Positions 1-63,974 of a stretch of 63,974 nucleotides of DNA are shown here, one piece after another (the stretch's first letter is position 1; every line of letters begins with the position of its first letter). The stretch spans positions 1 through 63,974 of IMG/VR virus record IMGVR_UViG_3300036785_000518, one strand, 5' to 3'. A program made the translations under genes and the position numbers. Origin of the DNA: a virus (taxonomy: Duplodnaviria > Caudoviricetes). The notes under the pieces were generated by a model. That model saw nothing but the letters and a program-made list of their open reading frames with translations. It was not told the origin of the DNA and made no database searches.

Positions 1-61
1 CGAGAGCCATGGCGAGATTTATGGTAATGATTTTTCTGGACATGGTGACCGGGTCCATCGG

Positions 62-670
62 TTGCTGCGTCAATTCCCGGTCATTTCGGCCAGAAGTGAC
101 CGGGGCGCTTTTGCAATGTGGTCTTGCAATGTAACCTTGTCAACAGTGCCGGATATTCTCGCGCTCGACATTGCGACCAACATGGGCTGGGCCCGCGGCC
201 CGCTGGGTGCGGACGCGCCCGAGTTCGGGACGGTGCGACTGGGCAAGAAGAGCGCCAGCAACCCCTATCGCTTTGCCGCCGCGCTGCGCTGGACGGTCGA
301 GGCCTTCGCCAAGGACCCGCCGGGCATCGTCGCCATCGAGTCGCCGATTTCCGTCCGGGGCTTCACCTCACAGCAGACCGCCCGACTGCTGTTCGGGATT
401 CCGGCCTGCATCATGGGCATGGCGATCGAGTGCGGCGTCTATGATCTGCGCGAGCACGACGTGCGCGACGTGCGCAACCTCTTCATCGGAAGAAAGAACC
501 TATCGACCGACGCGGCCAAGGAAGCCGTTGTGAGACGCTGCCTGCAGCTCGGTTGGCATGTCCGGGACCACAATGCCGGCGACGCCTGCGCGCTGTGGGC
601 TCACCAGTGCGCCAAAATTCGGCCAGGGCCAATACTGCAGCGTCTATCGCGGGTGGGGGTGTGCTGCTGA
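62..670 (+). CDS. RuvC-like Holliday junction resolvase (true start probably 116 or 146)
   Basis: ILALDIAT..MGW, AIESP and NAGDACALW match the RuvC acidic triad pattern. Confidence 0.75.
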   Translation: MLRQFPVISARSDRGAFAMWSCNVTLSTVPDILALDIATNMGWARGPLGADAPEFGTVRLGKKSASNPYRFAAALRWTVEAFAKDPPGIVAIESPISVRGFTSQQTARLLFGIPACIMGMAIECGVYDLREHDVRDVRNLFIGRKNLSTDAAKEAVVRRCLQLGWHVRDHNAGDACALWAHQCAKIRPGPILQRLSRVGVCC

Positions 671-694
671 TCAACAGTCACCCAAATGACACTC

Positions 695-724
695 TTGATT
701 GTAACAGCGACTCAGGCATAGGCT
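695..724 (+). promoter_or_regulatory. possible sigma70-like promoter TTGATT-N18-TAGGCT
   Basis: hexamers and spacing seen just after the resolvase stop, upstream of a structured region. Confidence 0.3.
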
Positions 725-886
725 GTCGCCTCGAATCCAAAGCCCCCCGCCATTTTCGAGATGACGAGGGGCTTCTTTGAGACGGGTAAATCCGACTCGA
801 AGGCCAAAGATGGGCTTCGGCCCGCCGACGATCGAGGTTTGCGGTCCTCAGATCGTCGACTTACACGACACCCTGAGTCAGTCAGG
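724..886 (+). ncRNA. candidate structured RNA or leader
   Basis: five consecutive hairpins including GGGC-TTCG-GCCC (812-823) in an intergenic gap. Confidence 0.4.
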
Positions 887-891
887 ACGCC

Positions 892-1110
892 ATGTCTTCT
901 CAACGAAATAAGCCAGATTTGTTTCCTGCGCAACACGCGCGGAATGCTGCTGCGCATATTTCGTCGCTCGCTCCCATCAAGTCACAAGCTCTAGCGCACG
1001 CCTGCCAACACGATTGGGTCGTGGTTGGCAGGCGTTGCTGGTGCGTGACGCCCTACGCCGATGGCGGCTGCGGCGCGTTCGAGATCGTCAAGGGAGACGC
1101 TATGAAATGA
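892..1110 (+). CDS. hypothetical protein
   Basis: ORF with GGA upstream, coupled to downstream small ORFs. Confidence 0.4.
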   Translation: MSSQRNKPDLFPAQHARNAAAHISSLAPIKSQALAHACQHDWVVVGRRCWCVTPYADGGCGAFEIVKGDAMK

Positions 1111-1245
1111 AATGGCCGACCAGGGTGACGACCCTGATCGGCCTCAAGTTTTTGTCACTGACCAACCAGAAACCCCGATGCGGCACACCCAATGCTGCAA
1201 CGAGAAGGAGGACTCTATGCCATTGATCACCGATGGAACGCAACC

Positions 1246-1370
1246 CCTCACGCGCGCGCGGGCACGCGGGTTAAAGATTCCTTCCACCCAGAAGAAGGAC
1301 TCTTTCTTCCTTCCTTCCTTTCTTTCTTTCTTAGAAGAGGAGTCTTTAGGTTGTGATAGCGCGCGCGAGG
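1246..1370. other. candidate replication origin: imperfect inverted repeat around a polypyrimidine tract
   Basis: about 40-nt arms containing (CG)n runs, 33-nt C/T-only tract at 1300-1332, directly upstream of helicase and primase. Confidence 0.4.
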
Positions 1371-1401
1371 GCCGCGTCGCATTGTCGCAGGGGAGGGTCG
1401 C

Positions 1402-4098
1402 ATGGCGCTGACCCGCGAGATGTGGCGGCACAATGCCGAGGCGATCGACGCGATGCGCGAGAGCTTCAAGGGCGGCATTCGCCGGATGGTGATCTCTGGT
1501 CCGACCGGATCGGGCAAGACGCATCTGGCGGCGGGGATCACCGACTTCGCGCTGCGCAAGGGGCGCAAGGTGGCGTTCGTGGTGCCCTACCTTTCGCTGA
1601 TCGATCAGACGGTGGAAGGCTTCTACGCCGAGGGGATCACCGAGGTGGGCGTGATCCAGGCCGACCATCACATGACGGATTGGTCCAAGCCGGTGCAGGT
1701 CTGCTCGATCCAGACCGTCGGCAGGCGGAATGCGTTTCCCGACGCCGACGTGACCGTGATCGACGAGTGCCACATCATCCACAAAACGCATCGCCACTGG
1801 ATGACGCTGCACGGCCCGAAGCGCGACGAGGCGGGCAATGTGATCTCGGGTGGTCGGGTGTTCGTTGGGCTCTCGGCGACGCCGTATGCGAAGGGGCTGG
1901 GCGATCTGTTCGAGACGCTGATCCCGACCGGCACGACGCAGGGCATGATCGACGCCGGATTTCTGTCGCCGTTCCGGGTGTTCGCGACCGGCCACCCCGA
2001 CATGCGTGGCGTGAAGACCCTGGCCGGCGATTACCACGAAGGCGAGACCGCTGAGCGCATGCAGCAGGGCACGCTGACTGCGGACATCATCGCCACCTAT
2101 CGCAAGCAGTGGGGCCGCGGCAAGACGCTGGTGTTCGCGGTCGATTGCGCTCACGCGAAGACGTTGGCGGCGCGTTTCAACGAGGCCGGGATCAAGGCCG
2201 CGTATCAAGACGCCGACACTGCCGGCTGCGATCGTCGCGAGATCAAGCGCGCGTTTCATGCGTGCGAGGTCGAGGTCGTGTGCAACGTCGGAACGCTTTG
2301 TCTTGATCAAGAAACAGAGATTTTGACGGATGCCGGATGGGTCGGCATCGGTGATATGTCCTACGAGCATTGTGTTGCGGCATGGTCAGAGGATGGGGTT
2401 GAGTTCACGCATCCATTGCACATTGTCCGCCGGCAGCGAGAATCTCACGAAACAATGGTTTCGTTGGAGGGCAGAGTTCATAATATCAGGATTACCAGCA
2501 ATCATAGGATGCTGTGGTCGAAATCACCACGCAATTTTAAGATCGTCACTGCCGAGAAACTTGTCGGGTTGAGTGGGTTTCTACCAGTGACTGGGCAGGC
2601 TGCGCCTCGTCAGTTTCAGAGGCCGCCAAGCGATGATGAACGTCTGCTACGTCATCGTCGCATAAGCATGCGATCCGCATATCGTTTGAGTGGGATGACC
2701 GCTTTACAGGCGGTTGAAGCTGAGCAGGCGCATCGTGATCACATTGAACAAAATTGCGAGCTGCGCTTGCCGCATGAATTATCTTTGGACGAGTGTTGCT
2801 TCATAGGTTTTTGGATTGGTGACGGCACGCGATCCGGTGGCCGAATTACGGTGTCGCAATCAAAGGCCTATCCAAGAATCATTGCGTGGTTTGATGCGCT
2901 TGTCGAGCGTATTGGGCTGCACGTCACAAGATCGGTTTATCCACCAGCCGCAAAATCCACACATGAAAGCATCCGCTGGAATTTTTCGACTGGTCGGGGT
3001 GGGCGAGATCAGAGGCGTCTTGGTGGGGTAGCGCCATTGTTGCCGTACATGGACAAGAGCGGGGCGGCCTTGTTGTGGGGTTTGAATGCTGAGCAGTTTG
3101 GCTCACTGCTTCATGGGTACTGGCTTGCGGACGGCAATCACGGTGAGGGCAGCGGCGAGGGACGCGGCAAGAGCATTGGTGGGAATGATCGAGGTTTATT
3201 TGACCTTTTACAAGCTGTCGGGGCTTGCCGTGGTTATCGTATCTCGGTCAGACGGGATCACAGCAAGCATCGAAAGACTCCGTTCTATTGGATGTCGTGG
3301 TTACGTCAGAGCGCCTCCAGACTTGTGCGTGAGCGTTTCAGGTTGGAGACCGATCACAAGTTCGAGCGTGTATGGTGTGTCACATCCACGACTGGAAATA
3401 TTATTACGCGCCGCAGGGGAAAGGTCGCGGTAGTTGGCAACACCACGGGCACCGACTGGGACGTGCGTTGCCTGGTGCTGGCGCGGCCGACCAAGAGCGA
3501 GATTCTGTACAAGCAGATCGTCGGCCGTGCGCTGCGCATCGCTGACGGCAAAGACCATGCGCTGATCCTCGATCACAGCGACACCACCTCGCGGCTCGGC
3601 TTCGTGACCGACATCGAGCACGACAATCTGGATTCCACCGAGCGCCGAATCAATCACGCTGAGCGCAAGAAGCCGCTGCCGAAGCTGTGCAGCAAGTGCG
3701 AGGCGCTGCTCACCAAGCTGGCCGACAAATGCTGGAATTGCGGCCACGTGTTTGCCGTGCTGTCGACGATCCAGGAAGCCGACGGTGATCTGGTTGAAGT
3801 CAGGCGTGGCGCGATCCCGAAGTTCACGAGGGGCGGCAAGCGCGAATACAGCATGGACGATAAGCGCGCGTGGTTCTCGCAGATCAAGCGGCTTCGGATC
3901 GATCGCAACAAGTCGGAAAAGTGGGCGGCTGGTACCTACAAGGCGAAGTTCGGGGTGTGGCCGAACGATCCCAGCATTCGCAATGTCGAAATCGCCGACT
4001 TTGTCGGCACCGAGGTGCGCGCGTTCGTCCAGTTCTGCAACATCCAATACGCGAAGAGGATGGAAAAAGAGCGGATGATGGGGGGCGCCAATGTCTGA
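1402..4098 (+). CDS. superfamily II DEAD/DEAH-type helicase with C-terminal Zn ribbon, interrupted by an intein
   Basis: GPTGSGKT Walker A, IDECH, GLSATP, QIVGRALR, CSKC..CWNC. Confidence 0.93.
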   Translation: MALTREMWRHNAEAIDAMRESFKGGIRRMVISGPTGSGKTHLAAGITDFALRKGRKVAFVVPYLSLIDQTVEGFYAEGITEVGVIQADHHMTDWSKPVQVCSIQTVGRRNAFPDADVTVIDECHIIHKTHRHWMTLHGPKRDEAGNVISGGRVFVGLSATPYAKGLGDLFETLIPTGTTQGMIDAGFLSPFRVFATGHPDMRGVKTLAGDYHEGETAERMQQGTLTADIIATYRKQWGRGKTLVFAVDCAHAKTLAARFNEAGIKAAYQDADTAGCDRREIKRAFHACEVEVVCNVGTLCLDQETEILTDAGWVGIGDMSYEHCVAAWSEDGVEFTHPLHIVRRQRESHETMVSLEGRVHNIRITSNHRMLWSKSPRNFKIVTAEKLVGLSGFLPVTGQAAPRQFQRPPSDDERLLRHRRISMRSAYRLSGMTALQAVEAEQAHRDHIEQNCELRLPHELSLDECCFIGFWIGDGTRSGGRITVSQSKAYPRIIAWFDALVERIGLHVTRSVYPPAAKSTHESIRWNFSTGRGGRDQRRLGGVAPLLPYMDKSGAALLWGLNAEQFGSLLHGYWLADGNHGEGSGEGRGKSIGGNDRGLFDLLQAVGACRGYRISVRRDHSKHRKTPFYWMSWLRQSASRLVRERFRLETDHKFERVWCVTSTTGNIITRRRGKVAVVGNTTGTDWDVRCLVLARPTKSEILYKQIVGRALRIADGKDHALILDHSDTTSRLGFVTDIEHDNLDSTERRINHAERKKPLPKLCSKCEALLTKLADKCWNCGHVFAVLSTIQEADGDLVEVRRGAIPKFTRGGKREYSMDDKRAWFSQIKRLRIDRNKSEKWAAGTYKAKFGVWPNDPSIRNVEIADFVGTEVRAFVQFCNIQYAKRMEKERMMGGANV
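2299..3441 (+). mobile_element. 381-aa intein with LAGLIDADG-type homing endonuclease
   Basis: starts CLDQETEILTDAGW, block B ITSNHRML, GFWIGDG and GYWLADG motifs, ends VWCV..GNIITRRRGKVAVVGN|T; removal restores NVGTL-TTGTDW; lower GC. Confidence 0.92.
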
Positions 4099-5011
4099 GA
4101 TCGGCGATCGCTGTGTCGGCCGCTGGCCGGACATTCTTATGCACCTCGGCATCGATTCGAGGTTTCTGCGCAATCGGCACGGACCGTGCCCGGTGTGCGG
4201 CGGTAAGGATCGCTACCGGTTCAGCAACAAGAACGGCTGTGGCATGTTTTTCTGCAATCAGTGCGGTGCGGGCGACGGCTTCAAGCTGATCATGCTGACA
4301 AAGCGGATCGCGTTTGCCGAGGCGGTGAGGCTGGTCGAGCCGCTGGTCGGCATGGCGCGTCGCGAGCTACCGAAATCGCCCGCGCGCACATCGCTCAACG
4401 AGCTGCGCCGGATGTGGCGAGACTCGTGGCCGGTGAAGACCGACAACACAGCCGGGCGCTACCTCATGCGCCGCTGCAAGATCGATCGCTTCCCGAAGGC
4501 GCTGCGCCACATCGATACGCTGCCCTATTGGGAAGGCGGCGAGCCGCGTTACTTTCCCGGCATGCTCGCCTGCGTCACGGCGCCGGATGATAGGGCGATC
4601 CAGCTCTATCGCACCTATCTCGCCGATCCCGATCAGAAGGCGCCAGTCGAATGTCCGCGCCGCATGATGCCTGGTGAGGTCGTCCGCGGCTCGGCGGTGC
4701 GGCTCGCCGAGCTGGACGGGGCGACGCTCGGCATTGCCGAGGGCATCGAGACCGCGCTCAGCGCGTCGCTGCTGCACCAGCTTCCGGTGTGGGCGGCGAT
4801 CGGCACGGCTGGGCTAGAGAGCTGGTGGCCTCCGGCGGGGATCGAGCGAGTGGTGATCTTCGCCGACAATGATCGCAATGGTGCAGGCGAGGCCGCCGCC
4901 TACACGCTGAAACATAGGCTACTGATCAAGGGCATCGAGGCCAAGGTGCAGTCGCCGCCCGAGGGCGATTGGAACGACTATCATCAGTCTTCGCCGGCAA
5001 AGGTGGCGTGA
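4091..5011 (+). CDS. DNA primase (Zn-binding domain plus Toprim)
   Basis: HGPCPVCGGKDRYRF..FCNQCGAGDG; IAEGIETALS; IFADND. Confidence 0.9.
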   Translation: MSEIGDRCVGRWPDILMHLGIDSRFLRNRHGPCPVCGGKDRYRFSNKNGCGMFFCNQCGAGDGFKLIMLTKRIAFAEAVRLVEPLVGMARRELPKSPARTSLNELRRMWRDSWPVKTDNTAGRYLMRRCKIDRFPKALRHIDTLPYWEGGEPRYFPGMLACVTAPDDRAIQLYRTYLADPDQKAPVECPRRMMPGEVVRGSAVRLAELDGATLGIAEGIETALSASLLHQLPVWAAIGTAGLESWWPPAGIERVVIFADNDRNGAGEAAAYTLKHRLLIKGIEAKVQSPPEGDWNDYHQSSPAKVA

Positions 5012-5205
5012 TGCATGTGCGCGAGATGCGGGACAGCGAGGGCGATTTCAGCGAGTGGGCGCCGAGCGCCAGCAGCTGCAAGCAGTGCGGCAGTGACCGG
5101 GTATCGTATCGCAGCTGGGACTCGCACTGCGGCGGCTACACCGATCTGCAGTACCGTTGCGACAGTTGCGGTCGGCAGTGGTGGATCGAAGGGCCCGACG
5201 CATGA
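5011..5205 (+). CDS. small Zn-ribbon protein
   Basis: CKQC...CDSC, coupled to primase stop. Confidence 0.55.
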   Translation: MHVREMRDSEGDFSEWAPSASSCKQCGSDRVSYRSWDSHCGGYTDLQYRCDSCGRQWWIEGPDA

Positions 5206-5432
5206 AAAAGCCTCGACGCATTCAGCGTGAGTGGCCGCGCGAGGGCGTGCGGGAATGGCGCTGGTCGAACGACGAGAGGTCGTGGACGAATTGGCAGCAG
5301 ATACCGCACGCGCAGTGCGGTTCGCTGCATGAGTGCCTGTCGGCGTGCTTCGTGCAGTCGCGCATGTGGACGGAACGGTATGGCTGGGAGATCGGGGCCG
5401 TGAGTGTCGATCGAGAGTGGATGATAAAATGA
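5202..5432 (+). CDS. hypothetical protein
   Basis: ATGA-type overlaps with both neighbours. Confidence 0.45.
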   Translation: MKKPRRIQREWPREGVREWRWSNDERSWTNWQQIPHAQCGSLHECLSACFVQSRMWTERYGWEIGAVSVDREWMIK

Positions 5433-5653
5433 AGCACAGCATCGATGCTCAGATCGAGGAAGTCGAACACGAGCTGACGCAGCGCCGGAATGTTTATGCG
5501 CGGATAGCCACTACCAAGCCATCGCAGAAGAGCGTCCTTGATATGCACGATGACCGCATGCGCGCGGTGCTTGGGACGCTGCGCTGGGTAAAGGATCATC
5601 AGGTTCAACTTCGCGAGGTTGGTCGTGTCGCCGAGGATGAGGGGGCCGCGTGA
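5429..5653 (+). CDS. hypothetical phage protein
   Basis: coupled ORF, QIEEVEHELTQRRNVY helical pattern. Confidence 0.6.
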   Translation: MKHSIDAQIEEVEHELTQRRNVYARIATTKPSQKSVLDMHDDRMRAVLGTLRWVKDHQVQLREVGRVAEDEGAA

Positions 5654-5985
5654 TGCGCCTGATCCGCAATTACAGCAGGGATGGCCGTGGCAAGTACGCT
5701 GTCCTCAAGATGCAGAAGCTACCTGACGATCCTGGCCGCCGCGCCGATGTCGATCATGCGCTGCGGCTGCTCGAAGACAACGGCATGGTCGAGTGGGGCC
5801 TGCCGCAAACGGCGGGCGAGTTCTTCGTCATCATGCTCAAGGATCAATTCTCTCAGGCTGCGCTTCGCGCCTATGTGCGCGCCGTGCTCGACGCCACCGA
5901 CAGCGACGAGACTTATGCCGACGATGTGCTTGAGCTGGCGCAGCGCGCGGGCCCGGACTCGCCGTTCTGCAAGAGGCCGGACTGA
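5650..5985 (+). CDS. hypothetical phage protein
   Basis: coupled ORF with typical codon usage. Confidence 0.6.
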   Translation: MMRLIRNYSRDGRGKYAVLKMQKLPDDPGRRADVDHALRLLEDNGMVEWGLPQTAGEFFVIMLKDQFSQAALRAYVRAVLDATDSDETYADDVLELAQRAGPDSPFCKRPD

Positions 5986-6239
5986 TGGGCATCGTGATCC
6001 ATACAGTCGACGACAACAAGGTCTATCCGCGCGCCAGCGTGATCACGATCACCTGCGATCGTTGCGGTGCCGAGATCAGTGGCCAGGAATCCTATCCGAC
6101 ATTCATGACTCGCGCTGTGAAGGCCGGGTGGACCGAGCGCCGACTACCCGACGGCGAGCGGCAATTTCTTTGTCCGCGTTGCAAGAAAAAAGGAAGGCAC
6201 ACCCATGTCGTATCTCAATCGCGTTTGTCTGATCGGTAA
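5985..6239 (+). CDS. Zn-finger hypothetical protein
   Basis: CDRC...GW...CPRC. Confidence 0.55.
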   Translation: MGIVIHTVDDNKVYPRASVITITCDRCGAEISGQESYPTFMTRAVKAGWTERRLPDGERQFLCPRCKKKGRHTHVVSQSRLSDR

Positions 6240-6765
6240 TCTAGGTGCTGATCCCGAGGTGAGGCACACACAAGCTGGTGCCATGATCGTCAACATGCGC
6301 ATAGCAACTACCGAAAAATGGAACGATAAAAACAGCGGCGAAAAACGCGAGAGGACCGAGTGGCACCAGATCGTCATCTTCAGCGAAGGTCTTGGCAAGG
6401 TCGTCGAGCGCTACCTGCGCAAAGGGTCCAAGGTCTACGTCGAAGGCAAGCTGCAGACCGAAAAGTGGACCGACAAGAACAACGTCGACCGCTACACCAC
6501 TAAGGTCATAATGGACGGCTATCAGGGCAGGCTGGTGATGCTCGGCGAGGGGAAGGGTGGTGGCCGTGAAGGTGACTACGGTCACGACGATGAGCGGCCG
6601 GCGAAGCAGGTCGATCGTGGCGGCAACGGCGCCGCCAATGGCAACGGCAGCTATGGCGAGCACCGCGGCGGCGGCGGAAGATCGTCACTGCAAGACGAAC
6701 TCAACGACGACATACCCTTTGCTTATCCGCTGCAATTTCAGCGCGTGAGAATCCAAGATGCCTGA
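6205..6765 (+). CDS. ssb: single-stranded DNA-binding protein
   Basis: LNRVCLIGNLGADPEVR, ERTEWH, YLRKGSKVYVEGKL, LNDDIPF. Confidence 0.96.
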   Translation: MSYLNRVCLIGNLGADPEVRHTQAGAMIVNMRIATTEKWNDKNSGEKRERTEWHQIVIFSEGLGKVVERYLRKGSKVYVEGKLQTEKWTDKNNVDRYTTKVIMDGYQGRLVMLGEGKGGGREGDYGHDDERPAKQVDRGGNGAANGNGSYGEHRGGGGRSSLQDELNDDIPFAYPLQFQRVRIQDA

Positions 6766-6946
6766 GAAATACCAGGAACGCATTGCGACGCCGTCGCTCG
6801 ATCGCGCCAAGGTCGACGAGTGGGTGACCAGGCGGCGCATCGCCGAGCGCATGAACATGGCCAAGCGCGCCAAGCAGATCGAGGACGGGCTGCGCCATCT
6901 GACGCCGTCGATGGAAGAGGATATGCGCAGCAAGGGTGAGCTATGA
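6758..6946 (+). CDS. hypothetical protein
   Basis: overlap-coupled small ORF. Confidence 0.5.
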   Translation: MPEKYQERIATPSLDRAKVDEWVTRRRIAERMNMAKRAKQIEDGLRHLTPSMEEDMRSKGEL

Positions 6947-7155
6947 GCGATGATGTGCGAGCTGGCCAGGTGTGGCGTCGCAGTAAGGACGGCAAGGACT
7001 TCTTCGTGGTTGGCGTGTTCGAGCTGGTCGGTGATGTTGGTGACGTGAAGAGCGGCACCATGATGGTCGGGTTTCGCCTGCACATGTCGGCCAAAAAATT
7101 CTGGGCGTCGACGCTGGAATCTTTCCGCGTCACGATGAATGAAAGGGTGAAGTGA
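6943..7155 (+). CDS. hypothetical protein
   Basis: overlap-coupled small ORF. Confidence 0.5.
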   Translation: MSDDVRAGQVWRRSKDGKDFFVVGVFELVGDVGDVKSGTMMVGFRLHMSAKKFWASTLESFRVTMNERVK

Positions 7156-7703
7156 TGGCGCGGCTGCTTGCATCGTCGTTGGCTGGCCAGATCATCGATC
7201 CCGACTGGTCGCCGCTCGATACTGCCGAGGCACCCGAGTATGTGCCGGTCGCGTGGTATGGCTGGCACGTCGGCGTGCGGCTGATCGAGGCGTTTCGCAT
7301 CCTGGCGCGCATGCCGATGCAGTCGCCGAGCGGTCACAAGACGATCTGGCCGCTGTATCAGTACGACGTGCGGGAATACTACGCCGCGCTGGTCGGCGCC
7401 TCGGGCGAGATTGCCGAAGATTTGCAGGCGGATCGCAATCGCGTGCGGCTGCAGGCTGGCGCGGCTGACATTCAGCGAATGGAGACCGCGCTGGTATGGC
7501 CAGCGCATTTTCTCGGTACGGATCGTTTGCTGTGCGTCGTCGTCAACGAGGTTGCGTTTTTCCGTGCGCGCGGGTTTGATCTCGACCGAATCGCCCATAA
7601 GACGAAACCGCGGTGCTCGACCAATCTGTTACGGCACCGTAATCAGCATGGGCTAGACTTGATCGCCGATGGGCTTCGGCGAGAGCAAGTGCCGGTATTC
7701 TAA
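7152..7703 (+). CDS. hypothetical protein, possibly a late transcription regulator
   Basis: end of replication module; RLIEAFRILARMP and C-terminal HTH-like segment; function inferred from position. Confidence 0.5.
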   Translation: MMARLLASSLAGQIIDPDWSPLDTAEAPEYVPVAWYGWHVGVRLIEAFRILARMPMQSPSGHKTIWPLYQYDVREYYAALVGASGEIAEDLQADRNRVRLQAGAADIQRMETALVWPAHFLGTDRLLCVVVNEVAFFRARGFDLDRIAHKTKPRCSTNLLRHRNQHGLDLIADGLRREQVPVF

Positions 7704-7737
7704 GAAAACAACATGCGTGCAACACGCGGGGGAACCG

Positions 7738-7992
7738 ATGTTAGCGGCGAGAGGACTCTCACCGAAGGCATGGAACGGAAATAAGGCAGACTTTAATCTA
7801 AAGTATAAGCAGCTGCGGAAGGCGGCCGTTGCCGCCGGTCGGCCATTTCCTAATTATAAGACGGCATGCGAGCAACTGGACCTTGCGGTGCGGATTGCCA
7901 ATGAGCAAGGTGAGGTCACGGGCATTAATGAATTTTGGGACTTTGTCTTCAGACCGCCCGAAAAGGTGCCAAAGAAAGCACGTCCGAGATGA
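7738..7992 (+). CDS. hypothetical protein
   Basis: GGGGGA RBS before ATG. Confidence 0.45.
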   Translation: MLAARGLSPKAWNGNKADFNLKYKQLRKAAVAAGRPFPNYKTACEQLDLAVRIANEQGEVTGINEFWDFVFRPPEKVPKKARPR

Positions 7993-8396
7993 AAAATGGT
8001 TGACGGACGAATTTGTGCATGGTTTCTTCGCGCAGGCGCGTGCCCGTGTTAAGCCGTGCTTCGCCCTTTCCTGACAATCCTGACACATTCCGACACATTT
8101 CGTGTGTGGTGTCCGGTTGCGAGTGCACCCGCCCGGCGCCGCCTGGCCTGGACGTTTCCGAGTTCATCTGCCGCGAGCATTGGCGATTGATCCCGCGCCG
8201 GCGGCGGCGTCGCTGGGGCAGGCTCGCAGGGCACTGGCGGCGGTTTGGGCCTGTCAGGGTGCCCGGAGATAGCAAAAACGCGCCAGGGGGCTTCCGGCGG
8301 GCGTGGCGGGCTATCCGGCGGGCTGCGATCGATGCGGCAGCGGCGGATGCTGCCACTCGCCAAACCGGTGCACCGGCCGCCGTGCAACCTTAAGGA

Positions 8397-8600
8397 TCAT
8401 GTCCACCATCGCTTGAGGCAGTCGTCGCAGAATCGGGCCGAGCCACCGTCCTCTCGCCATAGGATCAGCGGCACGCAATCCCGGCCGATTCCGGCGCTGC
8501 AGTACGAGCAAAGCGCGCTGGGCGGCGCTTCGGGTGCGCTCCAAGCGACGTGATCCCAGTCGAAGCCTGGGCGCGGTTGCAGCGTTCCTTGTGTTTTCAT
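8397..8600 (-). CDS. Zn-finger hypothetical protein
   Basis: CSYC...FCDDC, last gene of leftward operon. Confidence 0.5.
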   Translation of the reverse strand: MKTQGTLQPRPGFDWDHVAWSAPEAPPSALCSYCSAGIGRDCVPLILWREDGGSARFCDDCLKRWWT

Positions 8601-8609
8601 AATAGTGCC

Positions 8610-8828
8610 TCACAACTTGTCGATCATCGATTGCAGATCGGTGTGTATATCGGCCAGCATTGCACTGGCGCGGTCGAGCGCGCCGCGCGCCGCGGTGATT
8701 AATTCGCGTATCGTGGCGTCGCGGCCATGGTCTTGTAAATCGCCGAGCAGGCTATCGAGCACCGCAATTGCGGCGTCGGCCTCGGCGAGCGTGAAGCCCA
8801 AGCGGTTGGTATGTTTGGCCATGGTCAT
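8610..8828 (-). CDS. hypothetical helical protein
   Basis: GGGAG RBS, coupled to upstream gene. Confidence 0.5.
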   Translation of the reverse strand: MTMAKHTNRLGFTLAEADAAIAVLDSLLGDLQDHGRDATIRELITAARGALDRASAMLADIHTDLQSMIDKL

Positions 8829-9181
8829 CTCCCGTTGTGCCACTCGAACGGCGGTGGGAATCCGGTTTGGCCGATGCACGGCCACTTGGCCTTGAGCGCG
8901 AGCACGATCATTCGCACCGGTGTTTCATTGCGGGCGATGCGCAGTGCATAGTCGATGGCGAAGTCGGCGATCTCGGGTGGCTGCACCTGGGGCGGGATGC
9001 AGAATTGCTGGGCCGGGATGTAGGCGTCGACCACACCAGCGATGAAGGCGACGCAGGCGATGTGACGCTCGCGTTCCTTTGCTGTGCAGTTGTTCAAGAA
9101 TTCGGGGCCGCTGATGTACAGGGCGGCCGTTGGCGCTGGCGCCATGGTCAGCGCCACCGCCAGAATGAGGGCGCGGATCAT
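8825..9181 (-). CDS. Rap1a/Tai-like T6SS amidase immunity protein, secreted
   Basis: signal peptide, SGxExLxxC, CVAFIAGVVD, FCIPP, ALKAKWPC cysteine pattern. Confidence 0.7.
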   Translation of the reverse strand: MIRALILAVALTMAPAPTAALYISGPEFLNNCTAKERERHIACVAFIAGVVDAYIPAQQFCIPPQVQPPEIADFAIDYALRIARNETPVRMIVLALKAKWPCIGQTGFPPPFEWHNGR

Positions 9182-9582
9182 TGCTCGGCCTCCATGGCCT
9201 CGACATGCTCTTGATGCAGGCGTTGGCCACAGTGGTCGTCGTGGCAGTACAGATGATTGTTGAGCCATAAGGCGCGCTCGCCGGTCTTGATGACGCGACC
9301 GCATTCGTGGCAGTCAGAAGGGTAGCGGGCTTCGATCCAGCGAAAGTCGCGGATCGACTTGCCGAGGTCGGCGAGAGTTTTATCGAGCGCCTCGTTGAAC
9401 CATATGCGCATCTGTTGGCTGTCACCGCTGCCGAGCAGCGTCGGTGCGAGCAGCGCGGCGAGCACGTAGACCACCTCGTAGACTCTATTGTGGTCGCGCT
9501 TGTCGGATTCGATATACACTTTGATGATAGCGGCTAGGCTTTCCATCAGGTGGCCGGCGCGCATCCCGTCGAGTTCGTTCAT
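9178..9582 (-). CDS. hypothetical protein with C-terminal Zn-binding module
   Basis: ARYPSDCHECGRVIKTGE..YC. Confidence 0.55.
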   Translation of the reverse strand: MNELDGMRAGHLMESLAAIIKVYIESDKRDHNRVYEVVYVLAALLAPTLLGSGDSQQMRIWFNEALDKTLADLGKSIRDFRWIEARYPSDCHECGRVIKTGERALWLNNHLYCHDDHCGQRLHQEHVEAMEAEQ

Positions 9583-9836
9583 GGCGATTCTTCCTCTCCC
9601 GTGATCTGGCGCACCTGCTCTGGCGTCAGCTCGAAGTGGCGCATGAGTTCGAGTGTCATCACCACGGCGACCGGCGGCGGCCGCGCGCCGCTGAACCAAT
9701 GCCGCACTGTTGAGTCCTTGATGCCGAAGAACGCGGCGATCTGACGTGACGACATGCCGACGGCGGCGGCGAGCGCAGCCAATTCATCGTTGGTGATGCC
9801 GCTATATTCGCGTTTGATCTCCGGTCGGTTTCTCAT
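9579..9836 (-). CDS. XRE-like helix-turn-helix protein
   Basis: GMSSRQIAAFFGIKDSTVRHWFSG. Confidence 0.75.
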   Translation of the reverse strand: MRNRPEIKREYSGITNDELAALAAAVGMSSRQIAAFFGIKDSTVRHWFSGARPPPVAVVMTLELMRHFELTPEQVRQITGEEESP

Positions 9837-10393
9837 TTGTGCCGCCCTTTTGCTTTGATCGCGTCGCGCAGCGGCTCGTAGACCATAGTGCAAGCGGTGA
9901 GCGGGCGATTCGGTAGGCCATCGCTTCGTAGAGGGCGGACGGTGGATGCCGTGTTGCGAAAGTCCATGGCCTTCTGCAGGCTGCCGAATCGCTGCGCCTG
10001 TGTCGGATCGTCGGTGAAGTCGCCGTCACCGCGGCCGTCGTTGGCGTTGAAGTCGAACATTTTCATCCACATGCCTGCGATCGGGCACGGCGCGCCGTTG
10101 GCGAATCCGATGACGCGGACGACATGATCGATTGGTGCGTTCGCGGCCATGATCGAAGTGATGATGCCGGTGGGGCCGATGATCGCGAAGTTGCAGCCGC
10201 GTCGCTTCAGATCGGTGACGTGGCCGCACTCTTCGCACTTGCCTTCGGCGAAGAACTTGTCCTGCTCTTCGATGGTCTGGCGCGAGCCGCATCCGGCGCA
10301 CGTGAACTTTTGGTGGAAATGGCAGCCGTTATCGAGATATGGCTTTACGCTTTTCATGCAGATTTCGATCGGATAGTCGCTAGGTTGGGTCAT
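9833..10393 (-). CDS. hypothetical protein with N-terminal Zn ribbon
   Basis: CAGC..CEEC followed by a second domain. Confidence 0.6.
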   Translation of the reverse strand: MTQPSDYPIEICMKSVKPYLDNGCHFHQKFTCAGCGSRQTIEEQDKFFAEGKCEECGHVTDLKRRGCNFAIIGPTGIITSIMAANAPIDHVVRVIGFANGAPCPIAGMWMKMFDFNANDGRGDGDFTDDPTQAQRFGSLQKAMDFRNTASTVRPLRSDGLPNRPLTACTMVYEPLRDAIKAKGRHK

Positions 10394-10574
10394 TGGCTTT
10401 CTTCCTCGCTGCGAGCTGGCGCTGGACCTCGCGCCGCTGTTCCAGATTCAGCAGCTCGTCGATTTCGTGCTTGTAATGTTTTGGTCAGACCAGTTTGCCG
10501 TCGACCGTCCCGTACCAGTACACGGCGGCTTTGAAGCGCTTGATCACGACCTTCGGTTTTTCGTCGTCGGTCAT
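10380..10574 (-). pseudogene. small gene with one in-frame TGA at 10485-10487
   Basis: MTDDEKPKVVIKRFKAAVYWYGTVDGKLV*PKHYKHEIDELLNLEQRREVQRQLAARKKANDPT reads as one frame overlapping the next start. Confidence 0.45.
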
Positions 10575-10649
10575 CTGCTGGCTGATGCTATCGTGCGTTT
10601 GTGGCTGGGATAGCCGTTCAGCGCCGCCGCGGCGGACGACGCTGGGCTG

Positions 10650-11243
10650 CTATCTTGCCGTGAAGTAAACGAAGCCGATGTCGGGTATTGACTTTGCGGT
10701 GTAAGTCACATCGCCCAGCTGGCGCGTGATTTCTTTGTTTTTGGCCACAGCGTCGAGCAGGTCCGACACCAGCTTGCCTCTGACGCTTGCATTAGCCTGT
10801 GGGCTTGTTACCTCGACAAGGACGAGCGCCGCCGACATGGCGTTCGCTACGGTTATGGGGGTGTCTTCGGCCAAGCCTGCCACGACGGTGAACTCTTCGT
10901 AGCTATTGTCGTTCTTGGACTGAATTTCCAGCATCATGAGGTCGGTCACATTGAACAGGCAGTTGGTGACGCCTCTGTCGACGAGCGGGTAGCAGCTTGA
11001 TTTCTTCGCATCGAATTTGAAGCCGTGATCTTTGGCCGACTGCTTGAACGCGGCCGCCAGTCGAGCGCTGCCAGCGGGCGTTTCCACGTTTGGAATCTTC
11101 GTCGGCACCGGTGGCGTCTCCGGTACGACGTGAGCGACCTCTTGGGTTGCTGCTTGCGTGGTGGTCTTTGGGTTGCTGCTACCGACGACGACGGCGATCG
11201 TCGCGAGAACAGCAAGACCGAGGACAGTTGACTTTGTGCTCAT
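10650..11243 (-). CDS. membrane-anchored or exported hypothetical protein
   Basis: N-terminal hydrophobic helix, Pro/Thr linker, AAGGA RBS. Confidence 0.65.
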   Translation of the reverse strand: MSTKSTVLGLAVLATIAVVVGSSNPKTTTQAATQEVAHVVPETPPVPTKIPNVETPAGSARLAAAFKQSAKDHGFKFDAKKSSCYPLVDRGVTNCLFNVTDLMMLEIQSKNDNSYEEFTVVAGLAEDTPITVANAMSAALVLVEVTSPQANASVRGKLVSDLLDAVAKNKEITRQLGDVTYTAKSIPDIGFVYFTAR

Positions 11244-11542
11244 GTGTTGGTTTCCTTTTTCTTGGCTTCGAGCGCTTCGATCCGCGCTTCCATTTCCTTG
11301 AGTCCGCTTTCGAGGTTGGCGACACGCAATTTGATGCGATGGATTGCCGAGATGGCGCGGTCCTCGAAGGGGCGTTCGTCCTCGGGTGGCAGGTTCATTG
11401 GGTTTCCTTTCTTGACGATCTCGGTGAGCATGATTTTTGCGATGTCGTGGAGGTCTGCGTTTGCGAGGTGTTCGTTGCCAGGCGCTTCGCGGAGGATTCT
11501 CGCCATTTCGTAGAGTCTGTTGAGGTCGGTGATTTTGGACAT
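11240..11542 (-). CDS. hypothetical coiled-coil protein
   Basis: heptad C-terminus, overlap with next gene. Confidence 0.5.
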   Translation of the reverse strand: MSKITDLNRLYEMARILREAPGNEHLANADLHDIAKIMLTEIVKKGNPMNLPPEDERPFEDRAISAIHRIKLRVANLESGLKEMEARIEALEAKKKETNT

Positions 11543-11633
11543 TGGATCAGCCCTTGCTGTGCCAGCTGGCGCTGCCGTCGCGGCGCTCAGTCGCATTGGG
11601 TGATGGGGAGGGCGTTACCCCTCCCGTGAATGA

Positions 11634-12728
11634 TCAGGCTGCCTCGGCGATCTCGCGCCACTCGGCTTTCGGCAGTTCGATCACCTTGGCGCCGACGCGC
11701 TCCAGCTCGGTGGCCCTGTCGTAGCTATCGACGTCCGCGGACATGCGGGTGACGGCATTGTACAAACCGAAGCGCGACAGCTCGCCGCCCTCGATCAGGT
11801 GCTTTAGGACGCTCTTGCCTTCGGTCTCATTGAGGCCGAGCTTGACGGTTGCGACCTTGACGACCTTTACGACGTCGTCGGAAACGATGTGCTCCTGGCG
11901 GGTGCCCTCGATCTTGTTCACCAGCGCATCGAACTTGACCTGATCGAAGATGCCGCGCACGACGTCGCGGACCTTTGACCACAACGCGGCCTGATCGAGC
12001 CGCTTGGTCTTGTCGGAAAGCATCGCGTAGAGCGCGCCCTCTTCGATCGTGTGCTTCTGGCCGACGTGGGCGCGGCGCATCGACCGCTCGCCGAACGAGG
12101 CGAGGTTGCTGCAGAAGCCGTCATAGGTGCCGCCCTGGACGGAGAGCGCGCCGAGGCCGACCTCGGAGTTGCTGATCGTGATCGCTGGCGACACGATCCG
12201 CACGATGGTATGGCCGCCATCGCCGAACCGCGCGCCGTGCTTGGCCAACTCGCGCGTGACCTTCTTGTCGACCGCCTTGATGTAGAGCCGGCGATCGGTG
12301 ACGTCGCACGACATCACGTCGAGCCCGAGATCGCCGATCACGGGCAGCACCGCGGCGGCGAGGTCCTCGTTTTCCATGTCCGGCGAGAACTTGTCGGACA
12401 GAAAAGCGCGAGCGGTGTTATCGAGCGTGCGCACCATGCGCGGTGCCGGATATTTGCGGAACCACTCATTGACGTTGTTGGCGAGCAGCGCAGGGGCTTC
12501 CGCCAGCATTTTGTCGTAATACTTCGCCGGGATTTCGAGGTGCGTGCCGATCTGGTCGTGGGCGACGCCATTGACTCCGAAGGTGTGTTCGTCGCCGACG
12601 CGGATCGCCGCACCGTTGCCGACTGGCACGAGTTCCATGTGCCGCGTGTCAGCGACGAGGTCGGACTTCGCATTGGCGCGACGCTCGATCTCTTGCGCAA
12701 GTTGGATGAGGGATTTGCCGGTTTTCAT
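11634..12728 (-). CDS. DUF932/DUF945-like protein
   Basis: RAFLSDKF, ITISNSEVGLGAL..FCSN, FGLYNAVT; GGAGA RBS. Confidence 0.75.
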   Translation of the reverse strand: MKTGKSLIQLAQEIERRANAKSDLVADTRHMELVPVGNGAAIRVGDEHTFGVNGVAHDQIGTHLEIPAKYYDKMLAEAPALLANNVNEWFRKYPAPRMVRTLDNTARAFLSDKFSPDMENEDLAAAVLPVIGDLGLDVMSCDVTDRRLYIKAVDKKVTRELAKHGARFGDGGHTIVRIVSPAITISNSEVGLGALSVQGGTYDGFCSNLASFGERSMRRAHVGQKHTIEEGALYAMLSDKTKRLDQAALWSKVRDVVRGIFDQVKFDALVNKIEGTRQEHIVSDDVVKVVKVATVKLGLNETEGKSVLKHLIEGGELSRFGLYNAVTRMSADVDSYDRATELERVGAKVIELPKAEWREIAEAA

Positions 12729-13116
12729 GGTGTTGTCTCCGTTGGGGTGTCCGGTTGGGTCCGGTCGGCTGGTCGCCGATCAGTGCCGCGGTCTCACGCG
12801 TGGCACGGGGCTGCGATCAATCGCCGTAGGTGGAGAGCGGCCCGTGAGGTTTGGGGGCGCCGTTGAGCCGCTCTCCGAGACGCTCGCCGGTAGGGAACGG
12901 CGGGCGCCCTAATCACGGACGCGGTTTGGCGTTGTCGTTCTGCGCCAGACGCTCGACTTCTTTTCGCGTCTTTGGCGAGAGCAAATCGAGCATCTGCTCG
13001 GCGTAGGATTTGCGAGGTGCCTTGGTGAGGTGCGGGCTGGCGAGAGCCATCTGGCAGGTCTTTCTCGGTTGCATGAGCATCCGGTTGAAGGTCGGGGCTG
13101 CGCCACCGACAGGACT

Positions 13117-13145
13117 AATATAGTGGGTTAGTCAGAAAAATGCAA
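13117..13145 (-). promoter_or_regulatory. sigma70-type promoter TTGCAT-N17-TATATT for the leftward early operon
   Basis: reverse complement reads cTTGCAT ttttctgactaacccac TATATT in an AT-rich patch. Confidence 0.7.
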
Positions 13146-13492
13146 GTCGTCCTTGTCAAGGTATTAAAGGCTAGCGTTTTCAACGTTTTGCTATGGGGAT
13201 AATCTGGCGCTGCGCGCGCTGCGGTGAGCCTTCCACGGTGATGTTCGAGGCGGCTGGCGGCGCGATTTGCGGCCGCTGTCACCAAAAGGCCAGCGTGCCG
13301 AGGTCCCGGGCACCGCGGCTGCCGCGGCGGCGTAAGCCGGTAAAGCCGCGACGCCGCGCGGGTGCCACGGTGGCGTCTTGCAGTTGCCGTGATCCTGGGC
13401 CAGGGTGCTGAGGTACGAAGGATATTGTTACCCCATCGTTTTCAAGCCCGCCGGAGAATGCCCCCGGCGGGCTGCTTTTTGGGGATCGCTCG

Positions 13493-13855
13493 TCATGGTT
13501 CCTTTTTGTGGCAGGCTTCGTCTTTCGGGTATTTCCCGCAAAATCCCTGTGCCTGCTGCGTGATCCATTCGCGCGCACCATCCTGGTCGAAATCGCGCCA
13601 AGATTTCTCGTGGCGCACCACTACGGTGCGAGTCTGAAATTTAGGCCCGGAACGGGGGGCCGATGCCCTAGTCATCCCGCCAGAACCCGTGACTAGGCGC
13701 TCGGGCCTGGGCCGCTCGCGTTTTGGCTGATGGCGTTGCACCGCCGGCTGATCGAACTGAGGCCAGTAGGGTTGCGACCATGGCTGCGAATATTGCCATT
13801 GTGCACATGCGGGCGCTGAGATCAGAGTCAGGGTTATGGCGAAGGCGAGCCTCAT
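13493..13855 (-). CDS. secreted hypothetical protein
   Basis: signal peptide MRLAFAITLTLISAPACA. Confidence 0.5.
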   Translation of the reverse strand: MRLAFAITLTLISAPACAQWQYSQPWSQPYWPQFDQPAVQRHQPKRERPRPERLVTGSGGMTRASAPRSGPKFQTRTVVVRHEKSWRDFDQDGAREWITQQAQGFCGKYPKDEACHKKEP

Positions 13856-14019
13856 TTACTTATCCATTTCAAGACGATAACGGTTGGCGCTTGTGGCGCC
13901 TGGCCGATCTTGAAGCCGAGCATAGCACCAACTACTGCGGCAAGTGCCGCTGCCAGCAACACGCCTTTTGGTGTGTCCCAGAATGTCATAAGGTCCTCGC
14001 AGACTTGACCAACTGCCAT
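13852..14019 (-). CDS. small membrane protein
   Basis: one hydrophobic helix, overlap-coupled. Confidence 0.45.
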   Translation of the reverse strand: MAVGQVCEDLMTFWDTPKGVLLAAALAAVVGAMLGFKIGQAPQAPTVIVLKWISK

Positions 14020-14041
14020 TGACAACACCACGTTGCAAGTC

Positions 14042-14503
14042 ATGAGCGGACCAAACGAGAAAAACGCTGGACGGAAGCTGGGTCGCGGTGGCGTCACACG
14101 CTTCAAGAAAGGCCAGCAGCGGCTTCCTAACTCGGGCCGCAAGCCGGGCCAGGCCAACCACATGACGATCGCGATGCGCGACGCCGTGGTTCAGGCGATG
14201 GAATACGCTGGCGAGAAACGCTGGAATCGGAAGACAAAAGCGTGGGATAAGGCTGGGCCTGGCGGCATGCTGGGCTACATGATCCACCTCGCCCTGCACA
14301 ACGAAGCGCTGTTCACGCCGTTCGCCCAGCGGGTGCTGCCCATGCACGTGCATGCCACGGTGCAGAATGCCCGTTACAAGACCGAGGACGAGATCAGGGC
14401 GTTGTGCGTGGCCCGGGGCATTTCCTACGACGTTATGATGGAAGCCGCCGAGCCTGCCGAGGGCGAGATGATCGACATCACGCCTGAGCGGCCGGGGGAG
14501 TGA
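14042..14503 (+). CDS. terS: putative terminase small subunit
   Basis: FKKGQ..SGRKPG..N and GGMLGYMIHLA..F..RVLP motifs, upstream of terL. Confidence 0.65.
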   Translation: MSGPNEKNAGRKLGRGGVTRFKKGQQRLPNSGRKPGQANHMTIAMRDAVVQAMEYAGEKRWNRKTKAWDKAGPGGMLGYMIHLALHNEALFTPFAQRVLPMHVHATVQNARYKTEDEIRALCVARGISYDVMMEAAEPAEGEMIDITPERPGE

Positions 14504-14506
14504 GAG

Positions 14507-15043
14507 ATGACGAAGCTCACCGATAAGGAGGCTATCTCACACTTACCTCCATGGAATCGGCGCAAGATGCGGGCGCCGCAGAACAATTACTATTCGTTGC
14601 ATAGGATGGCGGACCTGATCGAGGGCAGGACAGAGACGGCACTGGCGTATATTGCGAGCCCGTCCGGGGTGCACCCTGGCCCGTGGTTCCACGCTGAGGA
14701 TTGGGGGCCGACGGGGCCGATCGCTACTGGCGAGGCTCTGGCCCGCGCGTTTGATCCGTATTCGTTTGCCAGGCGAGAGGGTTATGTGGTGAATGGCCTG
14801 ACAACCAAGCGCGAGCCGGTGCCGCCATTGCGGTCCATCAGCATGGTGGACGGGGCTGTCGTGGTTGGGGACGTGGTGAAGCTTGTCGCGTCGCCGGTGT
14901 CTAACGCGTTAGACAAGCCGCCGCCGCCCGCGTTAGACAAGCCGCCGCCCGCGTTAGACAAGCCTCGTTTCGACAAGAAGGCGTACCAGCGCGACCTGAT
15001 GCGCGCGCGCCGGGCTGCCAAGAAGGCCAAGCGTGGCAAATGA
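14507..15043 (+). CDS. hypothetical protein with ALDKPPP repeats and basic tail
   Basis: ORF; FDKKAYQRDLMRARR C-terminus. Confidence 0.55.
   Translation: MTKLTDKEAISHLPPWNRRKMRAPQNNYYSLHRMADLIEGRTETALAYIASPSGVHPGPWFHAEDWGPTGPIATGEALARAFDPYSFARREGYVVNGLTTKREPVPPLRSISMVDGAVVVGDVVKLVASPVSNALDKPPPPALDKPPPALDKPRFDKKAYQRDLMRARRAAKKAKRGK
14898..14964. repeat. 18-bp perfect palindrome plus three 14-bp direct repeats
   Basis: TGTCTAACGCGTTAGACA at 14898-14915; GCGTTAGACAAGCC at 14906, 14930, 14951. Confidence 0.9.
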
Positions 15044-15252
15044 AGCCAAAGAATTCTCGGCACAGTCCGAGGGTGAGAGGGCCGGTCCGTCGTGAAGCTC
15101 CCCGGCCAAGTGGCCGATCGGCCCGATCCGCAAGCGTGGTGTCGGCAAATGATAGCGTTCGGATGGATACTGTGGGGGATACTCGTGGTGCTGGTGCTTT
15201 TGCCGCCGCGGTACGATCCGGCGATACGCATGCGGGAATGGGTAGATAGAAA

Positions 15253-15465
15253 ATGACGAAGCGCGATGAGATGGACTTCGCCGTGGCCGAGCAGGCGCAG
15301 CGCGACCACAGCGATTTCGGGCCGCTCGTCGACTACCTGACGCAGGCGCGTCCATTGACGGCTTCCAACAAGGTCACGATCGCCAATGTGATCAGCGGAT
15401 TGATCCGCAAGCTGGCGGCTGCCAAGGTCCCTGGTGCTGGCAAGCAACCTGATCATCCGGCATGA
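15253..15465 (+). CDS. hypothetical protein
   Basis: ORF with typical codon usage. Confidence 0.45.
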   Translation: MTKRDEMDFAVAEQAQRDHSDFGPLVDYLTQARPLTASNKVTIANVISGLIRKLAAAKVPGAGKQPDHPA

Positions 15466-15900
15466 CGAATAACGACGATGAGCGCGCCGAGTTGGCGCGA
15501 GCAACACGAAGCCAAAGTGGCATATGATGGTTGGATAGCGAAACATCCGGAGCACTCGCGGCTTGACAAGCGTCCCTATATTCAGGACCACGATCAGGGC
15601 GACAACGCCAAGGCCATTCGGCGAAAGCTTGCGAGGGCATGACCATGGATGAACTATCAGTTTTGAGCGAGATCATCAGGGGCAGCGCGGCTAGAGCCGT
15701 TGTGGATGGAGATCAGGATTATGAGAATCTATCAAAGGGGTGGGCAGAGGGTTGGGCCAGGTGGTTGGCGGCCGAACTATCGAAAAACGGGTTCATGATT
15801 GTCAGGAAGCAATGACCCTGCGCGATACCATCAAGGCCGCGATGGGCGTCAAGATGAGCAAAGCACAGGTCCACTACGGCAACGGCCACAAGAACAAGCC

Positions 15901-16269
15901 ATGATGGACTCCGAGTTCAATGCGGTTGCGCATTTCATCTTGCACCCGATTCGCAAGAGTGCCCCTGATCCTGCATATCGCGAGACGTTCGAGCGTCTGG
16001 TGCGTGCGCTCAATATGCCGTTCGTCCGGATGGAATATGCCGAGATGATGCGTCGCTCGCTGGTGGCGTTGTTCGAGCCAGCGCAGATTAGCGAGCCGGT
16101 GCATATACGTGACCTGGGCGTGCCGACGCTTGGGAAGGCCAAACGCAAGCGCCTGAAAGAGCGCAAGCAGCTGTTGCTGCCACCGCCTGCGCGCGCTGCA
16201 GCTGCAGTTCGCGCGCCAGTGAAGAAGGTGCGAAAAGCGAGGCGAAAAGCAGCTACAGCGGGGTTATAA
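15901..16269 (+). CDS. hypothetical protein
   Basis: ORF, basic C-terminus. Confidence 0.45.
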   Translation: MMDSEFNAVAHFILHPIRKSAPDPAYRETFERLVRALNMPFVRMEYAEMMRRSLVALFEPAQISEPVHIRDLGVPTLGKAKRKRLKERKQLLLPPPARAAAAVRAPVKKVRKARRKAATAGL

Positions 16270-16271
16270 AA

Positions 16272-16592
16272 ATGGGAACGAGTAGATTGATTCATCGTCG
16301 CTCGTTACTGATTGGTCTAGGAGCGTCGCTGGCTGCTCCAGCTATTGTCAGAGCATCATCATTGATGCCTATAAAAGCATTAGCTCCAGATCTAGTTTGG
16401 ATTGCACCTAATTTTAATGTTGGTGACACTGTTTTGGTAAGTTCAGTAGATTTTACAGAGTTCAGATCGATACCAGAGTTTGTTTGCTTTGAGTATCATA
16501 CTATTAAAGCGGTCGACCACGCTACTGGTAGACTTGAATTTGAAGATTCATATATTAATAGTCATAATACGGGACCACTTGAACTTACGTAA
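16272..16592 (+). CDS. twin-arginine-signal-like phage protein, AT-rich
   Basis: HRRSLLIGLGASLAAPAIVRASSLMP. Confidence 0.6.
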   Translation: MGTSRLIHRRSLLIGLGASLAAPAIVRASSLMPIKALAPDLVWIAPNFNVGDTVLVSSVDFTEFRSIPEFVCFEYHTIKAVDHATGRLEFEDSYINSHNTGPLELT

Positions 16593-16641
16593 GTTACTTC
16601 TGCTAGGAAGAAGGATGACAAACAAAGAGGAGGGAGTTCTT

Positions 16642-16830
16642 ATGCAACAGGAAACCAAAGTAGCGCTTCAAGAGATTAGTGCCAAGCTCCACTCAGCATT
16701 GCAGGGTGTCACGCTGACGCCTGAGCAGCAGACCAAGATCGACGAGGTCAAGGCCAAGATCGAAGAGTTCAAGGCGCAGCACCAGGAGCACGAGGCAGGC
16801 ACTCAGCCGACGCCGCCACCGCAGCGCTGA
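16642..16830 (+). CDS. small coiled-coil protein
   Basis: GGAGGGAG RBS. Confidence 0.5.
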   Translation: MQQETKVALQEISAKLHSALQGVTLTPEQQTKIDEVKAKIEEFKAQHQEHEAGTQPTPPPQR

Positions 16831-16852
16831 CCGACCTCGTTTTCTAGTGCCG

Positions 16853-16882
16853 ACGCCGCAGCGATTTCGTTGCGGCGTTTTT
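16853..16882 (+). terminator. intrinsic terminator-like hairpin just upstream of terL
   Basis: ACGCCGCAGCG-attt-CGTTGCGGCGT followed by TTTT. Confidence 0.55.
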
Positions 16883-16898
16883 CATTGGCGCATGGCCC

Positions 16899-18353
16899 AT
16901 GAACCTCAACGTCGCGCCGAAGCTGCGGTGGCCGTCCGAGAAGGTCGAGGCCATCCTGATCCGCGAGGCCGAGCGCGCGCGTAAAAGCTTCGCCGCCTAC
17001 CGGCGCATGATGCGCCCCACCATGAAATGGAATTGGTTCACGCAGGCGCTGAGCGACGCCCTGCAGGAATTCTACCAGGACATGGTCGACGGCAAGCGGC
17101 CGAAGCTCGCGGTCATGAGCCCTCCTCAGCATGGAAAATCGCTCGCTGCCGAAGACTTCGTGTCGTGGCTGGCTGGCAACGCTCCCGACATGAAGACGAT
17201 ATATGCGTCGCATTCTGAGGACCTCGGCCTTCGCTGCAACATCGGCATGCAGCGCATGATCGAGAGCGAGCGCTACCAGCAAGTGTTCGAGACGACGATC
17301 GGCGCCAAGGGCTGGGTGCGCAACAATGGCCTCGTCGAGTACGTCAACAAGGCTGGCAGCTTCCGCAACGTCACCGTCAACGGCGGGATCAATGGGTTAG
17401 AGCTGCACCTCGGCATCCTCGATGACCCGGTGAAAGATCGCGCCGACGCGAACAGCGTGGTGATCCGCGAGAAGATTTGGAATTGGTACACCGACGTGTT
17501 TCGTCCGCGGTTCGCCGCCAATAGCGGAATGCTATGGCTGATGACTCGTTGGCACGTCGATGACCCGCTTGGGCGTGCGCTGGAAAAAGAATCCGAGGTC
17601 AAGGTCTTCAAGTTCAAGGCCATTGCTGAACGCGACGAGCAGCATCGCAAGCGTGGCGAGGCGTTGTTTCCCGAGTTCAAGCCGCTGCCGATGCTGCGGG
17701 CCCAGCAGCGGCTGATGTCCGACGCATCGTGGGAAGCGGAGTATCAGCAAGAGCCGTACCTGGTCGGCGGTGGGATGTTTCCCATCGAAAAGCTGCACAT
17801 CATCCCGGTGTTCGATCGCAGCCAGATCGAGGCCTCGGTGCTCGCGGTCGACAAGGCTGGCACCAAGGACGGCGACGGCGCCTGCACCGCGATCGTTCTC
17901 ATGCACAAGCTCAAGAACGGGCAATTCCTGGTCGAGACCGTGCTGCGTGGACGATGGGGTGCATTGGAGCGCGAGCAGGTGATCAAGGGCGCGGCCGAGG
18001 CGGCGCGGCAGTCGCTCGGCCAGGCTAGGTGGAATCTCAAGGTGGCGATCGAGCAAGAGCCGGGATCGGGTGGCAAGGAGTCGGCCGAGGCGACGATCAG
18101 AAATCTCGCAGGCTTCGTCGTCGTCGCCGACAAGGTGACCGGCGAGAAGACGGTGCGTGCCGAGCCGTTCGCGGCGCAGGTCCAGGGCGCCAACGTGTTG
18201 CTGGTCGCGGGCCGCTGGGTCGAGGGCTACCTCGAAGAGCTGGAAGGTTGGCCGTTCAGTAAGACCCTCGATCAGGGCGACGCCTCGGCGATGGCGTTCC
18301 AGCACCTGACGATGGGACCTCTATACGACTCGACGTATGCCGGTTTCCAATGA
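16899..18353 (+). CDS. terL: terminase large subunit
   Basis: SPPQHGKS Walker A, ILDDPVKD, MTRWHVDD, YQQEP, IEQEPGSGG, LDQGDA nuclease motifs. Confidence 0.95.
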   Translation: MNLNVAPKLRWPSEKVEAILIREAERARKSFAAYRRMMRPTMKWNWFTQALSDALQEFYQDMVDGKRPKLAVMSPPQHGKSLAAEDFVSWLAGNAPDMKTIYASHSEDLGLRCNIGMQRMIESERYQQVFETTIGAKGWVRNNGLVEYVNKAGSFRNVTVNGGINGLELHLGILDDPVKDRADANSVVIREKIWNWYTDVFRPRFAANSGMLWLMTRWHVDDPLGRALEKESEVKVFKFKAIAERDEQHRKRGEALFPEFKPLPMLRAQQRLMSDASWEAEYQQEPYLVGGGMFPIEKLHIIPVFDRSQIEASVLAVDKAGTKDGDGACTAIVLMHKLKNGQFLVETVLRGRWGALEREQVIKGAAEAARQSLGQARWNLKVAIEQEPGSGGKESAEATIRNLAGFVVVADKVTGEKTVRAEPFAAQVQGANVLLVAGRWVEGYLEELEGWPFSKTLDQGDASAMAFQHLTMGPLYDSTYAGFQ

Positions 18354-18362
18354 GGACTTTGC

Positions 18363-21300
18363 ATGGCGCTGACGCAATCTCAAATTGATACGGAGATCAA
18401 TACGACACTGCCGTCGGGCAAGCCTGGCGGTATTTTGGCGGCCGATGTCCGCACGGTTTTACACGACATCAATGCGGCGGTGTTTTCTGGAACGGGCACG
18501 TCCGTTTCGACGATCGCTGCGATGCAGGGCATCGTCAGTCCTCATGACGGCGACGAGGTGTATGTGACCGACCCGCTAACGGGAGGGCCCTTCGTCTTCG
18601 AAACGGTGGACCACTCCATTGATGTGCTGCACGATCCTGGAAGAGGCATCTTTGCTTCACCGCTCGCCCCAGGTGATCCGACCGGCGCGGGCGGCGCTTG
18701 GAAGCGGCGGTACAGCGGGCCTGAGCGTCTTTCATGGTGGGGCGTCAAATCGGACGCCAAGGTGATCGACCCCTTCGGTTTAGACATGTTGCAGACGAAT
18801 GTCATAGCAACATCAGTGGGGGCGACGTATGGGGCTGGTGCCGTCGTCCGGCTTCAAGTCGTCTCGACGGCTGGAATCGCTACTGGCGATTATTGCTACG
18901 TCAACAATGTTACCGGCACCACGCAGGCCAATGGATCATGGAACGTCACCGTCATAGACCCTACTCATATTGATTTAAGTCACGGGAGCGGCACGAGCAC
19001 TGGCGCTTTGTGGGGCTCTGGCCCTGTCGGGTCCGGCGGCATCGTGCAGGACGGCGCGACGGCCGGTCCGCATATTCTTCCGGGCTTTACCGATAATACC
19101 CAGATGCTTAGCAATTGGCAGGTTTGGGCAATCTATCGATCTGCCAAGCCGAGCCCGGTGTTCGGTGCCGCATCCAGCGACGGCGGCACGACGACAACGC
19201 TAACGATCGGCAACGCTTGGCCTTTGTTGTCAGGCGAAACCGTCACGGTAGTCGGTGTTGCAGGAAGCGGTGGGTTTAATCCGAACGGAACTTGGACGGC
19301 CACATTCATTGATGGCACCCACATCAAGATACCATACGCATTTCCTGGTGGTGGGGCTTGGACGTCGGGTGGCTTCGTGCATGGATCTCGGGGCGGGCAT
19401 GATATCCATGTCATGGCCGATGACGGAACGGTATGCTGGCGCAGTGGAGGCACGGTCTCAAATATCACCAACTTGCCTCAGTTCGACGGCAGCGGTCAAT
19501 TCAGTGGTCTATCAGTCGGGCTTGCCACAACTAATTATTTATGGGTGGCTGGAATACTTAATTTGACCGTCGAATGCGACAACGGCAATTGCTCCTTTCA
19601 AAACACACTTGACATGGCGCATGGGGCATCGAGCGTTGGTGTGACGGTTGCATTTCCATCCCGCGGCACTGGGGCCGCCGGATATAACACGAGCTATTTG
19701 ATTAATCAAACGGTTCCAGGAACCAGGACGTTTAGCTTCGTCAATCCGGCTGACGCGGCTCACGTGTATCTCGGTCAGCGCGTAGTTTTGACGAGTTTTG
19801 ATACGCAATATCTAGGTGGGCCGCCTAATCCACAGTATTATGAATTCCATGAGGTCTCTGGAATTGATGTCGTAAATGGCATCGTTAGGGTTGTCGACGA
19901 CATTCAATATGAGCACCGCACCGATTTCCCGGATTTCAACCTAAGCGGTCCGGGTTATGCAATCGGACGTGCCCGCATGTGGATTCCGTATGGCTATTGG
20001 GGCAGGTACATACTCAAGAATATCGGCTGTAATGCAATGGTGGGCTATTTGAATGACCCGCAGACGCCAAATGTAAATTACGCCAACGTTAGTGGGTTTT
20101 ACGTAGAAACAAATAACTGGAGAGGAGTTTCGTTTTCTGAAAGTGGCGCACAAAGCATTATTCATTACAATTCAATTGAAAATTCGATTGGAGAGACGGA
20201 TAAGACTATTGATTCATTGACGCGTATAAATTGTCAAAACAAATATTCTGGGATGAGTTTGCAGAGCCCGTGCCCGAAGCGGTTGATTCTGGATGGGGGA
20301 GATTACGCTGCGCTCGTTGGACTTGGGCAGAATGTTGTGGCCAAAAACACCTATATTGGTCTACTACAAATGAGTTGCGCCTATGGGTATTCGGCAGGCG
20401 GTATATTTTCTGGATGCAAGATAACAAAGGTCAGTTCTTCAGGCATAATTGATGGTTCTCAACTTTGCCCCATTGGCCAAAACACGGTGGTAGGAGTTGG
20501 TGCCGGTGCGATCAATCCTGCAGGCGGCAATTACGTAAGGCTCACCGTCATCAACACGAGCCAGTTTCAGGTCACCGGTGCGCAAGGATACATGGTAAAT
20601 GTGTCGGGGGTGCAGGGGACTGGTACGCTTCCGGCTGCTACGAACGGCGTATGGAGCGTGTTTATCGTAGACGGGACGCATATTGATCTGGTGGGATCGA
20701 CCTTCCCTGTAGGGCAGACGTGGACATCGGGCGGAAGCCAGCAGGTGGAGAATACTGCCCAGGTCAAAGTGACGGGTGCGAGTGTCGTCAGCTCTCATGT
20801 TCGCTTGACTGTTCCGTCCACAAAGATGGCGGTTGGGGATACGCTGACGATATTCGGAATCGTCGGTGCGGTCGAGGCCAACGGCACGCAGGTGATTTTT
20901 GCTATTCCTGATCCCACCCATGTCGACTTGGTATTGGCGACTTGCAGCACCTACGTGTCGGGCGGCGTCGTTCAAGACGCCAGTCTGATGACTATTACCG
21001 GCGCGGTCAGCAGCACCGGAGCGGCCGGTGGCTTGGTCCGTATCACAATGAGCGCAGCGGCTGTCGGGCGGTTACGGACCGGTGATTATATCCAGGTGGC
21101 CGGAGTTCAGATGACGGGATCGACCGTCATCAACGGAACCTGGCCGGTTTCAAAATTCAGCTCGACGCAAGTTGATCTCTTGGGCACCAACTTCCTTGCC
21201 GGTGATGCCTACGTCCCAGGAGGGTCATTTACAGGTTCAATCATCGGCAACACGCTGACGGTGAGTAGCAACACGGGAATTGCGCCTGGACAGGTTCTTC

Positions 21301-22262
21301 TGGGCGCCGGCATTGCCAATGGGACGACGATTCTTGCATACAATAGTGGAACTTCGTGGGCGGTCTCGATTCCGCAAACGATTGCAAGCGAGGCCATGAC
21401 GACCGCGGGAGCGGTGCAATTTTTCTCCGGGGCGACGTTCGCTGATGGCGTGATCTCACTTAGCAAAGCCGGAATGAGTTATGCGCTGTCCCTAACTTGG
21501 AGCGCTTGGGTGCCGGGGCAATTCTTCGGTGTTCAAGGTCAGGCCGGGTACAACTTTGCGGTCTCAACTTATTCTGGCCTTGGCATGGTCAGACAGATCA
21601 CCGAGGACCCGATCAATATCTACATAATCACCGATCTTCCTTACGAGACGCTGCCGTCGTGGGCTCTTGCTAATGCTATAGGATATCCACAAGTTTTTAA
21701 CTTCCGTGTTGGTGACGTGAGATTTGATAACTGCTGGGGTGGCCCTCATGCCAAGGCATTTTCTCTCGCATGCGCTCGTGGGCACGCGTATTATGAGGAT
21801 GTTGAATACACATTTTCCGATCCGGTATCGGCTAGCCTTACGTATCCAAGCGGCGAGATTACTGCGCTTGAAATAAATGTTTTTAAGCCATCGCCAACAA
21901 CTTGGAACCTTCAACTTCTGACTGCCGATGTCAGGTCTGGTCTTGTATTGGATGGGGCTGGTCAGGGATTGCAGATTAGCATCAATGGTTCGGTCACTGG
22001 CAAGCGTCGCTTGACGGAAGACGGAAGTATTCTTTTAAGTGGAGACACATTCACCGTCGCCGGCAGCGGGGCCGCCGCGATACCGCTAGGGCGTATTGTG
22101 GCCAATTCAACTATATTAGGTGGGTTGGTGTCGAATTATTATATGTCCCCAATCATGACAGTGCGTTACATAAGCGACGGCGGCATTGCCAGGAGGGGGC
22201 TCGGTTATCTAAAAGACGCCAGTGGTAACACTCTCGTCACCATGAAGGGTACGCCACCATGA
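18363..22262 (+). CDS. 1299-aa fiber/spike-like structural protein with repeated beta modules
   Basis: G/T/S/V-rich; GAWKR..WWG tailspike-type N-terminus; five NGxWxV..D.THIDL modules; lower GC. Confidence 0.7.
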   Translation: MALTQSQIDTEINTTLPSGKPGGILAADVRTVLHDINAAVFSGTGTSVSTIAAMQGIVSPHDGDEVYVTDPLTGGPFVFETVDHSIDVLHDPGRGIFASPLAPGDPTGAGGAWKRRYSGPERLSWWGVKSDAKVIDPFGLDMLQTNVIATSVGATYGAGAVVRLQVVSTAGIATGDYCYVNNVTGTTQANGSWNVTVIDPTHIDLSHGSGTSTGALWGSGPVGSGGIVQDGATAGPHILPGFTDNTQMLSNWQVWAIYRSAKPSPVFGAASSDGGTTTTLTIGNAWPLLSGETVTVVGVAGSGGFNPNGTWTATFIDGTHIKIPYAFPGGGAWTSGGFVHGSRGGHDIHVMADDGTVCWRSGGTVSNITNLPQFDGSGQFSGLSVGLATTNYLWVAGILNLTVECDNGNCSFQNTLDMAHGASSVGVTVAFPSRGTGAAGYNTSYLINQTVPGTRTFSFVNPADAAHVYLGQRVVLTSFDTQYLGGPPNPQYYEFHEVSGIDVVNGIVRVVDDIQYEHRTDFPDFNLSGPGYAIGRARMWIPYGYWGRYILKNIGCNAMVGYLNDPQTPNVNYANVSGFYVETNNWRGVSFSESGAQSIIHYNSIENSIGETDKTIDSLTRINCQNKYSGMSLQSPCPKRLILDGGDYAALVGLGQNVVAKNTYIGLLQMSCAYGYSAGGIFSGCKITKVSSSGIIDGSQLCPIGQNTVVGVGAGAINPAGGNYVRLTVINTSQFQVTGAQGYMVNVSGVQGTGTLPAATNGVWSVFIVDGTHIDLVGSTFPVGQTWTSGGSQQVENTAQVKVTGASVVSSHVRLTVPSTKMAVGDTLTIFGIVGAVEANGTQVIFAIPDPTHVDLVLATCSTYVSGGVVQDASLMTITGAVSSTGAAGGLVRITMSAAAVGRLRTGDYIQVAGVQMTGSTVINGTWPVSKFSSTQVDLLGTNFLAGDAYVPGGSFTGSIIGNTLTVSSNTGIAPGQVLLGAGIANGTTILAYNSGTSWAVSIPQTIASEAMTTAGAVQFFSGATFADGVISLSKAGMSYALSLTWSAWVPGQFFGVQGQAGYNFAVSTYSGLGMVRQITEDPINIYIITDLPYETLPSWALANAIGYPQVFNFRVGDVRFDNCWGGPHAKAFSLACARGHAYYEDVEYTFSDPVSASLTYPSGEITALEINVFKPSPTTWNLQLLTADVRSGLVLDGAGQGLQISINGSVTGKRRLTEDGSILLSGDTFTVAGSGAAAIPLGRIVANSTILGGLVSNYYMSPIMTVRYISDGGIARRGLGYLKDASGNTLVTMKGTPP

Positions 22263-22483
22263 TCGATCTCGATGCAATAGAGCTTCGCAGGCTGGTGCTG
22301 CGGCAAGCCGTAGCCGGTCCAAGAGCGTCGTTTGCGATTCGCCCTTGCGGGTCGATGTGTGATCACAAGCCGATCGACCAAATGCCAGATCTCTTTATTT
22401 GTCGTGAGTGCAAATACGCAATGCGTTGGAAAGACTGGATATATTCGCCGCAAGTATGTCGTCGTCAGGCGGTACCGAAATGA
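22259..22483 (+). CDS. small Zn-finger protein
   Basis: DLFICRECKYAMRWKDW. Confidence 0.5.
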   Translation: MIDLDAIELRRLVLRQAVAGPRASFAIRPCGSMCDHKPIDQMPDLFICRECKYAMRWKDWIYSPQVCRRQAVPK

Positions 22484-22602
22484 CCATCAATGATCCGCTT
22501 GACGTGCTTGATGATCTGTATACCTGCCGCGACTGCAACATGAAAATGACGTGGAAGGAGTGGAATTATTTTTCGGCTCTCTGCTACCGAAAGCAACCGT
22601 GA
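22480..22602 (+). CDS. small Zn-finger protein, paralog of the upstream gene
   Basis: DLYTCRDCNMKMTWKEW. Confidence 0.5.
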   Translation: MTINDPLDVLDDLYTCRDCNMKMTWKEWNYFSALCYRKQP

Positions 22603-23705
22603 TGGCCACTAAATTTGCCTCCGACTTGGACGTGACCCTGAGTGGGCCAGTCACGCTCGGAAAGCCATCGAGCGGCACGGGCTTGCTACAACTGGCTCAT
22701 GCGAGCAGTTCGTTTCTGACGACGATCAAGGCGGGCAACGCCGCTGCGGCCGCGTCTTATACCTGGCCGACAAATGTCGGCGCTGCTGGAAGCACACTCA
22801 CGGACGCAGCTGGGACTGGTGTGCTCAGTTGGGTGGTACCCACTGGCGGCGGCGGTGGCATTTCAAATTTCGGCACGCCAGCGCTGGGTCAGGCCGGAGT
22901 CTGGCATGATGCTACGCATCTTTCCGGTACCGATACTCCAACGTGGGCTGGTCTTCATACATTCAATGCCGGTCTGATGACCGCGCTGGATGTCAAGATC
23001 GGCATCGGCAATCCTTCGCCCCAACAAGCTCTTGAGATTTCAGCGTCTGGTGCAGGAACGACAACCGGCGCTGCTAATATAAGAATGTCGTATAGCGGTG
23101 GGCCAACAACTTATTATAGCGAGATAACGAACTTTTTTTCAGGCACTCTCGGTAGCGGGAATATGATTTTCAATGTTCATGGTGTCGGTGGGATTGTCAA
23201 CCCATTGACGCTAAGCGACGACAACAAGGTTTATATTAACGGCACTCCTATTTTCAAAACACATTTCACACTTAGCTCGGCTACTGTACCTGCGGCTCCG
23301 AACGCATATATTAGAATGGACGAGTGGACTACGTTTAGTGCCGTTCCGATGCTGAGCTTCAGCGCATCTGGTGGGACTGGCCATTTTATTCTATCGACAT
23401 GGGACGGTAGTTTTGACGAAAGGAATAACATACAGCTATCCGTGTATGGGGTCATCAGTGCGGTGAATAAGATCGCTCTGACGGCTCAAGGTGATGGATC
23501 GGTGGTGATTCCAAAGTTGGGGGTAGGCACGACGATCGGAACATCGCCAGCACAAGCTCTTCAGATAGCAAGCGGCGGCCATCTGCAATTGGGCAACGCG
23601 GCAGCCACCGGATTGACGGCGGGCGCGCTTGCCGGAACGACGAACGCTTCGATCGTGATAAAGGACAGCACCGGCCAATCGTATAGGATTCCGTGCATCA
23701 TATGA
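22602..23705 (+). CDS. fiber-like structural protein
   Basis: DAAGTGVLSW, KIGIGNPSPQQALEI, KLGVGT fiber-shaft motifs. Confidence 0.65.
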   Translation: MATKFASDLDVTLSGPVTLGKPSSGTGLLQLAHASSSFLTTIKAGNAAAAASYTWPTNVGAAGSTLTDAAGTGVLSWVVPTGGGGGISNFGTPALGQAGVWHDATHLSGTDTPTWAGLHTFNAGLMTALDVKIGIGNPSPQQALEISASGAGTTTGAANIRMSYSGGPTTYYSEITNFFSGTLGSGNMIFNVHGVGGIVNPLTLSDDNKVYINGTPIFKTHFTLSSATVPAAPNAYIRMDEWTTFSAVPMLSFSASGGTGHFILSTWDGSFDERNNIQLSVYGVISAVNKIALTAQGDGSVVIPKLGVGTTIGTSPAQALQIASGGHLQLGNAAATGLTAGALAGTTNASIVIKDSTGQSYRIPCII

Positions 23706-23884
23706 CGAAAGAACAGTTTATCATCAGGGCTCTTGTCGAGCAGCGGAACAGACTGGCGGACGAGTTGGTCGAGTTTGCCGCGCAGGCGAACCTGAAAGTC
23801 GCAGAGCTAGAAGCAAAGCTCAAAGAGCTTGAAACGAAGCCAGTGGACGCGTTAGTCGCAAACGACACGCCACGAGTGGAGTAA
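23702..23884 (+). CDS. small coiled-coil protein, possible fiber chaperone
   Basis: ALVEQRN..LKVAELEAKLKELE directly after fiber gene. Confidence 0.5.
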   Translation: MTKEQFIIRALVEQRNRLADELVEFAAQANLKVAELEAKLKELETKPVDALVANDTPRVE

Positions 23885-24100
23885 AGGCGCTGGCGAGCTA
23901 CAGCCACGACCTTCATGCGTTGGCGATCAGCTTGGCGCAGGTAATCGACGCGCTTTACGACGATCCGCAGATACCGCTGCGCACGCGTGAGCGCCGGGTG
24001 GCGCTGGTGTCTGAGCACATGGAGGAGCTGCTGCGGGCCCACCGCAAAGAGATCGCGCAACTGCGTGCCGAGATTGCTATCCTGCGGAAGGAGGAAACCA

Positions 24101-24454
24101 ATGCGTAACATTCGTGCGACTCTGTTGGCGTTGGCGCTGGCGGCCTGTAGCGGCGGCAGCACCATCAATGTCGGTGACATCGTCACTAAGGTTCAGCAGG
24201 CCTGCGGTTTCGTCACCAAGTGGCAGGACATTGCCAAGGTGATCTCGACCATCGTCGCGGGCTTCAATCCAGATGCGGGCGACAAGGCGAGCGTTCCCAT
24301 CGGTATCGCCAACACGGTGATCGACGCCGTGTGCGGGGCGCTGAAGAACAAGGCCGCCACCGCGACGCAGCAGTCGATCACGCCGACCAGCGCCTCGGTT
24401 GTCGTCAACGGCGTTCCGGTGAGTGGGCACATGGTGGACGCCAGCGGGAAATAA
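24101..24454 (+). CDS. putative lipoprotein
   Basis: GGAGG RBS; lipobox LAAC. Confidence 0.65.
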   Translation: MRNIRATLLALALAACSGGSTINVGDIVTKVQQACGFVTKWQDIAKVISTIVAGFNPDAGDKASVPIGIANTVIDAVCGALKNKAATATQQSITPTSASVVVNGVPVSGHMVDASGK

Positions 24455-24496
24455 AGGACGCCTCCCGGACTTACGCTCGTTTGGCCGGGATTGACT

Positions 24497-24534
24497 GGCG
24501 GCCGACCACGGCTTCCACCGCGGCCGCCTTTTTT
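24497..24534 (+). terminator. intrinsic terminator
   Basis: GGCGGCCG...CGGCCGCC followed by TTTTTT. Confidence 0.6.
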
Positions 24535-24739
24535 ATCCGCCGCAAAGGGCCACATGGCTGTTGCTGCCAGCAGCGATAAGAAGGTGAGCGAGCATGACTG
24601 TGGCGACCGTGCCGATCTGCGACAGCTGCTGGCGCTTGCAGGAAGGCGAGCGTGAGGCGGTTCGGTTCAACTATCAGGGCGACATCTGGTGCACCTCGGT
24701 TAGTTCCAACAACGTCATCACTTTCTTTGAGTTATACTA

Positions 24740-24991
24740 ATGTTCACGACATTGATTGCTGGCCTGTGCGCCGTGGTGATCGATCACGCAGGCTTTGCGC
24801 TGGTCGGTATCGGCACCATCAAAGGGCAAACATGTGAGTTCGTGCTCATGCTGCAGGATAACATGACGACTCCGGTGATCGAGGACGAGCGCCTCGGGCA
24901 CCACCGATTCGGCGTGCGCATCGGCACCTACGCGGCGATCGTCAACGTCGACGAGCTGGAGTTTCGCGTGCCGCGTGGCGAGGCGCTGTGA
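24740..24991 (+). CDS. hypothetical protein
   Basis: coupled ORF. Confidence 0.45.
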   Translation: MFTTLIAGLCAVVIDHAGFALVGIGTIKGQTCEFVLMLQDNMTTPVIEDERLGHHRFGVRIGTYAAIVNVDELEFRVPRGEAL

Positions 24992-25305
24992 CCATGCATG
25001 AGCTGAAGGTCTGGCCCGAGTTTTTCGAGCCGCTGCAGAGCGGCGTGAAGACATTCGATCTGCGCAGAAACGACCGCGGCTTCAAGCTCGGCGACATGCT
25101 GCACTTGCGGGAGTGGTCGCCTGATTCTCCGGGCGGTTATACCGGTCGCGAGTTGCACAAGCGCATTTGTTACAAGCTCGATGGTGTTGGCACTGGTGCA
25201 ATCAGTCCGCTGATCGGACTGCTGCGCGGCTACTGCATTCTCGGGCTGATGGACGTGACTTCAGGTTACCCACGCACGCCGCCGACCAGCGAGCAGCGGT
25301 CGTAA
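24988..25305 (+). CDS. DUF3850 / ASCH-PUA domain protein
   Basis: HELKVWPEFF..GVKTFDLRRNDRGFKLGDML.LREW. Confidence 0.85.
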   Translation: MTMHELKVWPEFFEPLQSGVKTFDLRRNDRGFKLGDMLHLREWSPDSPGGYTGRELHKRICYKLDGVGTGAISPLIGLLRGYCILGLMDVTSGYPRTPPTSEQRS

Positions 25306-25306
25306 C

Positions 25307-25660
25307 ATGGTCTCCTATGTTTCGGTCGGGGCCATCCTGATCATTTTCAACATTTGCGTGGCCGCGTTTTGCAGCAGCCATAGTAGCGATCATAAGAAGT
25401 TTGCGTTGCGCCGCCTGCGTGAAGCAGCTCGGCGCAAGCGCCGTATGCGCAAGGCGGCAGATTCGCCGCGGCTGCCGAGGCATTTGGTGATGGCGACCCA
25501 ACCGCCTGCTGACGACGGCTACGACCCTACCGACGATCTGCGCAAGAGCATCGAGTTCGCCTATACGGCCATCCGCGAGCGCGTCGCCGCTGGTGGCAAG
25601 GGTTGGAGTGGTTGGCCCGCACCGGATGATCATGTGAAAGGGACTGCGGAGGATGGTTGA
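25307..25660 (+). CDS. hypothetical membrane-anchored protein
   Basis: N-terminal hydrophobic helix, overlaps portal start. Confidence 0.4.
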   Translation: MVSYVSVGAILIIFNICVAAFCSSHSSDHKKFALRRLREAARRKRRMRKAADSPRLPRHLVMATQPPADDGYDPTDDLRKSIEFAYTAIRERVAAGGKGWSGWPAPDDHVKGTAEDG

Positions 25661-27227
25661 TCTGTCTAACATTGTCCGCTTCCCGCGCGCCTTCTTCAGC
25701 GGGCTGACATCCGACAGCTTCCAAAATTTCCTCGCCGGCTTTGGTGTGCCCGGCCGCGACAAAGCAACAGCTCAAACATGGTGGTTATGCCCGCTCGGCA
25801 CCGACCAGTTGGAGGCCGCGTATCGCGGCGACTGGGCGGCGCGCAAGATCATCGACATTCCCGCTTTCGACATGACGCGCGCGTGGCGCCAGTGGCAGGC
25901 GAGCAAGGAGCAGGTCACGAAGATCGAAGACACCGAGCGGATGTTCAACATCCCCGGCAAGATGATGGACGCCCTGGTGAAGGCGCGCCTCTATGGTGGC
26001 GCCGCGATGATCATGGGCGTCGACTGCGGATCGTTCCAGGATGAGCTGGACCTCGACGCGATCAAGCAGGGCGATCTCAAGTTCGTGCACGTTGTCAGCA
26101 AAAACTTCCTCGCCGCTGGCCCGATGGTGCGCGAGATCACATCGACGTGGTACGGCGAGCCGACTTGGTACATGCGGGCCAACACCGTCACCACCGATCC
26201 GCCCGACCCGCGCATTGCCAATGTCGGTCTGCCGACGCTGGGGCAAGCGCCAGGCGATGCGATCTACATTCATCCATCGCGGGTGATTCGTCTGGTCGGC
26301 GCCGCCTATCCAGACCTTGAGACCGCGCAGGACGCGTGGGGCGACAGCGTGTTGCAGGTGGTGCAGGACGCGCTCAAGTTCGCTGGCATGGCGTCGTCCT
26401 CGATCGCGGCGATGATCGCCGAGGCCAAGCTCGATATCTTCAAGGTGCCGAACCTCACCGCCAAGATGATGACGGCGGAAGGCACGCAAGAGCTGTTCAA
26501 TCGGTTCAGCCAGGGCAACGTCGGCAAGAGCACGATCAATGCGCTGCTGGTCGATCTGGCCGAAGAGTTCGAGCGCATCACGCCGCAGCTATCGAACTAC
26601 GACAAGGTGATCTCGATCTATTACATGCTGGCGTGTGCCGCGGCGGACATCCCGGCGACGCGCTTCATGGGTAAGTCGCCTGACGGCATGAATGCGACCG
26701 GCGAGAGCGACATCAGAAATTACTACGATCGTCTGTCGTCCGATCAAAAAGTTAAATACACGCCGCTACTCACGCGGCTCGACGAGGTGCTGATCAGGAC
26801 GACGTTCGGCTCGCGCGACAAGACCATTCGCTACGATTGGAATCCGCTGTGGCAACTGTCGGCGGTTGAGAAGGCCGACATGAACCTGAAAGCGTCGCAA
26901 GCGCATCAGATCGACGTCAACGCAGGGATCATCTCACCCCACGTATTGCAGACCGGGCGGCAGAATTTCTTGATGGAGGATGGCTTTCTCTATCCTGGAA
27001 TTGAGCAGGCGATCGACGAAGAGGACGAGTGGGACGCCGAAGAGGGCATGCAGCTCGGCATGTCTGGCGGCATGCTCGATCCCAACGATCCCAATGTTAT
27101 CGAGCACAAGGCGTCGACCGGAGCAAAGTACGCGCCGCCACCACCGCAAGAGCCACCAAAAGGGCAGGGGCAGCCTCCGCAAGGGCAGCCGCCGCCACCA
27201 AAAGATAACGGCGGAAATGGCCGTTAG
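25653..27227 (+). CDS. portal protein (DUF1073-like)
   Basis: ARKIIDIPAFDMTRAW, ARLYGGA, IHPSRV, AADIPATRFMGKSPDGMNATGESDIRNYYD. Confidence 0.92.
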   Translation: MVDLSNIVRFPRAFFSGLTSDSFQNFLAGFGVPGRDKATAQTWWLCPLGTDQLEAAYRGDWAARKIIDIPAFDMTRAWRQWQASKEQVTKIEDTERMFNIPGKMMDALVKARLYGGAAMIMGVDCGSFQDELDLDAIKQGDLKFVHVVSKNFLAAGPMVREITSTWYGEPTWYMRANTVTTDPPDPRIANVGLPTLGQAPGDAIYIHPSRVIRLVGAAYPDLETAQDAWGDSVLQVVQDALKFAGMASSSIAAMIAEAKLDIFKVPNLTAKMMTAEGTQELFNRFSQGNVGKSTINALLVDLAEEFERITPQLSNYDKVISIYYMLACAAADIPATRFMGKSPDGMNATGESDIRNYYDRLSSDQKVKYTPLLTRLDEVLIRTTFGSRDKTIRYDWNPLWQLSAVEKADMNLKASQAHQIDVNAGIISPHVLQTGRQNFLMEDGFLYPGIEQAIDEEDEWDAEEGMQLGMSGGMLDPNDPNVIEHKASTGAKYAPPPPQEPPKGQGQPPQGQPPPPKDNGGNGR

Positions 27228-27274
27228 CGGCTCGGCGTCCTGCTCATGGGGCGCCGGGGTTTCCTCCCATGACT

Positions 27275-27305
27275 TAGGAGGTGTTGACGCATCTCCTACT
27301 TTTTT
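27275..27305 (+). terminator. intrinsic terminator after portal
   Basis: TAGGAGGTGT-tgac-GCATCTCCTA then CTTTTTT. Confidence 0.55.
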
Positions 27306-27390
27306 CTTCTATAGAAGAAATCGAAGCTTGTGAGGACCGAGAAAAAATACGACTACACGTCTTCAACCGATTCCAAGAAAGTTCTCAGAT

Positions 27391-27909
27391 ATGACGTATA
27401 CAAAACATCATTATTATATGTACTTTAGAAACATGATAACGAGGTCTATAAGGGACGGACTTCCTTGTAAATACAATAGAGGTGCAGAAATGTTTTATCA
27501 ATTTTTAGAAGATGTAGGACAAATACAAAAAGGCATGGAGACTCCGACAATTGGCAGAAAAGATCACAACAAAGGATATATCTTCGATACAAAGAGTAAT
27601 AGACTGAATTTCGCATGGCAATCAATGATTGATAACAAAAGAGAGTCGGCACTTAGAGCGGCTGCGCTTGGAAAGACACCTTTGCAAACCGCGACTAAAG
27701 AACAGCGTTCAGAACGTGGACGTAAATCAGCTGAACATCACAATCATGTTAATAAGCAAGAGTATACTCGTTATTCGTGTGGACTTACTGGTAAAGGGGC
27801 TAATATGCTTCGCTACCATTTTGATAATTGTAAAAGAAGGTATATTCATATGATTGAATATATGAAGCCTATTGAACATCCTCAGATGATGTTGTCCTTC
27901 GGTAGTTGA
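27391..27909 (+). CDS. AT-rich HNH-type homing endonuclease, possibly degenerate
   Basis: FLEDVG..TIGRKDHNKGY..NFAWQSMIDN; RYHFDNCK tail. Confidence 0.65.
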   Translation: MTYTKHHYYMYFRNMITRSIRDGLPCKYNRGAEMFYQFLEDVGQIQKGMETPTIGRKDHNKGYIFDTKSNRLNFAWQSMIDNKRESALRAAALGKTPLQTATKEQRSERGRKSAEHHNHVNKQEYTRYSCGLTGKGANMLRYHFDNCKRRYIHMIEYMKPIEHPQMMLSFGS

Positions 27910-27910
27910 A

Positions 27911-29455
27911 ATGTCTGACGTGACCGTGTCAAAGCGGTCCCGTTTTTTGGAGGACGCAAGCAGGCGCAGCAGCGATCCGACCAACACCGGACGGGTCCGC
28001 CGTGCTTTCCGGGCCGAGGCGGCGATGCGGCTGCGCAGGCTCAGTGCCGAGATCAGGAAGCTTGTGATCGACCACGACGTTCTGGCGCTGGGCCAGAACA
28101 GCGTGCTCGGGTTTCATCCCGCCCAAGTTCGGCTAGACGCATTCGGCCATTCGGTACACGCCGCCATGATGGGCATGGTGGGTGGCGATTGGACGCGCGT
28201 TTTTCTTCAGCGAGCTTGGCAGGATGGCGTGGCGGCGGCGGTTTCCGAGACGGGGGCCGCCGCCGCTGGCGCCGAGGGCGACGACGAGTTCGAAGGCCTC
28301 ATGGCTCTGACGCGGCGCGAGGTGGACGGTATCGGCGCCGCCATCGAGCAGCGGCTGGCGCGCGTTGCCGACGTGATCATCGCCGCCAGCGCGCACCAGC
28401 GGATTACGCCGGTGCGAGCGTTCCGGCGCATCCAGGCAGAGCTTACCAAGGTGGCAGGTCAGCGTCTGCCGCTTTTGGCCGATACGGCGCCGGTGCTGGC
28501 ATGCACCCGCGCTCTGATCAACGTCTACCGTCAGACCGGCATCGAAGCGGTAGGCGTTGAACCCGAATCCGGTGCGGTTCGTGTCATGGCAGACGCCGCA
28601 CCGGTTCGGCGTAATCCGCCGACGCCGATGGAGCGCTACGGGGAGCTGCGCGAAAAGGCGGTGCCCAAGGCGTACGCCAAGGTGGAGTTCGTTGGCGTGC
28701 GGACTGCGGGCGATAATTTTGTATGTGAGCGTTGTGAAGATGCCGCCGATGACGCACCCTATACGCTAGCTGAGTACATCGGGCTATTCCCGATGCACCC
28801 GCGCTGTAGGTGCCGTCCTCGGCCATGGTTCGACAAGCGCTACGCGGGCGATCGCGCGCCGCGGCTGACGCGCAATCAGCATACGCACGACTTTCACCGC
28901 TGGTGGCAAGCAGGCGACGCCTTCGGTGCGTTTGATCCGCAAAAGCATCCACATGCTCCAAGCGGTCAGGGCGGCGGACAGTTTCAGCCGACCGGCGGCG
29001 GGCGCAGCGCGACACGGCAGCGTGATCCCGGCGCTCGCGTCCGCGGCGGCGCTCTGCACTCGAAGGCGCAGGAAGCCCGGCACGCCGTTGGCGAGTTCAT
29101 GAAGACGCACGGCAAGCAGGCCATTCACGAGGTGGGGCATGCGCTGCATGAGCACCAGCGCGAAATCCTGGCTGGCGCGATCACGTTCGCGCTGTACCAC
29201 GTCGCTGGCGCCGACTTTCCCGAGGATGTCGCCGATGGGCTGCGCGATCAGATCATTCACTTCTCAGAGAACGCGCAAGTGAGTCGTGCTATTGCCAAGG
29301 ATTACTTCCACAAGGCCACCGACGCATTGATCAAATTGCACGGCAAGATCAGCGGGACCAAGGACGCCGCCGACGATGATCCGGTGCGGAAAGCGTTGCA
29401 GCTGATGAAGCGGGCGCTCGATGATCCGAAAATCAAGCAACTCAACGAGGAGTGA
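27911..29455 (+). CDS. head morphogenesis protein (Mu gpF / SPP1 gp7-like) with C-terminal extension
   Basis: TAGDNFVCERC..PMHPRCRC; FDPQKHP..GGGQF motif; follows portal. Confidence 0.8.
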   Translation: MSDVTVSKRSRFLEDASRRSSDPTNTGRVRRAFRAEAAMRLRRLSAEIRKLVIDHDVLALGQNSVLGFHPAQVRLDAFGHSVHAAMMGMVGGDWTRVFLQRAWQDGVAAAVSETGAAAAGAEGDDEFEGLMALTRREVDGIGAAIEQRLARVADVIIAASAHQRITPVRAFRRIQAELTKVAGQRLPLLADTAPVLACTRALINVYRQTGIEAVGVEPESGAVRVMADAAPVRRNPPTPMERYGELREKAVPKAYAKVEFVGVRTAGDNFVCERCEDAADDAPYTLAEYIGLFPMHPRCRCRPRPWFDKRYAGDRAPRLTRNQHTHDFHRWWQAGDAFGAFDPQKHPHAPSGQGGGQFQPTGGGRSATRQRDPGARVRGGALHSKAQEARHAVGEFMKTHGKQAIHEVGHALHEHQREILAGAITFALYHVAGADFPEDVADGLRDQIIHFSENAQVSRAIAKDYFHKATDALIKLHGKISGTKDAADDDPVRKALQLMKRALDDPKIKQLNEE

Positions 29456-29814
29456 CAATGGCCACCAACATTGGCGACACGTTTGGGTTTGCGCTGCGCC
29501 TGTTTCAAAACCGCGACAAGATCATGGAGCTGGTGCGCGACTTCACCGACCTTTGGAAGGTGCTGAAGCCGCCTATTGATATCATCGGCACCACTACGCC
29601 AGCCGCACCACCGCCGAAGTACGACGTGAAGTGGGTGCAGGAAAGTCTGAATAAGCTCGGCGCCAATCCGCAGCTTAATGTCGATGGCAATATGGGACCG
29701 ACGACACACGATGCGATCAAACAGTTTCAGGCCGCATATGGTCTTGAGGCCGACGGCTGGATGGGACCGCTGACTGCTGCCGCGCTCGACGAAGCGATGA
29801 AGAAACTTAGTTAA
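29452..29814 (+). CDS. peptidoglycan-binding domain protein without catalytic domain
   Basis: VKWVQESLNKLG..VDGNMGPTT.AIKQFQAAYGLEADGWMGPLT. Confidence 0.85.
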   Translation: MTMATNIGDTFGFALRLFQNRDKIMELVRDFTDLWKVLKPPIDIIGTTTPAAPPPKYDVKWVQESLNKLGANPQLNVDGNMGPTTHDAIKQFQAAYGLEADGWMGPLTAAALDEAMKKLS

Positions 29815-29911
29815 TCCGGCTCCCATGCCCAGAGTAGCTTTCACAAAGCCTAATCTTCACACAACTTTGGGACCATGGCGGGTAGAGGAACATTTCAGAC
29901 GAAAGATTCCT

Positions 29912-30118
29912 CTACCCGAGATAAGAGCCGCCAATATAGAAGCCTAAGCCGAAGATCGCGGCGCCGAATGCGAGCCCGAGAAGGGCCGCAAGCCACGGCC
30001 GGTAGAGCCACGTATAGACCAGCCACCCGTGCCGCTTGCGCGTGTCCAGCTCTCTTTGCTGTTGACGCCGTTCGTGCTCTTTTCGCGTCCATTGCCACGG
30101 ATCGTGTTTAGTTTCCAT
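29912..30118 (-). CDS. small antisense membrane protein
   Basis: C-terminal hydrophobic helix, fills the intergenic gap. Confidence 0.4.
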   Translation of the reverse strand: METKHDPWQWTRKEHERRQQQRELDTRKRHGWLVYTWLYRPWLAALLGLAFGAAIFGLGFYIGGSYLG

Positions 30119-30129
30119 TGGAGACTCTC

Positions 30130-31722
30130 ATGCCGCTGACAGCCAAAGGCGAACGTATCATGGCGGCGTACCGGGAACAGTACGGGGAGCGCGCCGAGGA
30201 AATGTTCTACAAGTCCAAAAACGCCGGGACCATTACCGGCGTCGACTCGCTTGGAGAAGATCATATGCCGATCGAGCTGACGACGCGCAACGCGCGGCTA
30301 ATCGACCTTCTCTACTACGACCCGATCACCGGATCACAGGACCCGCGCAACAAGCGTTACGGCGGCAGTCGCAAGGTTACACAGCGCGATCCGATGGGCC
30401 GTTTGATATCCGAATTCGAGGAGGAGGACGCCATGCCATTGTTTAGCGTCATTGGCGATGCAGCGCCCGTTGGTGCGGCCACGGTCACCTTGATCGATGC
30501 GGTCGACCTCGATGACGCTGCCAAGGTTACCTACACCGAGGACGGCGTGATGAAGGCGATGCCGCGCATAGCTCGTGCGGGAGTCCAAATTTATGCCGGC
30601 GACGAATGCGGCATCGTCGATCGAGAGTGGGTGAAGGTGTATCGCCCGGCCGACAGTGTATTTCACAAGGACGCGTGGAAAACCTACACGCATTTGCCGG
30701 TGACGCTCGATCATCCGCCGGTGCCGGTAACGACCGACAACTGGAAGAAGTTCGCGGTCGGTGACACCGGCGAGGACGTGTTGCGCGATGGTGAGAGTGT
30801 CCGCGTTCCGATGATGCTGCGCGACGCGGCCGCCATCAACGCGTTCAAGGCTGGCACCAATCAGCTCTCCGTCGGCTACACCTGCGACCTCGAATGGTCG
30901 CCTGGCGTCACCGAGAGCGGCGAGACCTATGACGCGATCCAGCGAAACATCAGGGCAAACCACTTGGCCGTCGTCGCCGCGGCCCGAGGCGGCCCCAGCT
31001 TGACGATCGGCGACGACAACAAACAGGAGAGCACGATGAATTTGAAGACCGTGATGGTTGACGGCATCGAATGCCAGATGACCGACACCGCCGCCGCGCT
31101 GGTCGCGCGCACGATTCAAACGCTGCGTGACCAGATCGAGAATCTGGAGAAGAAGAAAAAGGACGACAACGAGGACAAGGATAAGGATAAGAAGGACTCG
31201 GCGGTCAAGATCACCGAGTTGACCACTGCAGCCGCTACGCGGGACGCCGAGATCGTCACGCTCAAGAAGCAGCTCGCCGACGCAAAGCTCACGCCAGCGG
31301 CGCTCGATGCGCTGGTGAAGGATCGCCAGAGCGTCGTCGACAAGGCGCGCAAGGTGCTCGGCGACAAGCTGGTTATCGACGGCGCCACGATCGAGGCGAT
31401 GCGCAAGCAGGTCGTCGACGCCAAGCTCGGCGCAGCCGCACAGGGGTGGAACGACGAGCAGATCAAAGCGAGTTTCGACACGCTCACTGCGGGCGTCGCT
31501 GGCAATGGCGGCTCGACCGTGAGCGACGCCGTGCGCGTGTTCGCTGGCCGGACGTCACCTGGCTGGGCCCAGCCGCAGCAGAGCGCGCCGGTATTCGACA
31601 GCAGCAATCCACAGCACATCCGCGATGCGGCATACGCCATGAGCGTCTTTGACATGGAGACCGCGTGGATGAATCCCGAGCAGCGCAAGGCCGCTGCCGC
31701 CGCGCGTGGCATCAATCTCTGA
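30130..31722 (+). CDS. DUF2213 head maturation/scaffold protein with N-terminal extra modules
   Basis: IARAGVQIY, YRPADSVF, PVTLDHP, QLSVGY, NHLAVVAAARGG, coiled-coil tail. Confidence 0.88.
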   Translation: MPLTAKGERIMAAYREQYGERAEEMFYKSKNAGTITGVDSLGEDHMPIELTTRNARLIDLLYYDPITGSQDPRNKRYGGSRKVTQRDPMGRLISEFEEEDAMPLFSVIGDAAPVGAATVTLIDAVDLDDAAKVTYTEDGVMKAMPRIARAGVQIYAGDECGIVDREWVKVYRPADSVFHKDAWKTYTHLPVTLDHPPVPVTTDNWKKFAVGDTGEDVLRDGESVRVPMMLRDAAAINAFKAGTNQLSVGYTCDLEWSPGVTESGETYDAIQRNIRANHLAVVAAARGGPSLTIGDDNKQESTMNLKTVMVDGIECQMTDTAAALVARTIQTLRDQIENLEKKKKDDNEDKDKDKKDSAVKITELTTAAATRDAEIVTLKKQLADAKLTPAALDALVKDRQSVVDKARKVLGDKLVIDGATIEAMRKQVVDAKLGAAAQGWNDEQIKASFDTLTAGVAGNGGSTVSDAVRVFAGRTSPGWAQPQQSAPVFDSSNPQHIRDAAYAMSVFDMETAWMNPEQRKAAAAARGINL

Positions 31723-31771
31723 CGGCCAACGCGGCTAACCATCAGGGCGCATCAACTGAGAGGACACCAAC

Positions 31772-32641
31772 ATGACTGTTGTTTTGCAGAAAACCTATGC
31801 TCCGCAGCAACGCCCTGCCCTGATTGGCATGGTTTGCGATATGACAGAAGCTGCGATCGCCACGTGGGTCAACGAGACCGCGGCCGGGATTCCGTTCGGC
31901 ATGGCCGTTGGCCAAGGCACCATCATTGATGCATTCGGCCGTGGTCGCGGCTGCGTGCTCGGTGGCACTTCGTTCCTCGGTATTAGCGTTCGCGACGACA
32001 CGCTGTCGCTGTCACCGGTCGATCCATACAGCAGCACGCCCAATCCGCTTGATGCTTACGGACTGCGCACCAACGTCGGCGTGATGACGCGCGGCCGCAT
32101 CTGGGTGGGTGCGGGCGTGAGCGCCAATGCTGGTGATCCGCTGTTCTTCGGCTCGACTGGTGTGTTTTCCAATAGCGCGTCCGGCACCGCGGCGACCGGC
32201 TGGGTGCAGTTCAGTAGGCAGCCCAACGCTGGCGACACGCTGGTGATCAACGGCGCGACGTTCACCTTCGTGGCCTCGGGCGCGACCGGCGATCAGGCCA
32301 ATATCGGTCCGACGCTGGGCGATACCGTCGCCGCGGCCGCGGCCGTTCTCGAAGGCTCGGCGACCGCTGGCTTTGCAGCGCTGCACTTCAATGCTTACCC
32401 ACCGTCGCCCGGCGGTTCAGCGCAAGGCTCTGGCGCTGACACCATCATGATCAGCGCGGCGGCCCCCGGCACCGCTGGCAATGCGCTCGCCATCACCACG
32501 ATCCCCGCTGGCGCAACCAAGTCGGCGGGCACTCTGCTCGGCGGCACTGCGGCTGCGACCGCCGTTCCCGGTGGCCGTTGGCTCGACACTGTCAATGCTG
32601 CTGGCGGTATCGCCCGCGTGTCGCTCGCGCTGCAGATTTGA
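31772..32641 (+). CDS. capsid cement/decoration protein with inserted domain
   Basis: IPFGMAV, VGVMTRGRIWV; position between scaffold and MCP. Confidence 0.75.
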   Translation: MTVVLQKTYAPQQRPALIGMVCDMTEAAIATWVNETAAGIPFGMAVGQGTIIDAFGRGRGCVLGGTSFLGISVRDDTLSLSPVDPYSSTPNPLDAYGLRTNVGVMTRGRIWVGAGVSANAGDPLFFGSTGVFSNSASGTAATGWVQFSRQPNAGDTLVINGATFTFVASGATGDQANIGPTLGDTVAAAAAVLEGSATAGFAALHFNAYPPSPGGSAQGSGADTIMISAAAPGTAGNALAITTIPAGATKSAGTLLGGTAAATAVPGGRWLDTVNAAGGIARVSLALQI

Positions 32642-32728
32642 CCGCCTTGCCTTCCCTGTTCCGTTCTCGCCGCGTTTCAGGGCCGCGGCTGTGAGCGATC
32701 CACCGTCATCGCAATAGGAGAGTTTCCG

Positions 32729-33676
32729 ATGTTTTTCCGCGATATGCCTAACGAACAAGCCGCCCTGAGCTTCTTGGTAAGTCAGATCACTTACATAGAG
32801 CCGGTCGTTTACCGCATAAAATATCCAGATTTGGTTTGGCGGGATTTGATTCCGGTCGACAGCTCTGGAAGCGAGTGGGTTAAATCGATCACGTTCTTCT
32901 CGATCGATCACGTCGGCGCTGCGGATTGGTTCCACGCGCAAGCGCAAGATGTGCCTCTGGCAGATGTCGTTCGCGCGAAGGGCGAGGTCGCCATCGAAAT
33001 GGGTGCCATCGGTTACAGATATAATACCGAGGAATTGGCACAATCGATGATGATACCTAACTTCAGCCTCTCGACCGAGCGAGCAAGTGCTGCTCGTCGT
33101 GCGGCAGAAGAGTTTCTCCACAATTGCTCCATGTATGGCAATACTGCCAAAAACTGGCTCGGCCTTACTAATCATAATCTGCCTGCGGTTATTAACACCG
33201 CACATACTTGGGCGTACGATCTCGCGCAAGCGCCTCCGCTGATTCAAGCGATGCTCAACGACGTCAACCTCGCGCTGACGAACATCTGGCAAGCGTCTCT
33301 CGGCATCGAAATGGCCGACACGCTCCTATTGCCGTTCTCCGCGATGTCGACGATCAACATGGCCCAGCTGCCGAACACCACGATGAACGTGTACGACTGG
33401 CTGCTGAAGAACAACATCTACACGCAGCAAACCGGGCAAGCGCTCACCGTGCGCGCGGTGCGCGGCCTCGATACCGCGGGCACCGCTGGCGGCGGCCGCA
33501 TCATCGCGTACCGGAAGGACCCCGAGATCGTCAAAGTGCACGTGCCGATGCCGCATCGCTTCCTGCCGGTTTGGCAAAGGGGGCCATTGACCTATGATGT
33601 CCCGGGGGTGTTTCGCACAGGAGGCCTGGAGATCAGGCGGCCTGGCGCGATAAGGTATGTAGACGGCGTTTGTTGA
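32729..33676 (+). CDS. major capsid protein (DUF2184-like)
   Basis: FLVSQITYIEP..Y, GYRYNTEEL, GLTNH, HVPMPHRF, TGGLEIRRP. Confidence 0.9.
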   Translation: MFFRDMPNEQAALSFLVSQITYIEPVVYRIKYPDLVWRDLIPVDSSGSEWVKSITFFSIDHVGAADWFHAQAQDVPLADVVRAKGEVAIEMGAIGYRYNTEELAQSMMIPNFSLSTERASAARRAAEEFLHNCSMYGNTAKNWLGLTNHNLPAVINTAHTWAYDLAQAPPLIQAMLNDVNLALTNIWQASLGIEMADTLLLPFSAMSTINMAQLPNTTMNVYDWLLKNNIYTQQTGQALTVRAVRGLDTAGTAGGGRIIAYRKDPEIVKVHVPMPHRFLPVWQRGPLTYDVPGVFRTGGLEIRRPGAIRYVDGVC

Positions 33677-33759
33677 TGTGTGTTAATAATCGATGGACAG
33701 TATTAGTTGTTTGTCATAGGCTTTCATTGGGGGCTTAACACCAATGAAAGCTGAATCTG

Positions 33760-34326
33760 ATGAAATGCTGCTCTGTCGATGGTTGCCCAGCAACCTACTA
33801 CGCTAAAGGCCTTTGTCGCGCCCACTATGCGAGGGCGCAGCGCGGCGCCGATTTGTCCAAGCCGTTTCAGGAGCACATCCCTGATCGTGGGTGCTTGGTC
33901 GATGACTGCGATCGTCCGCATGATGCTCACGGCTATTGCAGTCTTCACCGTCAGCGGTGGGAGCGGTTTGGTGATCCGTTACGTGAGAACGTAATTGCCA
34001 GTCCAGGGAATCCTGAAGCGTTCTTTCAGCAAGCCTTGAAGTGTACGTCTGATGAATGTCTGATCTGGCCCTACGGTCGTGATAACAGGGGCTACGCTCA
34101 GATGTCGTGGCGGAAGCGCGGGAAAGCGATCAAAAAAGTGTACTGCGCTGTTTGCGAAGAAGTGCATGGCACTCCACCGACACCAAAGCATGAGGCTGCC
34201 CATTCCTGCGGGAACGGCCACCTTGGCTGCATCAATCCGCGTCACCTTCGTTGGCTGACGCATAAGGAAAATCTGGCTGAGATGCGCGCACATGGCCGCG
34301 GTGCTAACGGCTACGGCCCGTACTGA
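33760..34326 (+). CDS. HNH homing endonuclease
   Basis: CSVDGC..GLCRAHY repeats; EAAHSCGNGHLGCINPRHLRWLTHKEN. Confidence 0.88.
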   Translation: MKCCSVDGCPATYYAKGLCRAHYARAQRGADLSKPFQEHIPDRGCLVDDCDRPHDAHGYCSLHRQRWERFGDPLRENVIASPGNPEAFFQQALKCTSDECLIWPYGRDNRGYAQMSWRKRGKAIKKVYCAVCEEVHGTPPTPKHEAAHSCGNGHLGCINPRHLRWLTHKENLAEMRAHGRGANGYGPY

Positions 34327-34342
34327 ATAAGGAGATACGATC

Positions 34343-34666
34343 ATGAAAAACGCAGTTCTCATTACCGACGTTGATGGCAAGCCGCACGTTCTCATTCTGT
34401 CGAAAGTGACCGGGTGTGATGTCGAGCCGGGCGAACCTGGCGAACCCGCGGTGCCAGCGCAGGAAGCGGTGGAAGGTGAGCCCGGCGAGCCAGCCAGCGA
34501 GGGCAATCCCGGCAAGCCGCCGGTCGAGGCCAAGCCCGCGGTGGAAGCCAAGGAAGCGACGCCAGGGAAGCCCGAGACGGTGACGATCCACCGCGAGGGC
34601 GGCGAGGACATCAAGCTGCAAACCACTCGCGCTGCCGTCGTCGAACTGCTGAATGGCGGCCTGTGA
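34343..34666 (+). CDS. hypothetical protein with Pro/Glu triplet-repeat insertion
   Basis: TAAGGAG RBS; PGEPGEPAVPAQEAVEGEPGEP. Confidence 0.65.
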   Translation: MKNAVLITDVDGKPHVLILSKVTGCDVEPGEPGEPAVPAQEAVEGEPGEPASEGNPGKPPVEAKPAVEAKEATPGKPETVTIHREGGEDIKLQTTRAAVVELLNGGL

Positions 34667-34686
34667 CGGGTGCGCGACAGCAGCGG

Positions 34687-35715
34687 CTAGTTGCCGTCTC
34701 TCACCTGTGCAAACAGCGGCGCATCATCGACCATTCTGGAATGTGCCATCTTCGCATCGGCGGGATTGAGTTCGATCAAGATGGCGTCGCGCTGCAACCG
34801 ATCGGCAACAAGCCCAGTAGTGCCAGCGCCGCCGAATGGGTCGAGAACGGTGCCTCCTTTTGGGCAGCCGGCAAGGATGCACGGCTCGATCAGCGCGGGC
34901 GGGAAGGTGGCGAAGTGGGCACCGTGGAACGGCTGCGTGGCGACTTCCCAGACCGAGCGCTTGTTACGCTTCGGGTAAGCGGTTTGTGAAATTTTGAGCA
35001 AACCAGCCTTGGTGCGGTGTTCCTCAGAATCTGAGGACTCATATTTTGTCACCGCCTTATGAGATTTGTTGCCACTAGCACGACCTCGATTGCCATTCTG
35101 TCGTGTTTGTCCGGGTGCCGACGCACCGCATCCAGTAAGATCGTGCTCCGTTGTGCCGACAGCGGATTCCTTTATTGCTTCCGCATTGAAATAATACCGT
35201 TCGCTTTTACTCAGCAGGAACAGATATTCATGTGCCTTTGTGCACCGGTCCGTGACGCTCTCAGGCATTGGGTTAGGTTTCGACCAGATAATGTCCTGGC
35301 GTAGCCACCAGCCGTCGGCTTGAATGGCGAAGGCGACGCGCCAGGGGATTCCACAGAGGTCTTTGGGCTTGAGGCCATCCGACGCGCCATGGATGCGGTG
35401 CGTGATCGCCGGGTTTTCCCAATAGCCATGCTTACTGGTCTGTGTCGGTTTGCGTGCACCGGCGGTGCCCGTCGCGTAGCTGTCCCCTAAATTAAGCCAC
35501 AGCGTTCCATCTGCCCGCAGCACCCGCCGCACTTCGCGGAACACCAGCACCATCTGCTCGATGTAGTTTTTATAGGTGGGTTCAAGCCCGATCTGTCCGG
35601 CAACCCCGTAATCCCGCAGCCTCCAGTAGGGTGGCGACGTCACCACGCAATGCACCGAGGCATCTGGCAGCGTACGAAGGACATCCCGGCAATCACCGCA
35701 TAACAAACGAATCAT
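34687..35715 (-). CDS. DNA amino-methyltransferase (N4-C/N6-A, beta class)
   Basis: VTSPPY, DIIWSKPNPMPES, HFATFP, VLDPFGGAGTT. Confidence 0.93.
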   Translation of the reverse strand: MIRLLCGDCRDVLRTLPDASVHCVVTSPPYWRLRDYGVAGQIGLEPTYKNYIEQMVLVFREVRRVLRADGTLWLNLGDSYATGTAGARKPTQTSKHGYWENPAITHRIHGASDGLKPKDLCGIPWRVAFAIQADGWWLRQDIIWSKPNPMPESVTDRCTKAHEYLFLLSKSERYYFNAEAIKESAVGTTEHDLTGCGASAPGQTRQNGNRGRASGNKSHKAVTKYESSDSEEHRTKAGLLKISQTAYPKRNKRSVWEVATQPFHGAHFATFPPALIEPCILAGCPKGGTVLDPFGGAGTTGLVADRLQRDAILIELNPADAKMAHSRMVDDAPLFAQVRDGN

Positions 35716-35746
35716 TCCATTCACCCGCGTTGCAGGAGACAAGACA

Positions 35747-36259
35747 ATGCTTGAAGGCCCCGTTGATCTCGAAGCCATGGCCGCGAAGTCGGCGGCCGGC
35801 CGCCAACCGCAAGCGCCCGACAATCTGGCGCTGATGCCGACGCTCGACGTGCCACGGCCGCAGCCGCGCGGCATTCCGCAGCATACCATCTTGGCATCGC
35901 CTGATCGGCTGCGGGAATCCTCGCAGTGGGTGACGATGAAGAACTTCCACCCAGTGCAGACTCACATCATGATCGATCGGTATTACCAGACCCAGGCGCT
36001 TGCCCCTGGCGAGACCAAGCGCTTCGAGATGACGATGAGCGATATCGAGTCGCATCGTGAGAAGACACAGGCCGATCGCGGGTATTATTCATCGGGACAT
36101 CTGGTCGGCCAGCCGCTGCCGATGCATCCGGTGCGGTTTCTTGACATTGATCCGTTGCCGTCGGCGCGCCAGGACAACGGGACTGACGCAGCGGCTGCTG
36201 CTGCCGCAGTGGTGGCCGCAGCGCGGGCAACGGCGCCTGCGTCGCGCGGCCGGGGCTGA
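35747..36259 (+). CDS. hypothetical head-associated protein
   Basis: AGGAG RBS, position after MCP. Confidence 0.6.
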   Translation: MLEGPVDLEAMAAKSAAGRQPQAPDNLALMPTLDVPRPQPRGIPQHTILASPDRLRESSQWVTMKNFHPVQTHIMIDRYYQTQALAPGETKRFEMTMSDIESHREKTQADRGYYSSGHLVGQPLPMHPVRFLDIDPLPSARQDNGTDAAAAAAAVVAAARATAPASRGRG

Positions 36260-36260
36260 T

Positions 36261-36671
36261 ATGGCCGCGACGACGCAGGACGTCTTTTCTCTGAAGGCGC
36301 GCTTCGGCGAGTTCAGCACCCTGCCAGATGCGGCGCTGACCTCGGCATTCAACGTCGTCGACATGCTGCTCGATCCGACTGTGTGGCCGAACCAGATCGA
36401 CTTCGCCAATGCGCGGTTGCTCTATGCCGCACATCTGGCGACGATTCAGCAAATGCAGCTGGCGAATTCGGCCAACGGCATCGGCACCGCCGATCTCTAC
36501 ATGTCGAGCATTACCTTCGGCGAGCGCTCGGTGGCGTTCGGGCGGCGGCTTAATTTTGGTGAGCAGAAAGGCCTCGCCGGCTCGGGCGAGGAAATGCTGT
36601 CGATGACGAGCTACGGCCAGCTTTTTCTTCAGCTCCGGAATCGCAACATCATTCCAATTATGGTGGTGTGA
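36261..36671 (+). CDS. head-tail adaptor (DUF4054-like)
   Basis: ARFGEF..LYAAHL..TSYGQLFLQL. Confidence 0.85.
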   Translation: MAATTQDVFSLKARFGEFSTLPDAALTSAFNVVDMLLDPTVWPNQIDFANARLLYAAHLATIQQMQLANSANGIGTADLYMSSITFGERSVAFGRRLNFGEQKGLAGSGEEMLSMTSYGQLFLQLRNRNIIPIMVV

Positions 36672-37114
36672 TGCTCGACTGGCGCATCCTGCAGGGATGG
36701 ATGGACGGCATTGTCGACGATCAGTTCGCCGAGCCGGTGCATCTGATTCCATGGGGCGGCGGTCAGCGCGTTTCCGACGAGGGCACACAGGACCCGGCGC
36801 GAAGCGTCATCATCACGATCGGCGTCTATCGCACCTCGGGGTCTGCGACCGGCGATGTCATGGCGCCGGGCGTTACCGTGCAGACGCAAGTTGCGCAGGA
36901 GTGGATCGAGATCACCGAGCAGAACATGGGCGATCCCGCCAACTGGCACGCCTACGACCGGGTCTTTCTGCCCGATCAACTGCCGAACCAGCAGTGGCAT
37001 ACAATCTTGAAAGTCAATCCGTCGGCGACCAAGCGCTATCAGGTTATGCTGGCCCGGCTGCAGCAGGGGCCTGGCTGGGTGGCTCCGCAAGAGACCTGGA
37101 CACGACCGCCATGA
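36671..37114 (+). CDS. putative head-closure protein
   Basis: position after adaptor, VDDQFAEPV. Confidence 0.55.
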   Translation: MLDWRILQGWMDGIVDDQFAEPVHLIPWGGGQRVSDEGTQDPARSVIITIGVYRTSGSATGDVMAPGVTVQTQVAQEWIEITEQNMGDPANWHAYDRVFLPDQLPNQQWHTILKVNPSATKRYQVMLARLQQGPGWVAPQETWTRPP

Positions 37115-37980
37115 GTCTTCTTCGAGCGGTCCTGCGCGCGTGTGCCGTCGGCGCGCTCCGCGATCAGACATGGGCGGAAGAGCGCGTCTATGACAGCGAT
37201 CTAACGCCTCTGGCGCAGGCGGTTTATGGCGGTCCGGCAAAACCGTATGTCGTAATTTATACCGATCAAGACGATGTTGTTCCGGTGATGGGCGTCGGCG
37301 AGATTTACTCCGGCGAGAATCGATCGCTGTCGCTCGCCATCGAGATCGGCATTGCAGGCGCGGTGCGCTCGACGCCGGGCGACCCTTTATCGCCGTTGAC
37401 GATCAAGTTTGCAGCGACCGACATGGGCATGGAGTGGGCGTGCGATGTGGTGTCGGCGCAGGTGCTGGCGGCGTTGTCGGGCGAGGCGAAGAGCGAATGG
37501 GGCGAGCTGTTCAAAAAGATGGTCGCAGGTATCCGTCGCATGCCGTCGCGGCGCGGCGGTCAGGCGTCGAGCGGCGTGCGTTTCGCGTCGCGGCGCATCA
37601 TCTTCGTGCTGCAGCCGATGTACGACTTCTCGCCAGGCATCGTACCGTCGCCGAAGCATCCGGTGTGGGAGTTCATCGCGCTGGCCCGATCGCAGCCGGC
37701 AATCGGGCAGGTCGACATCGCCACCATCGTCGAGGACCTCATGGTGAGCAGCCCTGCGCCTGACTGGCGCGCCATCCAGGGCCAGCTCGGTCTGACCCAG
37801 CCAGGCATCGAGGCGATCAACGCAGGCGTGCCGCTGCCCTGGCCTGGCGTCGAAGAGCCGCCGCTCGACTACAGCGACCCCGACGAGTTCGTGCCGCCTC
37901 TCACCGACATCACGGTGGCCGACGCCGACGCGTCGACCTCGACCACGCCGCCGGCGAATCCGCCACCACCGCCGCCATAA
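37111..37980 (+). CDS. putative tail completion/terminator protein
   Basis: TWAEERVYDS..PYVVIYTD; neck position. Confidence 0.55.
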   Translation: MSLLRAVLRACAVGALRDQTWAEERVYDSDLTPLAQAVYGGPAKPYVVIYTDQDDVVPVMGVGEIYSGENRSLSLAIEIGIAGAVRSTPGDPLSPLTIKFAATDMGMEWACDVVSAQVLAALSGEAKSEWGELFKKMVAGIRRMPSRRGGQASSGVRFASRRIIFVLQPMYDFSPGIVPSPKHPVWEFIALARSQPAIGQVDIATIVEDLMVSSPAPDWRAIQGQLGLTQPGIEAINAGVPLPWPGVEEPPLDYSDPDEFVPPLTDITVADADASTSTTPPANPPPPPP

Positions 37981-37997
37981 AACTGGGAGGCACCATC

Positions 37998-38153
37998 GTG
38001 CAGAACATCGGACTTGTTTTGTTAGTGTTCGCTTTCGTGTTTGCCTGTATCGCGACACGGTGGGATTTCCCGCCATGGCACTTCCTGCCTTTGGCGATAG
38101 CCTTCTGGATCGCGTCGGAATTACTAGGTGGATTGGCGAGGGTCTTTCACTGA
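37998..38153 (+). CDS. 51-aa two-helix membrane protein, holin-like candidate
   Basis: GGGAGG RBS, GTG start, VQNIGLVLLVFAFVFACIATRWDFPPWHFLPLAIAFWIASELLGGLARVFH. Confidence 0.5.
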   Translation: MQNIGLVLLVFAFVFACIATRWDFPPWHFLPLAIAFWIASELLGGLARVFH

Positions 38154-38740
38154 GAATTAACGTCGACACTTCTGATCTGCTGAAGTGGTCGCGCTACATG
38201 AACCGTATCCCGAAGAAGACGGGAGCGGCGATCGCTCGCGGTTTAAACACCGTCGGCGACAACATCGTCCACAACGCCGCGCAGGCGATGGCGGAAACCA
38301 CCGGTCTCGATCCCAACGACATCATCGAGCTTATCGAGGTGAAGAAGGCGACCGCCGACGATCTCAAATGGTCGATGGACGCGAGCAAAGTGGCTCCGCC
38401 GTCATTGGATTGGTCGCGGCCGTGGGATAAGAGAACCGGATTCGACGATCGCACACTGGTGAAGGTGGTCACCAGCTTTGACAAGCTGGTCTGCGACAGG
38501 TGCCTGGCTGTCGAAAAGAACTCGCCCTATACGCTCGAAGAAGTCAATTCGATGAATCCGTATGGCAACGGCATAGTGCATCCGAATTGCCGTTGCATGG
38601 TGCAGGCGTGGTACGCGACCCGCCAGCTGCCGGTGACGTTCGGCCGTGGCGCCAAGTCGCAGCTTTTCACGATGCGAGAGCTTGGCGAGAAGGTGGCAGA
38701 AGAGTTGAAGCTCACCATCAGAGCGATCGACAACAGCTGA
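38060..38740 (+). CDS. lambda gpZ-like neck/tail protein carrying a MuF-type Cys module (start uncertain)
   Basis: AIARGLNTVG; DKLVCDRC..VHPNCRC. Confidence 0.6.
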   Translation: MGFPAMALPAFGDSLLDRVGITRWIGEGLSLRINVDTSDLLKWSRYMNRIPKKTGAAIARGLNTVGDNIVHNAAQAMAETTGLDPNDIIELIEVKKATADDLKWSMDASKVAPPSLDWSRPWDKRTGFDDRTLVKVVTSFDKLVCDRCLAVEKNSPYTLEEVNSMNPYGNGIVHPNCRCMVQAWYATRQLPVTFGRGAKSQLFTMRELGEKVAEELKLTIRAIDNS

Positions 38741-38754
38741 TACGGGGAAACACC

Positions 38755-39384
38755 ATGCTTGATCCGATGCAGAAGGTCCTGTTCGAGCTGGCCGAGCACC
38801 GCAGAAAGGCCGCAACCAGCGACCGCATGGGCACCGTGCATGAGGTCTACAAGGACAAGATGCGGATCAACATGGGGCTGCAGGCCGACGGCACGCCGTG
38901 GCTCTCCCCGTGGCTGCACACTACCGATCACCGCGGCGGCACCACCGAGCGTGACTTTTACCGCAAGGGGCAGAACGTGAGACTCGCCGCGGTTGGCGCC
39001 GACTTCCGGCAGGCGACGGTGTCGGCCTATGCCCCCAACGACGCCAATCCGCCACCGGCGCAAGCCGACAGCGCGGGCCCGAACTCCAAGACTTTGCAGG
39101 CGGGCCCGGTGCGCACGACGGTCGACGCCGACGGATCGCACAACGTGTGGATCGCCGACGGCGACAAACCTTCGATGATCTATCGCGCCGATCAGTCTGG
39201 CTTTCTCACCGGCCGGGTCGGCGAGGGTAGCAAGTCGTTCCGCTTTGCAGCGACTGACAAGGGCGTCCACATCAGCCACGGCAATGGCGACAAGTCGATC
39301 TGGGTCACTGAGGACGGCTGCTTCTGTAGTGAGCCGCTGAAGATCAGCAAGAACCCGCTGAAGTTCGACGACGATCATAAGTGA
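38755..39384 (+). CDS. baseplate assembly protein V (central spike)
   Basis: GTVHEV..RIN..LSPWL..GQNV OB-fold pattern. Confidence 0.75.
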   Translation: MLDPMQKVLFELAEHRRKAATSDRMGTVHEVYKDKMRINMGLQADGTPWLSPWLHTTDHRGGTTERDFYRKGQNVRLAAVGADFRQATVSAYAPNDANPPPAQADSAGPNSKTLQAGPVRTTVDADGSHNVWIADGDKPSMIYRADQSGFLTGRVGEGSKSFRFAATDKGVHISHGNGDKSIWVTEDGCFCSEPLKISKNPLKFDDDHK

Positions 39385-39399
39385 AAAGGAAAGAGCACC

Positions 39400-39618
39400 A
39401 TGGCAATGGATTTTGGTGGCGCGCTCGACCACCTCATGAACGGCGGTTCGGTCTATCGCGAGAACAAGGGCGAAGACACCTTCCTGACGCTTCTTGACCC
39501 TGGCCCCAACAGCCAGATGACCGAGCCATACATCTACGTCACCTATTCCGACAACAGCGTCGTGCCGTGGTGCCCGCGGCATGGCGACATCCTCGCAACA
39601 GACTGGAAGAAAAAGTAG
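39400..39618 (+). CDS. DUF2829 family protein (Tad2-like)
   Basis: MDFGGAL..L..G..VYR...PYIY..VVPW....DILATDW. Confidence 0.75.
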   Translation: MAMDFGGALDHLMNGGSVYRENKGEDTFLTLLDPGPNSQMTEPYIYVTYSDNSVVPWCPRHGDILATDWKKK

Positions 39619-39627
39619 GAGGGTCAT

Positions 39628-39882
39628 ATGCCGAAGTCGCCACGTCATACTCGCGCCGCCATGAAGGCGGGCAAGGCTGCGCCCGAGATCAAAGCGTATG
39701 TCATTACTGATCCGCATCATCGTCCCGACATGCGCGGCGAGTTCGCTGGCGTGAAGGTGCGCAAGATGGGCATGCAGCAGCTCGTCGACCTCACCGACAA
39801 GCAGGCCAAGTTCTATCTCGATAGCGGTGCGATCAGGCCGCTGCTGGCGCCGTCCGAATCTGAAGACAAGCCGGCGGCATAG
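39628..39882 (+). CDS. hypothetical protein
   Basis: AGGAGG RBS. Confidence 0.6.
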   Translation: MPKSPRHTRAAMKAGKAAPEIKAYVITDPHHRPDMRGEFAGVKVRKMGMQQLVDLTDKQAKFYLDSGAIRPLLAPSESEDKPAA

Positions 39883-39884
39883 CC

Positions 39885-40670
39885 GTGAGCAACGGCACGA
39901 AACGTTTCTACGTCTACGCCATCATGGTCGACGGCGTGGTCAAGTACATCGGAAAGGGTACTGGGCCACGCGCACGCTTTCACCGTTGGTTCGCCGTAAA
40001 TGTAAACAGGAGGCGAAAACGCGGTGAAAAGGTCAGAACGACAAAGTTCTATAATCGACTGGCGAAGGCGCTGTTAAAGGGGGCAGTAGTTAACTATGAG
40101 ATTCTAGCCTGGTTTGAGACGGACGACGAAGCTTTCGCTGCGGAGATTGCGGAAATCGCATCGCGTCGAGGGCTATGGAATAAGCACGAGGGTGGCTGGG
40201 GGTTCAATTCTGCAAACAGCAAAAGGCTCAGTGCTGACCCAAGGATTAAAGCGATGCGCCGCGAGGTTGGTGGCCGGATAATGAGCGCTCCAGGTCACAT
40301 CGAAAAGATGCAGGCTGGCCGTCTTCGGCCAGAAGCAAAGGAAAAATTCAAGGCGTCGATGGCGCCATTTTGGGGAAGTGAGCGACATCGTCAGATAGCT
40401 GTAGCCAATGGCACCAAGCATATGGCTGATGCTGAAAATCGTAAGGCCGCATCCGAGAGATTAACGAAACTGATGGCTGGCCGCGGTAAAGAAATCATTG
40501 CCGCCTCCAACCGGCGGCGAATGCTTGACCCAGTACAGGCGGAAAGAACGAGAGCTGTCTTAGCCGCAGCGAGAGATCGCAACAACAAAGACCCGAAATT
40601 CCAAGCCAAACAGCGAGCTGGGGTGCAAGCGTACTGGTTGAAGAAACGGGAGGAACGCGGCCATGAGTAA
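39885..40670 (+). CDS. GIY-YIG homing endonuclease
   Basis: FYVY..KYIGKG..R..H, EAFAAE, LWNKHEGG, basic helical tail. Confidence 0.82.
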   Translation: MSNGTKRFYVYAIMVDGVVKYIGKGTGPRARFHRWFAVNVNRRRKRGEKVRTTKFYNRLAKALLKGAVVNYEILAWFETDDEAFAAEIAEIASRRGLWNKHEGGWGFNSANSKRLSADPRIKAMRREVGGRIMSAPGHIEKMQAGRLRPEAKEKFKASMAPFWGSERHRQIAVANGTKHMADAENRKAASERLTKLMAGRGKEIIAASNRRRMLDPVQAERTRAVLAAARDRNNKDPKFQAKQRAGVQAYWLKKREERGHE

Positions 40671-41250
40671 CGGCGATCCGCTCGCTGCGAATCAAGTTAT
40701 CATTAGGTCAGGTGTAGATTTTCCAGTTGTTGATAATAACTTTTTTCGGAGTGTGAACGGAATCTGGCCCGATCTTCTCAGCGGCAAGGCGATCATCTCG
40801 CCTGCCCGCAACGGCATGGATCGCAAGACCGGCAAGCTGCTGCAGGGCTGGGATCATGTCTCGCAAAGCATGGAAGTGATCTTTGCGACGCCGTTCCACG
40901 AGCGGGTGCTGCGGCGCTGGGTCGGCAGTTTCGTTCCAATCCTGCTCGGCGAGACATTCGTCGCGCGCGTGGTGACGAGGTTTTACTGGGCGATTGTCGC
41001 GGCGATCGACTTGTGGGAACCGAATTACCGCATCAAGCAGATTTACTTCATGGGCGATGCACTCACCCAGTGGTCGCCGCTCACTACGACCAGCGCTGCC
41101 GATATGATCCAGCTCGGCGAAGCGATCTTCCGCAACGAGGGTGTCTATCGGCCGCGCGCCCACCTCGGCGACTTCACCCAGTACATGCAGAAGCAGAGTG
41201 GCTTGATCGGGCGTGGCGACCTGCTGTGGGACGTGCAGCCGTTTCCATGA
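40663..41250 (+). CDS. baseplate wedge protein gpW/gp25
   Basis: GMDRKTG..HVSQS..IFATP..RVLRR.VGS..AIDLWEP. Confidence 0.85.
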   Translation: MSNGDPLAANQVIIRSGVDFPVVDNNFFRSVNGIWPDLLSGKAIISPARNGMDRKTGKLLQGWDHVSQSMEVIFATPFHERVLRRWVGSFVPILLGETFVARVVTRFYWAIVAAIDLWEPNYRIKQIYFMGDALTQWSPLTTTSAADMIQLGEAIFRNEGVYRPRAHLGDFTQYMQKQSGLIGRGDLLWDVQPFP

Positions 41251-41489
41251 CGATCAATCCTGATTTTTCGCTCTGTCGCAACTGTGGAAATATGACCATG
41301 GCGATGGAGAATGGCCGCTGCGAGGTGTGCGGCATGCCTAAGCCGGTGCTGCGCCAGCATCCGCCGCTGCAGCACCCGGCGCATTACCGCGGCATGGTCA
41401 AGGCGCTGCAGCTCGCGGCCTTCGCGGTGGTGGTGATGCTGATCCTGCTCTTCGTCGAGTGGATCACGAAAGGGACCGAGTTGAGGTGA
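41247..41489 (+). CDS. small Zn-ribbon membrane protein
   Basis: CRNC..CEVC plus hydrophobic helix. Confidence 0.5.
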   Translation: MTINPDFSLCRNCGNMTMAMENGRCEVCGMPKPVLRQHPPLQHPAHYRGMVKALQLAAFAVVVMLILLFVEWITKGTELR

Positions 41490-41704
41490 GTTGGGTTGTC
41501 CTCACGGCGCCGAACGGCGTACCGCTCCTGGTCAACATGGCTGGCGTATTTTTGGTGCGACCGCCATTACCGAGCGAAGAGCACGAAGACAATGAAGCTG
41601 TTGGCGCGGCCATATTCACCGCGGGCCAAAGGTGGCTGATCAAAGAGACCTTTGACGATGTGCTGGAGATTATGGCCCAGATGGGCCTGAAGGTCCTCAG
41701 GTGA
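41486..41704 (+). CDS. small FlbD-like hypothetical protein
   Basis: LT..NG....VN...IKETFDDV pattern. Confidence 0.45.
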   Translation: MSWVVLTAPNGVPLLVNMAGVFLVRPPLPSEEHEDNEAVGAAIFTAGQRWLIKETFDDVLEIMAQMGLKVLR

Positions 41705-41745
41705 GTCGCCGCAAGTCCATGAGGCCATTATAGGAGAGCATACGA

Positions 41746-42759
41746 ATGCCGTCGAACCTCGTCTCAACAAACCCGTCGAGGTTCAATGTGATTCGCCCCG
41801 AGCTGCTTAGCCCCATGGCGGTGCTCGAAAAGATCGACACCGAGGCGCTGATCACACAGCGCATGAACAAGGTGATCGAGATATGGGCGTCGTACGATCC
41901 GCCCAATGCGGCGCAGTACGACGTCGGCGCACTTGAGTTCGATCCGATCCGGATCAATCAGGAACTCAATGCCTACTTCGAGCTGTTGGTGCGCGACCGC
42001 GTCAATCAGGCGTGCCGTTCTGTTACGCTGGCGTTCGCGGTCGGCAGCGACCTCGATGCGATCGGCTCGCGCTATCCCTATGGAATGCCGCGGATGGCTG
42101 GCGAGAACGACGACACTTATCGTCGCCGCATTTGGTTGTCGCCCAATATCCTGAGCTTGTCCGGCACCGGCCAGGGCACCTTCGAGAGCTACGTCTTCTG
42201 GGCGCTGTCGGCGCCGATGTTTCCCGGCGATGTCCCGCTCAAGCATGCCTCGGCGCTGACCAAGCCATACACCGGCAACGTCTACCTGCCGATCCTGTCG
42301 TCGGCGATCGCCAACCCGGATTACAATTGGACGGTCTCGATCGACGGCAAGATATGGACGCTTATTCCTGGCACGCAGCCGGTGCCGACATCGACGCAGG
42401 TGGAGGCGGTGTTCGAGTACATCACTGCGCCGGACACCGCGCGCAAGGGGTTGACCGACGTCATTAACGTTCTGCCGCCCAAGGTGGCGCCGGTTCTGAT
42501 CGATGTTCAAATCTGGCTGTTCAACGGTATTGATCGCGACACGCTGATGGCGGTGGTGACGCAGGCAGTCGCTGATCTGATCGAGGGGTTGCGCTGGCTC
42601 GGCGCCGATCTCACGCTGCTAACGTTGTCGGGCGCGCTGGCGCAGGCGGGTGTCTATAACACCAAGATCATGTCACCGGCAGCCGACGTGATTGTCGACA
42701 TCGACGGCGTTGTCAACGTTATTTCGGCAACCTTGCGGTATATGGGCCAAGGAGAGTGA
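41746..42759 (+). CDS. baseplate assembly protein J
   Basis: RDRVNQA..LAFAVGSDLDAIG..R..GENDDTYRRRI..YVFWALSA. Confidence 0.9.
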   Translation: MPSNLVSTNPSRFNVIRPELLSPMAVLEKIDTEALITQRMNKVIEIWASYDPPNAAQYDVGALEFDPIRINQELNAYFELLVRDRVNQACRSVTLAFAVGSDLDAIGSRYPYGMPRMAGENDDTYRRRIWLSPNILSLSGTGQGTFESYVFWALSAPMFPGDVPLKHASALTKPYTGNVYLPILSSAIANPDYNWTVSIDGKIWTLIPGTQPVPTSTQVEAVFEYITAPDTARKGLTDVINVLPPKVAPVLIDVQIWLFNGIDRDTLMAVVTQAVADLIEGLRWLGADLTLLTLSGALAQAGVYNTKIMSPAADVIVDIDGVVNVISATLRYMGQGE

Positions 42760-43010
42760 AGGTGGGTGTCTCCGGTCCCGACTTTGATGATGATTACCAT
42801 CCTGGCGATTTCGAAGTTTTCATCAACGCCGTCAAAGTCGTTAATTTGCAGGCACAAGGACTGACGATTGGGACGCCTGTTTCTATCGCTTTGCAAGCGC
42901 AAGGATTGGTTGTCGGCTTACCTGTTTTCGGTCCAGCATCGGTCAAGCTAAAATATAATTTCCAGGCATTTGGCCTGACGATCGGCTTGCCGAGGCCTGT
43001 AAATGGCTGA
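42756..43010 (+). CDS. short repeat protein related to the N-terminus of the next gene
   Basis: three LQAQGLTIGxP-type units. Confidence 0.5.
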   Translation: MKVGVSGPDFDDDYHPGDFEVFINAVKVVNLQAQGLTIGTPVSIALQAQGLVVGLPVFGPASVKLKYNFQAFGLTIGLPRPVNG

Positions 43011-45540
43011 CTTCTCTCATGGCGATTTCGGTTCCCAAGACTTTTTTGTCAACATCGATCTAGGGACGTCGCCGGGCCTAACGGTCGGATCGCCTGTCAT
43101 TCCTGTACTGACGATTGGCGCCAAAAGCATTTTGCAGGCGCTGAGCTTGGCGGTTGGATCACCGGTCCTCGATGTGCCGATCGTTGGCGCCAAAAACAAT
43201 TTGCAGGCGTCGAGTTTGGCGGTCGGCTCACCGGTCATCGGTGTGGCGACGCTCGTCGCCACGGGCGGTGCGCAGAGTTTGACGGTCGGGTCACCGACAT
43301 TCGGTGTGGTGACTCTCACCGTCAAATACAATCTGCAGACGTTGGGTTTGACGGTTGGCTCACCTGCCATTCCTGTGCCAACGATTGCCGCCATAAGCAA
43401 TTTGCAGACGTCTGGCCTGACGGTCGGTTCACCGGTTCTTGGTGCGACGACACTCAGGAAAAATCTGCAAGCGCAGAATTTGACGGTAGGTTCGCCCGTC
43501 ATCGATGCGATGACGATCGACGTTTCGCAAAAGAATTTCCAGCCGCCTGGCGTGACCGTCGGATCGCCGATCCTCGGCGCGCCAACGATTGCCGGCAATC
43601 ACTACCTGCAGGCGCTTTACCTGACGTCCGGCTCACCAGTTCTCGGTGCGCCGACGATGAATGCGGCACTGGCAAGTCTGCAGGCGCTGGGGCTGGCGGT
43701 TGGCTCGCCGGTCTTCGGTGCCCCGACGATCGGCCTCAAATACAATCTGCAGGCGCAGGGGCTTACGGTCGGGCCGTCGGCCCTCGATGCGGCGACAGTC
43801 AACGTCACAAGCAATCTGCAGTCGCAGGGGCTGAGTGTCAGTTCGCCCGTCCTTAATGCCGCGCCGGTCGGTGTTACAAGCAATCTACAGGCGCAGGGGC
43901 TGACCGTCGGTTCACCGACCATCGGCGCGGCATCGATCAACGCCGGTCACGATCTTCAGACCCAGGGGCTGACGGTCGGCTCGCCGGTCATCAATGTGGC
44001 GTCCATCAACGCCGACGTGATCAAATTACGGGCGCAGGGCTTCGCGGTCGATGTCCCGGTCCTCGGCGAGCCGGAGGGATCGACCAGGGACCTGTTCGCC
44101 GTCGGCATGTCCGCAGGCACCCCTCAGATCGACGTGCCGCTGCTTCAGCAGAACGATCCGATCACCCCGGGCATTCTGCCTACCGCTGGCGAGGACCTGC
44201 TGTACAGGCAAGCCACGGGCCTGGAGAAGGCACTGGCGACGGTCGACGGCTATCGGCTGATCGCCACCTATGCCGAGATCATTCGTGACCAGTGGGACCC
44301 CTACGCAATTCGCTACATGAATCTGCCCTATCTCGCCTGGGCAATGGGAGTGAATCTTTGGGAAGAGGATTGGGACGAAACGTTCCGGCGCTGGTGGGTC
44401 GCCAACCAATGGGAGCTGAAGAGCCAGCGCGGTAGCCTGCTCGGGACCAAGCGCTTCGTCGAAGCGGTCGGAGGCAAGGTCGTCAAGGCCATCGTGCCAC
44501 CCTCGAAGTTTTTCCCGACCACGAGCTACACCGATGCGGACCGCGCCGCCTACGTCGCCCGCTTTCCGCAGCTGCGATTGTATCCTTTCGTCGGCCGGGT
44601 GCAGCTGCCTTACCTGTGCTTCCCTGCCAAGATTTTGATCGGCGCTCCACCCAATCAGACCAAGAAGTTCACCAAGAACGGCAACTTCACCGGGCCGCTG
44701 CGAAAGTTCTATCCGACCGCGCAGGATGCTGGCGGCAACTACACACGGACCGCGACGCTATGGGATCGCGGGATCGAAACCCAGCTGACGTTCCGCACCG
44801 TCACCGACTTCAATGCGAAGTATGGCGTGACCACCTACGACGAGGTCATGCTGCCCGCTCGCCTCAACAACCATTACTACATGGGCGAGGATGGCAAGTA
44901 CCTGCTGCCGAAGGGCCATCCGACGCGGCAGAACAAGTACGGCATTTTCCTCGGCGCCGACGACGGCACCCTGGCGCGCATGATCAGAATTCCGCGCGAC
45001 GGCCGTCTCAATCTTTCGCAGGCCAAGGCGATCTATCAGACCATCGTGCCAGGCGGTCAGTTGATCAATCTCTATCCGGACTATGTCGCAGAGATACATC
45101 CGACCGCGAAGACGCGGTTGTTCGGCGGCGTCGGCAAGGTCAAGCAGTTCATGCAGGGGAAATATCTGCCGCCGACCTGCTCCTGGCAGTTTCTCTATGA
45201 GCGCTGGTATATCCTCGATCGAGATCGCGCGCCCGACTACCGCAAGGGCTGGACCTACATGGGCGTGGCGAGACTCGGGATACCTCGCTACAGCGCCGTA
45301 TTGAAGATCGAGATGTTCGGTGTGTGGCGTCCGTGGTTCCTCCGGATCGGCGGCTTCATGCGCGGCTGTACGCGCGCGCCCGACACCAGCGCGATCGACA
45401 AGCTGCGCCGCGCCGTCACTGCCTCGATGGCGATAAGGGACACCGTCGGCATAGACACAAAAGTCAAGCGCGTCATCTCAACAAACGACAGCCTGCCGAT
45501 CGATGGAACGTATACGGTCGGCGAGTATATTAATGATTAG
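43003..45540 (+). CDS. P2 gpI-like baseplate protein with long N-terminal repeat region
   Basis: WDPY..LPYLAWAMGVNLW..W..GSLLG gpI motif after about 16 repeats. Confidence 0.8.
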   Translation: MADFSHGDFGSQDFFVNIDLGTSPGLTVGSPVIPVLTIGAKSILQALSLAVGSPVLDVPIVGAKNNLQASSLAVGSPVIGVATLVATGGAQSLTVGSPTFGVVTLTVKYNLQTLGLTVGSPAIPVPTIAAISNLQTSGLTVGSPVLGATTLRKNLQAQNLTVGSPVIDAMTIDVSQKNFQPPGVTVGSPILGAPTIAGNHYLQALYLTSGSPVLGAPTMNAALASLQALGLAVGSPVFGAPTIGLKYNLQAQGLTVGPSALDAATVNVTSNLQSQGLSVSSPVLNAAPVGVTSNLQAQGLTVGSPTIGAASINAGHDLQTQGLTVGSPVINVASINADVIKLRAQGFAVDVPVLGEPEGSTRDLFAVGMSAGTPQIDVPLLQQNDPITPGILPTAGEDLLYRQATGLEKALATVDGYRLIATYAEIIRDQWDPYAIRYMNLPYLAWAMGVNLWEEDWDETFRRWWVANQWELKSQRGSLLGTKRFVEAVGGKVVKAIVPPSKFFPTTSYTDADRAAYVARFPQLRLYPFVGRVQLPYLCFPAKILIGAPPNQTKKFTKNGNFTGPLRKFYPTAQDAGGNYTRTATLWDRGIETQLTFRTVTDFNAKYGVTTYDEVMLPARLNNHYYMGEDGKYLLPKGHPTRQNKYGIFLGADDGTLARMIRIPRDGRLNLSQAKAIYQTIVPGGQLINLYPDYVAEIHPTAKTRLFGGVGKVKQFMQGKYLPPTCSWQFLYERWYILDRDRAPDYRKGWTYMGVARLGIPRYSAVLKIEMFGVWRPWFLRIGGFMRGCTRAPDTSAIDKLRRAVTASMAIRDTVGIDTKVKRVISTNDSLPIDGTYTVGEYIND
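43060..44150 (+). repeat. about 16 degenerate coding repeats of 20-24 aa
   Basis: NLQAQGLTVGSPVLGAPTI consensus. Confidence 0.85.
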
Positions 45541-45609
45541 ATAAGACGGGACCGCGTCGTGTTGGAGCACGATGCGGCCCCTAACCGCGATCGAAATAGG
45601 AGTTCGACC

Positions 45610-46239
45610 ATGGCTGACATCAAGAGCTATCAGCGCGCCTACTATCAGCGCAACAAGGAAAAGATTAAGCAGCAGGCCAGGGAGTGGGCGCAAGCCAATC
45701 CCGAAAAGCGCAAGGCCATCGCGCAAAAGCATCAGGCCAAAAAACCTAAGAGCCTGCGCGTCAAGCTGGATGCGGAGACGCTGGCAGCAAATCGGAAAAA
45801 GACGAACAATCTGCGCTATGCGACGCCAGAGGCAAAGGCCAAGACCGCCGATGTGACGAAGCGCTGGGCGCATGAGAATCCCGAGCGTTACGCCGAGATC
45901 AGACATCTTGCGTCGATCAAATTCCGGCTGCGCAAGCGCGGACTGACGATCGAGCAATTCGAGAAGATGCTCGCTGACCAGGGCTACTGCTGTGCGATCT
46001 GCAAAAGCCCGACGACTGGCAACAAGCGCAATGGCCATGGCGCGAAGCCTCGGCTTGAGGTGGGCTGGCCGACAACGGCGCAGCAAGGCGACTTTACGTG
46101 GCATGTCGACCACGATCACAAAACTGGGAAGGTGCGCGGCCTTCTCTGCCACCCATGCAATGCGGCGCTCGGCCTCACTCGCGATGATCCAAGTATCTTG
46201 CGAGCCATGATCGAGTATCTTGAAGCAAAGGATAAGTAG
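45610..46239 (+). CDS. endonuclease VII-like HNH nuclease
   Basis: QGYCCAIC..HVDHDHKTGKVRGLLCHPCNAALG. Confidence 0.9.
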   Translation: MADIKSYQRAYYQRNKEKIKQQAREWAQANPEKRKAIAQKHQAKKPKSLRVKLDAETLAANRKKTNNLRYATPEAKAKTADVTKRWAHENPERYAEIRHLASIKFRLRKRGLTIEQFEKMLADQGYCCAICKSPTTGNKRNGHGAKPRLEVGWPTTAQQGDFTWHVDHDHKTGKVRGLLCHPCNAALGLTRDDPSILRAMIEYLEAKDK

Positions 46240-46240
46240 A

Positions 46241-48697
46241 ATGGCCGAGAACGCAGTAATATACAGAGACAATCAAGAAACGCAGGCAGCAGACTTCAAT
46301 AACCTCCAAGACTATCTCGGCGGCTCGCTTGACCATATCGTCGGTGATGCCATTGAGCCGAAGATGTCTTATTGGGGCTTCACCATTTCGAAGGTGGCGC
46401 CGACGCAGATCAATGTTTCGCCGGGGCGGTTTTACAGTGCAGGGTCGGTTTATGCGCGCAACGAGGTCGTGACGATCGATCTCTTCAATGTGCTGCCGGT
46501 CACGCAGAAGAAGCAGATCGCGGTGGTGTGCTGGGGGTCGACCATCACGCAGGACATTCAGCCGCGCGATTTCATCATTGATGCGGACACCGGGCAATCG
46601 CAGCCGCAGTCGGTGGCGATGACGACGACGCGGTACTGTAACGTCGACGTGGTGCCCGGCGTCGAAGGTCCATCGCCGCAATATCCAGCGACCGACGCCA
46701 CCGATCTAGTCATTGGTTATGTGCTGGTCGATCCCACCGGCATTGTTTCGGTGCAGCAGCTCACTGCCAACGCGATCGACAATCTGCGCGACCTCACCGA
46801 TCGCGTCACCACGATCGAGGTGTTCGACGCCCAGATTGCAGGACAGGTGGCGACGCTAACGACCGCGCTCGCGGCGCTGGCCGATCAGCTGCGCAACTAT
46901 GTGCTGCTGACCGAGTATCAGAAGCTCGTTACCCTGGTGAAGGAAATCTGGGACCTCATTCATCAGCCGGCGGCATACATCTTTTATGGCACCGACAATT
47001 TTCTCGACACCGCGCAGAGCTACACGACCGGCAACGTTGATGGCGCCTACAACGCTCAGATCAACGAGGGGCTGCGTTTCCCCGGGACCAACGCGGCGGC
47101 GACGACCACGCTGCAGCTGCTCAATCCGTCTGATCCGACCGCCACCATTTCCTTGGATGGATTCATGCTGCCGACGCCGTCCGGCGCGCGCGTGCGGCTC
47201 GACTGCTCGTTCAATGCGCTGCCGTGGATCGAAGAGCGCATTCTGCAGTACGTCTTCATCAACTTCACGATCCGCCATCTGCGGCCGGCGCGATATCGTC
47301 ATCGTTGCGGCTACCCGTGGCTGCCGTGCCCGGCGTCGCAGGTCTGGTGGTATCAGGCTCAGCTCGATCCGACGACGCATATTCTTTCATTTGTCGGTGA
47401 AACCTGGGAGATCGTACAGTGGCGCGATATCGCCCAGCACCCCGAGGACACACCTGACTGGCCGCAGCACAGGTTCGATCGACTGCGGTTCTTCTGGCGT
47501 GACCGTGTCGACATCTACTACTGGGCGAAGCTGTTCGATAATTTCGACCATTCCGGCCAACACATCTGCCAGACCTTCCTCAATGGGCAGGACGGTTGGC
47601 TATCGGGCGTCACGGTCTTCATGAACTCGCCCTTGGCGCAGCCTCTTGCGGTTCTGATTGCTGGGACGCAGAGCGATGGTACGCCTGATCATCTGAAGCA
47701 AACGATCCGGCGCGTCACTCTTGATGGACCCGGCGTGCAGGCGTGCTTCGACAATCCGATTCTGATTGGTGACATCGAGTCGATCCGCACCTTTAGGCTT
47801 GGCCTATTTACCACGAGCATTGTAAGAAGCGGTCCGCCGATCTACGTCTATCCGTGCCGCATCAATTTCCCGCCGGTGTTTCTCGAAAGCGGGAAGCGCT
47901 ATGGATTGCATTTCCTCACGACCTACGATCACCGCTTTTGCATCAGCGACCAGTGGGACCTGTTTGCGGTGCACCAGGGTGCCTACTGGGTGAGCGGCAG
48001 CACCGGGCTGTATTTGTGGCCGTCAACGACGAATCCGAAGTCGCTGCGCTTCATGCTGCACTATGCGACCTGGGGCCAGTGGCAGGGCAACACGCAGGCC
48101 GCGGGCGGCGCGGTGCGTGCCGAGGTCCAGATGCAGCCGCTGCAGCTTGCAGGCGGCATCGGTGGCATCGATATTCTCGCCGATGCTGTCGAGCCGCCCG
48201 CCACCGATCTCTCCTACCAGGTTCAGATTGGCGGCAACTGGCAGAAGTTCGACGCCGATCCAAACATGCCAGCGTTTGCAGGCGGCCCGGCGATACTGCC
48301 GTTCAAGATCGTGTTCAGCGGCACCACCGACCTGATGCCGGGCGTGTCGCTGCAGCAATCGCAGGTGACGGTGCACGGCGTGCGCGCCACGCTGTTCCAT
48401 CACATCAGCACCTTCATTCCGGTCGCTTCGGCGATCACCCATATCAAGGTGATCTGCAAGCTCTACTCGTTCGTTACCGCGCACCACACCTGCACCGCGT
48501 CGCTGCACTATTCGACCACTCACAAGTCAGCCGACGTCATCGCCGACATGACGCTCGACGACGGAAGCATCGAGCGCACCTGGACGTTCAACACCGCATC
48601 GATTGCCGACGGCTTTTATGTCGAGATCGACGGCACCACCGACGGCGTCGGCGACAACTACCTCGTCGGCCAGCGCATCGCCTACGCGTCGCCATAA
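46241..48697 (+). CDS. large baseplate or proximal fiber protein
   Basis: position after gpI; QTFLNGQDGWLSGVTVF module. Confidence 0.6.
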   Translation: MAENAVIYRDNQETQAADFNNLQDYLGGSLDHIVGDAIEPKMSYWGFTISKVAPTQINVSPGRFYSAGSVYARNEVVTIDLFNVLPVTQKKQIAVVCWGSTITQDIQPRDFIIDADTGQSQPQSVAMTTTRYCNVDVVPGVEGPSPQYPATDATDLVIGYVLVDPTGIVSVQQLTANAIDNLRDLTDRVTTIEVFDAQIAGQVATLTTALAALADQLRNYVLLTEYQKLVTLVKEIWDLIHQPAAYIFYGTDNFLDTAQSYTTGNVDGAYNAQINEGLRFPGTNAAATTTLQLLNPSDPTATISLDGFMLPTPSGARVRLDCSFNALPWIEERILQYVFINFTIRHLRPARYRHRCGYPWLPCPASQVWWYQAQLDPTTHILSFVGETWEIVQWRDIAQHPEDTPDWPQHRFDRLRFFWRDRVDIYYWAKLFDNFDHSGQHICQTFLNGQDGWLSGVTVFMNSPLAQPLAVLIAGTQSDGTPDHLKQTIRRVTLDGPGVQACFDNPILIGDIESIRTFRLGLFTTSIVRSGPPIYVYPCRINFPPVFLESGKRYGLHFLTTYDHRFCISDQWDLFAVHQGAYWVSGSTGLYLWPSTTNPKSLRFMLHYATWGQWQGNTQAAGGAVRAEVQMQPLQLAGGIGGIDILADAVEPPATDLSYQVQIGGNWQKFDADPNMPAFAGGPAILPFKIVFSGTTDLMPGVSLQQSQVTVHGVRATLFHHISTFIPVASAITHIKVICKLYSFVTAHHTCTASLHYSTTHKSADVIADMTLDDGSIERTWTFNTASIADGFYVEIDGTTDGVGDNYLVGQRIAYASP

Positions 48698-48712
48698 CGG
48701 GGAAACAAACAA

Positions 48713-48892
48713 ATGGCTGATCCGACCTATTACCAGGTGACGGTGAACGTTGCCTTCACCACCGCCAACGAAGTCTTTCTGCCGGGAAAAACTTACTACG
48801 TCTCGCAGGAGGTCTACGACAGCACGCTGAGCGACGATTCGAAGTTTTCCGATCGTTGCGCGACTGCCGTTCCGATTTACAATCACCCGTGA
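48713..48892 (+). CDS. 59-aa hypothetical tail-associated protein
   Basis: GGGGA RBS, clean ORF MADPTYYQVTV..YNHP. Confidence 0.55.
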   Translation: MADPTYYQVTVNVAFTTANEVFLPGKTYYVSQEVYDSTLSDDSKFSDRCATAVPIYNHP

Positions 48893-48907
48893 GGGAGCGA
48901 AGCTTCG

Positions 48908-50263
48908 ATGGCTGGCGACGTTATCCAGTTCAAGGATTTGCAAGTAGCGCCAAGAGGTGAGGACCTCGATTACCTGTTCTTCAATACGCGCTTTCTGAAT
49001 ATCAGCACGGCCATCAACGGCATTGCTGCGCGCCAGGACACCTTCGACGAGAGTGAGGCGCAGCTGGTGGCGGTCGGTCTGCAGCGCATCAACGATGTGC
49101 TCGGGCCGATGCTGGCGGTGCTGCAGCAGGCGGCGGAGCTTGGCTTCCTCGTCGCCGAGGCGATCGGCGCTAGCGCCAGCCTTACCTTCGGACTCGACAT
49201 CCAGTTCACGGTCACCAGCGACGGCAAGAGCCTGTTCACGCCGACGCCCTATGTGCTGGCAATTGACATTACCGATTCCACCAATTGGGGAATCCTGTCG
49301 CTGACAAGTTATGATGACGTCGGCGGCATTTTGGCGGGTCACTGCGTCTATGCGACCAAGACCAAGACCTCGACGCAATGGTCGCTGTCGTGCAACAGCG
49401 CCCTGCCGTCGGCAATGATGGCCCTGCTGTCACAGGCGCAGACGGCAGCCACCAGCGCCAGCAATTCGGCGGCCACCGTCGCCAGCGAGATGGGTGATCT
49501 GCAGTCGCTGGTCAATGCGGTGCAATCGGGTCCGGTGGCGAGTGTTGCTGGCCGGACCGGTGTCGTTGTGCTCTCGATTCCTGACATTACCGGGCTGGTA
49601 TCCGCGCTCGCCGCCAAGGTTGAAACGGCAACATTCAACAGCCAGCTTGGCACCAAGCAGGCCGTTAGCGCACTGCTCACGGCATTCGCCGCGTTGCCAT
49701 CTGCCGCCGACAAGAACATCTACTTCACCGGCGTTGGCACCATGTCGGTGGCGACCTACACTGCCTTTGCGCGCAGCATGGATGCGGCTGCTGATGCCAC
49801 GACGGCGCGCGGCGTGCTCGGGCTGGGCGACGCCGCAACCCATCCCGCCAGCGACTTTGCCACGTCAGCGAGCATTGCGGCGGCGGGCTATCAGACCGCA
49901 GCGCAGGTCAATGCCGCGATCAGCGCAGCCTTGATCAGCTCGTCGCAGATCGGTGCCGTGTTCGACGATCAGACTGGGACCACTTACGCTTTTGTTCCTG
50001 CCGACAACGGCAAGGCGGTGACGCTCACCAATGCCGCGGCGATCACCGCGACGCTTCCCAACAATCTGGCCAAGGGCTGGAATGCGATCGTTTACCAGGG
50101 TGGCGCGGGGCAGATCACCTTCACGACTGGCACCGGTGCGACGCTGCGCAACCGCCAGAACCAGACCAAGAGCGCGGGCCAATACGCCATGGTGAGCTTG
50201 ATGTGTGTGAGCAACAGCGACGGCGCGAGCGCTGTGGTTGCCCTTGGCGGCGATGCCGCGTGA
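48908..50263 (+). CDS. tail fiber protein
   Basis: VASVAGRTGVV, ARGVLGLGDAAT, QTGTTY..DNGK..YQGGAGQIT motifs. Confidence 0.75.
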   Translation: MAGDVIQFKDLQVAPRGEDLDYLFFNTRFLNISTAINGIAARQDTFDESEAQLVAVGLQRINDVLGPMLAVLQQAAELGFLVAEAIGASASLTFGLDIQFTVTSDGKSLFTPTPYVLAIDITDSTNWGILSLTSYDDVGGILAGHCVYATKTKTSTQWSLSCNSALPSAMMALLSQAQTAATSASNSAATVASEMGDLQSLVNAVQSGPVASVAGRTGVVVLSIPDITGLVSALAAKVETATFNSQLGTKQAVSALLTAFAALPSAADKNIYFTGVGTMSVATYTAFARSMDAAADATTARGVLGLGDAATHPASDFATSASIAAAGYQTAAQVNAAISAALISSSQIGAVFDDQTGTTYAFVPADNGKAVTLTNAAAITATLPNNLAKGWNAIVYQGGAGQITFTTGTGATLRNRQNQTKSAGQYAMVSLMCVSNSDGASAVVALGGDAA

Positions 50264-50925
50264 TCATCGTTCCGGCGGTGCGCGGCTTCCTCGGCGCGGC
50301 GAAGCAATGGGGGCCGCGCAACAGCCTCGTGGCGAAAAACGGCACCGGCACGGTGCTGTTTACCGGGCTGACGATTCCGGCAGGCGCCTTGGTGGTGCTC
50401 GGCGTCTCCGACGTGAGCGCCACATCGACGCTGGGCACCGTTACCGACAGCGCTGGCAACGCCTGGAGCAATACCGGCTGGACCGACAACGCCGCTGGCG
50501 GCGCTTCGATCTTCTGGTCACGCCTCACCAATCCACTCAATGCCGGGACGATCACCGTTACGTCGCGCTCAGGGGCTGGCACGATCGCCGCTGGCGGTAT
50601 GTGGGCCACCGGCCCCGCAGCGGCGCCCTACGACGCCGCCGCCTTCGGCACCACAGGCGTGACCTCTGCCGCGCCAACCTGCATCAGCGGCGCGCCTTCG
50701 GCGGCTGGTGAGCTGTTCTTCGGGATGTGGGCAGCCGGGGCGGTAGCGAGGACCGTTACCAACGATCCGGGCTGGACCAGCCATGGCGTCGTCAATCCGA
50801 CCGCCGCCCTCTATGGGCTGGCTGTTGCGAGCAGAATCAACACCGGAACGGGCGCACTCACCTATGCGCCGACGCTCAACACTAGCGGCCTTTGCCGACT
50901 CAACATTGCCGCCTTCCACCAATAA
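50260..50925 (+). CDS. fiber-associated beta-rich protein
   Basis: VTDSAGNAW, G/A/T-rich, coupled to fiber. Confidence 0.55.
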   Translation: MIIVPAVRGFLGAAKQWGPRNSLVAKNGTGTVLFTGLTIPAGALVVLGVSDVSATSTLGTVTDSAGNAWSNTGWTDNAAGGASIFWSRLTNPLNAGTITVTSRSGAGTIAAGGMWATGPAAAPYDAAAFGTTGVTSAAPTCISGAPSAAGELFFGMWAAGAVARTVTNDPGWTSHGVVNPTAALYGLAVASRINTGTGALTYAPTLNTSGLCRLNIAAFHQ

Positions 50926-50934
50926 GGGGACCGC

Positions 50935-51171
50935 ATGTTCACATTCGACCGCAGCAATCTGCGCATCGACGGGGTGCAGAGCGTCGAGATTTCACCGATC
51001 CAGCCGGACACCAGCTCAACGCAATACGTGCGGCTGATCCAAATCTACACCGATCCATCGACGACGACGAACCGGCGCCCGGTGCTGGAGATCGCCGTAT
51101 ATGGCGGAGATCAAACTGTCAACTCAACAGCCGAACTTGAAATACTTATACCGTCGGGTTTGGAATTTTGA
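50935..51171 (+). CDS. hypothetical protein
   Basis: AAGGGGA RBS. Confidence 0.55.
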   Translation: MFTFDRSNLRIDGVQSVEISPIQPDTSSTQYVRLIQIYTDPSTTTNRRPVLEIAVYGGDQTVNSTAELEILIPSGLEF

Positions 51172-51707
51172 CGCGCTGCAACGGTCGCTTTCATTTTGGC
51201 GATGGCTTCTTTGCTGCGTTTTGTGCCCTTCAGGTGATGGCCGTTGATGCGAATGCGTTCGCGCGTTGCTGCACCGACCTTTGCGCGCGCTTGGACTGAC
51301 AATGGTTTTCCTAATCGAGATTGACGGATTACCTCGATCTGTTCTGGCGTTCGCACCTTGCCCTTGTTGCCAAGGCCAGTTTTGCGCTTGTGCTCTTCTG
51401 TCTTCGGCTTGCGCATTTTCTCACGCGTGGCCTCGCAGTGTGTTCGCGTGTACCCGGCAGGACCACCAGCGGTGAGGTTCCAGCCAATGCCAGCGTGCGG
51501 ACGCAGCTCGCGTTCGAGCGCGTAGCATTGGTCCTCTGTGCCCGTGAAAAGAACCTCGGCTTCAAACAACGAAGTGCGGCGCTTCCGATGCCGTCGCACC
51601 CGATCATCGAAACGACAGGTAACACCAACGTAACCATGCTGCCGATGGTCGGTACACGATGTGTCGAAAAGCCAGTAGACAATCCACAACGAAGGAGATA
51701 TACTCAT
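51111..51707 (-). CDS. GIY-YIG homing endonuclease with NUMOD3-like repeats, antisense
   Basis: IVYW..GYVGVT..R...H, GWNLTAGG, HCEATREKM, RSKEAIAKM. Confidence 0.82.
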   Translation of the reverse strand: MSISPSLWIVYWLFDTSCTDHRQHGYVGVTCRFDDRVRRHRKRRTSLFEAEVLFTGTEDQCYALERELRPHAGIGWNLTAGGPAGYTRTHCEATREKMRKPKTEEHKRKTGLGNKGKVRTPEQIEVIRQSRLGKPLSVQARAKVGAATRERIRINGHHLKGTKRSKEAIAKMKATVAARQNSKPDGISISSSAVELTV

Positions 51708-53616
51708 GAGTAATCCCACCTTTGGGTTGCAATTTATTCAGGTCGACGACCAACCGCAACCTATAGTAGGTGCCAACATGGACGTTGTTGGCATCATCGG
51801 CCCGGCCGCTTTGGCCGATCCGAACATCTTTCCGTTCGACACCCCAGTCCTCGTCTTCTCCAACGACACGGTCACCCTCGCGAAGCTCGGCACCGACGGT
51901 TATATTCCGGACGCGATCAATGGAATCAATAACCAACTGGCGGACTTTGAGATCGCAGCTCAGATGGTGATCGTGCGCACCGACTATGGTTCGCAGAGCG
52001 ACGCCAATCTGAAGCTGCAGCAGACCATCGCCAAGATTATGGGCAACTCGACCGCGGGCACCGGCGTGCACGCGTTTCTCAAGGCGCCGAACCTGCTCTA
52101 TTGCACGCCGCGCATTATCGTTGCGCCCGGTTATACCGGCCAGATGGCGAACTCGCTCGACACCCTGGTCGCCAACATCGTCGGCGTCGGCTACATCCCC
52201 GGTCAAACTTATCAGGTGACGTTCACCCCCGGCATCGGCGAGACCAATGGCGCCAACCTCGTGTTGCCGCAGGCGCACGCGGTGGCCGACGTGAACGGCG
52301 AGATCGATGATGCGCAAATCTTTATCGACAGCTGGGGCGCGTGGTTCACGGTAGCGCCGACGGCGACGCTGCCGCCCTATGACGGCACGCCGATGGCGGC
52401 GCAGCAGGCGACCGGCCAGATCGTGTTCTCGGGCCAGCCCGGCGTCGGTTCGAAGATCACGTTCAATTCTCAGGACGTGACCTTCATCGCCAAGGCGACC
52501 ACGGCGGCCGCGTTCCAGGTCAACCTCGGCGACAACCTCGATGCGACGCTCACCAATCTCGTCACCTATCTCACGGGCGTCGCCGCGCAGGCCAACGCCA
52601 ATCTCGGGCTGTGTAATTACCAGAAGACGCTCGGCGATCTACTCGCGCTCAACATCACCTACAAGGCGGCGGGTGTTGCGGGCAATAGCTTCACCCTCAA
52701 CTCGACGGTGACTGGCGCGTCGTGGCCGCCGCATCTTTCCGGCGGTGTCGCCGCTCAGATCGCGGCCAATGGCACCCTCACCGCCACCATGGCGCTCGGC
52801 GCGAACCCGGTATGTGCCGAGCTGACCGGCGTGCTCGACACTCTGATCGCTCACGCCATTGTCGAGAGCGCTGGCAGCTCGACGATCGCCGATGAGAACT
52901 GGCGCGATACTCTCAACAGCCAGCGCCTGATCGGCCTTTCCGGCGGCTGCAAGGTGATCGATCCGGCAAGCGGCAACATCATCGTGATGCCGCTGGCGCC
53001 GCGGGCTGCGGGCGCGATGGTCGCTGAGGACTTCCGCACCGGCTATCCGTTCCACTCGTTCGCCAATCGCGCGGTGCAAGGCATTGTCGGCCCAGCGCGC
53101 ACCATCGCGTTCTCGCTCACCGACGGCGCCACCGAGGGGCAGCTGCTGCTCGCGGCAAACCTCGGGATCATGGTGCGCGGGCTGGTGGGGGTCGAGACCG
53201 CGATCAGCTCGGGCGGCTTCATCCTGATCGCCACCGACAATATGGGCGACGATGAATTATGGAGGATGTACAACGTAAAAAGAGGTAGGGATTACATACA
53301 CTTGTCACTGATGCCTGCGCTGCGGGTTTACCTTGGCAGAACCAACATCGATCGTCAAACCGTCGCCAACATCGAAGAGACGATCGCCAACTTCCTGTCC
53401 CAGCTCACCGCGTTGCAGCAAATCCTGGGCTATCAGGTCAGGTTCCAGGGCAACCTCAACTCAGCCGACGAAATCAGGCTCGGCCATCTCACGGTGAGCT
53501 TCGCTGCCGAAGAGCCGCCGGTCCTGAAGCGTATCACCACCATGAGCGCGCGATACAAGCCGGCCATCGATGCCCTCGTATCCCAACTGGCTGAACAGCT
53601 TACGTTTACTGGCTGA
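51706..53616 (+). CDS. contractile tail sheath protein with inserted domain
   Basis: VVGIIG..FPFDTPV, TPRIIVAPGY, SFANRAVQG, NVKRGRDYI; AAGGAG RBS. Confidence 0.92.
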   Translation: MSNPTFGLQFIQVDDQPQPIVGANMDVVGIIGPAALADPNIFPFDTPVLVFSNDTVTLAKLGTDGYIPDAINGINNQLADFEIAAQMVIVRTDYGSQSDANLKLQQTIAKIMGNSTAGTGVHAFLKAPNLLYCTPRIIVAPGYTGQMANSLDTLVANIVGVGYIPGQTYQVTFTPGIGETNGANLVLPQAHAVADVNGEIDDAQIFIDSWGAWFTVAPTATLPPYDGTPMAAQQATGQIVFSGQPGVGSKITFNSQDVTFIAKATTAAAFQVNLGDNLDATLTNLVTYLTGVAAQANANLGLCNYQKTLGDLLALNITYKAAGVAGNSFTLNSTVTGASWPPHLSGGVAAQIAANGTLTATMALGANPVCAELTGVLDTLIAHAIVESAGSSTIADENWRDTLNSQRLIGLSGGCKVIDPASGNIIVMPLAPRAAGAMVAEDFRTGYPFHSFANRAVQGIVGPARTIAFSLTDGATEGQLLLAANLGIMVRGLVGVETAISSGGFILIATDNMGDDELWRMYNVKRGRDYIHLSLMPALRVYLGRTNIDRQTVANIEETIANFLSQLTALQQILGYQVRFQGNLNSADEIRLGHLTVSFAAEEPPVLKRITTMSARYKPAIDALVSQLAEQLTFTG

Positions 53617-53652
53617 CTTGCACAACGAAGTAAAGAGTGTTGTGCTGGGTTT

Positions 53653-54192
53653 ATGACCCAGCCAAACGATCTCATTGGAATGAAGTTCGGCCTTCTGACG
53701 GTTCTCAAGAGGGCCGGCGCGACCGGCAGCGGCAATGCCAAGTGGCGCTGCCGCTGTGAATGCGGCAAGTCGACTACCGTTATAGGGTCCGCCCTGAAGA
53801 GTGGGAGGACGCGCTCGTGCGGCCACCTCCGTGTCGAAGTCATTGGGCACTTAAAGACCCGCCACGGCGCCAGGATCGATCGCCGCGAGACACCTGAGTA
53901 CCGAGCCTGGACCGAGATTAAGCGGCGTTGCTACAACCCTAAACTGGCGCAGTTTTCTGACTGGGGCGGCCGCGGCATCACTATGTGCGATCGCTGGCGG
54001 TTCGGTGAGAACGGCAAGCATGGCTTCGAATGCTTCCTCGAAGATGTCGGGCCTAAGCCGCATCCTAAGCTCACGATCGAGCGCCTTGATAATGACGGCA
54101 ATTACGAGCCGAACAATGTGGCATGGGTTACGCGCAAACAGCAAGCCAACAATCGAAGACCACGGCGGGGCCGATCACATGCCGCAGCCTGA
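53653..54192 (+). CDS. HNH homing endonuclease
   Basis: DLIGMKFGLLTV, WRCRCECG, GGRGITMCDRW, TIERLDNDGNYEPNNVAW. Confidence 0.9.
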   Translation: MTQPNDLIGMKFGLLTVLKRAGATGSGNAKWRCRCECGKSTTVIGSALKSGRTRSCGHLRVEVIGHLKTRHGARIDRRETPEYRAWTEIKRRCYNPKLAQFSDWGGRGITMCDRWRFGENGKHGFECFLEDVGPKPHPKLTIERLDNDGNYEPNNVAWVTRKQQANNRRPRRGRSHAAA

Positions 54193-54388
54193 GTTCAAGA
54201 CCTTCATCGAGCGCGGCCCGACCCAAGCGCCCGATGACTATCAGCTGTGGGCATGCCGCGGCACCGGCCGCGGCTGCATCGCCAACATGAGATCAAGCAA
54301 TCAGACACCAGCGCCGCGCAAGCATTGCGCTGATTGCTACGGCCCGTTGCCGAAGCCGCTGCACCAGTCGACGACCTTAATCAAGTAG
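54179..54388 (+). CDS. small Cys-containing hypothetical protein
   Basis: fills gap before tube gene. Confidence 0.35.
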   Translation: MPQPEFKTFIERGPTQAPDDYQLWACRGTGRGCIANMRSSNQTPAPRKHCADCYGPLPKPLHQSTTLIK

Positions 54389-54406
54389 CGAAACGGAGTA
54401 CCATCA

Positions 54407-54994
54407 ATGACGGACACGATCCTAACGCTCGACAAGGCTAATATGTTTGCAGGTCGCGAGCCGAGCGACGTAAACCAGGGTTTATACTTGGAATTAACCG
54501 AGTTCAAACTGCCGGCGATGAACGAGCAATATGTCGATCACCGCGCGGGCGGTGTGCCCATCGGTATCGAGGTCGACACGATGTTCGCCAAGATGGAAGC
54601 TACTTTCCAGTTGATCGGCTGGAATCTGCAGGTGGCTACGCTGGTCAATTCGTGGCTCGCCGAGCAAAACGTGTTCTGGATTTACGGATTGCTGCGCGAT
54701 CGCATGACCGCGGAAGCGATGCGGGTCACCGCCAAGTTGCGCGGCCGTCTCGGTCTCGCCGATCCGCAGAACTGGAATCGCGGTGCAGCCCAGCATTGGA
54801 ATTACGCCATCAAGGGCATCATCGCGTATCAGCTCTCGGTCGAGAACTCGCTAATCTATGACTGGGACTTCTTCAGTAATCGGTTCGTTGTTGGGCAGTT
54901 CGATCGTAATGCCGACGTCAATCGCATCCTCAATGTCCCGACGCCGACCGCCTCGCCAGTGGTGCCGCCGCCGCCGGCTGTGGTCACGGCATAA
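54407..54994 (+). CDS. major tail tube protein (P2 FII-like)
   Basis: EFKLP..HRAGG..KMEATF; follows sheath. Confidence 0.85.
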   Translation: MTDTILTLDKANMFAGREPSDVNQGLYLELTEFKLPAMNEQYVDHRAGGVPIGIEVDTMFAKMEATFQLIGWNLQVATLVNSWLAEQNVFWIYGLLRDRMTAEAMRVTAKLRGRLGLADPQNWNRGAAQHWNYAIKGIIAYQLSVENSLIYDWDFFSNRFVVGQFDRNADVNRILNVPTPTASPVVPPPPAVVTA

Positions 54995-55006
54995 CGGGAA
55001 GGGCCC

Positions 55007-55489
55007 ATGTCGATCGACATCATGCGACGCACCGGCGGATGGGTGGTCGAACTGGCCGTGCCGATCAAGCACGGATCGGCGACCATCGACACCATCGAGA
55101 TCAGGCCGCCGACAATCGACACCGTGGTGCGCTGGGGCGAGGGCGGCTTCCCGTCGTCGATGGCGCTGCTCGCCGATCTGTCGGGCGTCCCGGAAAGGGT
55201 GCTGCGCCAGATCAGCTATCCCGATGCCGACCGCGTCATGATGGCGCTCTACAACATCGTGCCGCAGCAGCTCAAGACCGACTTCACCAGCGGCAATGGG
55301 CGACCACTGGCGACGCCCGCCGATGAATTGCCACCCGAGGAGCCGGGCGCCCGCCCGGTCGACCAGACCGACCCGCGCTTTCCCGCCGATCCGATGGTGC
55401 GGCCGACCGTCATTCGGCGGCCCGAGCCGGTCGACGGCCCCGGCATGTCGCTCGACATGCCTGCACCGGCAGCGCGGCAGGTGTCGTAA
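55007..55489 (+). CDS. tail assembly chaperone
   Basis: LAVPI..IEIRPPT..LLADLSGV; between tube and TMP. Confidence 0.7.
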   Translation: MSIDIMRRTGGWVVELAVPIKHGSATIDTIEIRPPTIDTVVRWGEGGFPSSMALLADLSGVPERVLRQISYPDADRVMMALYNIVPQQLKTDFTSGNGRPLATPADELPPEEPGARPVDQTDPRFPADPMVRPTVIRRPEPVDGPGMSLDMPAPAARQVS

Positions 55490-58400
55490 ATGTCGGACGT
55501 TTTCAACGCCAACATCAACATCAACGCGACCGACAACACCAAGAACGCGTACGCGAGCGCCGCCAAGAACGCGAGCGACGCGGCCAAGATGACGATGGAG
55601 GAATGGAAAAAAGCGACGGGCTACGTCGACCAGCACGACAAAGCCGTCGAGAAAGTCTCGAAGCGGTATTCTGGTCAGAACAAGGACCAGCTCGTCGGCG
55701 CTTTCGAGACCGCGAAGGTGGCGGCGCGCGGCTTGAACATCGGCATGATCGACCTCGGCACCACCATGACCGCCACCGTGGTCGGGGCTGCTGCCGTCGC
55801 CTTCAGCGAATTTTCCAAGATGCAGGAAGCGATGACGCGGGTGAAGAATTCGACCCACGCGACGACTGAAGAGATGAAAGAATTCAAGGAGGAAATGGAG
55901 GACATCTCCGAGCACACCGGCGTAAACGTCAAGGTGCTCGCGGCCCAGTTCATCGACTTCAAGCGAACCACTGGTCTTGCGTTAGATGATGCCAAGAAGG
56001 CATTCAAGGCGGTCGCCGAGCAAGCCTTCGTCAGCGGCGGGGACATGAAAGCCACGCTGTCCGCAGTAGGCGTCGCTGTCAATCAGATGAAGGTGCCGAT
56101 CGAAGAGGTGCCAAAGCTGCTCGACCAGTGGCTCACAACGATGGGGCCGGTCAGGGGTGAGTTCGCCGCCTTCATGGCGACCACTGGCGCATCGATGAGT
56201 GAGTTCGGTTTCAAGGGCACCAAGAACGCCAGCGATGTTGCCATCGCGTTCCAGACCATGACGCAGGGCCTCGGCGGCAACGCTGCGGCGGCAGGGCAGG
56301 CCCTGTCGGCGATCTGGAAAGAGATCATCGACAAGAACCAGTTCGGCATGCGGGTGTTCGCCCAGCAGACCAAGGAAGCGGGCGGCACTGTTGGCGACGT
56401 GATTTTGGAGTTGGACAGAAAGATCGGTGAAATCGCTCAAGGCCGCGATCGATCGACCATATCGTGGCTGTTGTTCCCGAAGTCCGAAGAGCTGCGCAAC
56501 GGGCTGACGGCCATTCACGATCAGGCCGAAGCCTACCGCAAAATGCGTGAAGAGGCCGACAAAGCTAAAGGCGCGGTCAAAGAGGGGATGGATGCCCTTG
56601 ATAAAGATGCTGCAGCCGCATTCCGTCGCATATCCGTTGCGATCGACAAGGTCATCGATGCCACCGGCACAATGTTGGAGAAATTTCATCTCAGCGACGA
56701 GCTGAAGCTATTCGCCCGCGACATCAATAATTTTACTGAGAGCGTTGTTTTCAGCTTCCACGCGGTCGAAGGCGCCTGGAGTGACTTCACAAAGGCGGTC
56801 AAAGACGACATCGAAGTAATAAAAAAAGGGTGGGAATATCTCTTTCCTCCGAAGCCGATGGTGCCGTGGGCGGGTCCTGCCGCGCCCTCCGTGCCCGGTG
56901 GCGGCCCTGGTCTCGGTTTCGGCGGGCAGCCGCCTAAAACCAAGACACCGACCCCGGATTGGTTCAAAAAATACCAGCACGGCGGCATGGTCACCGAGCC
57001 GACGCTGGCGATGCTCGGCGAGGCCGGGCCAGAAATGGTCATGCCGATGGGCGCGGGCATGGGCGCGCCAGGCGCCGGCCAGCCGCCGCAGCAGGACATC
57101 GACCGCCCCGATCCAGCAATGGCAGGCCTGTGGCGCGCCATCATGCGCAATAGGGGATACCGGCCGGGGATTGATCCGACCGCCGTGATGGGCGGGTTAC
57201 CCGGTGCTGGCGGTGAAGGTGGATGGGGCGCGGGCGGTGGACGCGGCGGCGGTGGCGGCACTGGCTCCGGCGGCAGCGGCCGCGGCGGCAGCGGCGCTGG
57301 CAGTAGCGGCGGCGGTGACACCGGCGCTGGCGGCAGCGGCACCGATGAACGCGCGACGGACGAATGGCTACGCGGTTCTGAGACCGCCGAGCTGAAGCCG
57401 CTGGGACTCTTGACCGATGCGCTTAAGGCGGGCGGCGGCCAATTGCCGGAAGGTACCATCGGCGGTCCCGGGGGCACTGGCGCAGGTCAGGGCGGCACAG
57501 GTGCTGGCGGCAGCGTTTCTGGCGCAGCTAGGACAGGAGGCGGTGGCGCAATTTACGATAAGCTGCTCGCGGCATTCCAAGGATCGGGCATTGTAGGAAA
57601 GGTGCCTAAAGGCGGGGCTCGGTTTGGGATCACCACCGGGTCGGCAGCAGAATGGGCGCGATTTGGAACGGCCGTGGCATCTGCCGAGTCGAGTTTCAAT
57701 CCCAGAACAAAGAATACGTCCGATCCGGGCGGATCGTTTGGTGTTTTTCAGTACGCGCACGGTCAAGTTCCTGGAGGGAATGCTTATGACGTAGATGCTT
57801 CCGTCAAAGCGTTTGTCAGGGATTCCCTGAGCACTGCTCGCGGCGGCCAATTCAGCGGGAGCATATTGGCCAGGCGGTTTTCCACTATTGGCAGTCACCC
57901 AGAGCGCACAGCTTCGCGCTTGGGTGAAGCAGGGAAGATTGGGGCAGGAACGGGCTTGAGTGCAAGCGGTGGCGGCACCGTGGGCGCGGGCGGCTATACG
58001 CCGTATGCGCCACCGAGTGCGGACAGTGGCGCCACCGCTGGCGGCCCCGGCTCTGGCGGGGCCTTTGAAGGCGTTGGCGCGGCCAACTTCTTCAGCGGAG
58101 GTCGCGCCGGGCAGATGGGCATGGGCATGGGCCACGGTGACAAAAGTCAGATGGTCACCCGCCAAACGGCTCTCGGCCCGATGCAGTTCAACAAGTATGC
58201 CGCCGATGACATGGTCGGCTTCGTCAACGCCCTGCATGCAGCTGGTGTGCCCGGGTTGAAAAGTTACGCCGGGACGCTCAATGATCGCCTCAAACGCGGT
58301 GGCAAAACATGGTCCGAGCACGCTTTCGCCAATGCGATTGACTTCCAGCGCAGTCAAGCTGGCCAAAAGTTCGGCGTCGGCAATCCCGAGATGATGGCAT

Positions 58401-58843
58401 GGGCGCAGCAGCATCCGAAGGAATTTCAGGAGATGCTGTCGAAGTATCACATGTACTCTGGCGCACGTTTTGGCGATCCAGGTCATTTCGAATGGAGTCC
58501 AGCTCAGCGCGGCACTGGCCGCATCCAGACGGCGTCGAAGCCAGCGACGCCAGCGACGCTGCCGACTGATCACTTCAAGGACAAAAGCTGGCAGGGGCAT
58601 CCTACCCACGAGCAGAGCGGCAGTGCCGAAGCAGGTGGCGACCACACCACGGTCGATCTCGAACACATCCACAAGCTCAGAGAGCAGATGAGCAAGCCGA
58701 TCAAGACCAAGGTCGAGATCGAGACCCCGCAGCACATCGAGACGACACGGCGCACCGCGGCGCGCCAGACCGCGCGGTGGGACCGCATTGCAGAGGACCG
58801 CCACGATCGCCACCGCGCGTCGGCCAACCTGGGGTTTGCATAA
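55490..58843 (+). CDS. tape measure protein with lysozyme-like and M15-peptidase-like domains
   Basis: helical N-half; HGGMV..LGEAGPE; AESSFNP..GVFQ; SEHAFANAIDF..DPGHFE. Confidence 0.88.
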   Translation: MSDVFNANININATDNTKNAYASAAKNASDAAKMTMEEWKKATGYVDQHDKAVEKVSKRYSGQNKDQLVGAFETAKVAARGLNIGMIDLGTTMTATVVGAAAVAFSEFSKMQEAMTRVKNSTHATTEEMKEFKEEMEDISEHTGVNVKVLAAQFIDFKRTTGLALDDAKKAFKAVAEQAFVSGGDMKATLSAVGVAVNQMKVPIEEVPKLLDQWLTTMGPVRGEFAAFMATTGASMSEFGFKGTKNASDVAIAFQTMTQGLGGNAAAAGQALSAIWKEIIDKNQFGMRVFAQQTKEAGGTVGDVILELDRKIGEIAQGRDRSTISWLLFPKSEELRNGLTAIHDQAEAYRKMREEADKAKGAVKEGMDALDKDAAAAFRRISVAIDKVIDATGTMLEKFHLSDELKLFARDINNFTESVVFSFHAVEGAWSDFTKAVKDDIEVIKKGWEYLFPPKPMVPWAGPAAPSVPGGGPGLGFGGQPPKTKTPTPDWFKKYQHGGMVTEPTLAMLGEAGPEMVMPMGAGMGAPGAGQPPQQDIDRPDPAMAGLWRAIMRNRGYRPGIDPTAVMGGLPGAGGEGGWGAGGGRGGGGGTGSGGSGRGGSGAGSSGGGDTGAGGSGTDERATDEWLRGSETAELKPLGLLTDALKAGGGQLPEGTIGGPGGTGAGQGGTGAGGSVSGAARTGGGGAIYDKLLAAFQGSGIVGKVPKGGARFGITTGSAAEWARFGTAVASAESSFNPRTKNTSDPGGSFGVFQYAHGQVPGGNAYDVDASVKAFVRDSLSTARGGQFSGSILARRFSTIGSHPERTASRLGEAGKIGAGTGLSASGGGTVGAGGYTPYAPPSADSGATAGGPGSGGAFEGVGAANFFSGGRAGQMGMGMGHGDKSQMVTRQTALGPMQFNKYAADDMVGFVNALHAAGVPGLKSYAGTLNDRLKRGGKTWSEHAFANAIDFQRSQAGQKFGVGNPEMMAWAQQHPKEFQEMLSKYHMYSGARFGDPGHFEWSPAQRGTGRIQTASKPATPATLPTDHFKDKSWQGHPTHEQSGSAEAGGDHTTVDLEHIHKLREQMSKPIKTKVEIETPQHIETTRRTAARQTARWDRIAEDRHDRHRASANLGFA

Positions 58844-59383
58844 ATGGCGCTGATGACCACGGGCAAGACCAACTGGCGGCTAACCACGCCATCTTCCAAC
58901 AGCTGGGTGCTGCCTACTACCAATACTCAGGGCGGCGAAATCTCGACGCTCTACAGATGGGGCACGATCGAGTTTCAGATTTTCCCGCTCAACGTCCACG
59001 AGGTGGATCACGAGACGGCGAGCGATTGGGCGCACAAGGAGATTGCGGGGGCTGCGATCTATCGCGAGTGGGTCGGCGAAAATGACGAGTCGATCTTTCT
59101 GCGCGGTAAGATATTTCCCTACCGCATCGGCGGCATGACCGAGATGGAGCATTTCAACGCGATGCGCCGGGCGGGCGTCGCCAACCTTTTGATCCGCGGC
59201 AATCCTGGCGATGTGCTGGGCTGGTTCGTCTGCGAGCGGCTGGTGCGGGCGCACACGTTCTTGTCGGCCGAAGGCGTCGGTCAGCAGATCACGTTCGAGG
59301 CGGTGATGGCGCGGGTGCCGATTCCCGAAGCCGACAACTACCTCAGCCAGATATGGAAGACCTCGGGAGCGGGATCGGACTAG
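58844..59383 (+). CDS. P2 gpU-like tail protein
   Basis: DWAHKEIAG..EWVGE..I.LRGKIFP..GDVLGWFV. Confidence 0.8.
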   Translation: MALMTTGKTNWRLTTPSSNSWVLPTTNTQGGEISTLYRWGTIEFQIFPLNVHEVDHETASDWAHKEIAGAAIYREWVGENDESIFLRGKIFPYRIGGMTEMEHFNAMRRAGVANLLIRGNPGDVLGWFVCERLVRAHTFLSAEGVGQQITFEAVMARVPIPEADNYLSQIWKTSGAGSD

Positions 59384-59389
59384 CCAGGC

Positions 59390-59545
59390 TCATATTCGTC
59401 CCGTGAGCATGAGCACAATGAGGATGATCAGCAACACGCCGATGATTCCGCCAGGGCCATAGCCCCAGCCGGTGCTGTACGGCCAATGAGGCATGGCGCC
59501 TACAAGCATCAGAACGAGGATAACCAGCAGGATTGTCGTGAGCAT
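59390..59545 (-). CDS. DUF3309 family small membrane protein, antisense
   Basis: TILLVILVLMLVGAMPHWPYSTGWGYGPGG. Confidence 0.8.
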   Translation of the reverse strand: MLTTILLVILVLMLVGAMPHWPYSTGWGYGPGGIIGVLLIILIVLMLTGRI

Positions 59546-59561
59546 TGGATGGAGTCCTTCA

Positions 59562-59834
59562 ATGGCGGTCACCAGCTTTGAAATATGGAAAGTCGAGAGC
59601 GAATACGTTACTGCCGATCTTATAACGTGGAAGAAGTATCGCAACAAAGCGCCCGGCATCGTCGAGCAGATGCTCGACCTCAATCCGCAGCTCGCCTATT
59701 GCCACCGGGTGACGCCGTTCATTCCGGTCGGCACCTTCATCCGTCTGCCGATCGATCCCGAGCTGCTGGCTGGCCGTCCGACACCGCTACCACAAGATTC
59801 CCTTTGGACGGATAAAGCGGGCTATCGCATATGA
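59562..59834 (+). CDS. tail protein X (LysM-like)
   Basis: DLITWKKY..VEQMLDLNPQLA..IPVGTFIRLP. Confidence 0.85.
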   Translation: MAVTSFEIWKVESEYVTADLITWKKYRNKAPGIVEQMLDLNPQLAYCHRVTPFIPVGTFIRLPIDPELLAGRPTPLPQDSLWTDKAGYRI

Positions 59835-61057
59835 CGCTGGTCGATCCGGCGTTCGGCCGCCTGTACGATCCCTTCATCGGTGATCAGACACAAAGCAATC
59901 GCCTGCGCGCCGACTGCCGCATTATCGTCAACGGCTTGGATGTCACCTCCAAAGTCGATCCGCACCTGATCAGCGTGCGAGCGCTCACCGGCGCACATCT
60001 GGAGGATTACCAGTGCGAGATCGAGCTGGACGATCGTGACGGCCGCCTGCCGATTCCTCCGATCGGCGCCAAGCTGCAGATTTATTTCGGCTGGCGCAAT
60101 GAAGCCACGTCACTGGTGTGGGACGGCGTCATCCATGACGTCGAGCACGGCTTCGGGCGCAAGCAGGGCGGCCGCCGTATGTGGATACACGGCAATGGAG
60201 GCGAGCAGATGCGCGGCGGCAAGGAACCGCAGAACAGAAGCTCGGGCGAGGGCGCCAAGGATGGCGAGCAGGGCCCGCCGATACCGGTCTCCATACCGCT
60301 CAAGGCAGCGGCCCAAGCGGCGGGGCACACGATCACCGTTCATCCCGATCTCGATGCGCAGAGCAAGAATCGCGACTACTGGCAACAGTCAGGTGAACCT
60401 TACTACCATTATGCCACGCGCCTTGCGCAGGAGATGGGCGCGATGTTTCGGGTCAAGAGCGGCACCGTTGGCGAATTCACCATCAAGGGCGAGAACGTCG
60501 ATGGCACTCCGACGCCATCAGTCCAGGCGATATGGGGGCAGAACTTGATCGGCTGGCGGGTGCGCCCGTTGGCGGCGCGGCCGATGTGGAAGCAAACGGC
60601 GCAGCACTTCTTCGATGTCAGCGCTGGCAAGTGGAATGAGGCTATGAAGCAGACCGGCCTCTCGGCGCCGTTCAATATGGGCGATGCCAAGTTCACATTG
60701 CCAACGCCTGCTCCGAATGCACAGCAGGCTGGCGGCGACAATGAGGGCAGCGACGACGGCATGGGGCAAGCGCAAGGTCCTGGCCGCATCGTTATCAACG
60801 GCGAGCCGACCGCGCAGGGCAATTGCTACGTTCAGCTCACCGGCGCGCGCCCGGGCGTCGACGGCACTTACTGGTGTCCGGTCGCCGAGCACATCTACTC
60901 GCGCCAGGGCTACATCACTTGGCTCGACGTCAATGCGGTGCAGATCACCGGCCAGGGTGGATCAAACCCGCCATACACCGCCGACCCGAGCATAACCCAG
61001 CCGCGGCCGCAGCCGCCGGCGACGCCAACCACGCCTACTCCACCGTCGAACAATTAG
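59831..61057 (+). CDS. late control D-like baseplate hub protein
   Basis: VNGLDVT..IELDDRDG..QSGE..RLAQEMGA..ARPGVDGTY..H.YSR.GY. Confidence 0.85.
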   Translation: MTLVDPAFGRLYDPFIGDQTQSNRLRADCRIIVNGLDVTSKVDPHLISVRALTGAHLEDYQCEIELDDRDGRLPIPPIGAKLQIYFGWRNEATSLVWDGVIHDVEHGFGRKQGGRRMWIHGNGGEQMRGGKEPQNRSSGEGAKDGEQGPPIPVSIPLKAAAQAAGHTITVHPDLDAQSKNRDYWQQSGEPYYHYATRLAQEMGAMFRVKSGTVGEFTIKGENVDGTPTPSVQAIWGQNLIGWRVRPLAARPMWKQTAQHFFDVSAGKWNEAMKQTGLSAPFNMGDAKFTLPTPAPNAQQAGGDNEGSDDGMGQAQGPGRIVINGEPTAQGNCYVQLTGARPGVDGTYWCPVAEHIYSRQGYITWLDVNAVQITGQGGSNPPYTADPSITQPRPQPPATPTTPTPPSNN

Positions 61058-61079
61058 GTCATCCACAGGAGAGCAACAC

Positions 61080-61454
61080 ATGGCTGCTTCGCTTGAAGAT
61101 CGCGTCCTCGATTTTGGTCTCAATGTGCTCGATATCGAAAGCTCGTTTTTGAGTGTGTGCTCGGCCGAGCCGACGACGATCGCGATCGCGGCGACCACCG
61201 GCCTGCTCGGCTTCAAGAGCTGGGGCGCTGGCCTCGTATTCGCCGCGCCCGCCGCCGGATCGCCCAACGGCCGCAAGGTCACCGCCACCGCCGTCTCCGA
61301 CGGCACCATCACAACGTCTGGGACGGCGTCATGGTGGGCGGTATACGCGAGCGGCACGCTCCACGCGCACGGAACACTTTCTTCAACCCAGGTGGTTACT
61401 GCTGGAAATACCTTCACGTTGACCGCCTTTGACGTGCGTATCCCGTCTCAATGA
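61080..61454 (+). CDS. hypothetical virion-associated protein
   Basis: AGGAG RBS; GTITTSGTASWWA..VTAGNTF. Confidence 0.6.
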   Translation: MAASLEDRVLDFGLNVLDIESSFLSVCSAEPTTIAIAATTGLLGFKSWGAGLVFAAPAAGSPNGRKVTATAVSDGTITTSGTASWWAVYASGTLHAHGTLSSTQVVTAGNTFTLTAFDVRIPSQ

Positions 61455-61576
61455 CGTTTTGGTTGTGGTAGAAAAAAGTATTGCCAAGCAGTCCATGTGG
61501 TCATAAAAGCAAGCCGCCCAAAGCGTCGTAAGCGCTTGGGCGGCTCTAACCACAACACCCTTTCACGGAGGGCATC

Positions 61577-62374
61577 ATGGCTGCCGACGACCATCTCACC
61601 ACGACATCCACGAAGCAACAGAAGCAATCTGGTGCCGAGCGGCAACGCGCTTATCGGGCGCGCAAGGCTCGACGAGAGGCGCTTCTAGAAGAGGCAAGGG
61701 ACGATCCAAAGTTTGCTTGGGAATTGGCGGAAGCCGATATGGCACCACCGCCGAGCGCCAAGAAATGCCGCATCTGCGGCGAGGAAAGGCCGCTTGATGA
61801 AGAGCACTTCCACATCAGGGAATCGTCTCGCGATGGCTTCCGCACCGAATGCCGCGAGTGCGTTCGCAAGAGACAGGAAAAGTACAACCGTTCCGAGGGG
61901 CGCAAGCTTGCGCGTTACGAGCGTGAAAGCAAATTACGTCGCACCGATCCTGAGTGGGCCGAGCGGCAACGCATCCATGTGCGTGATTGGGTGGCACGTC
62001 GTCCAGCGGAGCAGCGACGTGAATACGACGCCCAGCCACGTGTAAAACAGCGTAAGGCAAGAGAGCATCGCGCTTGGGTTCAAGCTAATCCCGATAAGCA
62101 TCTTCAAAACTACCATAAGCGGCGCGCTCTAAAGCGCGGCGCTGAAGGCACTTATACGCCGGACGATCTCACCCGGATCATGGATGAGCAAGGTTGCATC
62201 TGCTTCTACTGCGACGAAAGCATTCTGATCGAGTGGACGATCGAACATTTCATCCCGCTATCGCGAGGCGGCACCAACTGGCCCAGCAATATCAGGCTGG
62301 CGTGCAAGGCTTGTAATTCCGCCAAGCACGACAAGCTGCCTAGCGAGTTTGAGCCAAAGGTCCGGCGTTACTAA
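61577..62374 (+). CDS. HNH endonuclease
   Basis: KKCRICGE..DG..ECREC; CFYC..EHFIPLSRGGTN..NIRLACKACNSAK. Confidence 0.9.
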   Translation: MAADDHLTTTSTKQQKQSGAERQRAYRARKARREALLEEARDDPKFAWELAEADMAPPPSAKKCRICGEERPLDEEHFHIRESSRDGFRTECRECVRKRQEKYNRSEGRKLARYERESKLRRTDPEWAERQRIHVRDWVARRPAEQRREYDAQPRVKQRKAREHRAWVQANPDKHLQNYHKRRALKRGAEGTYTPDDLTRIMDEQGCICFYCDESILIEWTIEHFIPLSRGGTNWPSNIRLACKACNSAKHDKLPSEFEPKVRRY

Positions 62375-62408
62375 GTCTGCCTGTATCAAGAGTAGTCGCT
62401 TTGGTGCT

Positions 62409-62437
62409 GGCCGCCTTCCTGGCGGCCTTCATCTTTT
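62409..62437 (+). terminator. possible intrinsic terminator
   Basis: GGCCGCC-ttcct-GGCGGCC then TTCATCTTTT. Confidence 0.4.
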
Positions 62438-62546
62438 GGCGTGTTCGCCAACCCTTCTTCGACGCTTGGATGCTGATCGCGACTGGTCTGCTTTTGCGCG
62501 GCATCGGGCTCTCCCATCATGAAACATTGTGTTGGAAAGGTGACGC

Positions 62547-63974
62547 ATGCAGCAGGAGTACGTCAACGGGGGCGCTGTGTTCGATATTCCGAGCATGGGG
62601 GTAGTACCAGGGCCCGGGCAGAAAACCGAGCCAGCGACGCCCGTGCGGCCGCCAGCGGCCTTCTTTTCCCCACGCAAGGTCGAGACGCGCCACGGCACGT
62701 TCTCGATTTATGACGAGGACGAGCTGGTCGGCCTGTCGCTGGCGACCTATGGCGAATATTCCGAAAGCGAGGTCGTTGTTTTCCGGAAATGCCTGCGCCC
62801 TGGTCACGTCGCCATCGATGTCGGCGCTAACATCGGCGCCTTCACGGTGCCGATGGCGAGGTTGGTCGGGCCCACCGGCCAGGTGATTGCGTTCGAGGCG
62901 TCGCCGACCAACGTGCCGCTCTTGATGAGCAACCTTGCCCAGAACGGGCTGCCGCAGGCGAAGGTCATTCCGATGGCGGCGTCCGACCATGTCGGCACCA
63001 TCAAGGTATCCCGGCAGGACGCGCTGCACGCCTATTGCCGCCCCGAGATCAACGACGGCGACTTCGAGATCGGCTGCACCACGATCGACAGCCTCGAACT
63101 GCCCGCGGTGCAGTTCATTAAGATCGATGTCGATCGCCACGAGCAGCAGGTGCTGCGCGGCGCCGAGGCGACGATCAAGCGCTGCCGACCGATCATTTAC
63201 ATCGAGAACGAGGACCAAGATACGTCCGAAGCGCTGATCGCCCAGCTTGTTTCGTACGGCTATCGCATGTACTGGCATCGGCCATACCACTTCAACAGCG
63301 GCAATTTCCGCGGCGTGAAGCGCAACATCTTCGGTGTGCTGGTGTCCGTCATGATGCTGTGCGTGCCCGAAGAGGGCGCCAGCGACGGCAAGCCGTGGGG
63401 CGTGAGCAACCTCGACGAGGTCGCCGACATCCGCCAGGACGACCAGATGTTCGAGCGCGAGATCATCCGCTACCGCCGGGTGATCGAGCGCGAGCCGAAC
63501 GACCTGATGTCGCGGCTTTTGGTGGCTCATTATGAGCAGCTCATGCAGCGCACCTACAACGCCGCGACGCTGATCGAGACCAACCTGCGGATCGATCCCG
63601 AGCACAAGCCGACGCTGCATGTGCGCGCGCTGCACGATCTGCAGATGGGACGCTGGCGGAAGGGCTGGAAAGGCTACGAGCTGCGCCACGGCCAGCCGCA
63701 CCTTCATCTGATCGGTGCCGATCGCAAGCACGACTGCCCGCGGTGGGACGGCACGCCGACCAATGAGCCGGTGGCGATCTGGAGCGAGCAGGGATACGGC
63801 GACACCATCATGTTTGCCCGCTTCATGAAGCATGTTCTTGCCCGCGCGCCGAACGCGTTTCTTGAGGTGCAGCCCGAGTTGTGGGAGCTGTTCGAATATT
63901 CGCGCGGCCTGCTCGGCCTGCCGCAGAATGCAATCTACCGCCTGCGCCGCCAGCTGCCGCCCTATGCGTTCCAT
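62547..63974 (+). CDS. FkbM-family methyltransferase fused to TPR and glycosyltransferase-like domains (3' truncated by window; absent from ORF track)
   Basis: open frame from ATG 62547: YGEYSESE..IDVGANIG..AFEASP..IKIDVD..RPIIYIEN, then GRWREGWKGYELR..PRWDG..WSEQGYGDTIMFARF. Confidence 0.85.
   Translation, partial: MQQEYVNGGAVFDIPSMGVVPGPGQKTEPATPVRPPAAFFSPRKVETRHGTFSIYDEDELVGLSLATYGEYSESEVVVFRKCLRPGHVAIDVGANIGAFTVPMARLVGPTGQVIAFEASPTNVPLLMSNLAQNGLPQAKVIPMAASDHVGTIKVSRQDALHAYCRPEINDGDFEIGCTTIDSLELPAVQFIKIDVDRHEQQVLRGAEATIKRCRPIIYIENEDQDTSEALIAQLVSYGYRMYWHRPYHFNSGNFRGVKRNIFGVLVSVMMLCVPEEGASDGKPWGVSNLDEVADIRQDDQMFEREIIRYRRVIEREPNDLMSRLLVAHYEQLMQRTYNAATLIETNLRIDPEHKPTLHVRALHDLQMGRWRKGWKGYELRHGQPHLHLIGADRKHDCPRWDGTPTNEPVAIWSEQGYGDTIMFARFMKHVLARAPNAFLEVQPELWELFEYSRGLLGLPQNAIYRLRRQLPPYAFH

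Follow-up and report, generated by a model that had tools for sequence, protein, structure and literature searches.

Rare-codon islands in structural genes of a soil myovirus as candidate resistant target sites of neighbouring homing endonucleases

Introduction

Why is an invariant motif of a phage tail sheath protein written in rare codons when the gene around it is rich in G- and C-ending ones? The locus that raises this question lies in the structural module of an uncultivated soil myovirus with many free-standing homing endonuclease genes (HEGs). By "the window" we mean the whole 63,974-nucleotide stretch of viral DNA that was analysed (IMG/VR record IMGVR_UViG_3300036785_000518). The original prediction held that such synonymously recoded patches, at the sheath motif and at several other places in core genes, are self-immunity footprints that let the genome resist a neighbouring nuclease. 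Free-standing endonucleases of phage T4 cut hundreds to thousands of bp away from their own gene (PMC2988022), and the nrdB genes of T2 and T4 are reported to differ in nucleotides at the nicking site of MobE (PMC2790892). Here we analyse how the patches of the window relate to their nuclease neighbours, and weigh what may have produced them.

Results

A discrete rare-codon island at an invariant sheath motif

The following features of the sheath region are central to the analysis.

51706..53616, plus strand: tail sheath gene, 636 aa (phrog_23 tail sheath, E 2.6e-40)
53236..53355, plus strand: rare-codon island covering sheath codons 511-550, with the main finding at its core (53251-53310)
53653..54192, plus strand: free-standing endonuclease-like gene ("HNH53653") in the sheath-tube gap, 179 aa (phrog_374 "HNH endonuclease", E 8.6e-58)

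The letters at 53251-53307 are identical to those on which the original prediction was based; they are in frame with the sheath open reading frame 51706-53616, start at codon 516 and translate as DELWRMYNVKRGRDYIHLS (window sequence). Codon rarity was scored as the logarithm of the codon frequency divided by the frequency of the best codon for that amino acid, in 7972 segments of 20 codons from 18 structural genes within the window. By this measure, 53257-53316 is the second-lowest non-overlapping segment of the 7972 (z -3.8, lowest 0.03%), and the predicted patches are statistically distinct, with z values of -2.5 to -3.9 that are among the lowest of all segments. A sliding window of GC3 only, the other measure suggested at the outset, was dropped: the sheath patch has a GC3 of about 0.5, missed the 0.40 cut and is not extreme in this respect, whereas its codon-rarity score is. 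What makes the patch odd is the choice of the rare codons TTA, AGG, AGA, ATA, GTA and TCA.

The island is also broader than first described. The dip in GC3 spans codons 511-550 (53236-53355), with values of 0.5-0.7 inside the island, 0.9-1.0 before it and 0.8-1.0 after it. It lies about 300-400 nt upstream of the start of the 53653-54192 nuclease gene, and codons 551-620, between the two, have a GC3 of 0.8-1.0. The sheath island is thus discrete and set off from the nuclease gene by normally coded sequence. The motif that it encodes is invariant or nearly so across 17 aligned sheath proteins, and the 60-nt segment from codon 514 is the second most nucleotide-conserved in the sheath gene among 47 non-recoded relatives. 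Nucleotide-conserved sites within conserved motifs are the type of site that HEGs are known to use.

Recoding of the sheath motif co-occurs with a downstream nuclease family

Sheath relatives were collected first from 22 loci and then from 80 of the 347 confirmed relatives in viral contigs, and association tests were performed on 55 distinct sheath genes. Consistent with the original prediction, recoding of the patch (z <= -1.6) co-occurred with the same-strand downstream nuclease family: it was found in 4/4 carriers compared with 4/51 non-carriers (Fisher p = 2.1e-4, Mann-Whitney p = 1.1e-4), and all four carriers fall within the 8 most codon-deviant patches of the 55 genes. The median patch z of non-carriers was -0.14, and 47/55 distinct relatives encode the motif with codons that are ordinary or better than average.

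Several observations in the same set count against reading the patch as a target site. The association rests on two independent clades, one formed by the window, L083 and L084 and the other by L112, L113 and L114; four genomes without the nuclease still have a recoded sheath patch; and in L117, where the nuclease family lies on the other strand, the patch is unrecoded (z -0.7). In favour of that reading, an exact-pattern scan found the recoded version in three contigs only, all of the L112 clade, one of which has the nuclease family on the other strand. The recoding is longer in the nuclease-free L084 and L113, where codons 486-516 have a GC3 of 0.45 and 0.42, respectively, compared with 0.94 in the window; this fits resistance without the gene. 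Overall, the original prediction is supported in part: the predicted tracking of recoding with the nuclease family was borne out, and the four recoded nuclease-free genomes indicate that the recoding is not strictly "self"-immunity.

The sheath-side gene encodes a sporadic endonuclease-like protein

The family of the 53653-54192 protein is sporadic, being present in L083, L112 and L114, on the other strand in L117 and L118, and absent from the other relatives. The sheath-tube gap measures 790 nt in the window, with the nuclease gene, and 0-207 nt in most relatives. The PHROG name is the sole family evidence, which counts against the target-site reading; no match to the protein was found in Pfam (E up to 5), NCBIfam or PDB sequences. 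An AlphaFold model had a mean pLDDT of 74, and a Foldseek search with it against the PDB returned nothing at E <= 0.001. The best fold match was to PacI (PDB 3m7k), a rare-cutting beta-beta-alpha-metal restriction endonuclease, which matched the C-terminal domain (model residues 75-171) at an rmsd of 3.0 over 76 aligned residues with 17% sequence identity, a weak similarity whose Z of 5.8 is within the range of chance arrangements. All nine aligned family members (9/9) share R144-x10-N155-x11-N167 with an invariant Arg, and no HNH profile aligned. We take R144, on our own reading of the HNH motif, to occupy the position of the first His; the sheath-side "HNH" protein would then lack the canonical histidine and have Arg at the presumed position.

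Synonymous divergence peaks at the sheath patch

The synonymous-divergence peak proposed in the original prediction is present: the sheath patch was the top or a near-top peak in 7/9 pairwise comparisons. By synonymous differences the patch ranked 2/617 between the window and L084, 1/573 between the window and L086, 1/617 between L083 and L084 (Fisher p = 9e-4) and 5/617 between L112 and L114 (p = 0.0015). Between the window and L083 the excess at the patch was weak (Fisher p = 0.14), which speaks against the target-site reading. The nuclease-bearing siblings L112 and L114 differed at 12/17 comparable patch codons and at about one third of codons elsewhere, which fits continuing diversification.

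Other ways of reading these differences were set aside. Six-fold codon-family switches were found all along the sheath gene among diverged sequences and were discarded as a mark of selection. Raised similarity to L112 near the sheath 3' end, which would have pointed to a recent transfer, was not seen: nucleotide identity there is 0.64, equal to that of the rest. That the patch is a gained binding site for a non-catalytic protein is unlikely given the 12/17 codons at which L112 and L114 differ.

Three further patches co-vary with neighbouring nucleases

The following features concern the patches at the end of the sheath gene, at the start of gp25 and at the end of the major capsid gene (MCP).

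53566..53613, plus strand: rare-codon stretch in the last 16 sheath codons, at the nuclease insertion point (GC3 0.5)
39885..40670, plus strand: GIY-YIG homing endonuclease gene upstream of gp25 (phrog_314, E 2.4e-8; YVY...YIG motif)
40684..40761, plus strand: rare-codon stretch in gp25 codons 8-33 (z -3.6 at 40702-40761)
33760..34326, plus strand: HNH homing endonuclease gene downstream of the MCP gene (9 PHROG HNH/endonuclease families, best E 4.5e-17; Pfam HNH_3 score below its cut-off)
33580..33676, plus strand: rare-codon stretch at the MCP end (z -2.9, scoring segment 33602)

As predicted, these three patches co-vary with nuclease presence in close relatives. At the sheath end, the five lowest scores of the 55 distinct genes all came from genomes with a downstream nuclease gene (7 carriers versus 48 others, p = 4.2e-5). 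The GIY gene upstream of gp25 is absent from L029, L030 and L031 and persists as a remnant in L028; the gp25 start has A/T-ending codons in the window and in L028, and G/C-ending codons for the same residues in 10/11 nuclease-free relatives. Identity to close relatives dips at this start. The gap behind the MCP gene holds a nuclease 54% identical to that of the window in L024/L025, one 39% identical in L027 and none in L026. Correspondingly, the GC3 of the last 46 MCP codons is 0.43-0.67 in four nuclease-bearing genomes and 0.85 in nuclease-free L026, and 19/60 nt differ between the window and L027 at the MCP end, compared with about 7 per 60 nt elsewhere in the gene.

The association extends to gene ends across the window. 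The median z was -2.59 for the 10 gene ends lying no more than 300 nt from a nuclease or foreign gene (counting the unannotated low-GC orf27391 as foreign) and -0.70 for the 28 others (one-sided Mann-Whitney p = 1.8e-5, within the window). Nuclease genes at several loci sit between conserved genes and are sporadic among close relatives; their GC3, 0.55-0.70, is near that of the adjacent patches, with a backbone of about 0.77. Synonymous peaks occur at the sheath patch and at gene ends, and flank divergence is raised beside nuclease genes. Furthermore, three contigs with about 92% identity to the window show identity dips beside the GIY and endonuclease VII genes.

The remaining patches relate to nucleases in part or not at all

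The remaining patches, with their nuclease neighbours, are as follows.

54437..54511, plus strand: rare-codon stretch in tube codons 11-35 (z -2.8)
51111..51707, minus strand: GIY-YIG-like homing endonuclease gene (phrog_314 "homing endonuclease", E 2.5e-13; IVY...YVG motifs)
51706..51780, plus strand: rare-codon stretch at the sheath start (z -3.1, scoring segment 51715)
45559..46239, plus strand: endonuclease VII-type homing endonuclease gene (Pfam PF02945, E 2.6e-20; PHROG endonuclease VII families)
46241..46300, plus strand: weak rare-codon stretch at the start of orf46241 (z -2.3 with the start set to 46241)
32770..32890, plus strand: rare-codon stretch at the MCP start (z -2.5, scoring segment 32774), not nuclease-linked

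The tube start is recoded in the window and L083 and unrecoded in five nuclease-free relatives whose tube proteins are 76-85% identical. The link to the nuclease thus holds in the window's own clade; across all relatives it is not significant (p = 0.11). The sheath start patch exists as described (z -3.1), and it is stronger where there is an upstream nuclease gene (window, L001 and L010), but it is within the top 5 segments in 17/20 relatives irrespective of a nuclease. It overlaps the translation start region of the divergent 51111-51707 gene, whose start codon overlaps that of the sheath gene within CATG (51700-51710).

For two patches the proposed connection is weak or absent. The 46241 patch is a weak one, and part of it is an artefact of annotation: 46220-46279 scored z -3.9, but 46220-46240 lies outside that gene, the true start being ATG 46241, and the letters before it are the tail of the endonuclease reading frame and a ribosome-binding site. 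Relatives of the endonuclease VII gene occur in L071-L073 and L078 and are absent from L074-L077, L079 and L080 (6/10 absent), and GC3 is lowered in the first 40 codons of orf46241 in relatives with and without the nuclease gene alike. Identity to three close contigs dips at 46230-46410. At the MCP start, the first 45 codons have the same GC3, 0.60, in the window as in L026, whose MCP gene is not followed by an endonuclease gene; the window has no nuclease gene upstream of this patch. Of the seven patches originally said to be nearly all next to an endonuclease gene, six are, the MCP start being the exception. A block of the tape measure gene, 57194-57967, is equally codon-deviant, with no nuclease gene called within 2.6 kb (nearest, 54192 and 61577).

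Discussion

Resistant target sites of homing endonucleases as the favoured explanation

The explanation to which we incline, with somewhat better than even confidence, is that the patches represent target-site alleles that resist cleavage and are linked to free-standing homing endonucleases, as happens in the intronless homing of T4. In related phages without the HEG, the HEG product would recognise a long stretch of conserved nucleotide sequence within a neighbouring essential gene and would cut or nick it; repair off the HEG-bearing genome would then copy the HEG and its flanks into the cut genome. A carrier, or a genome that is repeatedly attacked, would survive only if its own site were no longer recognised, and with the protein motif fixed, escape would be limited to synonymous changes. 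As the genome has a GC3 near 0.8, the codons of escape would be rare and mostly A/T-ending. The island 53236-53355 would be the resistant allele of the site targeted by the 53653-54192 family, and the gp25 start, MCP end and sheath end islands would be resistant alleles for their neighbouring nucleases, mixed with copied donor flank. What the analysis shows is the distinctness of the patches, their link with nuclease presence, the synonymous peak and the discrete sheath island; we infer site-specific nuclease activity of the proteins, the unrecoded allele as what they target, and protection from cleavage by recoding. The recoded 60-120 nt are longer than a typical single recognition site, which is a point against the target-site reading.

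Alternative origins of the rare-codon stretches

Hitch-hiking alone would make the rare-codon stretches lower-GC donor DNA that was co-converted with the nuclease gene, unselected and with no cut site required. Flank co-conversion is established for T4 (PMC2988022), and it would suit the nuclease genes' GC3 of 0.55-0.70, which is like that of the adjacent patches and below the backbone's approximately 0.77, the abutment of the gp25 start, MCP end and sheath end patches on nuclease genes, and the identity dips that flank these genes. The internal sheath island fits it poorly: about 70 codons of normal GC3-rich sequence part the island from the nuclease gene, L112 is no more similar to the window near the sheath 3' end than in the rest of the gene (nucleotide identity 0.64), the siblings L112 and L114 diverge more in the patch than in the backbone, and the nuclease-free L084 and L113 have longer recodings. 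We consider hitch-hiking alone unlikely. Embedded expression signals for the inserted nuclease genes, that is, A/T-rich promoters, ribosome-binding regions or structure-free leaders, seem to us decidedly improbable as the origin of the stretches, although the MCP end and sheath end patches do lie just upstream of nuclease start codons and the 51111-51707 gene shares its CATG start with the sheath gene, so that its ribosome-binding region has to be within sheath codons 2-7. About 300-400 nt separate the internal patch from the nuclease start downstream of it, and no promoter-like site was found in the patch; a promoter and terminator scan of 51000-55200 found nothing in the sheath patch and a sole promoter-like site at 51676-51704. 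Moreover, this patch persists in L113 and L084 without a nuclease gene and is strongly different between the siblings L112 and L114, unlike a conserved signal, and the gp25 and tube patches lie downstream of nuclease genes, not upstream.

Synonymous change in a conserved motif would also be favoured by a host nuclease with sequence specificity, and escape from a host defence directed at DNA sequences (CRISPR spacers or restriction), independent of phage nucleases, would agree with recoding in four nuclease-free genomes. We nevertheless regard such escape as very improbable: the recoding tracks the phage nuclease family in 4/4 carriers, it spans 20-40 codons and not a protospacer-adjacent motif or seed, and similar patches lie beside other nuclease genes. 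When 185,579 species, each represented by one genome, were scanned for exact copies of the unrecoded 23-mer, there were 0 matches; this is a weak test, since a spacer must contain the whole pattern. A translational role of rare-codon clusters, be it slowing the ribosome to allow folding or reducing mRNA structure where genes start, best explains the sheath start patch, present in the top 5 segments in 17/20 sheath genes, and the MCP start patch, which is the same in nuclease-free L026. As a general account it is scarcely credible, as 47/55 relatives use ordinary or better codons at the same invariant internal motif (non-carrier median z -0.14) and the rare codons of the internal patch are not conserved across relatives.

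Comparison with known homing systems

The resistant target-site explanation has its closest parallel in the intronless homing of T4 by Seg and Mob enzymes, such as MobE on nrdB. As described for these systems, and as in the window, a nuclease gene lies between conserved genes and is variably present (PMC2988022, PMC2790892), the target is in a neighbouring essential gene hundreds of bp away, as is the presumed target here, and the site in the carrier genome differs in nucleotides while flank divergence is raised, both of which are also seen here. The T4 enzymes have known activity, and the proteins of the window are candidate nucleases. Unlike the T4 enzymes, the sheath-side protein comes from an uncharacterised family in which Arg takes the presumed place of the His of HNH enzymes. 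Also unlike T4, the site differences form a conspicuous rare-codon island in the GC-rich genome of the window, and the same motif is recoded in two clades and in nuclease-free genomes.

Barth, Dunham and Seed (2023; PMC10448857) report nuclease genes at boundaries of genetic exchange near essential or structural phage genes. The window is similar in having several HEG families clustered beside capsid, baseplate, sheath and tube genes and shifts in identity at their borders; codon rarity as a mark of the target site, as used here, is apparently not part of that report. F-CphI (PMC6083498) is described as a free-standing homing endonuclease with the Endo VII catalytic motif, and by this description resembles the 45559-46239 gene, which is likewise free-standing beside a conserved gene and encodes a C-terminal Endonuclease_7 domain. 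No description of rare-codon clusters as nuclease-immunity footprints was found in the literature, as judged from titles and the openings of abstracts. The principle is established in T4, and the gain here is one of scope and method, not of concept.

If the explanation is true, it provides cheap and precise target-site predictions for five or more uncharacterised phage nucleases, with the target of the sheath-side family within sheath codons 486-550, and a sequence-only site finder for GC-rich phages that looks for codon-rarity islands on invariant motifs beside sporadic nuclease genes. It would bear on the role of selfish nucleases in structuring recombination and competition between related phages. 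A wider claim, which we put forward tentatively and at rather less than even confidence, is that an arms race between HEGs and their targets leaves rare-codon islands in GC-rich phages as a general footprint that can be computed. Such islands would map the predicted cut sites of uncharacterised nuclease families, including the "HNH-like" family with Arg for His; phages without the nuclease would bear longer resistance recodings; and selfish nucleases would act as weapons between co-infecting phages, with visible effects on synonymous sites in sheath, capsid, baseplate and tube genes.

Variation and relatives of the locus in sequence collections

If the target-site explanation holds, synonymous recoding would give resistance to a competitor's HEG in natural soil populations, even in phages without the nuclease. 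In favour of this explanation, the same soil runs contain variant alleles side by side at 53257, 53263, 53287 and 53292, as seen in assembled contigs only. Separately, soil-run contigs, which are contig-level data without frequencies or linkage, show a second nuclease-bearing strain; joints listed across 53573-54662 and elsewhere were left out, their sides being short. In the phage GenBank collection, a blastn search with 51706-54994 gave three short matches of 71-75% identity; these include Microcystis phage Mae-JY30 and Aurantimonas phage AmM-1 and are unusable for codon comparison. Leaving the host unassigned, a protein-pattern scan of genome contigs found two metagenome-assembled genomes, one of Verrucomicrobiae and one of Hyphomicrobiales.

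Endonuclease genes among the structural genes

The record of this 63,974-bp IMG/VR virus contig is estimated to be about 70% complete, and a myovirus structural module occupies 25-61 kb on the + strand. GC3 (third-position GC) of the backbone genes is 0.7-0.86, and small genes matching homing-endonuclease families are interspersed among the structural genes. Profile matches place portal, protease, cement protein, baseplate J, tail protein, chaperone and tape measure genes in the module, all on the + strand, together with the structural genes listed below.

Structural genes (strand given) and homing-endonuclease family matches
32729-33676, +, major capsid protein (MCP)
33760-34326, HNH
39885-40670, GIY-YIG-like
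40663-41250, +, gp25-like baseplate wedge
45559-46239, Endonuclease VII type
51111-51707, minus, further GIY-YIG-like gene, newly found in this analysis
51706-53616, +, sheath
53653-54192, 'HNH' of phrog_374
54407-54994, +, tube
61577-62374, HNH

The HNH domain of 61577-62374 had its best NCBIfam scores against Cas9d, IscB and Cas9 HNH models (E 1e-10 to 3e-5), far under the model cut-offs; the likeness is at domain level only.

Most rare-codon patches lie beside nuclease genes

The original prediction held that a conserved sheath motif is spelled in rare synonymous codons, that similar patches mark the starts of the sheath, MCP, gp25 and tube genes, the MCP end and 46241-46300, and that these are nuclease target sites recoded to resist cleavage. 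We scored each codon as the log of its frequency over that of the commonest synonymous codon, with 18 backbone genes as reference, and slid a 20-codon window across these genes (7972 windows). The quoted sheath letters and their translation were correct and in frame, and the stretch 53257-53316 was the second lowest non-overlapping window (z -3.8); most other top places were occupied by the remaining predicted patches. The sheath patch was distinct by its rare codons, whereas its GC3 alone was not extreme. The lowest window, 46220-46279, starts inside the tail of an endonuclease ORF, the true start of the downstream gene being the ATG at 46241. Gene ends with a nuclease or foreign gene at most 300 nt away (n = 10) had a median z of -2.59, compared to -0.70 for the others (n = 28; p = 1.8e-5), an effect present for 5' ends alone (p = 0.0046) and 3' ends alone (p = 0.00026).

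The tape measure gene likewise holds a poorly adapted block of some 770 nt (57194-57967), in which several windows reach a z of about -3.4; no nuclease gene lies near it among the window's gene calls. This block is glycine-rich, contains an AESSFNP-like stretch and could be an acquired domain.

Recoding of the sheath motif accompanies the downstream nuclease gene

Sheath loci (L-numbers) came from two scans of viral contigs, 22 from the first and 80, kept out of 347 confirmed relatives, from the second; of the 80, 71 remained after removal of nine partial genes and, together with the window, yielded 55 distinct sheath sequences. The protein motif beneath the patch was invariant or nearly so in the aligned relatives, most of which spell it in ordinary G/C-ending codons, and genomes without the nuclease had a median patch z of -0.14, roughly average codon quality. 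Genes of the 53653-54192 family lie directly downstream on the same strand in the window (patch z -3.3), L083 (-2.0), L112 (-2.6) and L114 (-1.6). As predicted, recoding went with the nuclease: of the 55 scores, the lowest eight include those of all four carriers, and equally low scores occurred in 4 of the 51 others (Fisher p = 2.1e-4). The recoded sequences fall into two clades (window, L083 and L084; L112, L113 and L114) plus two weak singletons, so the association rests on about two independent events, and this relatedness is its main weakness. The nearest outgroups of both clades (L085/L086; L012) carry neither the nuclease gene nor the recoding. An exact-pattern search for the recoded version returned three contigs. 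All belong to the L112 clade, and in one of them the nuclease family lies on the other strand. In L083, the closest relative, two paralogues of the family (about 50% identical; 1270-1800 and 3763-4284) flank the sheath gene, one per side and in opposite orientations.

Along the window's sheath gene, GC3 was 0.9-1.0 at codons 461-510, 0.5-0.7 at 511-550, 0.8-1.0 at 551-620 and 0.5 in the last 16 codons. Because GC3-rich codons 551-620 lie in between, the internal island is separate from the stretch abutting the nuclease gene. At the sheath end, each of the five lowest of 55 scores came from a genome in which a nuclease gene lies downstream (p = 4.2e-5). At codons 486-516, GC3 was 0.45 in L084 and 0.42 in L113, both nuclease-free, and 0.94 in the window; immediately ahead of the patch, these two relatives have another and longer stretch of synonymous recoding, on the motif GVETAISSGGF, where the window is unrecoded.

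Between the sheath stop codon and the nuclease gene lies a 7-bp hairpin (GCACAAC...GTTGTGC, then TGGGTTT; 53619-53645), similar to a weak terminator and not reported by a terminator scan of the region. Directly upstream of the tube gene is a small Cys-rich ORF (54193-54388; DYQLW.C....GRGC ... C.DCYGPLPK), conserved at about 6250-6450 in L002, the relative also numbered L084; in the window, the end of the nuclease gene runs through the upstream part of this ORF in a different frame.

Synonymous divergence, counted as nucleotide differences only at codons with an identical encoded residue in 20-codon windows, bore out the expected peak, the patch being the top or near-top window in several pairs.

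Rank of the patch among windows of synonymous divergence
window-L084, 2/617 (top window at codon 518)
window-L086, 1/573
window-L085, 5/561
L083-L084, 1/617 (Fisher p = 9e-4)
L112-L114, 5/617 (p = 0.0015)

The window-L083 pair showed little synonymous excess at the patch (p = 0.14), and the pairwise count for L112 and L113 showed none, because the same recoding is common to both. L112 and L114, both nuclease carriers, differed at 12 of 17 comparable patch codons, compared to about one third elsewhere, which points to continuing change at the patch and not a single inherited event. In 47 non-recoded relatives, the 60 nt from codon 514 were the second most nucleotide-conserved of the whole sheath gene.

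The protein encoded by 53653-54192 matched phrog_374 'HNH endonuclease' (E 8.6e-58), and searches of Pfam, NCBIfam and PDB sequences found no match. The nine family members encoded at these loci align well, with a spacing suggestive of what we take to be an H-N-H/N motif, read as R144...N155...N167, in which the Arg is invariant. An AlphaFold model had a mean pLDDT of 74; Foldseek returned nothing significant with it, and exhaustive structural alignment of the C-terminal domain placed the restriction enzyme PacI first, at a Z of 5.8 that is not above chance. Nuclease activity is therefore no more than plausible.

The other patches differ in their relation to nuclease genes

At the gp25 start, the conserved motif is written in A/T-ending codons in the window and L028 and in G/C-ending codons in 10 of 11 nuclease-free relatives, as the prediction would have it; the exception, L032, has low GC3 through the whole gene. 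In L028, a close relative, the GIY-YIG gene is reduced by internal deletion to its first 39 and last 21 codons (1151-1327), and this remnant beside a retained recoded gp25 start fits decay of a putative homing endonuclease gene after fixation. The MCP end behaved similarly, GC3 of the last 46 codons being 0.43-0.67 in the four genomes whose MCP is followed by a nuclease gene and 0.85 in nuclease-free L026. These nuclease genes are just 39-54% identical to the window's, and at the MCP end 19 of 60 nt are different between the window and L027. The tube start was recoded in the window and L083 and not in five nuclease-free relatives (76-85% identity), but across all relatives the effect was not significant (p = 0.11).

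At three proposed patches the tie to nuclease genes is weaker or absent. The MCP start patch, which has no nuclease gene near it in the window, is the same in L026; the patch at the start of the 46241 ORF is weak, GC3 being lowered in relatives with and without a nuclease gene; and in 17 of 20 relatives the five most deviant windows include a patch at the sheath start. In the window, the divergent GIY-YIG-like gene has a start region that overlaps the sheath-start patch, and the two ATGs overlap inside the palindrome CATG (51705-51708), so the ribosome-binding region of each gene sits within the other gene's first codons.

Compared with three contigs of about 92% identity, the window loses sequence identity beside the GIY and Endonuclease VII genes.

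Putative escape alleles and competing explanations

Free-standing T4 endonucleases cut conserved genes at least hundreds of bp from their own gene (PMC2988022), and the carrier genome has nucleotide differences at the target site (PMC2790892). Nuclease genes group around essential and structural genes, where they mark exchange borders (PMC10448857). The pattern in the window fits this established behaviour. We lean towards reading the internal sheath island, together with the patches at gp25, the MCP end and the sheath end, as T4-like putative nuclease-target escape alleles. With a fixed protein motif in a GC3-rich genome, escape would be possible only through rarer codons, which would make the islands conspicuous.

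Hitch-hiking of donor flanks without selection is an unlikely source of the patches and is weakest for the internal sheath island. We think it improbable that the patches are embedded expression signals, an account strongest for the sheath start. Escape from a host defence, which the prediction had named as CRISPR escape, seems more improbable still. A translational role has very little probability as a general account, although the MCP start and part of the remaining start patches are best explained in this way.

The mechanism itself is already known. The novelty lies in the loci and nuclease families concerned, in a recoding of one sheath motif that occurs in two clades and also in genomes free of the nuclease, and in codon rarity as a pointer to putative cut sites, a use that no paper found in the literature describes, as judged by titles and abstract openings.

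Strain variation and further candidate mobile elements

Most of the stretch is present in two soil runs, one of which may be where the window comes from. On 51000-55200, contigs of four runs include alternative alleles at positions 53257, 53263, 53287 and 53292 of the patch, and a second strain with a diverged nuclease gene copy occurs in the same run; assembled contigs here speak to presence, not frequency or linkage.

The ORF 27391-27909 (172 aa; GC 0.37, GC3 0.31), which follows the portal gene and precedes the next structural gene, had no match in PHROGs, Pfam or NCBIfam; it probably represents foreign DNA and may be a further mobile gene. The adjacent portal gene end also carries a rare-codon patch (27147-27206, z -2.9). 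A helicase-like gene (ORF 1402-4098) has ResIII/DEAD domains at residues 9-162 and a low-GC3 insert at 2299-3468. No intein match for this insert was found in Pfam at E <= 0.001; it begins with CLDQETEILT, ends with VVGN before T and contains two LAGLIDADG-like motifs, and by these features resembles an intein that carries a homing endonuclease.
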